Positions 1-64,000 of a stretch of DNA of 64,000 bases are shown in pieces; position 1 is the first letter of the stretch; each line of letters starts with the position of its first letter. The DNA is from Macrostomum lignano. Taxonomy: Eukaryota. The position numbers were made by a program, and so were the translations under genes. The notes under the pieces were generated by a model that saw only the letters and a program-made list of their open reading frames with translations, was not told where the DNA came from and did not search any database. Location of the stretch: contig NIVC01000016.1 of assembly GCA_002269645.1 (NCBI GenBank), forward strand, positions 682,001-746,000, written 5' to 3'.

Positions 1-243
1 AACATTCGAACTCGAGTCAGCAGCCAGATGGACATCGGTATGTCGAAGTGCGCCACCGTGTGCGTTGTGACCTGCGTCACGGTGACCTTGACGGTGTTGT
101 TCGGTCTCCTCTGCCTGCCTGCGCTACTCTGCTGGGTGCACAGGTACTCCATCGTGGTGCACACCTGCCCGGAGTGCAAACTGGAACTGGGCCGCTACAA
201 TCCGAGGTCACCTGCAGAGGGCGAAGCTGCGATCAACGAGTGA
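1..243 (+). CDS. 3' part of a LITAF-domain (zinc-ribbon membrane) protein; 5' end lies upstream of the window
   Basis: Frame is open from base 1 (NIRTRVSSQMDIG...). A hydrophobic Cys-rich stretch is followed by HTCPECKLELGRY, the C-terminal HxCPxC knuckle of LITAF domains. Stop at 241-243; AATAAA at ~437. Confidence 0.8.
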   Translation, partial: NIRTRVSSQMDIGMSKCATVCVVTCVTVTLTVLFGLLCLPALLCWVHRYSIVVHTCPECKLELGRYNPRSPAEGEAAINE

Positions 244-530
244 TTGCGAGACTGGGAATTGTCATTGTGCTGAAGAACTTTGAAAAGAAATTATTATTTG
301 GTTTAGGTGTAACTTCTCTGTCCATTGACCTGTTGGAAAATCAATTATTTGCAGCAAATTCATTTTCATATGCGAGACCATGGCTATAATCAATCGATTT
401 CAGAGGAGTTCGTTATTCTTTCATCTGGTATTGATAAATAAAAGGTGATACACGATGCTGAGAGATAATGTTATCGATTTTTAAGGGGGGGGGTTTATAA
501 ATCTCGAAATAGTTGAGATTATCAATGTCT

Positions 531-1085
531 AGAGAGTGAGATTTTATACTTCAATAGGCTGAGATTATCGATTTCTAGAGGGTGAGATTATCGATTTCTA
601 GAGGGTGAGACTATCGATTTCTAGAGGGTGAGATTATCGATTTTATAGGGTGAGATTATCGATTTCTAGAGGGTGAGATTATCGATTTCTAGAGGGTGAG
701 ATTATCGATTTCTAGAGGGTGAGATTATCGATTTCTAGAGGGTGAGATTATCGATTTCTAGAGGGTGAGATATCGAATTTCGAGAGGATGAAATTGTTGA
801 CTTCTCGAGGGTGAGATTATCGATTTCTAGAGGGTGAAATTATCGATTACTAGAGGGTGAGATTATCGATTTCTAGAGGGTGAAATTATCGATTGCTATA
901 AGGTGAGACTATCGATTTCTAGAGGGTTAAATTATCGATTGCTATAAGGTGAGATTATCGATTTCTAAAGGGATGAAATTATCGATTTCTAGCGGATGAA
1001 ATTATCGATTTCTAGGGCATGAAATTATCGATTTACAGAGTGTGAAATTATCGATTTATAGTGTGAAATTATCGATTTCTTGTGG
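531..1085. repeat. 23-bp minisatellite (GAGATTATCGATTTCTAGAGGGT), degenerate at the edges
   Basis: Direct tandem units visible between the LITAF and IRAK-like genes. Confidence 0.95.
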
Positions 1086-1486
1086 GTGAAAGCATCGTAT
1101 TTCATTAGGCTCAATACTTGAGAAGTTGCTGTTCCAAAAATGCAACGTCTACTCTTTGTAGCTGGCGTTTAAAACAAGCAAGAATCAACAGCCAAAAAAA
1201 CATTGGTTTGTCGTCTGCTTCTAAATTTTTACCAACCTTTGGCAAAGCACTCACAGGAAGCAACCCAGCCACCCCTGCTTGCTAATAAACTTAGCAGATG
1301 CACAGCCTGTGCGCAGTGCAGGGCGGGCAGTCAATGCACACCGCCAGCTGCACCCCACTGCACACTCTACCCCAGCTGTACAATACGCACAGGCCGCAGC
1401 ACTAAGACGGAAGGCGCAGGCAGTTCATTTCAGCCTTCATCTCAGCAGTGAATTCTCAGCTAACTGCAAGCATCGCAGAGGCCGTC

Positions 1487-4400
1487 ATGCCGCTCCGCCA
1501 GCCGCTGAACCTGCGCACCAGACTGCACCAGGTGCGAGCTCGCTACCCATCCACCTGGGCCATCCTGGGCCGCAAGCTGCAGCAAGGCGAATCTTGGCGA
1601 GCTCTGGTTGAAGACTACCTGGACTCTGAGGGCCGGCCTCTGTCAGCCGACCAGGCCCTGCTGGTCTGCCAGAGTCCTGGCGGAGAAGCCGCGGCCGCCC
1701 TGCTGCTGTGGGAGCGCAGCTGCAGCCTTGAAGAGCTGCTGGAGGTCCTGAGCCGTCGAGGACTTCGCGAAGCCGAGGCCTTCGTGCGGTCCAACCTGCT
1801 GAACCAGGCCTGGCAGCCTCCGCCCACGACTGCGGAGCCGCCCCCTCCGTCCCTTCCGCCCCGCCCCCGCCCCGCCCGCGCCTCCGCCTCCGCCTCCACC
1901 AGACGACTCGCCGCTGGAGTTCCCGGCGGAGCAGCTGCGGCGCGCCGTGGCCTGCGGCTCCCTGATCGGCTCGGGCGGCTTCGCCGAGGTCTTCCGGACG
2001 GCAGCGCTGGTCGAAGGCCGGCAGCACGCGGTGAAGGCCTACCGACCGGGCATCAGCGAGGAGGCGCGCCAGGCCATCCGCAGGTCGATCGGCGCCCTCA
2101 GCGGCCTGCGGCACCCGAGCATCGCTCGGCTGGTCGGCTTCGGCTACTCGCCCGCCGACGACCGCATGTACTCCGTGTTCGACTTCCACAGCAACGGCGA
2201 CCTCCGCCAGCTGCTCGACCGGTTCGCCGAGCCCCACAGCTGGTGGTCGTCGGCGGAGGCGGTGGCCAGCGGGTTTCACCTGGGCGGCACGCGGCTCCGC
2301 ATGGCAACCGACATCGCCTCGGCCGTGGAGTTCCTGCACGCCACCGAGGAGAAGTCGATGGCGCGAGACGAGCGGGCCGGCCTCCTCAGCTTCAGCTTCG
2401 TGCACAAGGATGTGAAACCCAGCAACATCCTGGTTGACGGCGACTGGCGCTGCCGCCTCGCCGACCTGGACTTCCTCGACCTGACCACCGCAGGGCTCGG
2501 CCAGACCGTCTGGGGTGAGCAGCGGGCCCAGCAGGTGGCCAGAGTGCACACGCTGGGCTACCGGCCGCCCGAAGACCGAGTCACCTGCAAGTGGGACGTC
2601 TTCAGCACCGGGGTCACCATCTTGGAGCTGCTCACCGGCCTGCGCGGCCAGCCCGCCAGCAGCGACACTCCGGAGGAGTCCTGGCTCTGCTGGGCCCTGG
2701 CCGACGGTCGGGCTCCGCCGCCTCAGCCGGGGCTGCGGCTGTCCGCAGGCCTGCACGCCCGCGTCTGCAGAGAAGCCGTGGCGCCCTGCCTGCTGCACAA
2801 CTTCGCCGAGAGGTGCACCGCCGCGGTGCTGCGGGGCCGCCTGCAGACGCTGCTGGCCGCGGCCGAGGCCGAGGACGGTGAGGCCGGGCTGCAGGAGTTC
2901 AGCTTCGCCGAGCTGGATGCCGCGGTCCGCCAGGTCGGCGAGGAGCTCGGAGCCGGCAGCTTCGGCCGCGTGTACCGGGTGAACCTGGCAGGGCGGCCGG
3001 TCGCCGTCAAGAAGCTGCTGCCCGACTCTGCGGGCATCCCGCTGGAGGCGCTGCGGCGCCAGGCGGGCCTCCGCCATCCCCGGCTGCTGTGGCTGCTCGG
3101 CTTCGCTCACCGCGGCGAGGCGGCGGGCGGCGACCTCCTGCTGGTCTACGAGCTGTGCGAGGCCGGCAACCTGCGGCAGCTGATTGACGACTTCGCCGCC
3201 GGCCGGGCGCCGCCAGCCTGCGAGTTCCAGCTGGCCGGAGTTCGAATCCGGATGGCGCACGAGCTGGCCAGCGCCCTGGACTACCTGCACAGCCGGCAGG
3301 AGGTCGAAGCCGCAGCGGCTGGCGACTGGCGCAGCTTCAGCCTGGCGCACCAGGATGTGAAGAGCACCAACGTGCTGCTCACTGCTGACTGGCACTGCAA
3401 GCTGGGCGACCTGGACAGCCTGCAGGTGCGTCTGGGGAGATCGGGGACAGCCTGCAGGTGCGTCTGGGGAGATCGGGGACAGCCTGCAGGTGCGTCTGGG
3501 GAGATCGGGGACAGCCTGCAGGTGCGTCTGGGGAGATCGGGGACAGCCTGCAGGTGTGTCTGGGGAGATCGGGGACAGCCTGCAGGTGTGTCTGGGGAGA
3601 TCGGAGACAGCCTGCAGGTGTGTCTGAGGAGATCGGGGACAGCCTGCAGGTGTGTCTGGGGAGATCGGGGACCGTCTGGGGAGATCGGGGACAGCCTGCA
3701 GGTGTGTCTGGGGAGATCGGGGACAGCCTGCAGGTGTGTCTGGGGAGATCGGAGACAGCCTGCAGGTGTGTCTGGGGAGATCGGGGACCGTCTGGGGAGA
3801 TCGGGGACAGCCTGCAGGTGTGTCTGGGGAGATCGGGGACAGCCTGCAGGTGTGTCTGGGGAGATCGGAGACAGCCTGCAGGTGTGTCTGGGGAGATCGG
3901 AGACAGCCTGCAGGTGTGTCTGGGGAGATCGGGGACCGTCTGGGGAGATCGGGGACAGCCTGCAGGTGTGTCTGGGGAGATCGGGGACAGCCTGCAGGTG
4001 TGTCTGGGGAGATCGGAGACAGCCTGCAGGTGTGTCTGGGGAGATCGGGGACAGCCTGCAGGTGTGTCTGGGGAGATCGGGGACAGCCTGCAGGTGTGTC
4101 TGGGGAGATCGCGGCTGCTCAGGCAACTGAGTTGAGGCTGCTCCGTCCTTTGAGTAGGGGCTGCTCTCCGTTCTCAGTCTCAGACTCTCCCTCCCTTCCT
4201 CCTCCCGCGCCAAGGATCACTGTAGTTTAACGCCAAGGACCACTGTAGTTTAACGCCAAGGACCACTGTAGTTTAACGCCAAGGACCACTGTAGTTTAAC
4301 GCCAAGGACCACTGTAGTTTAACGCCAAGGACCACTGTAGTTTAACGCCAAGGACCACTGTAGTTTAACGCCAAGGACCACTGTAGTTTAACGCCAACAA

Positions 4401-4902
4401 GGAGGGATGAATGATTCCAAATTGTCTCTAAGCAGCCTCATCACAGTCTCCATTCCTGCCCCATCAGACGGCCACCGCAGGATCGGGCCTCACGCGGATG
4501 GAAGACAGGCCGCAGTCCTCGCAGCCCAGAATCCGCTACTTCACCAATGGCTACTTCGTGCCGGGAGAACCGGACAGGCCAGGCGCACCTGGCGAGCTCC
4601 TGTCCTGCAAGGTGGACGTGTACGCCCTTGGCGTCACCCTGCTGGAGCTGTTCACCGGCCGGCGCGCCTCTGGCGGCGGTGAGCCCGAGCTGCGACTGAG
4701 CCTGCTGAGCGACTCGTCAGTGCAGCAGCCGCCGTCGCCGCAGGCAGGGCTGCTTATCAGCGACAGGTGCTATCTAGACCTGTGCGACAGGGTGTTCAGA
4801 CCGTGCCTGGCCCTGAACTCGGCTCAGCGACCGACTTCCACCAGAGTGCTGCAAGAACTCGACAGATTTTACAGCAGCTGCGAACCGGATCTGGAAAATT
4901 GA
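1487..4902 (+). CDS. IRAK/Pelle-like protein: N-terminal death domain, Pro linker, two tandem kinase domains
   Basis: ATG 1487 opens a helical death-domain-like region (W...L...W...CSLEELLEVL). A frameshift in the C-rich poly-Pro run at ~1860-1880 leads into kinase 1 (EFPAEQL, GSGGFAEV, AVK, HKDVKPSNIL, DLD, GYRPPE, DVFSTGVTILELLTG) and then kinase 2 (EFSFAEL, GAGSFGRV, VAVKKL, HQDVKSTNVL, DLD). A phase-0 intron 3426-4467 (CAG|GTGCGT ... CCATCAG|ACG) joins to exon 4468-4902 (DVYALGVTLLELFTG ... CLALNSAQRPT). Confidence 0.85.
3413..4110. repeat. 32-bp minisatellite (GGACAGCCTGCAGGTGTGTCTGGGGAGATCGG) starting inside the exon and filling the 5' part of the intron
   Basis: Period 32 (TGCAGG at 3421 and 3453); about 20 units, some with internal deletions. 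Confidence 0.95.
4210..4393. repeat. 23-bp near-perfect tandem repeat x8 (CCAAGGACCACTGTAGTTTAACG)
   Basis: Eight consecutive units in the IRAK-like intron. Confidence 0.95.
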
Positions 4903-5834
4903 GTGCAAAGCTGGGATTGCGCGCTTTGCTCTGATTTTTTTTAATTTGTCCCGATTCGATCAACACTTCGACTAGCTTTTAGTCTTGAGCTTCAAGAGTG
5001 TACCACAGGAAGACAAAAAATTGTTAACTTCTCGTGCATGTAGCCTTAGAAGTCTCAACACATTTTAAGCTATGAGACTAGACTTTGTAGTTTTTATATT
5101 TAACCACTATATACGCGCGCGTAGTAGAAAATAAAGAATCGTGCAGGTCCACTCCAAATAAAATTGCTCGTGCAGTTATGTGGAGGTATGCTGCGTTTTA
5201 ATATTTTTTTCGTTGATTCTGCCTTATCCATTGCAAAGACACACTCGTAAAAATTGACAGTATTTCTACGTTTTACTTCCATGTATGATAAAAAACTTAG
5301 GACATCCTGCTTACTGTTGTTGGTAGAAATTACTGATTGTGGGTAAAAATGGTTCTATGCTATAAAGGAATTAAAACTATTGAATTGAAAGATTTCTTTG
5401 AAAGAGAAATTTTAAAAATCTTTTTAAAAGTTCTTCAAGCAGATTTCACCTTGGCTCATTTTTAAAAACTTTTGGTATTTTGAAGTGTAAGTGCCGTGTT
5501 TAATATTTAAACTCAGTCAAATAGTTTTAACAATTGATATGATCGATTATTACGCCACGTTGCATGTGCAGCGTAGCAACACGGACAAAAAGCAGTCTCC
5601 TGCCCGACTCCTGGAAGGCATTCACCTCAGCGTCAATATAAGCAACAATTCTTTGCGTTATTTAGTTAGTAATATGTTTGTATTTTTGGGCATGCATTTT
5701 TGCAACTTAACCTTGGCTTGGCCCCTTGCTAGCCAACTATAGATTGGTTAGCTTGGCTAGGTGTTGTGCATGTACACTAGGCCTACACTACACAGTACAC
5801 CTTTTTTGTCTACGCAGCTGCTTAACTAGATGTA

Positions 5835-6714
5835 CTACACCATTTTACCCTCGATTTTGAACAAAGAGAACTTCGAAACTGACAAACTCCTCTTCAATAT
5901 TGACACTCTATGGTCGGGCACTCAAAATCTACAATCAATATTGACAGATCAAGCTTCAATTTTGACAAACTCTGGTTCAATTTTGACAATGCACGTTTAG
6001 TCAACTTCTCCTGGGAGAATTCGGTAACAAAGTAATCCAATGAAAGCCTGAATGGGGCTGAAGTGAGCTGTGCAAAATCAGCTTATTCTGACTTTGCTTT
6101 TTGGATCTACAAGTATTGATAAAATTTATTTTTCTCCATCCTTTAGACATACAGACTAAAATAGCCTGACTGGTTGGGCTGCAAAGTCTGATTCTATTTT
6201 GACAGAGTTGCTTCAAAACTGACACTCTATGGTTTGTGTACCCAAAAAGTCCGCTTCATTTTTGACAACTCCGAATCAATATTGAACAATTAACAATCAA
6301 TTTTGACTAAGACATTTTTTGAAATAGATTTTGACAATTTTTACTAAGATTTCTCTCTTGAGGAGGGGGGGTACTTGCTATTTGGGAGAAGGGGTACTGG
6401 CTGCATGTATCTACGAGTACATGTATGGGAATATTTTTATCCAAGGATGCAATTAAGTCAGAATAAGCTGATTTTGCACAGCTCACTTCAGCCCCGTTCA
6501 GGCTTTCATTAGATTACTTTGTTACCGAATTCTCCCAGGAGAAGTTGACTAAACGTGCATTGTCAAAATTGAACCAGAGTTTGTCAAAATTGAAGCTTGA
6601 TCTGTCAATATTGATTGTAGATTTTGAGTGTCCGACCATAGAGTGTCAATATTGAAGAGGAGTTTGTCAGTTTCGAAGTTCTCCTTGTTCAAAATTGAGG
6701 GTAAAATGGTGTAG
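5835..6714. mobile_element. Foldback/MITE-like element with ~260-bp inverted arms
   Basis: 5835-6094 (CTACACCATTTTACCC...TTCTGACTT) is the near-perfect reverse complement of 6455-6714, with only a few substitutions. Spacer is 360 bp, with no ORF and no clear TSD. Confidence 0.75.
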
Positions 6715-8290
6715 ACCCCTAAATGTTATCCATTTGTACAAACAAATCTATTATTATATTGACTATTGCCACTGACTGTCACCTGGATTGTTTGTTGCTG
6801 TATTATCTTGTTGCCAGTTTGACTAAAAGTTTATAGCATAGCCTAAGTCTTAGACTAGTATAAATGCTTTGAAGATAGTAATTATCATGGAAAATTTGTT
6901 TTTTTTTACTTCACAAACATTTATTTGTATTAGTAGGCCTATATATTAGGCCTAGGCAAAATAAGAATTATAAAAATAAAGTTAGGGGCCTACCAAAATG
7001 GAAATTAGCCTATTTTAATTTTTCAATCGCCAATTTGAATTACTAAAATTTCCATAATTTCAAGTTTTATTTATGTATTATATTATACAACTAAAATAAA
7101 TTTTAATTATAATTAATAATATTAATCAAGGTATAGACTATAGCAATCATATGTTTTAATAAATCCTAGGTTTTTAAAAAGGAAGTAATAATCCCCATGG
7201 GCCAATACTTCCAATTTCATTTGCATGGATGTTAGAAATTTTTACCTTATTTATAAGCCACAGCAGCTTATTGTAATAATAAGTGACTATTTTAATTTAA
7301 ACTATTTTCAATAAGCTGCCATAAGGATAGGCCTAAGCTAAAAATTATTGATACATCTCTATGAATAAAATTGGAATTATTGGCATAGGACTGTGGTGTA
7401 AGGATAAGCACTTCTTTTTGACAAAGTATTATTTATAATTAGGCCTGGTAGTTTTTTTTTAGTATAATTATAAAACCTTTTATATTTAATATTCATTTCA
7501 AAAACAAATTAGATATTTTAGAGTTGAAAAATTAATGATTTTTAATTAAATGATTTTTAAATAAATATAGACTCTTGGTTGAAAAAACTAGGCCTATGGT
7601 TTTAAATACACTTTTAATTTTTTTAAAGCAATTTTGACTTTATTTTTATGACTAACATTTTAATTACTTTGAAAATAGATATTACAATTAAAGTTTTTTG
7701 TTATAATGGCTTACATCTGTCTAAGGCATTTGAACAAATGAAGTTTCATTAACTGTTTATAGACTATATATATCTTAGTCTGTATCTTATATAATTGACA
7801 AGCATTATCTTATCAAAAAAATATTTAATATATGCATATGGTTAATATAGTCCTATATATTTAACATGAAAAAATATAATTTACATGCCCAATTGCTAGC
7901 CAATATAGCCACCATAAATTGTGGTAGACCAGAGGTAATTTGCAAAAATTCCTACCAAAAAGAATATAGATGTAGTACTAATTAGATCATAAGGCATTTA
8001 GCCTTGATAAGACAGTCATAGTTACTCCTGCATAATTACTCCATCATAGTTACTAATTTTGCTTTAGGTATTCTATATGTAAGTTGTATTTTTGGTCAAA
8101 AGGTAAGTTACATGGCCAGTGTAAATCAGTGGGATTGTGCATGTATCAAATAGAACCTTAAAATATTTAAATAAAATTGTATTATTAATATAGAAACCAA
8201 CCATCTATTCTTTATTTTAGAAGCTAGTATTAAAAATAATTCTTTATTTAAACTCAATTTCTTTTATTTTAGCCAAGTACATTGATCAAA

Positions 8291-9810
8291 ATGGACTACA
8301 ATATTGGTATTAATGGATGCAAACCAGCTTCTGCTCTCAATGGGCCACCATTCCAACAGTGCATTCTTGACTCAAAGGATGTTTCAAGGTAAGAAAAAAA
8401 TTGTATTTTTCTATGTTTACTTTTTATATCTTGATACTAACTATATTTTTAAAAATAATGTGTTAATCCTTATTACTAACAAGATAATAAGTAATAATTT
8501 TCATTATTTTTTAAACTTCTTTTAAATTTGTAATATTGATTCTGAATCTTTAGAAGTTAAAATTATAAGATATTTATCAATAGGCCTATTGATCCCATCT
8601 ATTATGGATGCTGATCCCTAAACCTAGAATACTGATAACTAATTCTAATAATCTCTAAGCCTTGGATACCAATACCCAAGTGTTAGATACTAGCCCCTAA
8701 TCCTATGATACTAATGCCTAACCCTAGCTTACAAATTTCTAATCCTAGAACACTGATCCCTAATCCTAGCATACAAATCCCTACTCCTAGGGCACTGATT
8801 GTTAATCCTAGGATATAAATCTCTAATCCTAGGACACTAATCCCTAATCCTAGCATACAAATCCCTAATCTTAGTTCATTAATCGCTAATCCTAGGACAC
8901 TAATCCCTAATGCTAGCATACGAATCTCTTATCCTCGGACACTAATCTCTAATCCTGGGACACTAATCCCTAATCCTACGACAGCAATCCCTAATCCTAG
9001 GACAATAATCCTTAATCCTTTAAGCTACTCCCTAATCTTAAATTACCGATCTCGAATGCCGCGACTGATCCCAAACCCCTCAATCGCAGAGCGGCCTGCC
9101 GATCCGACGGCACCGGTCGCCAGCGCCAGCCATCGGCGCCAAGCACCGCCGCGGAGGAGGCCGCCGACAGTGACTCCAGCGGCAGCCGAGTCCGGGTCCT
9201 GACGCCCAGCTGCCAGCTGTGCGAGCTGCACACTCTGCTGCGGGATCGCGACACCAGCCGGTCGGATTTCGTATTCTACGCTGACAGGCTGATTCGACTG
9301 CTGGTTGAGGAAGCGCTGAACTACCTGCCCTACCAGTCCCTGTCGGTGCTGACGCCAGGCGGGCATCCCTACGACGGCCTGCGCGCCTCCCGCGGCAGCT
9401 GCGGCATCAGCGTTATGCCGTCTGGCGAAGCGATGGAGAAAGGCCTGCGCGACTGTTGCCGGGCAATCCGCATCGGCAAGATGCTCATCCAGGGAGGCGA
9501 CTGCGCTGGCGGCGACTGCGCCGACGCACCGGAGCCGGTGTACGTCCGTCTGCCGCCTCGGGTGCACCAGCGTCGAGTCCTGCTGATGCAGCCAGTGCTT
9601 GGCGACGGCCGAGTTGCCACCAAAGCCCTGCAGCTGCTAACCGAGGATTATCAGGTGCCCGAGTCGAATCTGTTTCTGCTTAATCTGTTCTCAACTCGGC
9701 ACGGCTTAGACTCTGTGCTGTCGGAGTATCCGGACGTTCGGGTGCTCACTACCGAGGTGCACGATCTGGTGCCGTATCACTTCTGCGCCAGGTATTTCGG
9801 CATCGACTGA
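8291..9810 (+). CDS. UPRT: Uracil phosphoribosyltransferase homolog (metazoan UPRT type)
   Basis: Exons 8291-8388 (ATG...AG|GTAAGA) and 9090-9810 join in phase 2 (AGA). Motifs LRDRDTSRSDFVFYADRLIRLLVEEALN, GEAMEKGLRDCCRAIRIGKMLIQ and LTTEVH...RYFGID match the UPRT family, including the typical C-terminus. Confidence 0.9.
8680..9020. repeat. Degenerate CTAATCCCTAATCCTAG-type repeat in the UPRT intron
   Basis: Recurring CTAATC/CCTAG motifs with ~21-bp spacing. Confidence 0.8.
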
Positions 9811-10059
9811 ATGGATGTTTTACTCATTTTTTCAGATTTTAACCATCCTGCTTGAAGGTATTCTAAATTAAATTTATCGTCATGAGACTCTTTAATACTA
9901 ACCAGAATTTTGATCAAGTAAAGGATGTCTGGAACCTGTCATTTTTAAACTCGAACTCACTGGTTTCTGTATTCATATCCTTGTTGTTTTCTAACCTTTG
10001 ATGCAAGGATTTTTCAAACATATTTATGGATTTCTGTTTGATTCCTAATCCATAGCCTT

Positions 10060-10275
10060 CCAGATTATAATCCATGGATTTCAAAATCCGAATCTATGGA
10101 TTTTCATATTCTAATCCTTGGATTTCCAAATCCTAATCCATGGGTTTCCAAATCCTAATCCATTGGTTTCCAAATCCTAATCCACGGATTTCCAGATTCT
10201 AATCCATGGATTTCCAGATCCAATTCTTGGATTTCAAAATCCTAATCCATTGGTTTCCAAATCCGAATACAGGGA
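10060..10275. repeat. Degenerate ~22-bp tandem repeat (AATCCATGGATTTCCAAATCCT)
   Basis: Visible tandem units downstream of UPRT. Confidence 0.8.
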
Positions 10276-10854
10276 TTTATAAATTCCAATCAATTAATCC
10301 CTAGAGCAGCCCATAGATTGTAAGGGATATTGTTTTGTATTTATTTCAATGCTTGCATTGCCTTTTATTCATGATTTTTATATGACTATCCAGTTAACCT
10401 TATACCCATTATTTAACATTAACACATTTAAAAAAATTTAATGCCATAATTCACTGTTAATAATGTTGCCAATAGTATGTAGTGCTCATTATGTGCCCCT
10501 TTTTGACAAAATTTCGCTCATGACTTTGTCAATTGAGTTGGCTGTCGCTCTGTCAATGAGGTAAACTGCATCTGAACTTTGTACATAAAAACTATAGGGC
10601 AAAGTTTGGGATCAGAATAGTTTGTGGGATTTGTCAAAATATTTTTGTCACATTTTTATCCATTTTTTACTGGCTGCATTTTATCACACAAAACTTCAAA
10701 AACTGTATCGGCGTTTTAGGGCAATTTTTATCTTTTGTTTTATTGTTTGCCTTCTGTGTCATTGCAAACTTCGGGACTGCATCGCATCAACCATGTGACT
10801 TCATGAGTCCACGTCTCATTCCTCACCCCCATCGCGTCCATATTCTCACTTTCC

Positions 10855-11560
10855 AATTCTCTCTAGATCCTCATGCCCCAATTCTCATTATCTTCAGATC
10901 CCATCTCCAGATCCCCATTCCAAGACCCCCATTCCCCCTAGATCCCATTCCCCATATCCTCATTCCCTTCAGATCCCCATTCCAAGACCCCCATTCCTTC
11001 TAGATCCCATTCCCCAGATCCTCATTCCCTTTAGATCCCCATTCCAAGACCCCCATTCCTTCTAGATCCCATTCCCCAGATCCTCATTCCCTTCAGATCC
11101 CCATTCCAAGACCCCCATTCCTTCTAGATCCCATTCCCCAGATCCTCATTCCCTTTAGATCCCCATTCCAAGACCCCCATTCCCCATAGATCCCATTCCC
11201 CAGATCCTCATTCCCTTCAGATCCCCATTCCAAGACCCCCATTCCCCATAGATCCCATTCCCCAGATCCTCATTCCCTTCAGATCCCCATTCCAAGACCC
11301 CTATTCCCCATAGATCCCATTCCCCAGATCCTCATTCCCTTCAGATCCCCATTCCAAGACCCCCATTCCCCATAGATCCCCATTCCCTCTAGATCCCCAA
11401 TCCTTCCAGATCCCCATTCCAAGACCCCATTTCCCCCTCGATCCCCATTCCCCAGATCCTCATTCCCTTTAGACCCTCATTCCCTTTAGATCACCATCTT
11501 CAGATTCCAATTTCCAGATCCCCAATCCCTCCAGATCCCCATACCCTCCAGATCCCCATC
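10855..11560. repeat. 62-bp higher-order repeat made of four ~14-17-bp AGATCCCCATTCC-like subunits
   Basis: Period 62 (ATCCCC at 11221 and 11283); C-rich on the plus strand. Confidence 0.9.
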
Positions 11561-12094
11561 CTCTAATTCTCCCATCTGATCGGAGCTGCATGTAATTTAC
11601 TTCATTTTTTGTGTGTCCTTCTATCTGGCTTTCAACAACATATCGAGTGCCGCACTGTTCCCACGTCCAAAAAATTGTATTTTTTATCGCAAAATTTATC
11701 ACGAGAGTTCCCAAATCTGCTATACTATTTAAGCAATGGCCAAGACCATTTTTAATTGCGTTTTAGGCATCGATTGTATTTTGTTTATTTTTGATTGACC
11801 CTGATTGGCAAACTGGTGAACTTGATCTCTTAGACAACTTTTCCTAATGTACTCGTATTTTGCTACTTGTCAATCGCATCTGCATTGTGCTACCAATATA
11901 CATTTTGTTTGGCGAATTTTTTAAAAAAATTGACCTGATTTTATCATTTCGTATAAGGCATGAATTTCAGTGAAAATTATATGCTTGTAGTAATTCTCCT
12001 CCCTTTGTCCTCTGTTGACTTTCCCTTTATCCACATATCCATGCGCCACATCCCATGTCACTTATTTCCTTTCCTAATAACCCAATTTTTACCG

Positions 12095-12345
12095 ATACCC
12101 TTTACCCGATCCCCATGCCCGAATCCCCATGCTCGAATCCCCTTTACCCGATCCCCATGCCCGAATCCCCTTTTCCCGATCCCCATGCCCGAATCCCCAT
12201 GCTCGAATCCCCTTTTCCCGATCCCCATGCCCGAATCCCCATGCCTGAATCCACTTTTCACGATCCCCATGCCCGAATCCCCATGCCTGAATCCACTTTT
12301 CACGATCCCCATGCCCGAATCCCCCATGCATGAATCCACCTTCCC
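12095..12345. repeat. ~43-bp repeat of ~14-bp CCGAATCCCCATGC subunits
   Basis: Tandem units immediately upstream of the MPG acceptor. Confidence 0.9.
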
Positions 12346-12502
12346 TGATCGCCATGTCCCAATCATTTCCATTGATTTTTAATAGATCCCTTTGTTCGAT
12401 CTATTCATATGTTCCCAAATGTCAATTTTTTAAATAAATCTGCCAAATAGACTTCTCAATCTCAGCTACTCCAAGCCTCTTCATCACATTGCTCGCCCGC
12501 AG

Positions 12503-13522
12503 GCATCCCCGGCCGCAGTCCGCCTTGGCCGCGACTTCTACGCCCGCGACTGCGTGGAGCTGGCTAAGCGGCTGCTGGGCCAGCGCCTGGTCTGCGAGGC
12601 CTCGGACCCCAGCGGCTGCCGCTCAGCCGGCCGCATAGTGGAAACTGAGGCCTACCTGGGCGAGGCTGACCCGGCCGCGCACTCTTACAGAGGCCCAACT
12701 GAGCGCAACGCCGCTATGTTCATGCAGCCGGGCACCTGCTACGTGTACAGCATCTACGGCCAGTACTGCTGCATCAACGTATCATCCAATGGCGACGGTT
12801 GCGCAGTACTAATCCGCGCCTTGGAACCGTGCGAAGGCGAGTCGGCTATGCAGTCGCGACGCGGCAAATTCGGTAAAACTACTAATAGTAGCAATAATAC
12901 CGTTGGCGCAAAATTGTTGAAACCGCACGAGCTGTGCAACGGTCCGTCCAAGCTGTGCCAAGCACTAGCAATTGATAAGCTGACTCATAATAAAACTGAC
13001 ATGTGCGATCCGGCTGCCCGGGTGTACATTGAGTCGGCGCCCGGCCCGCCAACCAATCAGATTGTCACTTCGCGGCGGATCGGTATTGACGGCTGCGGGC
13101 CGGCCGCCGCCGCCATGCCGCTGCGATTCTATTGGCTCGGCTGTTCCTGCGTTAGCCGGCGAGATAAGGACGCGGAGGCTTTGACGGCGCCAGCCGAGGC
13201 GGCAACATCAAAGGCGTCAACTAATGCCAACTTGCCAACTTCAAAGCAGATATCGCAAGCAACTTCAAAGGCACCGCCGCCAAATTCAAAGGCACCGCCG
13301 CCAACTTTAAAGGCACCGCCGCCAACTTCAAAGGCACCGCCGCCAACTTCAAAGGCACCGCCGCCAACTTCAAAGGCACCGCCGCCGCCAACTTCAAAGG
13401 CACCGCCGCCAACTTCAAAGGCACCGCCGCCGCCAACTTCAAAGACGTCGGCTAGGCCTAAATCACAAATCCGGAATGCCGATTCCGATTCGTCGCCACC
13501 CAAACGAAAGCGGCTTCGCTAG
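12503..13522 (+). CDS. MPG: 3-methyladenine (alkyladenine) DNA glycosylase with repetitive C-terminal tail; initiator ATG not in this exon
   Basis: After the acceptor CCCGCAG| the frame reads ASPAAVRLGRDFYARDCVELAKRLLGQRLV, GRIVETEAYLG, YVYSIYGQYCCINVSS, VLIRALEP, LCNGPSKLCQAL and RIGI, all hallmarks of AAG/MPG. Stop at 13520-13522. Confidence 0.92.
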   Translation, partial: ASPAAVRLGRDFYARDCVELAKRLLGQRLVCEASDPSGCRSAGRIVETEAYLGEADPAAHSYRGPTERNAAMFMQPGTCYVYSIYGQYCCINVSSNGDGCAVLIRALEPCEGESAMQSRRGKFGKTTNSSNNTVGAKLLKPHELCNGPSKLCQALAIDKLTHNKTDMCDPAARVYIESAPGPPTNQIVTSRRIGIDGCGPAAAAMPLRFYWLGCSCVSRRDKDAEALTAPAEAATSKASTNANLPTSKQISQATSKAPPPNSKAPPPTLKAPPPTSKAPPPTSKAPPPTSKAPPPPTSKAPPPTSKAPPPPTSKTSARPKSQIRNADSDSSPPKRKRLR

Positions 13523-13914
13523 TTAGAATATAATTTCCATTTCCATGCGTAGCTGATGTTTTTATTATTGTTTTCTATAATCACTCTCGGCATATTTTTC
13601 AACGTATTCAACGATGCCTCTAATAGGCATTTTGACATTCCACTTACGCTCGTACTAAGCAGTAGTATTGGCAGATTTAAAAAATATTTTTGTAGTAGCA
13701 TAAATTAGCCTCTATTTGCACTTGTTTTAATGCTATTTGCAGTCATATATAAAAAAGAAACAATTTTTCCTATCACAAAATTCTTTCTTGTAACCGTTGA
13801 TTACGCTCAATTAAGCTTGTTATATTTGTTACATTTGTATTTGCCCTATTTTTTCTAGTCATTAATTTTCAACTTTTACCGGCACTCTTTAGTTGCTGGG
13901 TTGCCCTCCTAGGT

Positions 13915-14426
13915 AGATCTTCAGGCTGGCCCTCCCAGATCCTCAGGGTAGCCCTCTCAGATCCTCAGGCTGGCCCTCTCAGATCCTCAGACTGGCCCTC
14001 CCAGATCCTCAGGCTGACCCTCTCAGATCCTCAGACTGGCCCTCCCAGATCCTCAGGCTGGCCCTCTCAGATCCTCAGACTGGCCCTCCCAGATCCTCAG
14101 ACTGGCCCTCCCAGATCCTCAGGCTGGCCCTCTCAGATCCTCAGACTGGCCCTCCCAGATCCTCAGGCTGGCCCTCCCAGATCCTCAGGCTGGCCCTCTC
14201 AGATCCTCAGACTGGCCCTCTCATATCCTCAGACTGGCCCTCCCAGATCCTCAGGCTGGCCCTCTCAGATCCTCAGACTGGCCCTCCCAGATCCTCAGAC
14301 TGGCCCTCCCAGATCCTCAGACTGGCCCTCCCAGATCCTCAGACTGGCCCTCCCAGATCCTCAGGCTGGCCCTCCCAGATCCTCAGGCTGGCCCTCTCAG
14401 ATCCTCAGACTGGCCCTCCCAGATCC
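13915..14426. repeat. 22-bp minisatellite (CTGGCCCTCCCAGATCCTCAG[G/A])
   Basis: About 23 tandem units between MPG and syntaxin-5. Confidence 0.95.
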
Positions 14427-14493
14427 CATAGCAGTTGCCAAGCGCCTCACAACGAAAATTTCCCATCGCGCTCCCTTTTGCAGCTCAGCCCCC

Positions 14494-15839
14494 ATGAACG
14501 GTGAATTTGGCGCCAGGCATCGGCGCGAGCCAGTCGGCGCCAGCTGGGGTCGCTCTGGCGCCTGGCAGGAAACTTACTACGGCTCCCCGGCGCCGTCACC
14601 GCCTGCCGCGTCTGGTTTTAGCGCCACGGCGCCGGCGTCAAACGCGTCGATGGCGCCTTCGTTGCCGAGCGGCGGCGCCGGCGGTTGTCGCGATCGGACG
14701 CCGGAATTTCGCGCCGTCGTCTCCCAGATGTGCGGCCTTGGCGGCGGTGCCGCCGGTTGGCGCCGAAGAGCTGGCGCCACACCAGGCGCCGTTGGCGAGT
14801 CCCGTTTCGCAATGCACGCGCGCCAAATTGGCGCCAATTTGAATCGGACAGGCGCCAAAATGCAGAAACTGGCGCTGCTGGCCGGGCGTACCGCCACCGG
14901 GCATCAACAGCTGCCGGTTTCTGTCGGAGAGTTCGACGAGCTCGCCAGGATTGTCGGTCAGGTGAGAGTGCAACTTCTGACTGGCGATATGTATCGTAAA
15001 TAACTTTGTTTAGCGTAAAAGCTGCGTTAAATTTTTAAACAAAGCTGATGAAATTTGGTAAAATTTAATAGTTTAAATATTGGAATTCCATCCCAATGTC
15101 TATCCTAATTATTCCCATTCTTATCCTCTATCTGAGGTTAAGCAGAGTCGGTTGTGGTTAGTATGCAACTTCAATATCCGAGAAGCTTAAAAGCGGGTAT
15201 ATTGCTACTCTACTGTTAGTAATATCAGCTTGATCGGAAAAACCGGCACTTGCACAGGATCTGAACGGCCTGAACCAGTCGATCGGATTGCTGCAAGACT
15301 CCATCAGGCACAGCGGCGCATCTCCGCACGGCCAGTCGGCAGCCCACAGTAGCGCTGTAGTGCTGGCGCTGCAGACCCGTCTGGCCGACATGTCCGGCCG
15401 GTATCAGGACACTGTCCAGCTGAAGCAGCAGCAGCAGAAGCAACACCAGGCCGCCTATCAATCTGATTCGATGCACCGCAGTCAATCTGACGCTTCGGTC
15501 ATTGACATGTCGGGCATCGTGGAGCAGCACCAGCGGCAGGGCCAGGTGCTCGCCAATGCGCGGGAGCAGGACGAGCGGGACGATGCAATGCGAAGCATCG
15601 AACAGACCATGGTGGACCTCGGCTCCGTGTTCCAGCAGCTCGCCACCATTGTGAAGGAGCAGGACGAGCTGGTGCACCGTATCGGAGCCAGCGTTGACGA
15701 CACCGCCCTCAACGTCGATGTGGCTCACGCGGAATTGTTAAAATTTTTCAAATCTTTAACCTCAAATAGGAGCTTAATGCTGAAGGTGTTCGGCCTGCTT
15801 GTCATTTTCTTTGTCTTGTTTGTTGTGTTTCTGCGATGA
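14494..15839 (+). CDS. STX5: Syntaxin-5 (Qa-SNARE, ER-Golgi)
   Basis: Exons 14494-14961 and 15258-15839 (phase 0; CAG|GTGAGA ... GCACAG|GAT). Contains the RDRTPEF Sly1-binding motif, the SNARE motif MRSIEQTMVDLGSVFQQLATIVKEQDE and a C-terminal TM segment (NRSLMLKVFGLLVIFFVLFVVFLR). Confidence 0.9.
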
Positions 15840-15944
15840 GAGTCTTTTTATGAGAGTAATTTGCCTCAGTGCTGTGGCGTCTCTGACATCTGGCTTTATT
15901 GGTGCCGTTGTTTGCTGTCTGAGATTTCATACTGATATATTGGT

Positions 15945-17255
15945 GAGAATATCTAGCCCAGGTATGAGATTAGAGATTAGGCATCTACTAAAATAAATGA
16001 GAATATGAGATTAGAGATTATATATCTAATAAAATAGGTGAGATTATCTAGCCAAGGTATGAGATTTGAGATTTGACATCTACATGGTGAGAATATCTAG
16101 TCCAGGTATGAGATTATAGCTTAGACATCTACATAGGTGAGAATATCTAGCCCAGGTATGAGATTAGAGATTTCACATCTACATGGTGAGAATATCTAGC
16201 CCAGGTATGAGATTAGAGGTTAGACATCTACATGGTGAGAATATCTAGTCCAGGTATGAGATTATAGCTTAGACATCTACATAGGTGAGAATATCTAGCC
16301 CAGGTATGAGATTAGAGGTTAGACATCTACATAGGTGATAATATCTAGCCCAGGTATGAGATTAGAGATTTCACATCTACATGGTGAGAATATCTAGCCC
16401 AGGTATGAGATTAGAGGTTAGACATCTACATAGGTGATAATATCTAGCCCAGGTATGAGATTAGAGATTTCACATCTACATGGTGAGAATATCTAGCCCA
16501 GGTATGAGATTAGAGATTTCACATCTACATGGTGAGAATATCTAGCCCAGGTATGAGATTAGAGGTTAGACATCTACATGGTGAGAATATCTAGCCCAGG
16601 TATGAGATTAGAGGTTAGACATCTACATAGGTGATAATATCTAGCCAAGGTATGAGATTAGATGTTAGACATCTACATAGGTGATAATATCTAGCCCAGG
16701 TATGAGATTAGATGTTAGACATCTACATAGGTGATAATATCTAGCCCAGGTATGAGATTAGATGTTAGACATCTACATAGGTGATGATATCTAGCCAAGG
16801 TATGAGATTAGAGATTTCACATCTACATGGTGAGAATATCTAGCCCAGGTATGAGATTAGATGTTAGACATCTACATAGGTGATAATATCTAGCCAATGT
16901 ATGAGATTAGATGTTAGACATCTACATAGGTGATAATATCTAGCCAAGGTATGAGATTAGATGTTAGACATCTACATAGGTGATAATATCTAGCCAAGGT
17001 ATGAGATTAGAGGTTAGACATCTACATAGGTGATAATATCTAGCCCAGGTATGAGATTATAGCTTAGACATCTACATAGGTGATAATATCTAGCCCAGGT
17101 ATGAGATTAGATGTTAGACATCTACATAGGTGATAATATCTAGCCAATGTATGAGATTAGAGGTTAGACATCTACATAGGTGATAATATCTAGCCAATGT
17201 ATGAGATTAGAGATTTAAATCTAAAATAGGTGAGAATAAAGATTTGACATCTAAA
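15945..17255. repeat. 48-49-bp minisatellite (GAGAATATCTAGCCCAGGTATGAGATTAGAG.TT.ACATCTACAT[A]GGT)
   Basis: About 27 tandem units downstream of STX5. Confidence 0.95.
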
Positions 17256-17876
17256 TGGGTGAGAATTTCCTGCTAGGAGATGAGATCATATTTTATGTGT
17301 GAGATATACTGCAGAGAATCTAATTTACCCGAGTCTAATTGCTGTACCTCTCGGATCTCGTGTTATCAAAGCTAAGACAAAACAGCACCAGCAGTTTAAT
17401 ATTATAAGTCTTTCGCTCATAAATATAATGTGTTTTTGTTGAGTTTAAATCGTTGATTTAATTGCTAAGTTAAAAAAAAACTCGTAGATTTTTTCTCTTA
17501 TGATGCAAATGGTTTCTGAATGACTGAGTGAGTTTTGAAATTCATTATTTATTTAAACTAGCCTATTAATAACCTATTAACCTTTGTCTTGACTATCAGT
17601 GGTGGCGGTTAAACATGTTAGGCAGATGTAATTCAATTATATAAATCATTAACTGTGTACTCTATGCTAGGCATAGCATGTGTACGCAATATTGGCCTAT
17701 TTGGCTTTTATTGGAGGACCAAATTTCAATCATATATCTATTGCTGTGTCACCTGCTCGTAGCTCTGTAATACAAGTGATGTTCACTGATATTGTCACTG
17801 GAGTGCCTTCTTTGTTGCTTTATAAGTTATTTCAGTAGGTGAATGTCTTAATGAGTTATCTATTTGGTATTGCTGT

Positions 17877-20800
17877 TCAGGACTTCAGGCTGGATCCCTC
17901 ACCGATTCGTCAGGACTTTAGGCTCAATCCCTCACCGATTCTTCATGACTTCAGACTCAATCTCCCGCCATTTCTCAGGACTTCAGACTCAATCCCTCAC
18001 CGATTCTTCAGGACTTCAGACTCAATCCCTCACCGTTTCTTCAGGACTTCAGACTCAATCCCTCACCGTTTCTTCAGGACTTCAGACTCAATCCCTCACC
18101 GATTCTTCAGGACTTCAGACTCAATCCCTCACCGATTCTTCAGGACTTCAGACTCAATCCCTCACCGTTTCTTCAGGACTTCAGACTCAATCCCTCACCG
18201 ATTCTTCAGGACTTCAGACTCAATCCCTCACCGATTCTTCAGGACTTCAGACTCAATCCCTCACCGATTCTTCAGGACTTCAGACTCAATCCCTCACCGT
18301 TTCTTCAGGATTTCGGACTCAATCCCTCACCGTTTCTTCAGGACTTCAGACTCAATCTCCCGCCATTTCTCAGGACTTCAGGCTCAATCCCTCACCGATT
18401 CTTCAGGACTTCAGACTCAATCCCTCACCGATTCTTCAGGACTTCAGACTCAATCTCCCGCCATTTCTCAGGACTTCAGACTCAATCCCTCACCGTTTCT
18501 TCAGGACTTCAGACTCAATCTCCCGCCATTTCTCAGGACTTCAGGCTCAATCCCTCACCGATTCTTCAGGACTTCAGACTCAATCCCTCACCGATTCTTC
18601 AGGACTTCAGACTCAATCCCTCACCGATTCTTCAGGACTTCAGACTCAATCCCTCACCGTTTCTTCAGGATTTCGGACTCAATCCCTCACCGTTTCTTCA
18701 GGACTTCAGACTCAATCTCCCGCCATTTCTCAGGACTTCAGGCTCAATCCCTCACCGATTCTTCAGGACTTCAGACTCAATCCCTCACCGTTTCTTCAGG
18801 ACTTCAGACTCAATCCCTCACTGTTTCTTCAGGACTTCAGACTCAATCCCTCACCGATTCTTCATGACTTCAGACTCAATCCCTTACCGATTCTTCAGGA
18901 CTTCAGACTCAATCCCTCACCGTTTCTTCAGGACTTCAGACTCAATCCCTCACTGTTTCTTCAGGACTTCAGACTCAATCCCTCACCGTTTCTTCAGGAC
19001 TTCAGACTCAATCCCTCACCGATTCTTCATGACTTCAGACTCAATCCCTCACCGATTCTTCAGGACTTCAGACTCAATCCCTCACCGTTTCTTCAGGACT
19101 TCAGACTCAATCTCCCGCCATTTCTCAGGACTTCAGACTCAATCCCTCACCGATTCTTCAGGACTTCAGGCTCAATCCCTCACCGATTCTTCAGGACTTC
19201 AGACTCAATCCCTCACCGATTCTTCAGGACTTCAGACTCAATCCCTCACCGATTCTTCAGGACTTCAGACTCAATCCCTCACCGATTCTTCATGACTTCA
19301 GACTCAATCCCTCACCGATTCTTCAGGACTTCAGACTCAATCCCTCACCGATTCTTCAGGACTTCAGACTCAATCCCTCACCGTTTCTTCAGGATTTCGG
19401 ACTCAATCCCTCACCGTTTCTTCAGGACTTCAGACTCAATCTCCCGCCATTTCTCAGGACTTCAGACTCAATCCCTCACCGATTCTTCAGGACTTCAGAC
19501 TCAATCCCTCACCGATTCTTCAGGTCTTCAGACTCAATCTCCCGCCGATTCTTCAGGACTTCAGACTCAATCCCTCACCGATTCTTCAGGACTTCAGACT
19601 CAATCCCTCACCGATTCTTCAGTACTTCAGGCTCAATCTCCCGCCATTTCTCAGGACTTCAGACTCAATCCCTCACCGATTCTTCAGGACTTCAGACTCA
19701 ATCCCTCACCGATTCTTCAGGACTTCAGGCTCAATCCCTCACCGATTCTTCAGGACTTCAGACTCAATCCCTCACCGATTCTTCAGGACTTCAGACTCAA
19801 TCCCTCACCGTTTCTTCAGGACTTCAGACTCAATCCCTCACCGATTCTTCAGGACTTCAGACTCAATCCCTCACCGATTCTTCAGGACTTCAGACTCAAT
19901 CCCTCACCGATTCTTCAGGACTTCAGACTCAATCCCTCACCGTTTCTTCAGGATTTCGGACTCAATCCCTCACCGTTTCTTCAGGACTTCAGACTCAATC
20001 TCCCGCCATTTCTCAGGACTTCAGGCTCAATCCCTCACCGATTCTTCAGGACTTCAGACTCAATCCCTCACCGATTCTTCAGGACTTCAGACTCAATCTC
20101 CCGCCATTTCTCAGGACTTCAGACTCAATCCCTCACCGTTTCTTCAGGACTTCAGACTCAATCTCCCGCCATTTCTCAGGACTTCAGGCTCAATCCCTCA
20201 CCGATTCTTCAGGACTTCAGACTCAATCCCTCACCGTTTCTTCAGGACTTCAGACTCAATCCCTCACTGTTTCTTCAGGACTTCAGACTCAATCCCTCAC
20301 CGTTTCTTCAGGACTTCAGACTCAATCCCTCACCGATTCTTCATGACTTCAGACTCAATCCCTCACCGATTCTTCAGGACTTCAGACTCAATCCCTCACC
20401 GTTTCTTCAGGACTTCAGACTCAATCTCCCGCCATTTCTCAGGACTTCAGACTCAATCCCTCACCGTTTCTTCAGGACTTCAGACTCAATCCCTCACCGT
20501 TTCTTCAGGACTTCAGGCTCAATCCCTCACCGATTCTTCAGGACTTCAGGCTCAATCCCTCACCGATTCTTCAGGACTTCAGACTCAATCCCTCACCGAT
20601 TCTTCAGGACTTCAGGCTCAATCCCTCACCGATTCTTCAGGACTTCAGACTCAATCCCTCACCGATTCTTCATGACTTCAGACTCAATCCCTCACCGATT
20701 CTTCAGGACTTCAGACTCAATCCCTCACCGATTCTTCAGGACTTCAGACTCAATCCCTCACCGTTTCTTCAGGATTTCGGACTCAATCCCTCACCGTTTC

Positions 20801-21650
20801 TTCAGGACTTCAGACTCAATCTCCCGCCATTTCTCAGGACTTCAGACTCAATCCCTCACCGATTCTTCAGGACTTCAGACTCAATCCCTCACCGATTCTT
20901 CAGGACTTCAGACTCAATCTCCCGCCGATTCTTCAGGACTTCAGACTCAATCCCTCACCGATTCTTCAGGACTTCAGACTCAATCCCTCACCGATTCTTC
21001 AGTACTTCAGGCTCAATCTCCCGCCATTTCTCAGGACTTCAGACTCAATCCCTCACCGATTCTTCAGGACTTCAGACTCAATCCCTCACCGATTCTTCAG
21101 GACTTCAGGCTCAATCCCTCACCGATTCTTCAGGACTTCAGACTCAATCCCTCACCGATTCTTCAGGACTTCAGACTCAATCCCTCACCGTTTCTTCAGG
21201 ACTTCAGACTCAATCCCTCACCGATTCTTCAGGACTTCAGACTCAATCCCTCACCGATTCTTCAGGACTTCAGACTCAATCCCTCACCGATTCTTCAGGA
21301 CTTCAGACTCAATCCCTCACCGTTTCTTCAGGATTTCGGACTCAATCCCTCACCGTTTCTTCAGGACTTCAGACTCAATCTCCCGCCATTTCTCAGGACT
21401 TCAGGCTCAATCCCTCACCGATTCTTCAGGACTTCAGACTCAATCCCTCACCGATTCTTCAGGACTTCAGACTCAATCCCTCACCGATTCTTCAGGACTT
21501 CAGACTCAATCCCTCACCGTTTCTTCAGGACTTCAGGCTCAATCCCTCACCGTTTCTTCAGGACTTCAGACTCGATGCCCCGCCGATTCTTCAGGACTTC
21601 AGACTAAATCTCCCGCCACTTCTCAGGATGTTAGGCTCAATTCCCCAAAG
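17877..21650. repeat. ~3.8-kb array of a 33-bp unit (CAGGACTTCAGACTCAATCCCTCACCGATTCTT) with a 32-bp variant
   Basis: Over 110 units ending ~75 bp before the METTL1 acceptor; explains the spurious 1247-aa ORF. Confidence 0.97.
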
Positions 21651-21744
21651 CTCTTCTAGGCTTCGATCCTAAATGCTACTCCGTACTTCAAACTCGATAT
21701 TCGTCCGCTCCATTTCTGACTGCAGACTCGAGCCCTCACCTTCA

Positions 21745-22779
21745 ATGGCCTCAATAAGTGAGGAGCAGCAGCTGCCGCAGAAGCGCTACTTCCGGCAGCG
21801 GGCGCACTGCAACCCGCACTCCCGGCATAGTCTGGACTCGCCAAGCCGGCCGGCTGACGTCGACTGGCCGGGCATCTTTGCCAGCGATTTCAAAGAAGGC
21901 GACGATGTGGAATTCGCCGATGTCGGCTGCGGCTACGGCGGCATGCTGTTCGCCCTGGCCGAGCTGCACCCGGACAGGCGGGCGCTCGGCATGGAGATTC
22001 GGATTAAAGTGTGCGACTATGTGCAAGAGAAGATTCGAGCTATGCGAGCCGCTCATCCTGGTTGCTATGGCAACATTGCCTGCGTCAGGAGCAACGCTAT
22101 GAAACAGTTGGTTAATTATTTTCGAAAGGTGCGCGTTCGCAGAGTTTGATAATTCTACACTCAAACAGTAGTAACTTCTGCCAATTCCTGAGACGCCATT
22201 TTGTTGGATGTGACGCATTGAGCTGAATCACAACTTGATGCATCGATTTCAGGAAATGACACCTTGATTCCAGGAAATGACTTCTTGGTTGCAGGAAATG
22301 ACACTTTGATTCCAGGAAATGATACCTTGATTCCAGGAAATGACACCTTGATTCCAGGAAATGATACCTTGATTCCAGGAAATGACACCTTGATTCCAGG
22401 AAATGATACCTTGATTCCAGGAAATGACACCTTGATTCCAGGAAATGATACCTTGATTCCAGGAAATGACACCTTGATTCCAGGAAATGACACCTTGATT
22501 CCAGGAAATGACACCTTGATTCCAGGAAATGACACCTTGATTTCAGGAAATAATGTCTCGATTCCAAGCAATGACCAAACTTGATTCCAGAGAATACCAC
22601 CTTGATTACAGCAAATAATATCTTTCTTCTTAAGTGAAACAATTTTTGGAAAGAACATCCTAATTCTAAGAAATTCACATCTTAGTTCTAGGAAATGATG
22701 CATTGATTTTCTGAAATGAAACTCGATAATTTAAGCAAAATCCGATTAGAAAATCAGAGGGCCGTTTTACACCCTGTGC

Positions 22780-22841
<62 letters not shown>

Positions 22842-23458
22842 TTACAGCATTACAAACGCTTGTATGTTTCTCAGTAGTCATGGGATTGGGCAGAATCGCC
22901 TCAGTGTTGGTTATGAGACGATGTCGCTGGAAGCGTTGCGCCAGGATATACTTATATGAATTGGGTTAATAAATAATATTTATTGGCATAGTTAAAGGGT
23001 CCAGAGAGCTTCTTTCTTGGCATCGGAGACTGTTTCTGGTTTCCTTGTACATCTTACTCGTTTCTCATTGGCCATCGCGACCCCGGCAGGGCCAGCTCAG
23101 CAAGCTGCTGTTCCTGTACCCCGATCCGCATTTCAAACGGGCCAAGCACAAATGGCGAATCATCAGCCCGGCCCTGCTAGCCGAATACGCCTACGTGCTG
23201 CGGCCGGGCGGCCGGCTCTACACGGCTACTGACGTGCCCGAACTGCACGACTGGATTGTGCAGCACGCCGCCTGCCATCCGCTGTTCCGCCAACTGTCGC
23301 CAGATGAGCTGGCGAGCGACCCATTGACGCCGCGTCTGGTCGATACGACCGAGGAGGGCCGGAAAGCTCAACGAGAGGGTCGCAGCTGCCTGCCAGCCGT
23401 GTTCGAACGGGTGCCAGATCCGGCAGATACTACTGGCCAAACTGGTGCTGTTCAGTAG
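21745..23458 (+). CDS. METTL1: tRNA (guanine-N7)-methyltransferase catalytic subunit
   Basis: Exons 21745-22128 and 23090-23458 (phase 0; AAG|GTGCGC ... GGCAG|GGC). Motifs LPQKRYFRQRAHCNP, FADVGCGYGG, GMEIRIKV, SNAMK, FLYPDPHFK, HKWRII, DPL and TEEGRK. Confidence 0.95.
22255..22590. repeat. 21-bp minisatellite (CCTTGATTCCAGGAAATGA[C/T]A) in the METTL1 intron
   Basis: About 15 tandem units. Confidence 0.95.
22782..22839. repeat. (GT)29 microsatellite
   Basis: Directly visible. Confidence 0.97.
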
Positions 23459-23829
23459 TAGTGTAGTATGCACGCATATGCTGTTTTAATCGTATGCACG
23501 CTTTGTGAATAAATGGCTCGTAAAAAATATATTTATTGCGTTACAATTAATTTGCGCAAAAACTCATCCGTTTATTTGGAGAAAAACCTCTCACTTTAAT
23601 TTCTCGTCTTCGACACTGATGTCTTAGAAATTTCCAATCCAGAATTCGAGCGCAGCCCATCACAGTTCAAGATTAGCAAACCAAAAACTGGACTGCGAGA
23701 CGAATGATCCCTTACGAGAACAGGATATTCGACCAGATTTTTCCATAAGCGCCAGTGTATTCAGTACACCCCTGTGCGCCTGCATGTGTCTGCATCAGCT
23801 CTGACTTCGTTGGAAGCTCAACTGCTGGA

Positions 23830-26800
23830 TGTGAGCCATTGATTTGCTATAGAGCGCCCACCCCATTTTTCCGGGTCCGTACGTCAGCCGGCTTTCTCTC
23901 TCTAACTCTCGCCCCCTTATCTGTACTCGTAGTAAGCAAAGTGTACATTTACGACCACCACCCCACGCAATGCAGTAGCCGACTAAATATTAAATAAATA
24001 ACATCGTCTCGCCCACTGTGGCTTTCGTACTTCTTCGTGCAACTGCCAAATCATGCATCAAACTCTTACATGGCGTCGCAAGCCATAGCACTATCGCCAC
24101 CTGGCACCTTCGATGCAGAAGGTGAGCCGCATACCATCGCACAAAAGTGGAAAAATTGGACTCGGCGCTTTGAGAGCTACCTTGTCGCGGCCGGCATCAA
24201 AGATGAAAATCAAGCTCAAGAAATCCTACTCTACTCAGCCGGCGAATTCATCCACTCGCTCGTCGAAGACAACAGCATTGCACGAGGCGAATCAGCCAAG
24301 AAACTAGCAGAAAACATTCAAAGCCACCTGGACAAGAAAAACAACATCGTCTTCCTACGATACATGTTTGAGACCTGCCGACAGCTAGAGGGCGAAGGAA
24401 TCGATGCCTGGTATGTCCGACTGAAGAAACTGGCGGAGCCATGCAAGTTCGGCGACTTGAGCAACTCGCTAATTCGGGACAAGATTGTGGCGTACTGCCG
24501 GTCTGAGAAAATGCGGCGCAATCTGCTCCAGTCAGGCGACATCAGCCTGGCTGACACGCTGACCAAGATCCGCGCCAGAGAAACAGCGGAGCGACAGGCG
24601 CAAGCAATGGAGCTCGGCAGCCGACCGGTGCCGGAGGACGTGGCAGCAGTGAGCAGCAGCGGCCGCGGCTCGAGAGCGGCAGACGGAAAGTCGCAGGTCA
24701 CCTGCAACCGGTGCGGCAGACAAGGGCATGCTGAATGCGACACCGCCCGGGGCAAGTCCTGCAGGAAATGCGGCAAAATCGGACATTTCGCCCGTGCGTG
24801 CAGGTCCAGTAAGGCCGGCCAGCTCAACGCCATCCCGAGCGAGCAGGAGAACGTGACCTACCTGCTGGACAAAGACTCAGCTCCAGTCCAGGAGGGAATC
24901 TTCCACGTGGCCAGTGATCCGGCGTCAGCGAGAGTGACCGCTCAAATCGGCGGCACCTCCATGGACATCCTTATCGACAGCGGGGCCGGTTGCAACATCA
25001 TGGACGTCAGCAGTTTCAATGGCCTGCCACACCGACCCCCACTGCAGCCAGCCAGCAGCCAGCTGTTTGCCTACGGAAGCTCGCACCCACTGAAGCTGGT
25101 CGGCAAGGTGACTCTGCCTGTAAATGTTTTTGGTGTCTCCAGAGACGCGCCCTTTTTTATATTCGACGGCAGGGGCGCGACGGTCCTTGGCAGAAAATCT
25201 GCAATCGAAATGGACATCCTCCGTATCGGCCCGCCCAGCAGTCAGCCGACACCCGAGGTTCTCGCCGTCCACCGATCAGAGGGCCTCATCGACCAACTGC
25301 TCAAAGGAAATCGACTAGCGGACGAAGGCCTCCCAGAGCAACTGCAGCTGAGCCACATCCTCACCAAGCACGCTCAGGTTTTCAGCGGCATCGGATGCGT
25401 CAAGAACTACACGGCAACGATCCACCTGACGGAGGACGCCAGGCCGGTCTGCCACGCGCCCTCAAGGGTTCCTGTTCACCTGGCCGCAGCGGTCGACAAG
25501 GAGCTCAAGCTGCTCGAGGACCTAGACATCATCGAGCCTGTCAACGGCCCGGCACCCTGGGTGGCTCGGATGGTCGTGGTGCCAAAGGCGCAGACCGGCG
25601 AAGTTCGAATCACCCAGGACCTCCGAGATGTCAACAGGTTTGTCATCAGGGAGCGACATCAAATCCCAACTTTCGAGGAGGTGACTGGGTGCATGGCAGG
25701 CGCCAAAGTCTTCTCGGAGCTGGATGTTGCCAAGGCTTTCTACCAGATCCTTGTGGCGGAAAGCTGCAGGAACCTGCTGACCTTCTCGACACCACGGGGG
25801 CTGCGACGGCTCAAGCGGTTGTGCATGGGCCTCTCCACGGCTCAGGAAATCCTCCAAGTCGTCATGTCAGGCATCCTGGCTGGACTCGACAAGGTCAAGT
25901 GGATTCATGACGACATCGTTGTTTTCGGGAACTCCTTGGAGGAGCACAACAGGAATCTGGCAGCATGCCTCGCCCGCCTCCAGCAGCACGGCGTCACGCT
26001 CAATCCCGAAAAGTGCAAGCTAGCCAGAGACAAGATCACATTCATGGGCATGCAGCTCTCAGCCAGTGGAGTGCAGCCCACCGAAGACAAGATCGAGACA
26101 GTCAAGGCATTCAAGGCTCCAGAGACCACCAGCCAGGTGAGGTCATTTCTAGGCCTTGTCAACTACCTGGCTGTGTTCACACCGCAGCTGTCAAAAATCG
26201 CTGAGCCACTGCGGCGCCTGACGAAGAAAGGCGCGGTCTGGAGATGGAGCGAAGCTGAAGACGCCGCTTTCAAGCAGCTGAAACAGCAGATCACGGAAGC
26301 CGGCGCCCTTAGCTTCTTCGACCAGAGACTGCGAACCGAGCTCATAGTCGACGCCGGTCCGAGGGGACTCGGAGCCATCTTGGCGCAGCGGCGAGAAGAT
26401 GGCACTTCAAGACCAGTGGCCTATGCCAGCCGGTCGCTCTCCGATGTAGAGTCCAGATACTCACAGACCGAAAAGGAGGCGCTGGCAGTGAAATTCGGAT
26501 GTCTCCGATTCCAATACTACCTGCACGGCGCACCTCGATTCGATGTGATCACGGACCACAGGCCGTTGGTCAACATGCTGGCGCCAGGGTCGAGGCCGCC
26601 TCCTAGAGTCGAGCGAATGGCTCTGCAGATTCAGCACATGAACTTCAAGGTGGTGTATCGCACAGGGCCCCAGAATGCGGCAGACATCCTCAGCCGACAA
26701 CCGCTAGCGACATCCGGGCACAACAAAGATGCACAGCAGAACTCCGCCAGCATCGGCGCGGTACTGCAGGCCGCGGTGCCGAGAGCGCTCACAGTAGAGG

Positions 26801-28582
26801 ACATCAGGCGGCACTCGCAGACTGACCCGCTGATCAAAGCCGCAATCGCCGCCATCCAGGGAGCCAGGTGGGACCTCGGCCACCCGGAGCTGAGGTCACT
26901 GTATGCACTACGAGACGAGCTTGCTGAGGAGGACGGAGTGCTGCTTCGGCGGGACAGGATTGTGGTGCCAAGCAGCCTCCGGGAGACAATGTTGCGCCTC
27001 GCACATGCCGGACACCTGGGACTGCGGAAGACACTGGCCAGGCTGAGCAGCAAAGTCTGGTGGCCAAAGATGAGCGCAGATGCGGACAAGGCCGTCAGCA
27101 GTTGCCGCAGCTGCATCATGACATCACATAAGCCGACAGTCAGCGCGACGCCACTGCAGTCGTCCAGCATCCCCAAGGGCGCCTGGCTGTCGATTGGCGC
27201 CGACTTCCTCGGTCCGGTGCAGAACAAGATGCTGCTCGTCTGCGTGGATCACTACTCCCGGTATCCCGAGGTGCAGGTCATGCAGTCTACTACAGCGGAG
27301 GCAGTCATCCCGAAGCTGCGGGAATCATTCTGCAGGTTCGGCATCCCAGAGGAGCTCGTTACGGACAATGGGCCTCCATTCTCGTCGGCGCAGTTCAAGG
27401 ATTTCCTCAGGAGCTTCGGAATTCGACACCGGGCCATCACTCCGCTCTACCCTGCGGCCAACGGCATGACCGAGCGCCTGAACAGATCGATCAACAAGGT
27501 CGTCCGCGCTGCAATCGCGGAGAGCAGGGACTGGCGCGAGGCTCTGGACGAGTGGATTCTGGCGTACCGGACGGCGCCACACGCCACAACCGGACGCGCA
27601 CCCGCGGAGCTGCTGATGGGCCGCGCTTTGGGCAACGGCGTCCCCGGCCGGCGGCCACCAGCGCGGGTGCGCATCAACGACAAGGAGCTGCGGGAGCACG
27701 ACCGCAAGCAGAAGCTGACGATGAAGCGGCACGCCGACGCTGCTCGAAGACCAAGAGAGCACAACTACGCGGTCGGCGACCAGGTGCTGCGGAAACGCGT
27801 CAACCCGCTGAAGGGCCAAACCCCATTTGAGAGCGAGCCCTGGACTGTGACCAAAGTGCAAGGCAACTCGCTGCAGCTACGGCGCGGTCAGGCCACTTGT
27901 CGGCGACACTGCACGGCCCTGAAGGCGCTGCCACCGGAGCCCGACCTGGTGGAGCCGCAGGCGGCGGCACCCGACGCTGCCGGCCCCGCCGACGTCGAGC
28001 AGAACGTGCCGATCGCCCGCACCCCGCATCCGAGAGCGGCGAAGGAGGGATTCAAAGTCTACACTTGATTGAGGGGGGGGGGTGATTTGATAGTCTTGAA
28101 ATCCGTCGCAACTGTTTAAAAATGTTTGAAACTGTTAAATGTCTTTTGTAACCTTTTGCGTTTTTTTCGTTTCTCGAAATGCTTTTATTCCGGCTGCGTC
28201 CGTTGTTTTTTTTTATTCAATGGTCAGCGGAAACCAATATTTTATTTCCCCTGCAATCGGTATGTCGTTCGAGTCTCCCCGCGCTTCGAATGCAAGCATC
28301 GAGTTTTCAAAAGTGATTTTCTTTTCTGCGTTGAGGAGAGATGTGAGCCATTGATTTGCTATAGAGCGCCCACCCCATTTTTCCGGGTCCGTACGTCAGC
28401 CGGCTTTCTCTCTCTAACTCTCGCCCCCTTATCTGTACTCGTAGTAAGCAAAGTGTACATTTACGACCACCACCCCACGCAATGCAGTAGCCGACTAAAT
28501 ATTAAATAAATAACATCGTCTCGCCCACTGTGGCTTTCGTACTTCTTCGTGCAACTGCCAAATCATGCATTAAACTCTTACA
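23830..28582 (+). mobile_element. Full-length Ty3/Gypsy LTR retrotransposon, very recent insertion
   Basis: 241-bp LTRs at 23830-24070 and 28342-28582 (TG...CA) differ by one visible substitution. 5-bp TSD CTGGA on both sides, TGGCG PBS-like site at 24071, and purine tract before the 3' LTR. Confidence 0.97.
24070..28068 (+). CDS. Gag-Pol polyprotein in a single uninterrupted ORF (Gag, protease, RT, RNase H, integrase)
   Basis: Two Cys/His knuckles (CNRCGRQGHAEC, CRKCGKIGHFARAC), protease LIDSGA, RT WIHDDIVVF, RNase H (VDAGPRGLGAIL, TDHRPL), and integrase HHCC plus D-D-E (ADFLGP, TDNGPPF, TERLN). Domain order is Gypsy. Confidence 0.95.
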   Translation: MASQAIALSPPGTFDAEGEPHTIAQKWKNWTRRFESYLVAAGIKDENQAQEILLYSAGEFIHSLVEDNSIARGESAKKLAENIQSHLDKKNNIVFLRYMFETCRQLEGEGIDAWYVRLKKLAEPCKFGDLSNSLIRDKIVAYCRSEKMRRNLLQSGDISLADTLTKIRARETAERQAQAMELGSRPVPEDVAAVSSSGRGSRAADGKSQVTCNRCGRQGHAECDTARGKSCRKCGKIGHFARACRSSKAGQLNAIPSEQENVTYLLDKDSAPVQEGIFHVASDPASARVTAQIGGTSMDILIDSGAGCNIMDVSSFNGLPHRPPLQPASSQLFAYGSSHPLKLVGKVTLPVNVFGVSRDAPFFIFDGRGATVLGRKSAIEMDILRIGPPSSQPTPEVLAVHRSEGLIDQLLKGNRLADEGLPEQLQLSHILTKHAQVFSGIGCVKNYTATIHLTEDARPVCHAPSRVPVHLAAAVDKELKLLEDLDIIEPVNGPAPWVARMVVVPKAQTGEVRITQDLRDVNRFVIRERHQIPTFEEVTGCMAGAKVFSELDVAKAFYQILVAESCRNLLTFSTPRGLRRLKRLCMGLSTAQEILQVVMSGILAGLDKVKWIHDDIVVFGNSLEEHNRNLAACLARLQQHGVTLNPEKCKLARDKITFMGMQLSASGVQPTEDKIETVKAFKAPETTSQVRSFLGLVNYLAVFTPQLSKIAEPLRRLTKKGAVWRWSEAEDAAFKQLKQQITEAGALSFFDQRLRTELIVDAGPRGLGAILAQRREDGTSRPVAYASRSLSDVESRYSQTEKEALAVKFGCLRFQYYLHGAPRFDVITDHRPLVNMLAPGSRPPPRVERMALQIQHMNFKVVYRTGPQNAADILSRQPLATSGHNKDAQQNSASIGAVLQAAVPRALTVEDIRRHSQTDPLIKAAIAAIQGARWDLGHPELRSLYALRDELAEEDGVLLRRDRIVVPSSLRETMLRLAHAGHLGLRKTLARLSSKVWWPKMSADADKAVSSCRSCIMTSHKPTVSATPLQSSSIPKGAWLSIGADFLGPVQNKMLLVCVDHYSRYPEVQVMQSTTAEAVIPKLRESFCRFGIPEELVTDNGPPFSSAQFKDFLRSFGIRHRAITPLYPAANGMTERLNRSINKVVRAAIAESRDWREALDEWILAYRTAPHATTGRAPAELLMGRALGNGVPGRRPPARVRINDKELREHDRKQKLTMKRHADAARRPREHNYAVGDQVLRKRVNPLKGQTPFESEPWTVTKVQGNSLQLRRGQATCRRHCTALKALPPEPDLVEPQAAAPDAAGPADVEQNVPIARTPHPRAAKEGFKVYT

Positions 28583-29184
28583 CTGGACATCCTCAGCTAG
28601 TCTCTTCAAGTATTTAGTCATCACCCCGACGCCGTCGACACCTTCAACAGATTACACCAGGTGAAAGACTGCGTTGCTCCGTTCCGGCGCAGCAAAAAAT
28701 TGCCAGGGTTCCCTCTTGGTAGTTCGACGGGCGGAAAAATGGCTTGGCATTCCTACTGTTAATACATGCACGAATGGTATTTTTTACCCTGCCAGCTAAG
28801 CGTACTACTTATAATCAGTAGAGAGAAGTAGAATGTTAAGGTTGCTGTCAGCAGGACAAAATCAAGGCCAGCAGACTTCTGCTCGCCACGAGTGCTGCTT
28901 GGATTCTCGGAGATAACGCTATAAACAAAATGTGACCCTACTCAGCTGCGTCTCAAAAGTGTACAAGACTGATAAGCCAAAGGTTCTTTAGACCGACCTG
29001 TACAATTTATATATGCTTATTTTGTTTGACGCTCTGGAGACAGCATTTCTTTCGGAGCAAACTCAAACCTTTTTGAGTATTCGAATTTGTTAACTGTCTA
29101 TTTAGGTAAGTGCAGGATCGGTTATTTGTTTTTTTATTCGACTACTAAAACATATTGCTTCACTTGTATTCTGCTTCCAAGCTT

Positions 29185-29478
29185 GCTTATGCAGCCAAGA
29201 GAGCAGGGCTTTGAAGGTCGGGGTTCGAATCCCGATCCCACTGGAAAAAAATGTGTCCTTGAGCAGGGCACTTAACTCTGCATTGCTTCAGTTCACCCAG
29301 CTGTAAAATGGGTGCCAGCATTAGCTGGGGTAATTGAGGGTGTGTGTGGCGACCCCCCAGTCCTTGGACTGAACAGCCGTACGCAGCCTTCAGATGCGCC
29401 GTGCAATAGCTGCGGCTGAGCTGTCGGTTGCACATCTAGCGCAATTATGGAAGGTGCATGTAATCAATTATTATTTAA
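29185..29478 (+). mobile_element. tRNA-derived CORE-type SINE
   Basis: B-box GGTTCGAATCCC at 29222-29233. The segment GTGTCCTTGAGCAGGGCACTTAACTCTG...CAGCTGTAAAATGGG resembles the CORE domain of MIR-type SINEs, and the element ends in an ATT-rich tail. Confidence 0.7.
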
Positions 29479-29867
29479 GCGAAACTGCTTAACCATACGT
29501 TCACTTAGTGCCGTGATGCCAAAGGTAATTTTAAGTGTTTTAAGCCCCATAGCATTTTATAATTATAATACACCAAAATAAAGTTATCTACAGTACTCTT
29601 ATCTCTGTGAACTATTGATCAAACAAAGTAAGCATTAGCTGTGATTGTGAAAACAGTCATGCCAGTCAGCTATCTGGCGCAGAACACATTTAAGGCCAGT
29701 TCTCACATCACCGCCACCAGCTCTGCGGGTCCAAAATTGCTCAAATCAATTTCGAAATGTGTCTGAACCAACTGCACATTGATTTGAGCAATCTTAGAAT
29801 CCTAAGTCATCCAATTACCCAAAAAGGGCCGTTCAAGATTTGTTATACTTTACTTGCATTCAGAAAC

Positions 29868-30161
29868 ATGAGCGACTGGGCAACGAGAAAGCCGGGCTCC
29901 GCCTACGGTGGCACCGACCGGGATCAGCTGCACTCGTCAGCCAGCTTAGTGGCCCGGTCGGGCAGATCCGGCGGCAGGCGGCTACTCAGCGCCCGCGAGC
30001 TGCTGCTCATCTGGCGGCCGCCGCGAGCACCTACTCGCAGGTGCCCGCACCTGGGGTCGGCGCCAGCCCCTACAACATCCAGGATGATGCGGCTGGCGAT
30101 GGGGCTCCGGCTGCCCTTCATTTCTGATTTGTTTCAACTTCACTATAATTTTATATTGTAA
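29868..30161 (+). CDS. Candidate small uncharacterised protein (97 aa, MSDWATRKPGS...) in a GC-rich exon
   Basis: Acceptor TTGCATTCAG|29864 precedes ATG 29868. The GC-rich island has high GC3 in this frame, and a possible upstream donor GTAAGT lies at 29106. No family recognised, and an alternative frame (29864-30127) is also open. Confidence 0.3.
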   Translation: MSDWATRKPGSAYGGTDRDQLHSSASLVARSGRSGGRRLLSARELLLIWRPPRAPTRRCPHLGSAPAPTTSRMMRLAMGLRLPFISDLFQLHYNFIL

Positions 30162-30321
30162 ATTGCAAACAATATATGATTTTTATATTGTACGTAATGG
30201 ACAATTTTCTAATGAGGTAATAAACATTTATTATTATTTTTATATGATGCTTTTCTCCAGAAAATTGTTTGATACTTAATCATCATTTTGAATGATGTGT
30301 TGATTCTGCTCGCATGCGTTT

Positions 30322-31030
30322 GGCAAGATCAAAGGCACTAGCGAGTTGGGCGGGAAGGTCAAAAAGAGACACTAGCGAGTGTGGCAAGATCAAAGAGACA
30401 CTAGCGAGTTCGGGGAGATCAAAGGACACTAGCGAGTTGAGCGGCAAGTGCAGAGACACCAGCGAGTTGAGCGGCAAGATCAAAGAGACACCAGCGAGTT
30501 GAGCGGCAAGATCAAAGAGACACCAGCGAGTTGAGCGGCAAGATCAAAGAGGCACTAGCGAGTTGAGCAGCAAGATCAAAGAGACACTAGCGAGTTGAGC
30601 GGCAAGATCAAAGAGACACTTGCAAGTGTCTGCAAGATCAGAGACACTAGCGAGTTGAGCGGCAAGATCAAAGAGACACTAGCGAGTTGAGCGGCAAGAT
30701 CAAAGAGACACTAGCGAGTTGAGCGGCAAGATCAAAGAGACACCAGCAAGTTGAGCGGCAAGATCAAAGAGGCACTAGCGAGTTGAGCGGCAAGATCAAA
30801 GAGACACCAGCGAGTTGAGCGGCAAGATCAAAGAGGCACTAGCGAGTTGAGCGGCAAGATCAAAGAGGCACTTGCGAGTTGAGCAGCAAGATCAAAGAGA
30901 CACTTGCAAGTGCGGCAAGATCAGAGACAAGAGCGAGTTGGGCGGCAAGATCAAAGAGAGACACTAGCAAGTGCGGCAAGATCAAAGAGACACTAGCAAG
31001 TTCGGCAAGATCAGAGAGACACTAGCGAAT
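30322..31030. repeat. 32-33-bp minisatellite (GCAAGATCAAAGAGACACTAGCGAGTTGAGCG)
   Basis: About 21 tandem units. Confidence 0.95.
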
Positions 31031-31807
31031 GCAACCAAGTCATAAAAGGATAACAATTGAAGTTGAATTGACAACTTACTACACGGATAATAAATGCAAT
31101 AAAATCGAAAAGCTAAATGATTCATTGTCGAAAAAGCAACGAGCCCGCAAGATGCATAACACTGTATAATAAGCTTTACGCGTGTATTAATGCCCAGGTA
31201 ACATTATTCATCAAAAGAAGTCCGACAAATAAGAAATAACAAAAGCATTGCAATAAATATTTACTAATCATGTCACAAATGAAACAAAATCCTTTCAATT
31301 TAGTTAGCCAGATAACCAGAGTTGCTAACGCTATGATTATAAGCATAGCTGGATAACCCATGATTATCTACGTGTATGGATCTACGAGTATTTATTAAAT
31401 TTTTAACTGAAAGGAATGTGCATGACACTGATTTAATATAATACTTTATAAAAACCTACACGTCCTTTTTATAATCTTAGCTGGATTCTGGAATAAAAAA
31501 TAACAAGTTTAACAGCGGCACTTTAGCGGTAGAAGCTGGCATCAGTAGTATAATAAGTGCACGAGCTTCTTATTTATGATAGCATGCTGTACATGCAACA
31601 AGGCCTAGCATTGACAGGTGGCACCAGGAAGATTTCGGTTGCAGGTCGTACGAGTTTGTTAAAAATTAAACTATATTATATTAAATTTTGGAAGCAAAGG
31701 TTCCGCATACGGTGAGTTACTATCATAGTCTGATGATTACTTATTAAAAAATCACGCCATCAGTTCTAAAGAGATGGACCAGGCGCCTGGCAGATTTTAA
31801 TCTGACT

Positions 31808-34800
31808 TTAGCCTTGCCTCAGCCGCTCCAGGGTTTGAGTCAGCAGCTGCACCTGGCCCTGAAATGCAAATAGTTGCTTGCCTAGGTAACCTTCGAACCT
31901 TTGAGCTCAAAAAAGATTCGAGTTCATAAAGATTCGAGTTCATGAAGATTCGAGCACAAGAAGATTCGAGCACATGAAGATTCGAACTCATAAAGATTCG
32001 AGCTCATGAAGATTCGAACTCATAAAGATTCGAGCACATGAAGATTCGAACTCATAAAGATTCGAGCACATGAAGATTCGAACTCATAAAGATTCGAGCT
32101 CATGAAGATTCGAACTCATAAAGATTCGAGCACATGAAGATTCGAACTCATAAAGATTCGAGCACATGAAGATTCGAACTCATAAAGATTCGAGCTCATG
32201 AAGATTCGAGTTCATAAAGATTTAAGCTCATAAATATTCGAGTTCATAAATATTCGAGTTCATAAAGATTTAATTTCATGAATATTTAAGCTATAAGGAT
32301 TCGAGCTCATGAAGATTAGATTTCATAAAGATTTGAATTCATGAAGATTCGATTTCATAAAGATTTGAATTCATGAAGATTCGATTTCATAAAGATTTGA
32401 ATTCATGAAGAATCGATTTCATAAAGATTTGAATTCATGAAGATTCGAGTTCATAAAGATTTGAATTCATGAAGATTCGATTTCATAAAGATTTGAATTC
32501 ATGAAGAATCGATTTCATAAAGATTTGAATTCATGAAGATTCGAGTTCATAAAGATTTGAATTCATGAAGAATCGATTTCATAAAGATTTGAATTCATGA
32601 AGATTCGATTTCATAAAGATTTGAATTCATGAAGATTCGATTTCATAAAGATTTGAATTCATGAAGAATCGATTTCATAAAGATTTGAATTCATGAAGAT
32701 TCGATTTCATAAAGATTTGAATTCATGAAGATTCGAGTTCATAAAGATTCGAAGTCATAAATATTAGAGCCAATAAAGATTCGAAGTCATAAATATTAGA
32801 GCCAATAAAGATTCACAGTCATGAAGATTCGAGGCTTCGAGCTGATAAAGATTCGAGCTCATAAAGATGAGACAGCACAGCTAACAGTAACAACAACGGC
32901 TCACCCTGGAGTGCTTGATCTGCAGTTCGGCCAGCTCCGTGAGATTCTTGTGCAGGTAGGCCACCCAGCGCTGCTTGAAGCTGATCAGCTCGGCCCTGGC
33001 CGCCTCAGAGATGGTGTTGAACGTGTTGAACGCCGCCTCCTGATCAGCCTCGGCCTTCTGCACCGCTTTGCCCTTAGCCCGGGCCTTTTCTAATTCTTTA
33101 TTAGCGGACTCAAAGTCGGCCAGAGCTCTGGCCCGCCTGTACAGCAGGTCCTTGGCGCTGTTGCAGTCGGACACGTAATAGTGCAGAGTGTCCGCCAGCT
33201 TCAGGTCGCTGTCCGAGGCTGTCCGGCCTTCCAGCTTGCGGTACCGTTCGCAGAACTCTGCGAATGAGCTCAGAAACCTGCCGGGTTCGGGGGCGGGCGG
33301 ACCGTTGGAATTTTAATTGGTTTCTGTGACATTTGAAGGCGATCGCGGTTGACTATGCACGGACAATGACTAGGGGCACCAGGCTAACCACGAACGTCAT
33401 CACCCGCAATCCACGACCATGCACATGCAGCCATCACCGGCAAACCATAAACTGGTCAGCACCCACAAATCCAGAAATCGGTCATCACCCTCAAATCAAA
33501 AACCGGTCATCACCCTCAAATCAAAAATCGGTCATCACCCACAAATCAGAAATCGGTCATCACCCACAAATCATAAACCGGTCAGCACCCACAAATCAAG
33601 AAATCGGTCATCACCCTCAAATCAAAAAACGGTCATCACCCGCAAATCATAAATCGGTCATCACCCACAAATCATAAATCGGTCATTACCCGCAAATCAT
33701 AAATCGGTCATCACCCACAATCCAGAAATCGGTCATCACCCACAATTCATAAATCGGTCATCACCCACAATCCATAAACCGGTCATCACCCACAATCCAG
33801 AAATCGGTCATCACCCACAATCCAGAAATCGGTCATCACCCACAATCCATAAACCGGTCATCACCCACAATCCAGAAATCGGTCATCACCCACAATCCAG
33901 AAATCGGTCAGCACCCACAATCCAGAAATCGGTCATTACCCACAATACAGAAATCGGTCATCACCCGCAATTCATAAATCGGACATCACCCACAAATCAT
34001 AAATCGGTCATCACCCGCAAACCATAAATCGGTCATCGCCCACAACAGAGATTAGCCTCGGGGCGCTAAACTCACTCCGCCAGCCCATCGTCCCGTTCAA
34101 ACTTGGTGCAGGCGGAGGCGCAGGCTGACACGCGAATGTAGGTGTCCGCGGTGGCTGAAACAGGTTGCCAATTCGAAATTGTAATAGATCAATAAATCAA
34201 ACATGCCAGCAACCCAGATGGGAAAATCCGAGCACCTTTATAATGCCGATTCATCCTGTCAGCCTCGGACAGAGCGGACCTCAGATGCCCGTAGAACACG
34301 GTGATGAAGCGTTTCTGAGCCTCAAAAAATTCGTCTTTCTCTTTTTGAGTTGACAGAATTGCGTCATCGACAGTTTTCCAGCCGGTCTTGAGGAAGCCCT
34401 GCACCATCTCGCGCTTGTTCTTGGACCGGACGCTCAGCTGGGTTGGGAAGGGAGAATCGGGCATTAACCTAAGGGGGACTCTCTCAGGAGTAGAAGGGCG
34501 ATTCTCACGGGAGTAGAAGGGCGACTCTCTCAGGAGTAGAAGGGCGATTCTCTCAGGAGTAGAAGGGCGATTCTCTCAGGAGTGGAAGGGCGATTCTCTA
34601 ATGAGTAGAACGGCGATTCTCTCGGGAGTAGAAGGGCGACTCTCTCAGGAGTAGAAGGTCGATTCTCTAATGAGTAGAACGGCGATTCTCACGGGAGTAG
34701 AAGGGCGATTCTCTCAGGAGTAGAAGGGCGATTCTCTCAGGAGTAGAAGGGCGACTCTCTCAGGAGTAGAAGGGCGATTCTCTCAGGAGTAGAAGGGCGA

Positions 34801-37216
34801 CTCTCTAATGAGTAGAACGGCGATTCTCACGGGAGTAGAAGGGCGACTCTCTCAGGAGTAGAAGGGCGATTCTCTCAGGAGTAGAAGGGCGATTCTCTCA
34901 GGAGTAGAAGGGCGATTCTCTCAGGAGTAGAAGGGCGATTCTCTCAGGAGTAGAAGGGCGATTCTCACGGGAGTAGAAGGGCGACTCTCTCAGGAGTAGA
35001 AGGGCGACTCTCTCAGGAGTAGAAGGGCGATTCTCTCAGGAGTAGAAGGGCGACTCTCTCAGGAGTAGAAGGGCGATTCTCTCAGGAGTAGAAGGGCGAC
35101 TCTCTAATGAGTAGAACGGCGATTCTCACGGGAGTAGAAGGGCGACTCTCTCAGGAGTAGAAGGGCGATTCTCTCAGGAGTAGAAGGGCGATTCTCTCAG
35201 GAGTAGAAGGGCGATTCTCACGGGAGTAGAAGGGCGACTCTCTCAGGAGTAGAAGGGCGACTCTCTCAGGAGTAGAAGGCGACTCTCTCAGGAGTAGAAG
35301 GGCGATTCTCTCAGGAGTAGAAGGGCGATTCTCTCAGGAGTAGAAGGGCGATTCTCTAATGAGTAGAACGGCGATTCTCTCGGGAGTAGAAGGGCGACTC
35401 TCTCAGGAGTAGAAGGGCGATTCTCTAATGAGTAGAACGGCGATTCTCACGGGAGTAGAAGGGCGACTCTCTCAGGAGTAGAAGGGCGATTCTCTCAGGA
35501 GTAGAAGGGCGACTCTCTAATGAGTAGAACGGCGATTCTCACGGGAGTAGAAGGGCGACTCTCTCAGGAGTAGAAGGGCGATTCTCTCAGGAGTAGAGGG
35601 GCGACTCTCTCAGGAGTAGAAGGGCGACTCTCTAAGGAGTAGAAGGGCGACTCTCTCAGGAGTAGAAGGGCGATTCTCTCAGGAGTAGAAGGGCGACTCT
35701 CTCAGGAGTAGAAGGGCGATTCTCTCAGGAGTAGAAGGGCGACTCTCTCAGGAGTAGAAGGGCGATTCTCACGGGAGTAGAAGGGCGACTCTCTCAGGAG
35801 TAGAAGGGCGACTCTCTCAGGAGTAGAAGGGCGATTCTCTCAGGAGTAGAAGGGCGATTCTCTAATGAGTAGAACGGCGATTCTCTCGGGAGTAGAAGGG
35901 CGACTCTCTCAGGAGTAGAAGGGCGACTCTCTCAGGAGTAGAAGGTCGATTCTCTAATGAGTAGAACGGCGATTCTCACGGGAGTAGAAGGGCGATTCTC
36001 TCAGGAGTAGAAGGGCGATTCTCTCAGGAGTAGAAGGGCGACTCTCTCAGGAGTAGAAGGGCGATTCTCTCAGGAGTAGAAGGGCGACTCTCACAGGAGT
36101 AGAAGGGCGATTCTCTCAGGAGTAGAAGGGCGACTCTCTAATGAGTAGAACGGCGATTCTCACGGGAGTAGAAGGGCGACTCTCTCAGGAGTAGAAGGGC
36201 GATTCTCTCAGGAGTAGAAGGGCGACTCTCTCAGGAGTAGAAGGGCGACTCTCTCAGGAGTAGAAGGGCGACTCTCTCAGGAGTAGAAGGGCGATTCTCT
36301 CAGGAGTAGAAGGGCGACTCTCTCAGGAGTAGATGGGCGATTCTCTCAGGAGTAGAAGGGCGATTCTCACGGGAGTAGAAGGGCGACTCTCTCAGGAGTA
36401 GAAGGGCGACTTTCTCAGGAGTAGAAGGGCGACTCTCTCAGGAGTAGAAGGGCGACTCTCTCAGGAGTAGAATGGCCATTAGAAGAGCCATTCTCAAAGT
36501 CCTATTCTCATAATTATCAAGCCGCTCACATCCTTGTCGAACTCCAGAAACACCTTGAAAATGTCGTCCTCGCGCAATTTCGGGTGCTCGGCGATGCGCC
36601 GCAGGAAGACTTCGTGCATGGCGACCGTTTTCTTGAAGGTGGCCAGGTACTCGCTAGGAGACACGGCATGGTTGGGATATTGAAACTTGAGTTCTGAATA
36701 GAAATCACACAAAAATATATTTCTGTCTTATTTATGACTACTCCAGACTGATATGAACCCCCTAACTCCAGACTGATATGACCCCCCCCCCCTAACTCCA
36801 GACTGATGTGACCCCCAACTCCCGACTCACGCCTCCAGCTCGGACTTCATCTTGTCATACTCCTCCTTGGACATGGAGCTCTCGCCCTCGCCCAGCCTGG
36901 CCAGTTTCTCTCTCGACGAAGAAAAATCCGGCGTCGGAGGCACCGGCGGGATAACGCAGCCGGCGTATTCGACATTCTCGGCCAGGCGGTCGGCCAGCCA
37001 GGCGAATTCTTCGTGTGTTCGAATAACGGAGAACTCTGGCCGGGCGAACCGCGGCACCAGGCTGGTCACGGTGCGGATGGTGAACTTCACGCGCTCCTTT
37101 TCGCTGAGAGCGTCGGAGATTTCGACCCGCAAGTCGTTGCCATTGCCAAGGTCGACACTCTCGGTGCGACCCTGGCGACTGTCGGACAGGTCCACGTGGT
37201 GCTGCTCAAGCTCGTC
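31808..37216 (-). CDS. SNX6: Sorting nexin 5/6 family (PX-BAR retromer-associated); initiator ATG not in the identified exons
   Basis: Exons (minus): 37216-36831, 36653-36530, 34437-34236, 34154-34076, 33277-32905 and 31858-31808. All introns are GT-AG and phase-compatible, totalling 1215 nt. Motifs [58 protein letters not shown] and [13 protein letters not shown]. Confidence 0.93.
31915..32870. repeat. 16-bp (32-bp dimer) minisatellite AAGATTCGAGCTCATG / AAGATTCGAACTCATA in the last SNX6 intron
   Basis: Tandem units drifting to AAGATTTGAATTCATG variants. Confidence 0.95.
33440..34045. repeat. 25-26-bp minisatellite (AAATCGGTCATCACCCACAATCCAG) in an SNX6 intron
   Basis: Tandem units visible. 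Confidence 0.95.
34478..36470. repeat. 25-bp minisatellite (CTCTCTCAGGAGTAGAAGGGCGA[T/C]T), ~80 units, in an SNX6 intron
   Basis: Fills almost the entire intron 34438-36529. Confidence 0.97.
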
Positions 37217-37503
37217 CTGGCGCGGTTTGGAAATCGATTGTAATTTTTACTAGCATTCAATCCATGTATACTTTACCAATCGCTATGGAAACAGAAAAAT
37301 GCTAAAATATGATGCTTATAGTTGGAATGCTTTTAATTATACATTTTAGAGTCCAAACAATTGACTAGCAAAATAGATAACTTTCCTTTCAGTGAAAAAA
37401 ATGTCAAAACATTAAGGCCAGGACCAAAAGAGGCCCATCTAAAAGTGTCCTAAGTTCTCCTTAGTGTCCAAATTTTATACATGTTTATATATTAGATAGG
37501 GAT

Positions 37504-38275
37504 GGCTCATTCCATATAAGATCGACATATTTGGAAAATAGAAAAAAGTCAATATTTTTGCTTGCCATTGCCTAATTAGCCTATTTTTTTACCAAATGTT
37601 TATATTGTGCAATATATACAATCTAAGAATAAAGGAATGGTAAAATGTTGGATTAGTATGTTATCAATTGGCAAAAAGTCATTTTTGTAAAAATTTGGAC
37701 ATTTTTCGAAGCAAAAGACATCATTAAGATTTTGTACCTTTTAAAAACAAATAGAAAGCTTTTGAAGGTTGAAACAAACTATAGATAAAAGTATAGTACT
37801 TGCATCATCAGATAAAAGCATTAGTGACCAAATAATCTATTATATTTTTAATGTATTAGTACCTCAAAGTTACTGAATTGACAGAAAAAAATATGTTACG
37901 ACCATAAGGCTGCCTTTTCTTTTGTATCTTTGTTGCCTTTTGAGTTTATATATTCTAATAAAAGAGTATGATTTCTAAAGATGTTCTTAGTCAAATTTTA
38001 AAAATGTATTGCAAAATATCAAAAATGAAAAATGTTATAAGACTTTTACCTTTTAGTTTCTATATGTCAAAAATCCTGTCGTTACAACCATAAGTGTCAT
38101 TTAAGGTTTAATAGCATCTATACTAATGATGATATCTATATGAAACTCTATAAATATATTCTAGACAAAATAATCTTTCATTTAAAATATTGTTTTAGTA
38201 TATTCTATTATTAGATTTCATTTTATAAGTAAAAATAACCTGTCATGTTACGACCATGCTTATATGGAATGAGCC
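37504..38275. mobile_element. Non-autonomous DNA transposon (MITE) with 17-bp TIRs
   Basis: GGCTCATTCCATATAAG (37504-37520) and its exact reverse complement (38259-38275), flanked on both sides by GGAT (possible 4-bp TSD). Confidence 0.7.
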
Positions 38276-40331
38276 GGATCTAGATCCCAATCTGATTATC
38301 ATGACAACAAACTTGAAGTAAATACTTTGTTGTGACATTTATAAGATTAGGATAAAAAATCTTAAACATATTAAGTCTTAGACACTCTACCTAGACCTAG
38401 ACTATTGAAGCTGTGAAGGCAATATGTATACAGGAAAATTCCTATTTCGAAAAGTAATTACTTTTTATGATATACAGTGTAGTTTTGTTGTTATAAGAGA
38501 GGTTGAGGAGAAGTGGGGTAGGAATGTTCATTGTTGCAATGTGTCACCCATTGCTTGCTTGCTTGTTACTTCCTTCCTTTCCCCCTTCTGTTTTGTGTAT
38601 ATATATGAAAGTATCTGGGGGGTTTTTGTTGCTTATATACAGTTCTTGCTAAATATATAGGAGCAGCTGGCTCTTTGGAGCAACTTTTTATATAGCTCCA
38701 ATGTAGATTCTTTGCAGGTCCTACATAAGACTAATTAAACAATGTCCAATGCAAGACAATGAGATAATTAAACAATAGAAAATGTCCAAAAAGGAAAATA
38801 TATTTAGATAGGCTTATTATTTAAAGTATTGAAAATGTAAAATATATATTTAAGTAATGTTGCAATAGTAATAATCTTTGAGATAATTTATATTAACTAT
38901 CTATAAGTGTATATATAGCCAAAGACTTAGCTTTCCAGTTGTAGTTACAAAGTTTAAGTGTCTAGTGCACAGTTGCTTTATTTATATTTTATCCGCATTA
39001 GAAAAATTGTACCATTGATATTTCCAATATGTATCAATGTATATACATTGTTAGATATACCAATAGATTATGATATATTATCTATAGATATACCAATCTG
39101 ATTACGTTTTTGTTTATAAGCCCTAGGATTTTCCAAAATAATATATACCTCCTTGAGAATAGATAGACATATATTAATAAAAAAGGCAAAGGTTAGGCCA
39201 AAATATAATAGTATAATGGTTTGAGTTCTTTTATATCATTTAGTGTGCCATTGTTGTAAGTCTTTTTGCAAAGTAATTATTGGCATTTAATTATTTTATT
39301 TAATTGTACATCTGCATATATTGTTTGACATGTTACGTAGATTAAGTTTAGATTATTTTGTTAAAATCTTTATACTCCAATTTCAAATGACTATTAAATC
39401 ATTTTGCATTTGCTTGCAAGCTGCTTGTTTAGTTTGTTGCTCATTGCTTTTGGCTTTGTGCTGGCTCTGATATTTAATAGATAAGTATATTAAATAGTTT
39501 GCAGATATTTAACTATTTTCAATAGCTCCCTATAATTTGCCTAGTTCACTTTTACTTCTTCATACATAAAAATCCTAATGGACTGCTATACAACTCATTA
39601 ACATCAACAAAAGAAAAGCAGGCTTAATAAATTTGTCACAATAGTCAATATATTTAAAATTATATAAAAATATTTAGAGCCCAACTTTTAGTATCATTTC
39701 AACTATATAATATTATAAAAAAATTAAGCCTACTTAAAACCTTAATATCTTTAAATTAGCAATTTACAATTAAATATTTATGCAACTAAAAATTTATTAA
39801 TCCTAAGGAGAGTCAAAGCCCAATAATAAGGCAAAAAGAATAGCCTTTATTTGGCAAAAAATAAGAATATATCTTACCTAGGCCTAATGCCAAAAATTGA
39901 TCCTTTTTAATCTCTACTAGGCCTATATGTTTAGGCTTAACAAGGCATAAGCCAAAGGTCTTAATCTTTATTTTTAAAATCCTAGTTTACTAAGGCTTAT
40001 TAAGTCTCAATAATTTTGATTTTATCCAATCCCAATTTCAACCAATTTTTATATTGCATTAGACTAAATGCAACATTGCAATTATGCAAAAAATGCAAAT
40101 ATATCAAACAAAGCTAAGCCTAACTTTCTATTTTGTAAATGTAAAGCCTAAGGTTAAGCCTTGCTTTTGGCCTTGGCATTTAGCATGCCAACTTTTTAAA
40201 ATTAGGCCTAGGCCTAGGCCTAATACTAGACTGCTTTTGCAAAAACATAGACCTACCTGACCTTGGTAGCAATAGGATATTTAACCTTGAGCATGGCTAG
40301 AAAAAAGCAATTGTTTTACTACATATATGCT

Positions 40332-40481
40332 CAACCTTGGGAATCACTCGGCCGTTTCTATTGGCAACACACAAATATAAGTTGCTATTGGCTGAGAGCA
40401 GTCACGTGACTACTATTCCATCTAATAGCAACTTACATATGTGTGTTGCCAATAGAAATGGCTAGGTGAATCCCTAGGTTG
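40332..40481. other. 150-bp imperfect palindrome centred on AGTCACGTGACT
   Basis: Arms CCGTTTCTATTGGCAACACACAAATATAAGTTGCTATT and AATAGCAACTTACATATGTGTGTTGCCAATAGAAATGG are near-complementary; central palindrome at 40400-40411. Confidence 0.75.
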
Positions 40482-40695
40482 CACCTAAGCATGATTATAT
40501 AATTTATATATTATTAATAAATAGTCATTAGAAAAAATATTGAAGTATAAGCCTAATGAAGTAAAAATACTACTTATTTATTACTACAAAGTAGTAAAAA
40601 TATCCATTCCCCATTCTTAACAATATTATCAGTCTACAAATTAATTAGATAAGAATAGGAGGGCTCTTTATAAATACTTTTTTATAAATACTACT

Positions 40696-41094
40696 GAGCT
40701 AGGTTTTTTTAAGGTTGGAAATCTAGTTGCCAGCTGGCCCTTGGGGCTCAAAATCCAGTTGCCAATGGCTATTTTTGGTTGCCCATTGGCAACTTGCCAC
40801 ATTCTTGAGGATAGATATTTTCGAGGCTCATTAAACATACATGCATGCACTGTATGACTATGGGAATGAGACTGTCTAGGACTTTTTATTGACATTGTCA
40901 ATTTTTGCAACTAGTATCTGCCACAACTTAGATTCATATAGCACTTTTATTACACTTGCAAAATCATTTTCTGAAAGTGGCAAATGGCACAAGGAAATGA
41001 AGTTGCCAGATTGGCCTCTGATGCCAAAAATCCAGTTGCCAATGAGATTTTCAAGGGGCAAAAACCCCATATGGCCCAAAAATAAACCTAGCTG
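40696..41094. mobile_element. Possible small hAT-like MITE
   Basis: Terminal AGCTAGGTTT / AAACCTAGCT inverted repeat and internal AGTTGCCA repeats; flanks only partly duplicated (atactact vs ggcctact). Confidence 0.35.
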
Positions 41095-43163
41095 GGCCTA
41101 CTGAGGCTCTTTTAAAGGCCTAATCTTAATTTATAAAAGAGCAATTATACATACATGTACACAGATGAGTGATGTACTAATGTAATGTGTAGGGCCTACT
41201 AATGAGAATATAATGTTGGTAGGCCTATAAGAAATAAGAATTCAAGTTCTGCTTAATGCCTAGGGCCTATAGGGATTCAGTCATTCAGCGAATGAGTGAA
41301 TACAGGTTTCTAGGGTAAAAGCACTAGGCCCCTAGGTTACATAGACATTCGTTTGGTTTAGTATAGTAGTACTGGACCAACACCGATATGACTACACAGA
41401 AAAAATCGATAACAGCTGTCGATTAAATTAAAAAAACTATCAATATTTCCCGTCCGCTATTAAAACAATCTGTAGCTACTATTAGCTAGCTAGCAACATT
41501 ACTTACAAGCATACTTTATTACAAGTTGTGCAAGGTGTAAGCGTAGTTTATTATTTGCTTTATAGAGTCAGAGTCACGTCTACCAAAGCAGTACCAACGG
41601 TCCAAGTTAAATATTTAGTTTAGCCAAGCAAGTCAAAGTGAAAATAGTAAGGTCAGGGTCAGGCAGTCTTTAAATGTACACAAGTCAAGTGCTATACAAT
41701 GTGCGCCTAGCATGTAAATCAGATTCAGTAAAATTGAAAACGGCAGACGGCAGTAGATTAAAAACAACGATTACCTAAAGTTTTTAAATAAGCTGCGAAA
41801 TTTTGATCAAATGCGGTTATCAAAGTTTTAAATGCTCGAGCCCATATCAATTGTTAATATTTTTGTTAAAACAGTCAGTATAATCAATTCAGGGCTTTGA
41901 CATCAGCCAGCTGATAATACAATGTCGGGGGGGGGGGCGATTTGAACGATCATCAATTATGCCTCTAAGGCATCAACAATTAATTTGATTCCTTTTGTCG
42001 ACGAAAAAGCATTAGAATCATTTACAGTAAATGCATACATCTAATTTCATTTCTAGTATATATCAGGACAGCAGACATTTTAAATTTTAAGTATAGGGGA
42101 ATTAGTGGATGAAATAACTTTCATGTAGGTAGTAGATAACTGCTATAACTGTGCAGGGCACAAATTAAGAAGCCAAACGGGTTCTTCTTGACAAATAACC
42201 GAATAGCAAGAAGTCCCCCATTCGGGAACAAAAAGCGGCACCGCGCTTATATTAATTTACGTTTTTAGCAGTAAGTGTATACCATGGCCTCTCACATTTA
42301 AACAAAATCAATTTTTAGATTTTCCTACATAAAGCCATTGAAAAGCCATAGTTTGTATTGATTGATGCACAAAGATAGAATTATCGCAGCTCAACCAATT
42401 GGGCATGCAGGCACGCGCGACTGAACGTACGCAGCTCTGTGTTTACAGCTATAAGGCTATGAGATTGAGTGGACCATGACTAGAACAACGAAAACAGAAT
42501 ACGTTGTCAGCCTTCACGCAGTCAAGCGATCGAGTCATGAGAGGCAGAAAACGACGTCACAGGGCGCGTTAGAGAATAGCTGCTCAAGCTGCAGGGACTG
42601 CGCATGGCTAGGCCAAGTGAACGGCGAGATTCTATTCTCTGCCCCCTTTTCTCTCCTCTCTTCCCTCTTTCCTCCAAGAAAAACACCTACATCTAATCAG
42701 AACTGTAGTTTGATGAATAGATTAATATCAATGAAAAGCTGATAGAAGATGCTTATAGCCAAAGCTAGCGCGATCGCGGCTTGTAAATTACATTAACAGA
42801 TGCGGCGGAGTGGCATGAAAGAAGGACCGGCATGCATATTATATGTGCGCACTACTGCATGAAGCCATGCAGAGAGGCGCGGTAGACAGGTAAAAATTAG
42901 AGAATTCTTCTCTCAGAGAAGAGCCAACCGTGAAATGGAGATATATAAAAGAAACAATGCGCTTGTTGAGTATTTCATTAAATATATTTTCTTTCATAAT
43001 TTTCACGAACGAACGTGCAGTAGTGATTTGTAAACGATCAAGCAAAACACAATCCATCAAAACTAAATTAAGCTATGATACAAGCTATTTTATGATTTTA
43101 TAGATGCAGCATATTATAATTAGTTTTGCAGGGCATACGATTATTTCAATTGAATTTGTTGCA

Positions 43164-44147
43164 TTAGGAATTAAAGACGAATCGCCGGAAACTGAACGTC
43201 AATCGACGCAGTCTGGCCGCCAACTTCCCGTCTGCGGCTGCTGCTTGTTGCTGCTGAGGATGCCGCAGCTGAGGCGATTGCAGCGCTGACGACGGAGGCG
43301 GCGGAGCTCGCCGTTTTGATGCCCGCCTGTAGTCCTCGCTGCTGGCTGAGCTTCGAACTGTGGCCACTGCAGTGATCGGTGTCGGGGGCGGCGGTCGAGG
43401 CGGTGGAGTGGACAATCGCGGTGGCGGAGGTCGCTGCGGCGGCAGCTGCCGCGATGCAGATGACTCTTGGGTTGGCGAAGTCTCTAACTGAGGCGCAGTC
43501 TGCAGACGCGGCACCGGTCCAGCTTGGGGCGGAAGCAGGTCGTTCAGCAATGCGGGAAGTTGTATGCGACGCCAATCCTGCTGACCATCGGCGACAGACA
43601 ATCCGGCAATCAGGTCGGCTAGAACTGCTTCAACTGCATTCAGCCGGGCAGCGTCACTTCGCTCGGGACTTGTCAATGCCGTGGAAAGCGCGCCTGGATC
43701 ACTTCCTGTGCTTGAATTTGCAACACCGGAAGCAGCGACGGAGGCAACACCGGAAGCAACTTCAGAAGTAATTCCGGAAGCAACACCGGAAGTAAAATCT
43801 GAAGAAGTATCTATAGAAATAACATCAGAAGTATTCGTGCCTTCAAAAGCAACACCAGAAGCGTAGATTGCCGCTCTACGCCGCTCGACCAAGCCAGCCA
43901 GGCAGACATTTCTGGGCAGCTCCAGTCCCGCAGGACAGCGGCCTCGGCAGAGCGGGCAGGCGTCACCGCCGGGCTGCTGACGCCAGTCGGTCAGACAGGC
44001 GCAGCAGAAGCTGTGGCCGCAGGGCGTCACCCGTGGATCCTCAAACAGGCAGTCGCAGATGCTGCAGGTGAGATCCGCGTCATCGTCATCATTGGATAGA
44101 TCTGCTCTGACTCGCTCAGAAGTTCCTAAACCGAGTTGTGACATCAT
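43164..44147 (-). CDS. Single-exon C3HC4 RING-finger protein with low-complexity Ser/Ala/Pro-rich C-terminus (putative E3 ligase)
   Basis: CSIC...PCGHSFC..C...CPLC followed by the TRIM/RNF-like PRNVCLAGLVE; an acceptor AG lies 3 nt before the ATG. Confidence 0.85.
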   Translation of the reverse strand: MMSQLGLGTSERVRADLSNDDDDADLTCSICDCLFEDPRVTPCGHSFCCACLTDWRQQPGGDACPLCRGRCPAGLELPRNVCLAGLVERRRAAIYASGVAFEGTNTSDVISIDTSSDFTSGVASGITSEVASGVASVAASGVANSSTGSDPGALSTALTSPERSDAARLNAVEAVLADLIAGLSVADGQQDWRRIQLPALLNDLLPPQAGPVPRLQTAPQLETSPTQESSASRQLPPQRPPPPRLSTPPPRPPPPTPITAVATVRSSASSEDYRRASKRRAPPPPSSALQSPQLRHPQQQQAAAADGKLAARLRRLTFSFRRFVFNS

Positions 44148-45744
44148 TGCCTGTGTGTGTGTGGAGGATTACATTTGCATACTCTTGTTAGGTACTCATA
44201 ATAAACCTATGTGTATAAGTACGTATATTTTTATAAAAAATAGTGTCTTCATTGAGTATATATATAATCCATAGACATAAAGATTTTCCGTGACAATATT
44301 TGCAAGACTTTATAAGTCTTTATAAATGTCTATGGTTTATACGAGACTACACATTTTCATAAATCCCTCGGGCCTTCGGCCCTCGTACTTTAGTCGCCCA
44401 TGGTATATACTCGTACTTTAGTCGAATCCGGTGGGGTTACATTAAGTGCTAAAAAGTAATCGTCTATGGCTGAAATCGCATTCTGGTGATTGAATAGCAA
44501 AGAAGTTCATAGGATTGTACATGCGACATAAAACGAGAAAACAGACAGAACGGTAATACACTGTAGAATCATGGGTGAAAAAAGTAAAAGTGTAAATTCT
44601 CGCTTCATATTAACCTGCCATTACTTTACGTTGGTCTAGTAAATCTGCATTATAATCACAGTTCCCAGGATAGTTTTAGTACGAGTATATCATGGAAGTT
44701 GTATAAGGCTTGGCCACAGACTATGCTTTTAAAGGAGTCGGCCTCGCACTTTTTAACCACATGATTATAGCGAGTTGCCGCTGACAGTCAGTAGCTCAGT
44801 AGTAGTGTCGGGACATGGACAGATTAATTTTTTGCGCTCTTTACAAAATCATGCAGCTGGAATTTAAGGTCGATGTGCGTCTAAGCTACTAAAATTTGAC
44901 TCGTGATTTTTGTATAGAGGTTAGCATACACGAATCTCATTTTTATTTAATTATGCTGGAGAGGGTGGGGGAGGGGTAAGAGGGAAGAGGGGGTTTTAAA
45001 AATTTCTAAAAATGAATTTCAATCCGCACCTATAATACAACACAGGAGATTTTGCCTTGGCATCAAATGAGAATACTTGCGATCACAGAGTGGCACACCT
45101 TAGGTTTATGAATCTTGGTCTGAGCTCATGTGTAATGTAGTGTACGAGCCTGTGTAAGGAAATTGATAGCTACATTTACGGGTAAAGCTAGAGTTTGGAT
45201 GTTACTACGATGTCTGTCGCACTAGAAAGACTAAAATCTATAGCTAATGACAAAGCCACAAGCACATTGACATCTTGTAATCTATTTCACTTACCATTAG
45301 TTGACTAAATTTTGATAGGATTAACTGAATTAAGACGCTACAGGTTTAGCTCAAGCGGACCAGTATTAGATTCGATTCCACGCGGTAGTGCAAGCGGCGT
45401 CACAAGGCCCATGTCGAGCTACATGTACAGGTATAACAGCTATAGTAATCAGTATTTAACTCCCTACAGCTTTGGCCAGAACAGACGGGGTTAAAGAATC
45501 GATAAATATTTCTCAGAATTTTCAGCTGTGTTTTCTCTGCTAAATGACAAAAGTGCGTTTAGTTAAACTGTACTCAGGGGAATTGTGTACAATCCACTAT
45601 CTGTCTGAGCTGCATGTACAATTATGTAGCACGGCTGCACAGAAGGGCTAAAGGACGACATTTCTACATTTTTCGCTTTTAAAACTAAAAAAACACTTGA
45701 CGTCAATTGCTACAGATGGGGCGATTAGCGGCATTTACACTCAT

Positions 45745-48700
45745 TTTGTGCTCACACTAATAGCTCAGTCAGCGATGTGCTCACATTACTAACTTACAGT
45801 CAATGATGTGCTCACACTAATAGCTTACAGTGAGTGATGTGCTCACACTAATAGCTTACAGTGAGTGATGTGCTCACACTAATAGCTTACAGTGAGTGAT
45901 GTGCTCACACTAATAGCTTACAGTGAGTGATGTGCTCACACTAATAGCTTACAGTGAGTGATGTGCTCACACTAATAGCTTACAGTCAATGATGTGATCA
46001 CACTAATAGCTTACAGTCAATGATGTGCTCACACTAATAGCTTACAGTCAGTGATGTGCTCACACTAATAGCTTACAGTGAGTGATGTGCTCACACTAAT
46101 AGCTTACAGTGAGTGATGTGCTCACACTAATAGCTTACAGTGAGTGAAGTGCTCACACTAATAGCTTACAGTCAGTGATGTGCTCACACTAATAGCTTAC
46201 AGTGAGTGATTTGCTCACACTAATAGCTTACAGTGAGTGATGTGCTCACACTAATAGCTTACAGTGAGTGATGTGCTCACACTAATAGCTTACAGTGAGT
46301 GATGTGCTCACACTAATAGCTTACAGTCAATGATGTGATCACACTAATAGCTTACAGTCAATGATGTGCTCACACTAATAGCTTACAGTGAGTGATGTGC
46401 TCACACTAATAGCTTACAGTCAATGATGTGCTCACACTAATAGCTTACAGTGAGTGATGTGCTCACACTAATAGCTTACAGTCAATGATGTGCTCACACT
46501 AATAGCTTACAGTCAATGATGTGATCACACTAATAGCTTACAGTGAGTGATGTGCTCACACTAATAGCTTACAGTGAGTGATGTGCTCACACTAATAGCT
46601 TACAGTGAGTGATGTGCTCACACTAATAGCTTACAGTGAGTGATGTGCTCACACTAATAGCTTACAGTCAATGATGTGATCACACTAATAGCTTACAGTC
46701 AATGATGTGATCACACTAATAGCTTACAGTCAATGATGTGCTCACACTAATAGCTTACAGTGAGTGATGTGCTCACACTAATAGCTTACAGTGAGTGATG
46801 TGCTCACACTAATAGCTTACAGTGAGTGATGTGCTCACACTAATAGCTTACAGTCAATGATGTGATCACACTAATAGCTTACAGTCAATGATGTGATCAC
46901 ACTAATAGCTTACAGTCAATGATGTGCTCACACTAATAGCTTACAGTCAGTGATGTGCTCACACTAATAGCTTACAGTGAGTGATGTGCTCACACTAATA
47001 GCTTACAGTGAGTGATGTGCTCACACTAATAGCTTACAGTGAGTGAAGTGCTCACACTAATAGCTTACAGTCAGTGATGTGCTCACACTAATAGCTTACA
47101 GTGAGTGATGTGCTCACACTAATAGCTTACAGTGAGTGATGTGCTCACACTAATAGCTTACAGTGAGTGATGTGCTCACACTAATAGCTTACAGTGAGTG
47201 ATGTGCTCACACTAATAGCTTACAGTCAATGATGTGATCACACTAATAGCTTACAGTCAATGATGTGCTCACACTAATAGCTTACAGTGAGTGATGTGCT
47301 CACACTAATAGCTTACAGTGAGTGATGTGCTCACACTAATAGCTTACAGTGAGTGATGTGCTCACACTAATAGCTTACAGTCAATGATGTGCTCACACTA
47401 ATAGCTTACAGTCAATGATGTGATCACACTAATAGCTTACAGTGAGTGATGTGCTCACACTAATAGCTTACAGTGAGTGATGTGCTCACACTAATAGCTT
47501 ACAGTGAGTGATGTGCTCACACTAATAGCTTACAGTCAATGATGTGATCACACTAATAGCTTACAGTCAATGATGTGCTCACACTAATAGCTTACAGTGA
47601 GTGATGTGCTCACACTAATAGCTTACAGTGAGTGATGTGCTCACACTAATAGCTTACAGTGAGTGATGTGCTCACACTAATAGCTTACAGTCAGTGATGT
47701 GCTCACACTAATAGCTTACAGTGAGTGATGTGCTCACACTAATAGCTTACAGTCAGTGATGTGCTCACACTAATAGCTTACAGTGAGTGATGTGCTCACA
47801 CTAATAGCTTACAGTGAGTGATGTGCTCACACTAATAGCTTACAGTGAGTGATGTGCTCACACTAATAGCTTACAGTGAGTGATGTGCTCACACTAATAG
47901 CTTACAGTGAGTGATGTGCTCACGCTAATAGCTTACAGTGAGTGATGTGCTCACACTAATAGCTTACAGTCAATGATGTGATCACACTAATAGCTTACAG
48001 TCAATGATGTGCTCACACTAATAGCTTACAGTCAGTGATGTGCTCACACTAATAGCTTACAGTCAGTGATGTGCTCACACTAATAGCTTACAGTGAGTGA
48101 TGTGCTCACACTAATAGCTTACAGTGAGTGATGTGCTCACACTAATAGCTTACAGTCAATGATGTGCTCACACTAATAGCTTACAGTCAGTGATGTGCTC
48201 ACACTAATAGCTTACAGTGAGTGATGTGCTCACACTAATAGCTTACAGTCAATGATGTGATCACACTAATAGCTTACAGTGAGTGATGTGCTCACACTAA
48301 TAGCTTACAGTGAGTGATGTGCTCACACTAATAGCTTACAGTCAATGATGTGATCACACTAATAGCTTACAGTCAATGATGTGCTCACACTAATAGCTTA
48401 CAGTCAGTGATGTGCTCACACTAATAGCTTACAGTCAGTGATGTGCTCACACTAATAGCTTACAGTCAGTGATGTGCTCACACTAATAGCTTACAGTCAG
48501 TGATGTGCTCACACTAATAGCTTACAGTGAGTGATGTGCTCACACTAATAGCTTACAGTGAGTGATGTGCTCACACTAATAGCTTACAGTGTCAGTGATG
48601 TGCTCACACTAATAGCTCACAGTCAGTGATGTGCTCACACTAATAGCTTACAGTGTCAGTGATGTGCTCACACTAATAGTTTACAGTCAGTGATGTGCTC

Positions 48701-48830
48701 ACACTAATAGCTCACAGTGTCAGTGATGTGCTCACACTAATAGCTTACAGTGTCAGTGATGTGCTCACACTAATAGCTCACAGTGTCAGTGATGTGCTCA
48801 CACTAATAGCTCACAGTGTCAGTGATGTGC
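45745..48830. repeat. ~3.1-kb array of a 31-bp unit (TGATGTGCTCACACTAATAGCTTACAGT[GAG/CAA/CAG])
   Basis: About 100 highly homogeneous units. Confidence 0.97.
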
Positions 48831-49095
48831 AGGGCATGCCCAATTCACTGATTAAAATGAAAGACAACCAGGACTCACGTTAGCTACATAAATGTACAAC
48901 ACAGAGCATACGAAAGAGCAAAAGCATATTAAAATTTGTATATTTGTGTTATTTTGGCAAATTTTAAAAACATCAACACATTAAAATTCTACAGAAATTT
49001 TCAGAAAGCATAGGCTAAGAGACTTAACAGTAATTGAGATTTGAAGATTCAGTTCCAGATAGACATGGGTCATGGATTGCAGATCTAATGCCGAA

Positions 49096-52000
49096 TTAGA
49101 AATTAACAGTGCTGGCCTCCAAACCAACGGCGAAGCCTTCGCCCATGGTGACTGGCAGCCAGGCCAGCCGGTAGTACCAGTTGCTCACCGCCAGCAGCTG
49201 GCCCGGCCGCAGCACCGCCTGCAGGGGGGCGCACCGGCCGCTGCAGGCCTCGCGCGGCGTCAGCTCGATCCGAATCGTGCCTTTCACCTGGGTCAGAGAG
49301 TGGTCAGCTGGATCAGAGTGGCAACTGGGTCAGATAGCGGTCACCTGGGTCAGAGTGCTCAACAAGGTTAGGCAACTGGTCACCCGGGTCAGAGTGGTCA
49401 CCTGGGTCAGAGTGCTCAACAAGGTTAGGCAACTGGTCACCTGGGTCAGAGTGGTCACCTAGGTCAGAGAGTGGTCACCTGGGATAGAGTGGTCACCTGG
49501 GTCAGAGAGTGGTCATCTGGGTCAGAGAGTGGTCACCTGGGATAGAGAGTAGTCACCTGGGTCAGAGAGTGGTCACCTGGATCAGAGTGATCAACTGGGT
49601 CAGATAGCGGTCACCTGGGTCAGAGAGTGGTCACCTGGGTCAGAGTGGTCAACAGGGTTAGGCAAGTGGTCACCTGGGTCAGAGAGAGGTCTACTGGGTC
49701 AGAGAGTAGTCAAATGGGTCAGAAAGTGGTCACCTGGGTCAGAGAGTGGTCACCTGGGTCAGAGAGTGGTCACCTGGGTCAGAGAGTGGTCACCTGGGTC
49801 AGAAAGTGTTCACCTGGGTCAGAGAGTGGTCACCTGGGTCAGAAAGTGTTCACCTGGGTCAGAGAGTGGTCACCTGGGTCAGAGAGTGGTCAACTGGGTC
49901 AGAGAGTGGTCAACTGGGTCAGAGAGTGGTCAACTGGGTTAGAGAGAGGTCAAATGGGTCAGAGAGTCGTCAAATGGGTCAGAGAGTCGTCAAATGGGTC
50001 AGAGAGTGGTCAAATGGGTCAGAGTGGTCACCTGGGTCAGAGTGGTCACTTGGTTCAGATAGTGGTCAACAGGGTTAGACAATTGGTCGACTGAGTCAGA
50101 AAATTGGTCAACTGAGTCAGACAATTAGTCAAATGAGTCAGACAAATGGTCAAATGAGTCAGATAACTGGTTAAATTAGTCAGATTATTAGTCAAATGAA
50201 TCAGACAAATGGTCAAATGAGTTGGATAACTGGTTAAATGAGTCAGATTATTAGTCAAATGAGTCAGATAACTGGTCAAATGAGTCAGACTATTGGTCGA
50301 ATGAGTCAGACTGTTGGCCTAATGAGTCAGACAATTGGTCAAATGAGTCAGACAAATGGTCAAATGAGTCAGAAAATTGGCCAAATGAGTCAAATAACTG
50401 GTTAAATGAGTCAGATTATTAGTCAAATGAGTCAGACAACTGGTCAAATGAGTCAGACTATTGGTCGAATGAGTCATACAACTGGTCGAATGAGTCAGAC
50501 TATTGGTCAAATGAGTCAGACAACTGGTCGAATGAGTCATACAACTGGTCGAATGAGTGATACAACTGGTAAAATGAGTCAGACAATTGACCAAATGAGT
50601 CAGACCTGATGCAGCAGCAGCAGAGTGTGCTCAGGCCTGGTCGGCAGTGTCATGAACTCGTGTCCGGGATGTGACTGCCACATCAGCAAGTGGCTGTGTC
50701 CGAATGAGACGGACAGGGGGAGGCATTCCGGCCGGCCGAGATACAGGCGGAATTTGCGCACGACCTCCGGATGGCAGTTGCGCCAGGAGGCCGCCCAGCC
50801 GGTGCCGGGGCCGCTGCCCAGACCTTCAGTGGCGGCCGCCCGGAGCAGTCGAGTCGGCGAGTTGAGCGACGGCCGCGACCTAGCCAGGCTGTGCCGCATG
50901 TCGCAGACGCCTTCAACCGCGGCCGAAACCAATAAAGCCGCCGACGCGGCTTCTTTAGCTGACTGCGGGGCGACGTCCGACAGCTGAGGCTCCAGTGGAG
51001 GCAGCTGGGAGTAGAACGTGTGCAGCTGCGCCACCTGGGCGATGGACGGCCCCGCTGAGAACAGCGGAGTCGAACCCGCGGCCTGCCGTTTGGGTGGGGA
51101 AGGTTGTTGGCTAAACCCGCGATTGATGATGGAGCTTTAGAGATTTTCCTATTGGGTTTAGGGAGGGCGATTTTTCTATTAAGTCTGGGGAGGGGCGATT
51201 TTTCTATAGGGTTTGGGGGGCGATTTTTCTATTATGTGGGGAAGGGCGACTTTTCTATTGGGTTCGAGGAGGGGCGATAATTCTATTGTGTTTGGGGAGG
51301 GCGATTTTCTTTTAGGTTCGGGAGGGCAATTTTTCGATTGGGTTTGGGGAGGGCGATTTTCTTCTGGGTTCGGGAGGGCGATTTTTCTATAGGGTTTGGG
51401 GAGGGCGATTTTTCTATTAAGTCTGGGGAGGGGCGATTTTTCTATTGGGTTTAGGGAGGGCGATTGTCCTATTGGGTTTAAAGGGGCGATTTTTCTGTTG
51501 GGTTTGAGGAGGGCGATTTTTCTATTAAGTCTGGGGAGGGGCGATTTTTCTATTGAGTTTGGCAATGGGCGATTTTTCTATTGGGTTTGGGGAGGGCGAT
51601 TATTCTATTGGTTGAGGCAGGGCGATTATTTCATGGGTATCGAATTCACAAGCGCACCTCCGGGTCGATAATTGCAGGCTGCTGAGTGTTAATCAGATCG
51701 CGAACAAAGTCGGCAGGTCGGAACGGGCCCTCCCGGATGCGGATGACGCGGTCCAGCGAGGCGCAGTTGCGACAGTCGTCGGGCGATTTCAGCACAAACG
51801 GCGGAGTGTGCATCGGGTTGCCGATGAGGCAGAGCTCGTCTGGCAGGCCGAGCCACTCGGCAATGGGCAGAATGGTGGCTGCCGTTGCTACGCGGAGATG
51901 CTTCATCACCGATAGACTGGCCTGCATGCGAGAATTCAAGAGTCGGCGATTCCCTGATTATTTACTACTCTTATACTGCTAGTAGTATGGGCTTGATATG

Positions 52001-52630
52001 TGAATAAAAATTGTATTAAAATATAAAATACGGGTGAATTGTACAGCTTGTACATGCTGAGACTGTGGGGGGTCCATGAGAAATGCCCGCAGACGAATTA
52101 CTCGCCCATGTTTGCCCATAATGCTTAATTAAGTCTTAAAATAGAGATTTACCCGTCCAAAACGTCTCGATAGTAACTGCATATCAAATGCAAGTGCAAG
52201 TGGCGCAACTATAAAGAATCTGGGTCCGCAGAGTTGTATCTAGGGCGCATTCTAATTAGTAAATTAGAATCCAAATGCATTTCGCATTTAAAACAAACTA
52301 TTTAGTCTACTTGAGTTAGTAGAAAGTTAAGCACTAGCATGAACTCTTGGAAAACTTTTTCACGACTCTTTCTGTGAGTTGCAAGAATTACAAAATTTAA
52401 CTTACCTGCTCATTCATATAAATCAAAATGCTTGGCACTACAATGAGCAGCACAGTTAAAACAGCAGGTCTGAGATGATACTTCATCTTCCAAGATGTGC
52501 ACACTTTTGACAGCTTTTTAGACACTGCTGAAGGTGGACATGCTTGTTGTTCAATCATTAGCTGCCTTTTGAATTCTTGTAGTAGTTGCTCTGTGTTAAC
52601 CAGATCAATTGATTCACCAGGTGTTGACAT
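49096..52630 (-). CDS. C6orf89: C6orf89/BRAP-like type II membrane protein (~385 aa)
   Basis: Exons (minus): 52630-52406, 51921-51658, 51082-50606 and 49287-49096, all phase 0 GT-AG. An N-terminal TM segment, LPIA, PDDCRNC and C-terminal ELTPREACSGRC...LRPGQLLAV resemble the recalled C6orf89 pattern (PANCTGC; LIPPFQCRRHC...IEPGDI). Confidence 0.65.
49285..50605. repeat. Two related abutting minisatellites (20-bp GGTCACCTGGGTCAGAGAGT; ~21-bp TGGTCAAATGAGTCAGACAA) filling intron 3 of the C6orf89-like gene
   Basis: The first array spans ~49285-50075 and the second ~50076-50605; both touch the splice sites. Confidence 0.95.
51135..51630. repeat. ~26-bp degenerate minisatellite (GGGAGGGCGATTTTTCTATTGGGTTT) in intron 2
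   Basis: Tandem units visible. Confidence 0.9.
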
Positions 52631-55052
52631 AATGTAAGTTGTTCAAGTTGTCTGCAACAATTAATTGTCCATGCATAAAATATTTATGTGCTAAACATTA
52701 TTAACTTCTTTGGATTGGAAGTACACTCAATAATATATTTTTTCATCACAAAACCAGCTCAACAGGACTGAGGACTGAGTTGCAGCTTTTATTTAATTCT
52801 ATAGTCATAACTCTCCACTCTCCTTATCAACCCAAGCCAGGGCTTTGTGACAAAAATCGCATCACCTATAGCTTAGATAAGAATGGTGCACATGGTATGA
52901 ATTATATCACTTAATGCTAAGATATAAAGAAAAGTTATTCACTGATTTTAGGATATAAACATGTTACTAAGTATATAATACTATTTATTTTGGAAGCTTT
53001 GACAGGACCAATACCAATTGAATATAGCTATATCAAAACTCCTATTAGGCATAAATCTATATCAAAGTTCTTTGATAAGCAAATAATTTCATACATAATC
53101 TTAAAGTTTCTAAGTAATTAACCCAAGCTACTATTGAAAGCCCGTATTTTAGCAAAGGATCAAATTGAAGTTTTAAAATATTTAATATTTTCAAAACTTT
53201 TAATATTTTTATATAGCTAACTAAATATAATAAAAATGAGTTGTCTGTATCTATCTATCTTAGCTAACTAAATATAGCTAACTTTTTATTTGCCATAGAC
53301 ATATAGACCTTAGTGTACTTGGAAAATTATTTTTTACAAAATCTACAAAATACCCTTTGGTTATAGGTTTAAAAGCAAGATTTTGCTATAGTGTCCTATT
53401 CTATGACAAAATGTAAACTAAAAAGCTGCTAGCCTGACTTGGTCTTATGGAAACTAGACAAGTCTAGTTAAAGACTATTTAAATAAAGTAGGAGAAAAGC
53501 TTAGGGCCTATTAGAATATATTAAATAAAAATTATTTAGGCCTATTAACTATCATCTATCTGTTTAGGCCTATTTCAATAGCTATTTGTTGTTTCAATAA
53601 AACTTATTATCAATGGATACTAGTAATTAATTTTAGGCCATTTTGGCGAATTGCCAAAAATATAGATTTTTAAGGATGCAAATATTATTTGATTGCCTTT
53701 AAAATGACTAGGCTAGGCTCCACTATACTTTAAATAAGAAACTCTTTGTATCATTTTTTACAATAAAAATTAGCCTAGAATTAAATTGTTATAAATTATT
53801 ATACGGCCTATGAAACTTAGTTTTGGCATGATTATATCCAAGATATAGCCTTGCTTATACTCTTTACTTGGAATAAACAAATATTAGTAGCTTGTTCAAA
53901 TTCAAATACTAATGATTAATGTCAATTTAAATTTGCAAGACATGATATCCCTGTGATCTATATTTAGTTGATTATTTCTTTAAAAATACAAATATAAATT
54001 ATTTGTCAAATGGAATATTAAAAACATTTTTTTAGTTGGCATTCAAATTTTATTTGATACTAGTCATATTGAAATTAATTATTGTCAATGATTTTACCCC
54101 TAATCTATTTCAGGCTAAGCTTTAAATTGAAAGTAATACAAAAGTATGAGTCATCAGTCAACCCTAGACGACCGGATTATAAGAACATGCATGGCAGAAA
54201 AAAAGTGTTCTATGTTTTATATATTCAAATACTTTTACGACCATACACAATATTTTTTTAATGAAAATATCTTTATTTTTATAGGTTCTGATAATGCATT
54301 CTGTTGTTGTTTTACTTCGCATTTAAATAATGATCTAACCAAAATAAGTAAACGGCTTGCCAGGTATAATTTTCTTTGCGGCAAATGTGGACTACAGTGA
54401 GGGCTCCCACGGCGCTTCTTCTTCAAAGTTTCTACTACATCTGTACGAACAGAACCATTTGTTCTTTTAACTTTCTTGTAGTGTGTTTATATTCAGTCTC
54501 AGTCTAAAGTTTTTTTCTTTTCGCACTGAATTTAATTTTTAACATTCACAATGCACAAAGCAAATGTAGATGCCAAGGGCAAGGCTATTCATTCATTCAG
54601 TCCATTCAGGGGCTGTTAAAAAATTGTAGCTATATTTAGCTATATTTAGTTTTTAGCTATATTGCCTCTAAGTCAAATCAAAATTGAAACACTCTTAATT
54701 CTTTAATAGTGATAATCAATTTTGGTTAATAGTTTGCTCTTTTGGAACTTTTAAATGCCAGTTTTTTCTTTTGGTAATCCTGCTTTATATTCTAGATTTT
54801 CAACTTCCATCCTATTCAATAGCTAGGCCTAGTACTATTCATATATTTCTAATGTCTCCTTATTTTATTTGCATGTATTTGCTTACTATAAAATAAATTG
54901 CTCTCTCTAGACTAGTAGTCCAATGAGTCTATACCTATGCTACCAAGTACCTTAGGCCTAACTTTAATTAAATTGAATTGTTATGCTATGGAACCTTGAA
55001 TAGCTACTAGGTATAGCTAGTTTTGAAATATAATTTGAACATTGAAGACTTG

Positions 55053-55650
55053 GAATCTGGTCCATTTCAGCAACAAACCATTTCGGCGACACCCATTTCG
55101 GTGACAGGTCAATTTGGCAAGAACCATTTCGGCAACAGTTTTTAAATAGGATTTTGAATGTATTCTTATCTCATAGCTACAAAAGATTTCAGAACTTACA
55201 CAAATTTACAACCTTTGGTTTGATTAAGTGTTGTTAAAATGAATTATAGTGTAAAACAATTTACATTAAACTTTATAAGCTTTGTTAAAACTATGTTAAA
55301 ACAATTTTAATGTAAAACTTTAAACGAATGAATTACAATTAGAAATTAATGTTCTTAAGAAACAAGAAAATTCAAATTCCAATTCAAAATTACAATTTGT
55401 GTATGATGTTTACTCTTCCACGGGGGCATTCATGCCACTGCATGCAAGCAGCGCCTCAAGAGTTCTGGTGCCGGCTTTGTACTTTGCCCAATAGTTTCAA
55501 CAAAATGCCTGTTGGGGGGGGGTCATGTCAGCTGGGGGTAGTTTATTGTATTGTAGATACTTGTAATTTTTCTATCATATTTGTCAAGGAAATGGTCGTC
55601 GCCAAATTGACCTGTTGCCAAAATGGGTATTGCCGAAATGGACAGGTACC
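55053..55650. mobile_element. MITE with repetitive CCATTTCGGC subterminal inverted repeats
   Basis: The left block (55060-55140) is inverted relative to the right block (55585-55643); flanked by AAGACTTG on both sides (45-52 and 651-658 of 55 kb), a 7-8-bp TSD. Confidence 0.75.
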
Positions 55651-56211
55651 AAGACTTGAAGTAGCTAAGCAACAGGCCTACTAGACTATAATAAGCAGTA
55701 AGGGTGGGCCTAATACTAATTGGTACTGGTATCCTTTTTTAATTGAACTATCACCTATGCCTATGCTATGGGTATGGCTATGTTTAGATAGCTATTATAT
55801 TAGCTATAGGCCTAGTTTATAGTAGAGCTACTATAGTTAGGCTATACAACATGTCAACAATGCTATAACAGTCAAAACTAGCTACCTTATGTATCTATAT
55901 TTTGATATGTTCTAGCTATTTTCTTTTTTACACAATGCTGAAGTCATTAAAATTGTAAACATGCAAAGGTAATGAAAATAGATACATGATTAAAATTCTA
56001 TTGAATATATTGTGTTCATATTAATAGTCTATAGAGTATAGACTATATAATCATTAGGTCCAGTATAGATATTTAAGGAAAAATTAATTAATTAATTGAC
56101 AAAAAATAGATAGCTATATAGCTCTAGTATCATAGTAGTATTGATCTACATTTTGTTTATTTGATTTCATTGGTATAGTAAAAAAGCTTAAATATTTATT
56201 CATCTTTTCAG

Positions 56212-57326
56212 GTATGGAAACTTCTCAACACGTTAATTCTCGCTCAAGATCATCCAACAAGCTTGACAAGTTTGCAACTCTAAGTTTTGACCATGTCATT
56301 CTATGGTTCCCAAAGACAAATTCCCATAGTGGACCTATTTATATAAATTCTAGTTTTCTTAGCCATTTCGACAAGGCTGAGAAAATGGAATTTAAGGAGC
56401 ATCAACAAATCAAGATTTGTGAAAAGAATGGATTCCATGATGCCATTATTGTAAAGCTCGGCACTTATGCAAAAAATTAAAATTGCTGAACGAACTATTG
56501 ACCGCCTTGCTGAAGAAGGTTATAGTACTGAGACAATTTTTGAGAGACTTGATAATGAAATGTCTGTTGATTTGGATGCACGAACACGAACCTCTGCTAC
56601 CTATTTGGGAGATAGTGATAGCAATGAAGGTGATGATGAAGAAAATGATGAGAACTATGTGCCACCTAATGACAGGTCTACAACTTTTAAGCCTCCTTTG
56701 ACAATTACTAGCCAGACTATGTCTTTGGAAAGGCAGAAGGAAGCAGATTTGTTCAAGTCTTATGGCAATGTGATTGTGGAGCCACCACTTAAGAAAGCTA
56801 AGAGTGCAAGTTGTGACCTTATTGCTAATGCTAAGAGTGGTGCCTGTGCACCTTTGTACTCATCTACACCACCTAGAAAACCACAGGATGTTGCCCTAGC
56901 TCAATATATGAGACCAAGTAGCTCTTTTGTGAATTTTACAGAGCCAGCTACTGCTGCAGCAAGCCCACTTGCTCAGGGTTCCAAACTTCAAGCACCTGAG
57001 CCTAAAGTGTTAGATTTGCTTTTGCTTGAGGCTCGAGTACAAACTGGATTGTTGAAAAAGATCATCCGGCTACAGGAAGAAGGAAATGAATTGCTCAGAC
57101 AAGGGTTTGGTTTCAATGATGAGGTTGTGAGCAAAGAAGATCAAGTTATTGCTGGTTGTGATGGCCGACCCTTTCGCCTGTCTCAGTTACCATTGCCACC
57201 TAACCTTTTTGCTCATGAGTTTGTACTCCGCAAATTTGGTGAACAGCTTTGTGAAACAACAATTATTGAGTCACATGGCAGAAGTGAAAGGATTGCTATG
57301 GATGTTGATTCAGTTCAAGCTCATTC
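56212..57326 (+). pseudogene. Transposon accessory ORF with an acidic region, a short coiled coil and a truncated BEN-like domain; one frameshift at an A-run (~56471)
   Basis: Acceptor TTTTCAG|56212; ORFs 56214-56480 and 56467 onward join if one A is removed. The C-terminal PPNLFAHEFVLRKFGEQL...HGRSERIAMDVDSV fits the BEN pattern FAxxL..F.....G..R..LD. Confidence 0.5.
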
Positions 57327-58300
57327 AGTCGGCCGCTGTTGTATGTACCTTCAGATTCAGGCGACGGTATGGGGGTCATCACACTGTCCCATTTCATTGC
57401 AGCTAGTCGTCTCAGCCAAGAACTGGAAGATATTGACGATGAGGCGGACTCCATTCAACCGCTTCCGAAATGGCTCAGAATGCTTAGAGCAGCTCTGGAT
57501 TGGTTTTGGAACCAATGGAAGACATCCTACTTGGAGTCTCTGCGCGAGAAAGCCCTAAAGGATCAACTTAACCACCGCCTACCAAATGTTGGTGAAGTAG
57601 TTCTTCTGGCAGGTGAAGCTCAACAACCAAGACTCAAGTGGAAATTGGGTATTGTCGAGGAAGTTCGTCCTGGCCGTGATGGTGCTATCCAGTCGGTTCT
57701 TTGCGTTGCGGGTGCTGGGAGTTCTTGGCGCTGGGAATGGGTGAGACAGCCAGTCCAGTCGTTAATTCCTTTAGAGGTTCAATCCTAAGACCGTTATTTT
57801 TTTGTCCTTTCCCACGACTCTCGAATTTGTTTGCTAACTTTTTTGACAGCCTCTTGCAAAATTTTGTAATGGGAAAAGGCTTGTTTTCTGTTTTTGAGAT
57901 AATTCTCTTGGTGGTGGACGATGTTACGCGTCATTATTCGTCATTTTTCCATTTACGTTGTAATATATTTTTTCCTCATCTATCATGCTCACATACACTT
58001 AAACTTGGCTCTAACAGTTTTCTGTTCTCTGCTGACTGTTTCACTTACAACAACAAACCAGTCCTTGTCTGTTAGGCTAAGATTTTTTTCCTTTTTCATT
58101 GTTTTTTTTTGCAACAAGTTCGAATGTAATGTAGTTTTGCTGCTCCGAATTTAAAAAATCAAATGATAAATCATTTGGGGGGAGTGTCGAAAAATGAGTT
58201 GGCCTAGGCTAGCCGCTTATTTCATCTAATTTATTTTCTCTTATTTTTCACTGTATGCACAATGTACGCACAATGTATATCTCCGCCAACACCCCAAAAT
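57327..58300 (+). mobile_element. 3' fragment of a BEL/Pao LTR retrotransposon (integrase C-terminus/DUF5641, 3' UTR, PPT, LTR start)
   Basis: SRPLLYVPSD...ITLSHFI, FWNQWKTSYLESLRE, VGEVVLL, PRLKWKLGIVEEVRPGRDG and RQPVQSLIPLE (stop 57788). GGGGGGAG PPT at 58177-58184 is followed by TGTCG; the right boundary is uncertain. Confidence 0.8.
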
Positions 58301-58403
58301 TCGTTAAGTTAGAAAATATAAAAGCTGGATTCTGGGCAGCGACCGCCCTAACTTCATTTTCTTTATCGCCAGTCAAAATCAATTATTGGTTTATTTTATT
58401 ACA

Positions 58404-59937
58404 GGAACAGGGATTAAGACAGACATACTTAAAAATTGTCCAATAATTTATGATACTGCCCAAGTTATTACAATCTTTTTGCATCTTTCCACTGATGGCT
58501 GTAGCTTGTACTCTAATTCTCCCTCTTCTTTGTGGCCTGTTCAAGCTCAAATTTTAAATCTTCCACCATTTTTGCATTTTCAGCCAGAAAACTTCTTAAT
58601 TTTTTCTCTCTTTCTTGGTGCAAAGAAGCCTAACTGGAAAACATTTCTAGAAGACCATCTGGCTTCAGTTTTTGAAAAAAACATTCTGTTTTACTATTCG
58701 AAACAGGCCTATGCATTTTCGTGTTAAACTCTTTTCGGCTACTTTTGATCTTCCTGCCTTGGCTAGCATACTAAACCATAAGCAATTTAATGGCGAGTTT
58801 GGTTGCCTTTACTGTGAAAATCCCAGTAGTACTGTTAAAGTTGGCCATGGATCCGCATGCAAGTATTCTGAGCCTCATTTATCTACTCCAGTTTCGAATG
58901 CTGTTTATTTATCACGAGTTCAACTAGTCTGTCTCTCTGGTGAGAAGAGCCTTTTTGGTATTAAGGGTGATTCTGTTCTTAGGAAGTATGTGCACATTCC
59001 AAAGAATATTTTGCTTGATTCATTGCACTTTCTTTATGAAAATTGTTGTGGCACTCTAATGAAATATATGTTTGATGGTTCCTACCAACAACTGAGTTGC
59101 TACCTTGGGCAAAGTCTGCCCTTCTTTAATGATACTCTTAAAAGAGTCAGCGTGCCTAAGTCAGTAACAGTACCATTTTGTCTAGAGCTTCGCTCTTCGT
59201 GGAAAGCCAAGGATTACATGTTCGCTGCAATGTATCTATTGCCTATATTTGCTTTCCATTGCTTCAGTAGGAAAAATCAGGCATGCGCCATTGCTTTGCT
59301 TTCTTTTTCTCTTGTTTGTCATGTAGCAAATTCTGTAGACTGTGAGCACTACTTGGCGCTTCTCAATAAAGTAATTCAACACTTTATGTCAACTTTAGGA
59401 ACTGCATTTGATGCCAATGTATACACAATTAATTTTCATCTCCTGTGTCATTTGCCCGAACAGCTTCTCAATTTTGGTCCTCTAACAGGATACTCTATGT
59501 TCTCATTTGAGAGTCAATTTTCAACGGTAAAGAATTATATTCAAAGGAATCGATTCCATATCAAGCAAATATGCGAAAAGCTCATTCTGCAAAAATGTTG
59601 CACTTTCTGTCTTAAGGAGGGAGCTGCTGCTCAATCTAACAGCTGCATTTTTGAGCTGCTCACTTCTAAGTTTAGAATTTTATCAAGCAGTCCTTCCGCC
59701 TGCTGGCGATTTCTATCCGCTTATGCAATAGTGCAAAACAATCGTCTCTTTTATGCTACTTCTTATCCGAAATTGCCCCCTACTCGGTCATGTATTGTGC
59801 AGTTGAAAGATGGTTGTTTCTGCAAAGTAGTTTGTTTTCTGAATGGCACCGATATTTTAGCTGATGTAATTTTTTTAGACATCTGCAATTTACAAGACTT
59901 TTTAGGTAAAGTGGCTCGCTTGATAAAGAGTAGATAA
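58404..59937 (+). pseudogene. EnSpm/CACTA (CMC) transposase, 5'-truncated, with one frameshift at A-run 58675-58681
   Basis: LSTDGCSLY...SLWPVQAQILNLPP...N, KKPNW, DLPALASILNHKQFNGEFGCLYC, DSLHFLYE, SWKAKDY, INFHLLCHLPEQLLNFGPL and SMFSFES are characteristic Transposase_21/CACTA motifs. Confidence 0.85.
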
Positions 59938-60232
59938 ATAAAGGTAAATATCAACATGAAGTATTATTTGAGTTGCCGATGCATTTCGTCCATTTGCATT
60001 AGGACATCGTCAGGGTCTTTTTATTGAGAAACAATTTAAAGGAATATTCAGTATATATAGATAGTTGAGAGTAACAAGAGTAGTTGAATTGAGTTTTTAA
60101 TTGATGGTTTAAAACTTGTACATAGTAATCAATTTTTGATACAGTATTGGTTGGGTAAAGTGCATATCAGTTTCAAGCCAGTCCGGTCATTGACAAATCA
60201 GCTAAAAAATTCTGAGTTGACGGCTAGCCCCA

Positions 60233-60490
60233 CCCATCGCAAGTTGGTTATTTAACGTGGGCTGTTTGGTCTTAATGTACATGTTTAATGTACATCTTTA
60301 ATGTACATTAGTTAATGTACATCTTTAATGTACATTAGTTAATGTACATCTTTAATGATAAAGGCTATTGATTTTTGTAATAGAGATCACATGCTCTGCC
60401 TATTAGAAGCCCTGTACATTAAGACCAAACAGCCCACGTTAAATAACCAACTTGCGATGGGTCTTCCTTACATTAATTTTCTAATCTAAA
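60233..60490 (+). mobile_element. Penelope-like element 3' remnant (GIY-YIG C-terminus) with an inverted partial copy
   Basis: Reads IDFCNRDHMLCLLEALYIKTKQPTLNNQLAMG...; 60233-60281 is the exact reverse complement of 60413-60461. Confidence 0.65.
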
Positions 60491-61169
60491 AATTCAGAAC
60501 ATTGGCAAAAGCCATACATGCTACTCAGAGTAAACTGTGTGTCTATCCACCAAAAGTAATTGCAATTGGATTACGCCAGAAATTGCATAAATTATAATTC
60601 AATTGGTCTAAATTGCAACACTTACAATCTGCATGTGCAAAATTGCTAAAATTGCAATTTTGATTGTAATCAGCTTATTCAAAATTGCAATTGACGTGCA
60701 CGCAATTGGCAATTATTGTACAATTTCGGCAAGTAGATTGCAATTTTCAACAATTTCTTGTAATTTTGGTTGACTAGGGAAGACTAATAAGAGAAAAAAA
60801 GACAAACTAGGCTATATTAGGCCAGGCTAATCTAACCAGACTCTAATCAAACAACTATTATAAATGACACTTGTTATTTGCACAGTACCCTATAAATAGT
60901 ATTGTCATTATTTACAAAGTAACAAGCTGTTGAAACCCGCAGATTTTGAACCCGGGGAATTCCAATCCCCGGAACTACTTTTGCATGTATTCTGAAATCT
61001 AAGGTCATGCACAAACAAAAACTTGTTAATAGTTAGTAGGAAAGAGGTAGACATAAAATGGACACATTTGTGTAAAATTAGGATTTGAAGCAAAAATTGA
61101 TATTGTTGGCTGGGGTACTTCACAGAATGTCAGGCAATGTCTGTCTGACTCTAAAACATGTATTGCTAA

Positions 61170-61750
61170 ACTCTGGTCTCTCCCTGACTCTCCCTATGTC
61201 CCTTGGATCCTTTAAAATTTCTATCGTCTCTTCTGTTTCCTCTCTTCTCTCTCGTCCCTCGTCTCTCCTCTCTCTTCTCTCCTCTCTCTTCTCTTCTCTC
61301 ATATCTTCCCTCATCTCTCTTTTCTTTCATCTCTCTTATCTCTTGTCTCTTCTCTCTACTCTCCTCTCTCTCTCCTCTCTACTTTTCGTTTTCTCTCTTC
61401 TCTCCTCTCTCCTGTCTCCTCTCTACTTTTCGTTTTCTCTCTCCTCTCTCCTCTCTACTTTTTCGTTTTCTCTCTTCTACTCTCTCCCCCTCTTCTCTCG
61501 TCTCTTCCTTCTCCTCTCTATTCTTTTCTCTCTTCTCTTAACTCTCTCCTCTCTTCTCTCACCTCTTTCCTCTCTCTCTTTCCTCTCATCTCTTTTCTTG
61601 TTTTATCTCTTCTCTCTCCCCTCGTCACTCGTCTCTTCCCTCACCTCTCTTCTCTCTTGTCTGCATTTTTATCCCTCCTTTCTCTTCTTTTATCTTTTCT
61701 CTTTTATCTCTTCTCGTTTCTCTCTGCTCTGCGCTCTCTCTCTCTCTCTG

Positions 61751-61813
<63 letters not shown>

Positions 61814-62600
61814 TCTCCTCTCCCATCTCTCTTCTCCTCTCTACTCTCTCCCCTCTTCATTCTCCTATTTCCTCTTCTCTCTCCCTGTCTCTCCTCTCTC
61901 CTCTAGTCTATGTAATCTCTTCTCTCTTATCTCTCCTCTGTTCTCTCTACTCTCCCATCTCTCGTCTGTTCACCCTCATCTCTGCTCTCTCATCTGTCAT
62001 CTTTACTCTCTAATACGTTCTCTCACTTATCTCCTCTGTAATCTTCTCTTTCACCTCTTCTGACTCCTCTCTTTCCTTACTCCTCTCTTCTTTTCTCTTC
62101 CCTCTTCTATACTCTCTCTCTCCTCTATTATCTTCTCTCGTCTCTCTGCACTCTCCTCTCACCTTTTTCATCTCTCATCTTTACTCTCTCATCTCTCCTT
62201 TCATTTGTCTAATCTCTACAATCTCATCTCTCCTTTCTCCCCTCTTCTTACACCCCTCTCTTATCTCTATCTCTTCTCTTCTCACTCCTCTCTTCCCCTC
62301 TTATCTCCTCTCTTCTCTATCCTTTCTACTCTCTCCTCTCCTCTTGACCCTCTGTCATCTTCTTTCTGCTCTCTCATCTCTACTCTCTTCTCACTCTTCT
62401 TTACTCTCCTCTCATTGATCCTCTGTCTCATCTCTCCCCTCTTCTCACCTTTACTCTTTCCTCTCCCTCCTTTCTCCCCTCCTCTCGCTTCTTCCTCCCT
62501 TCTTTTCTGCTCTCTCCTCACCACTTGTCTCTCCTCTTATCTTCCATGTTTTCTCTAATCCCCCTCTCGCCTCTCCTCTCTTCTAATAGTCTATTCCTTC
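61170..62600. repeat. ~1.4-kb CT-rich low-complexity polypyrimidine tract with a (CT)n core near 61735-61810
   Basis: Directly visible. Confidence 0.95.
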
Positions 62601-62819
62601 TCCTTTCCACTCTCATCTGGCCCGCACATGAGCTGGATTCTTTATCTGGCTTTTGAAGTAAAAGTCTGCCGATCACTGCTTCGAAAGCCAGTTTGTGGGA
62701 CGTACTACTCTCATCGTTATTCACATGCTTTGATCACGTCATCTTTCTTGCCAATTTGCAGCCCTGAAAGGAATTTGTGTAATCTTCAGCTCCACTGCAG
62801 TCTGGACTCTGGATCAGTC

Positions 62820-63830
62820 TAACAACCAAGGAAATACGCATTTCTTAGGAGGCCATTTAAAATTTACACACTACCTTTAAAAGAAACCTAAAATTTCCAT
62901 GGTGTGGCTAATTTAGTAGGGTTGTATTGCACTGCATTGCCTTTTCATAAATCTTTCGCTTTTACAAACCATGCTGGATTCCCTCGATTTGCCAATTGCC
63001 ATCCACTGTTAAACTGCTGCAGAGTTTGCCAATACAGAGGGGAGGGCAGTGGTTAGAATTTCTCACTAAACTGTTATGGCTAAACGTAGCCTCTCCACTC
63101 TCGGGGTGCGAGAAGGCTATAAATAAAGTTATTCCAAAACACTCTACATTTGCTATGTACATTCAGTCCTATTGCCTGACCCTTCGTCTGGCTCTGGGGG
63201 GAATGAGTGGAGTGAGTGAGTGGCACAAACAACAGAAAAAGCAGACAAACTTCACATGCTTACAGTTTCTTTTTCGGTTGAGTTACAGAGTTGAAACTTT
63301 ACATTTAGACAGAGAATGGGTCAATGAAGAATTGTGTCAAGTTTGAAGTCAATCGTTTTACGTGGAGCAAACTTATGGCAGCTGAAAGTTAGTCAATTTT
63401 GAAACCCAGATCGGGAAAGAGAGGCAGGCAGGCGGAGGTTGGGGTGGCTGTCTCGCTGAAAAAAAACAGCCTAACTTTAAAAGTGCACAGCGCCGTTCAG
63501 GATTAACTTTGAGATTTAAAATTTTACACGATTGTGTCAAAATAGTTAAAAATTGCCTGTGTCAAATTTGAAGAGAATCGGTAGAAGTGGAGCGGCGCTA
63601 TGGAGGATTTAGTAAAAAAATCGCGCATTTTGAGCAGTTTTTTGTACTTTTAGGTAGGAAGACTTGAGTCTAGGAAATTTAAAGGTAGCCTAAGACATTC
63701 TCCGTAGTAAGTTTAGGGTGGGTATAAAATTTGGTGTCATTTGGTTGAGCAGTTTGGGAGTCCATAGCGATCAAAATTGTCCACACACAGACACACACAC
63801 AGAGTTTTGATTTTTATATGTAGAGATTAA
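62820..63830 (+). mobile_element. Possible Helentron-associated non-autonomous element (HINE/DINE-1-like)
   Basis: Recurring AA[A/G]TTTGAAG..AATCG motifs and a terminal ACACACAG microsatellite followed by TTTTTATATGTAGAGAT, the layout typical of HINE-type elements. Boundaries approximate. Confidence 0.4.
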
Positions 63831-64000
63831 AAAAAGACTAATATATAAACTAGTTTTATAAACTGTATAGTACATATAACTATGGTCTAATTATATTTGA
63901 CCACAAATCTACATGTATCTTTTTAAAAGCAAATAAGTTGCATTGTTGTTTGTTTCTTTTAAAACACCCTTTTGTATTCTGCATCATAAATAGTATGCAA

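Follow-up and report, generated by a model that had tools for sequence, protein, structure and literature searches.

A lineage-specific tandem kinase of the RLK/Pelle/IRAK family in the flatworm Macrostomum lignano

The gene BOX15_Mlig022961 of the flatworm Macrostomum lignano encodes a lineage-specific tandem kinase, in which two kinase domains of the RLK/Pelle/IRAK (TKL) type, K1 and K2, lie one behind the other in one open reading frame (ORF), as had been predicted for this animal gene from the DNA. On our overall best explanation, which we hold to be probable, the gene is Macrostomum-specific and transcribed, and its product is a soluble tandem kinase which arose by internal duplication and probably forms one chain of ~790 aa. 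The copy studied here lies in a window of 64,000 nucleotides, which is the whole stretch of M. lignano DNA that was analysed.

BOX15_Mlig022961 is annotated as a hypothetical or kinase-domain protein and nothing more specific. At least three genomic copies of ~98% identity are present, namely the window copy and two others (L001 and L002), and all of them are embedded in M. lignano contigs (922 kb and 104 kb for the other two). The GC content of the gene is 70%, compared with 30-47% in its surroundings. Sequence database searches found no whole-protein orthologue outside M. lignano, and no expression data on Mlig022961 were found in the literature or in one paper's supplements. The upstream region contains an in-frame stop (1403-1405) and an acceptor-like TTTCAG (~1427-1432), which could be a candidate cis- or spliced-leader trans-splice acceptor. 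Antisense and alternative-frame ORFs had no Pfam match; among them, a 636-aa minus-strand ORF was rejected as a gene and regarded as a by-product of the 70% GC. The features of the window copy are collected in Table 1.

Table 1. Features of the BOX15_Mlig022961 copy, in window positions (a slash marks a splice junction).
Feature	Position	Strand	Basis or details
Upstream region, promoter/5'UTR	1245..1486	+	homology to L001/L002 begins at 1245
N-terminal ORF	1487..1848	+	frame 2, ATG at 1487, ~120 aa; predicted all-helical domain of ~105 aa
Poly-C (CCGCCC)n proline-rich linker	1849..1913	+	switch from frame 2 to frame 0
Kinase domain 1 (K1) with N-terminal extension	1914..2880	+	Pfam, PDB alignments, column statistics
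K1 LEFPAEQL extension	1914-1937	+	
K1 G-loop GSGGFA	1968-1985	+	
K1 VAIK-type Lys (HAVK)	2034-2036	+	
K1 catalytic loop HKDVKPSN	2403-2426	+	
K1 DLD in place of DFG	2463-2471	+	
Kinase domain 2 (K2), first part, QEFSFAEL to DLD	2892..3425	+	end of exon 1; Pfam on spliced sequence
K2 QEFSFAEL extension	2892-2915	+	
K2 G-loop GAGSFG	2949-2966	+	
K2 VAIK-type Lys (VAVK)	3009-3011	+	
K2 catalytic loop HQDVKSTN	3348-3371	+	
K2 DLD in place of DFG	3408-3416	+	
Intron in K2 activation segment	3426..4467	+	1042 nt; donor CAG/GTGCGT, acceptor CCCCATCAG/A
Exon 2	4468..4902	+	remainder of K2: activation segment, C-lobe (DVYALG, RPTS), stop codon 4900-4902

Both domains exceed the Pfam gathering scores (Pkinase E 4e-20 for K1 and E 9e-17 for spliced K2), and the Pkinase / PK_Tyr_Ser-Thr matches run across each full domain, as is the case for members of the eukaryotic protein kinase superfamily. 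The LEFPAEQL and QEFSFAEL extensions gave a high-posterior HMMER alignment to the N-terminal extension of CERK1 (EFSYEEL). Compared with 197 related kinase domains, K1 and K2 are both unusual in carrying DLD at the DFG position (none of the 197), with Asp standing at the Gly position of DFG in each. The alphaC-Glu column holds Ser in K1 and Glu in 163 of the 197 relatives; in K2, a candidate Glu (PLEALRR) is found one residue off register. The gatekeeper is Tyr in K2 (LVYEL), as in 155/197 relatives, and Phe in K1. Moreover, both catalytic loops are non-RD (HKD in K1, HQD in K2), and an insert of ~10 residues ahead of the catalytic loop is common to the two domains. The APE motif of K2 is degenerate (GYFVPGE...APGE) and accompanied by an insertion, and K1 has PPE. 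The kinase exon shows a GC3 of 0.92, and the K1 N-lobe, with its G-loop and VAIK, is intact. The original prediction had listed two complete kinase folds, an IRAK-like F(S/P)xxEL/QL motif before each, DLD for DFG in both, the loss of the alphaC Glu in K1, the degenerate APE in K2, and the retention of the VAIK Lys and the catalytic-loop Asp and Asn, and each of these features was recovered here. By the classical three-residue test, neither domain would be a pseudokinase, as the Lys, the Asp/Asn and the metal-binding Asp are kept in both.

The uninterrupted frame-0 ORF (~1803-3425, plus strand) spans K1 and runs into K2, with no stop or intron separating the domains. The spliced junction of the K2 intron (GDLDSLQ/TATAGSG) is that of annotated M. 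lignano proteins (PAA94098.1 and others), and these GenBank models come from an RNA-seq-guided annotation (PMC5730564). The intron harbors a 32-nt minisatellite at 3413-4111, by which the 5' splice site is repeated 20 times, and a further tandem repeat with a 23-nt unit at 4208-4397; the repeats are of the same kind as those in the flanking flatworm DNA. The span 1487-4902, which had been described as one gene, does hold both kinases and intact splice sites, but it is not one ORF, being broken by the intron and by the frame offset of the N-terminal part.

This offset is a difficulty for a single chain. In each of the three genome copies, the frame of the N-terminal ORF fails to match that of K1, being offset by +1 in the window and by +2 in L001 and L002, and none of the copies provides a continuous frame through the N-terminal domain, K1 and K2. 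The frame correction by which the N-terminal region and the kinases had been read as one polypeptide is, therefore, unjustified by the data. The linker is hypervariable, with 6 substitutions plus indels per 54 nt across the three copies; the frame-breaking differences are all confined to this 54-nt poly-C tract, and the assembly was generated from PacBio CLR with Pilon and contains ~98%-identical duplicates. An intron scan considered every GT/GC..AG pair at 1700-1990 that restores the frame without stops, and no frame-restoring intron with credible signals was found in this interval. The GT donors at 1745 and 1784 were rejected, as they would remove the last helices together with LEFPAEQL and have poor acceptors; a 54-nt GT..AG interval (1849-1902), which holds all the variable sites, was also rejected, as its length is a multiple of 3 and leaves the frame unchanged. 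The out-of-frame 316-aa product had no exact match in public assemblies, a search which is uninformative on RNA-derived contigs. The break most likely stems from the poly-C microsatellite, either through erroneous indels in the assembly or through genuine slippage variants, and the actual mRNA would then probably encode a single polypeptide of ~790 aa.

If the break were real, a truncated protein would be made from Met228 (MYSVFDF), inside K1, where the GenBank model PAA94098.1 begins; its K1 would be devoid of G-loop, Lys and alphaC and would be followed by an intact K2, and the helical ORF would yield a small product of its own, act as a uORF or stay untranslated. A kinase-dead K1 remnant joined to K2 is a plausible pseudokinase-kinase protein, and the offset in 3/3 copies fits such a product. 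However, the start at Met228 may follow from TransDecoder, which, for a transcript derived from the genome, picks the longest ORF (PMC5730564), and K1 subdomains I-IV are intact upstream of it, with no stops and with the GC3 noted above. The upstream ORF itself has coding periodicity and synonymous changes only, and the offsets, which differ by copy within a homopolymer-rich tract, are typical of consensus error or slippage. These observations make a real break unlikely. As there is no in-frame ATG from the stop at ~1800 to Met228, only the upstream ORF can provide a start for the full-length chain that we prefer.

The N-terminal ORF looks coding, because its GC periodicity (GC1/2/3 of 0.76/0.52/0.77) resembles that of the kinase exon and both of the two substitutions among the copies are synonymous. 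AlphaFold predicted six to seven helices over residues 9-105 in low-confidence models (pLDDT 57.7 and 50.9). The full-length model, built on a shallow 13-sequence alignment, had a mean pLDDT of 50.9, with values under 30 in the K1 C-lobe, as K2 alone was covered by the alignment, and it was used for secondary structure only. This region had been called death-domain-like, which was not confirmed: there was no Pfam Death match at E<=10, no PDB match with phmmer, and no homologue of the domain among 5.8 billion proteins in a k-mer/HMMER database search. The comparison with an IRAK4 death-domain alignment by hhalign gave E 0.16, the HMM score was -0.2 bits, which was equalled or exceeded by 137 of 2000 shuffles (p~0.07), and Foldseek with the low-confidence AlphaFold model returned nothing under E 2. 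These tests are insensitive, as in controls they barely picked up the true death domains of IRAK, Pelle and MyD88: human IRAK4 DD falls short of Pfam's own threshold, and the IRAK4-DD profile reaches Pelle DD at E 0.13 only and misses MyD88 DD. A weak collinear likeness to the IRAK4 death domain can be traced (ESWRAL against EGWKKL, LLLWERSCSLEELLEVL against LLFDWGTTNCTVGDLVDLL), and "death-domain-like" would thus describe a resemblance at eye level. It is possible that the helical domain belongs to the death-fold superfamily as a far diverged member. Were this true and the mRNA in frame, the protein would be a death-domain/tandem IRAK-family kinase module, evolved independently in macrostomids and acting in MyD88-type or other death-fold signalling, a scenario which we consider quite unlikely.

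The copies could also be regarded as a multi-copy family that is decaying into pseudogenes in a genome with recent duplication, given the frame breaks in each of them and the lack of orthologues found in other organisms. In addition, L002 has a 1-nt deletion within K1 (window-equivalent 2541) and is annotated merely as a 202-aa fragment. However, the window copy is otherwise undisrupted over ~2.3 kb of coding sequence, the copies differ at 7 synonymous versus 3 nonsynonymous substitution sites, and the splice sites are intact and the gene models derived from RNA-seq, so that decay of the whole family appears improbable.

As to the origin of the tandem arrangement, K1 and K2 share 35% identity (E 1e-47) and are reciprocal best matches, with a score of 144 bits versus 75-82 bits for the next best relative. 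The best PDB matches of both are plant RLK/RLCKs (top ~15 at 45-61 bits, CERK1 at 58-61), and IRAK4 scored 39-41 bits, beside BRAF, PknB and DDR1 at about 38-42 bits. The nearest named relatives were NCRK, PBL26, a lectin-RLK and a Capsaspora TKL/IRAK kinase, with no animal IRAK among them. The full-length search covered 1.84 billion representatives, in which multi-kinase plant proteins lead since domain scores sum; the closeness of single-domain animal IRAKs was, therefore, judged by PDB scores and not by the full-length database ranking. Membership of the RLK/Pelle/IRAK (TKL) family holds, as members of this family clearly outscore other kinase groups among the matches and an (E)F(S/T)xxEL-type extension is present, and the Tyr gatekeeper has been reported to mark this family (PMC3498205). 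Orthology with IRAK1-4 is not supported, as plant RLKs and RLCKs score higher.

The original prediction had proposed a one-polypeptide IRAK4-IRAK1/2 (Tube-Pelle) pair, in which a bona fide death-domain protein with fused IRAK4/Tube-like and IRAK1/Pelle-like kinases would serve flatworm immunity as a Myddosome kinase module complete in itself. The layout of parts (helical N-terminus, Pro-rich linker, FSFxEL-type extension, kinase), the faint N-terminal likeness to IRAK4, the insensitivity of the death-domain tests, and the MyD88, TRAF and IRAK homologues reported in planarians (PMC6043800) are all compatible with it. However, such a pair should combine one RD and one non-RD domain of separate ancestry, whereas K1 and K2 are mutual paralogues and both non-RD; IRAK4 and Tube-like kinases are RD (PMC3498205). 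The higher scores of CERK1 than of IRAK4 and the missing death-domain signal also speak against the pair. Moreover, a regex search of the 790-aa model for the TRAF6-binding motif P-x-E-x-x-(aromatic/acidic), which typifies the C-terminus of the IRAK1/2/M branch (PMC3498205), found none. The adjacent LITAF gene, which had been taken as an immune context, adjoins the window copy only and is absent in the 7 kb upstream of both other copies; the remaining neighbours in the window are animal housekeeping genes, with no immune gene cluster around the gene. A fused IRAK pair is, on this evidence, very improbable. Instead, the mutual closeness of K1 and K2 and the derived oddities that they share indicate that both arose by internal duplication of one already atypical domain (non-RD, DLD, ~10-residue insert).

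Foreign DNA, through contamination or through a receptor-like kinase gene recently acquired from a plant or alga by horizontal transfer, is hardly credible: although the best named matches are all plant RLK/RLCKs and a GC-rich gene stands amid GC-poorer DNA, identity to plant kinases is just ~30-35%, three copies lie within M. lignano sequence among animal housekeeping genes, the intron repeats match the kind in the surroundings, and the sheer size of the plant RLK/Pelle family dominates any IRAK-family kinase search.

For the preferred tandem kinase, inspection of the residues suggests that K1 and K2 would most likely form a divergent catalytic/regulatory pair. K2, with its Tyr gatekeeper and probable alphaC Glu, might be the main catalyst, yet with a remodelled activation segment and APE; K1, in which neither the alphaC Glu nor the Tyr gatekeeper is preserved, might be a weak or regulatory module. 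This division of labour would follow the logic of Janus kinases (JAKs) and plant tandem kinase proteins. Ahead of the kinases, the helical domain of ~105 residues and the proline-rich linker might serve in recruitment or oligomerisation.

Among plant immune proteins, the tandem kinases of the RLK/Pelle/IRAK family form a class that is just emerging. The literature yielded no animal protein of the IRAK family reported to carry two kinase domains. If the full-length protein is real, duplication and divergence gave rise to such a kinase pair by convergence in an animal lineage; if the death-fold, in-frame reading is also true, it would be the first animal counterpart of the plant tandem-kinase immune proteins. 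The significance is limited in that the gene is apparently confined to Macrostomum and neither an immune function nor a death domain is proven. Its unusual catalytic core, with DLD for DFG and Lys/Gln at the RD position, offers a subject for study, and users of public M. lignano models should be aware that those of BOX15_Mlig022961 are all truncated at the poly-C linker.

Among known systems, the animal IRAK family (IRAK1-4, Pelle, Tube/Tube-like kinase, PIK-1) belongs to the same TKL/IRAK (RLK/Pelle) family as the flatworm kinases and likewise has an N-terminal helical domain (predicted here), a proline-rich linker and a kinase with FSFxEL-type extension; its Tyr gatekeeper is matched by K2, and IRAK1/Pelle have a similarly non-RD catalytic loop (PMC3498205). 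It differs in having one kinase or pseudokinase domain per chain instead of two in one ORF, DFG instead of DLD, Gly/Ser in IRAK1/2/Pelle where K1/K2 have Lys/Gln for the HRD Arg, C-terminal TRAF6-binding motifs, and a death domain, which was undetectable in the flatworm by insensitive tests. IRAK4 is just a mid-ranking match, and unlike the IRAK family, the flatworm protein has no orthologue found beyond Macrostomum.

One of the best full-length matches (E 6e-31, ~32% identity) was the Capsaspora owczarzaki "TKL/IRAK protein kinase" KJE90737.1, a holozoan protein with several kinase domains that belongs to the same family as the flatworm protein; unlike the latter, it carries LRRs at its N-terminus and three kinase domains of the RD type. 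KJE90737.1 is possibly a fused gene model. JAKs (JH2 pseudokinase - JH1 kinase), RSK/MSK and GCN2 also carry two kinase folds in one animal chain, one likely regulating the other, but they belong to other kinase groups (TK, AGC/CAMK), have different accessory domains and are related to the flatworm protein by the kinase fold alone.

Plant tandem kinase proteins (TKPs), such as barley RPG1, wheat WTK1/Yr15, Pm24 and others (PMC6170490), usually include one clear pseudokinase without key residues and have an immune or decoy role, whereas the flatworm protein retains the Lys, Asp/Asn and metal-binding Asp in both domains, and an immune or decoy role is not supported for it. They have no extra N-terminal domain, unlike the flatworm gene with its predicted helical ORF upstream. 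The highest-scoring sequences against the flatworm domains are plant RLK/Pelle kinases, and in 52 of 92 plant TKPs one domain was duplicated before one copy diverged (PMC6170490), similar to the flatworm pair. The TKP architecture of a soluble protein with two RLK/Pelle-family kinases in tandem is shared by the flatworm protein, which does not imply common descent, and the animal tandem kinase would have an origin independent of the plant TKPs.

Databases already contain the gene at window positions 1487–4902, though solely in the form of truncated "hypothetical" models. The GenBank protein PAA94098.1 (hypothetical protein BOX15_Mlig022961g1) is 99% identical to the spliced, frame-joined model over 71% of the model, and its cluster also includes PAA52016.1 (g2) along with three entries that UniProt names "Protein kinase domain-containing protein". 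All public models of the gene are fragments (202–617 aa), and none contains the N-terminal ORF (~120 aa) found upstream of the first kinase domain (K1). Two further genomic copies, L001 (NIVC01000016.1) and L002 (NIVC01003316.1), share 98.3–98.5% identity with window positions 1245–4928, and homology to the window is confined to this interval, which comprises the gene from start to stop codon with 242 nt of 5' and 26 nt of 3' flank. Synteny between L001 and L002 extends across the full 17–18 kb compared. Because only the gene body is common to the window copy and this syntenic pair, the window copy is a gene-sized, intron-containing duplicate in a different genomic context. L002, whose sole annotation is a C-terminal fragment of 202 aa, has a 1-nt deletion within K1 at the equivalent of window position 2541; either this copy is truly inactivated by it, or the assembly is wrong there.

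Both K1 and the second kinase domain (K2) match Pfam Pkinase (E 4e-20 and 9e-17, respectively). Their top matches among PDB sequences are plant RLK/Pelle kinases, led by CERK1 (61 and 58 bits) and followed by FLS2, SYMRK, LYK3, BRI1, PBL2 and FERONIA, while IRAK4 reaches 39–41 bits, equal to BRAF and PknB. Among 1.84 billion representative proteins, nothing except the M. lignano protein itself was found under E 1e-34, and the best named matches were plant RLK/RLCKs (NCRK, PBL26 and lectin RLKs) and one Capsaspora "TKL/IRAK" protein, which has LRRs and three kinase domains. With plant RLK/Pelle kinases scoring best and IRAK4 level with BRAF and PknB, K1 and K2 are, judged by sequence, members of the RLK/Pelle/IRAK family, broadly defined, and are not recognisable as orthologues of IRAK1-4, Pelle or Tube. 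The residue-level observations of the original prediction were correct for both kinases. The Lys and the D..N of the catalytic loop are present in each; K1 has the G-loop GSGGFA, a Phe gatekeeper, PPE at the APE position and Ser in the alphaC Glu column, with no Glu within two helical turns, while K2 has GAGSFG, a Tyr gatekeeper, a Glu (PLEALRR) one residue off register and a degenerate APE (VPGE/APGE) with an insertion.

Aligned from end to end, K1 and K2 share 35% identity (E 1e-47), and each is the other's best match at 144 bits, the runners-up among 199 related domains reaching 75–82 bits. Moreover, both carry DLD in place of DFG, which none of 197 relatives does, and have in common an insertion after helix E and ahead of the catalytic loop; the residue before the catalytic Asp, Arg in 141 of the 197, is K in K1 and Q in K2. 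Reciprocal best matching together with these shared derived characters indicates that the tandem layout arose when a single domain, unusual even then, was duplicated within the gene. The proposal that the protein is a fusion of an IRAK4-like and an IRAK1-like kinase is, therefore, contradicted.

Features of the kinase gene and its neighbourhood (window positions)
Feature	Position	Strand	Remarks
LITAF-like last exon of upstream gene	28-243	+	PF10601, E 1e-4, just below Pfam cut-off
Start of N-terminal ORF	ATG 1487	+	frame 2; in-frame stop upstream at 1403-1405
Kinase exon	~1803 to 3425	+	frame 0, no stop, holds both kinase domains
Donor	3425/3426	+	CAG/GTGCGT, consensus
Acceptor	4467/4468	+	CCCCATCAG/A
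Exon 2	4468 to stop 4900-4902	+	frame 1
UPRTase fragment	9346-9810	+	
Methylpurine-DNA glycosylase (MPG) ORF	12554-13522	+	PF02245, E 1e-56; runs on into C-terminal tail of SKAPPPT repeats
SNARE-domain protein	15288-15839	+	
tRNA (m7G) methyltransferase-like exon	21673-22149	+	
Gag-pol-like ORF, 1343 aa, uninterrupted	24037-28068	+	zinc knuckle, protease, RT, RNase H and integrase motifs by eye
RING-finger protein with Pro/Ser-rich tail	43164-44147	-	
DUF4218 (transposase-associated) ORF	58672-59937	+	

The spliced junction GDLDSLQ/TATAGSGLTRMEDRPQ is identical to that in annotated M. lignano proteins. As M. lignano gene models derive from StringTie/TACO transcripts guided by RNA-seq, with coding sequences called by TransDecoder (PMC5730564), the gene is transcribed, and K2 and part of K1 lie on one mRNA. 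Within the intron (1042 nt) are a minisatellite with a 32-nt unit and a repeat of 23 nt. The first part of the minisatellite unit (array at 3413–4111) is the final 13 nt of exon 1, and the 5' splice site, CTGCAG/GTG(C/T)GTCTG, is consequently present 20 times (0 expected by chance), and all three forward frames are open throughout the array. Its copy number varies among gene copies (intron of 1042 nt in the window versus ~575 nt in L001), and a downstream donor, if used, would lengthen the mRNA in 32-nt steps. The gene (1300–4900) is ~70% GC, with a GC3 of 0.92 in the kinase exon, while its flanks are 30–47% GC. A long ORF crossing the intron (1947–4130) was rejected as an artefact of the 70% GC sequence, and long ORFs in every frame of both strands of 1300–4900, such as a 636-aa antisense ORF at 1485–3395, gave no Pfam match.

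The frame of K1 relative to that of the ATG is +1 in the window and +2 in L001 and L002. A 54-nt (CCGCCC)n tract in the linker (1849–1902) takes all of the indels and six substitutions among the copies, and the flanking coding sequence differs by ~0.5%. No intron with credible signals was found that would restore the frame. The break most likely stems from indel error or microsatellite slippage, since Mlig_3_7 is a short-read-polished PacBio CLR/Canu assembly of a genome full of ~98% duplicates, and since the K1 N-lobe is a fully intact, strongly codon-biased subdomain I–IV that offers no start codon ahead of Met228, where the GenBank model begins. The N-terminal ORF is out of frame with K1 in all three copies; the one-polypeptide architecture originally proposed, with a chain of ~790 aa, is probable for the real mRNA.

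Codon-position GC, synonymous-only substitutions and predicted helices argue that the N-terminal ORF is coding. Its GC1/2/3 is 0.76/0.52/0.77, against 0.74/0.50/0.92 in the kinase exon and 0.63/0.52/0.78 in exon 2, and the coding phase by GC periodicity switches between ~1849 and ~1919; the three copies differ by only two substitutions, both third-position synonymous. AlphaFold predicted seven helices at residues 9–105 (at a pLDDT of 57.7 when the domain was modelled alone and <60 when modelled at full length), suggesting a helical domain. The ORF matched no Pfam family and no PDB sequence at E<=10, and no protein in a 5.8-billion-sequence collection. Foldseek with the low-pLDDT model gave a best E of 2.2, with the Pelle death domain at rank 7 (E 4.7, TM 0.3); hhalign against nine IRAK4 death domains gave a collinear alignment of 59 columns (25% identity, E 0.16), and the IRAK4 death-domain HMM scored -0.2 bits, which 137 of 2000 shuffles equalled or exceeded. 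As controls, the human IRAK4 death domain itself scored 22.1 bits on Pfam Death, under the 22.6 cut-off, and the IRAK4 profile reached the death domains of Pelle and Tube at E 0.13 and 1.1 and did not find MyD88. Both controls miss or barely reach genuine death domains, so these tests are weak; with that limit, the claimed death domain has no significant match in any of them, and a death fold in this helical domain is hypothetical.

The LITAF-like exon, which encodes the C-terminal half of a zinc ribbon (an HTCPEC knuckle and a hydrophobic stretch), lies 1.2 kb upstream of the kinase gene on the same strand, with a 23-nt satellite (514–1089) between them. It has no counterpart near L001 or L002, and no obvious immune gene is found among the neighbouring ORFs in the window, where nothing indicates an immune locus; LITAF adjacency as an immune context is, therefore, not borne out, and the immune role is hypothetical. 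The gag-pol-like ORF may belong to a young and intact LTR retrotransposon. In addition, very long tandem-repeat arrays at 17839–21607 (+) and 10908–11483 account for spurious ORFs as long as 1247 aa, consistent with the 15% tandem-repeat content of the M. lignano genome (PMC5730564).

The product is a soluble protein with two paralogous, DLD-type kinase domains that are non-RD, having a residue other than Arg before the catalytic Asp. Non-RD kinases do not require activation-loop phosphorylation (PMC3498205), which fits the remodelled activation segments. K2, with its Tyr gatekeeper, probable alphaC Glu and canonical G-loop, would be the better candidate for catalysis, while K1, which lacks the alphaC Glu, might act as a weak or regulatory partner by analogy with JAK JH2-JH1 and plant tandem kinase proteins (TKPs), and recruitment or oligomerisation of the protein would fall to its helical N-terminus and Pro-rich linker. 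No paper was found in the literature on this gene or on an animal IRAK-family tandem kinase. The gene represents an RLK/Pelle/IRAK-family tandem kinase convergent with plant TKPs, 52 of 92 of which originated by domain duplication (PMC6170490), as inferred here for K1 and K2 of M. lignano.
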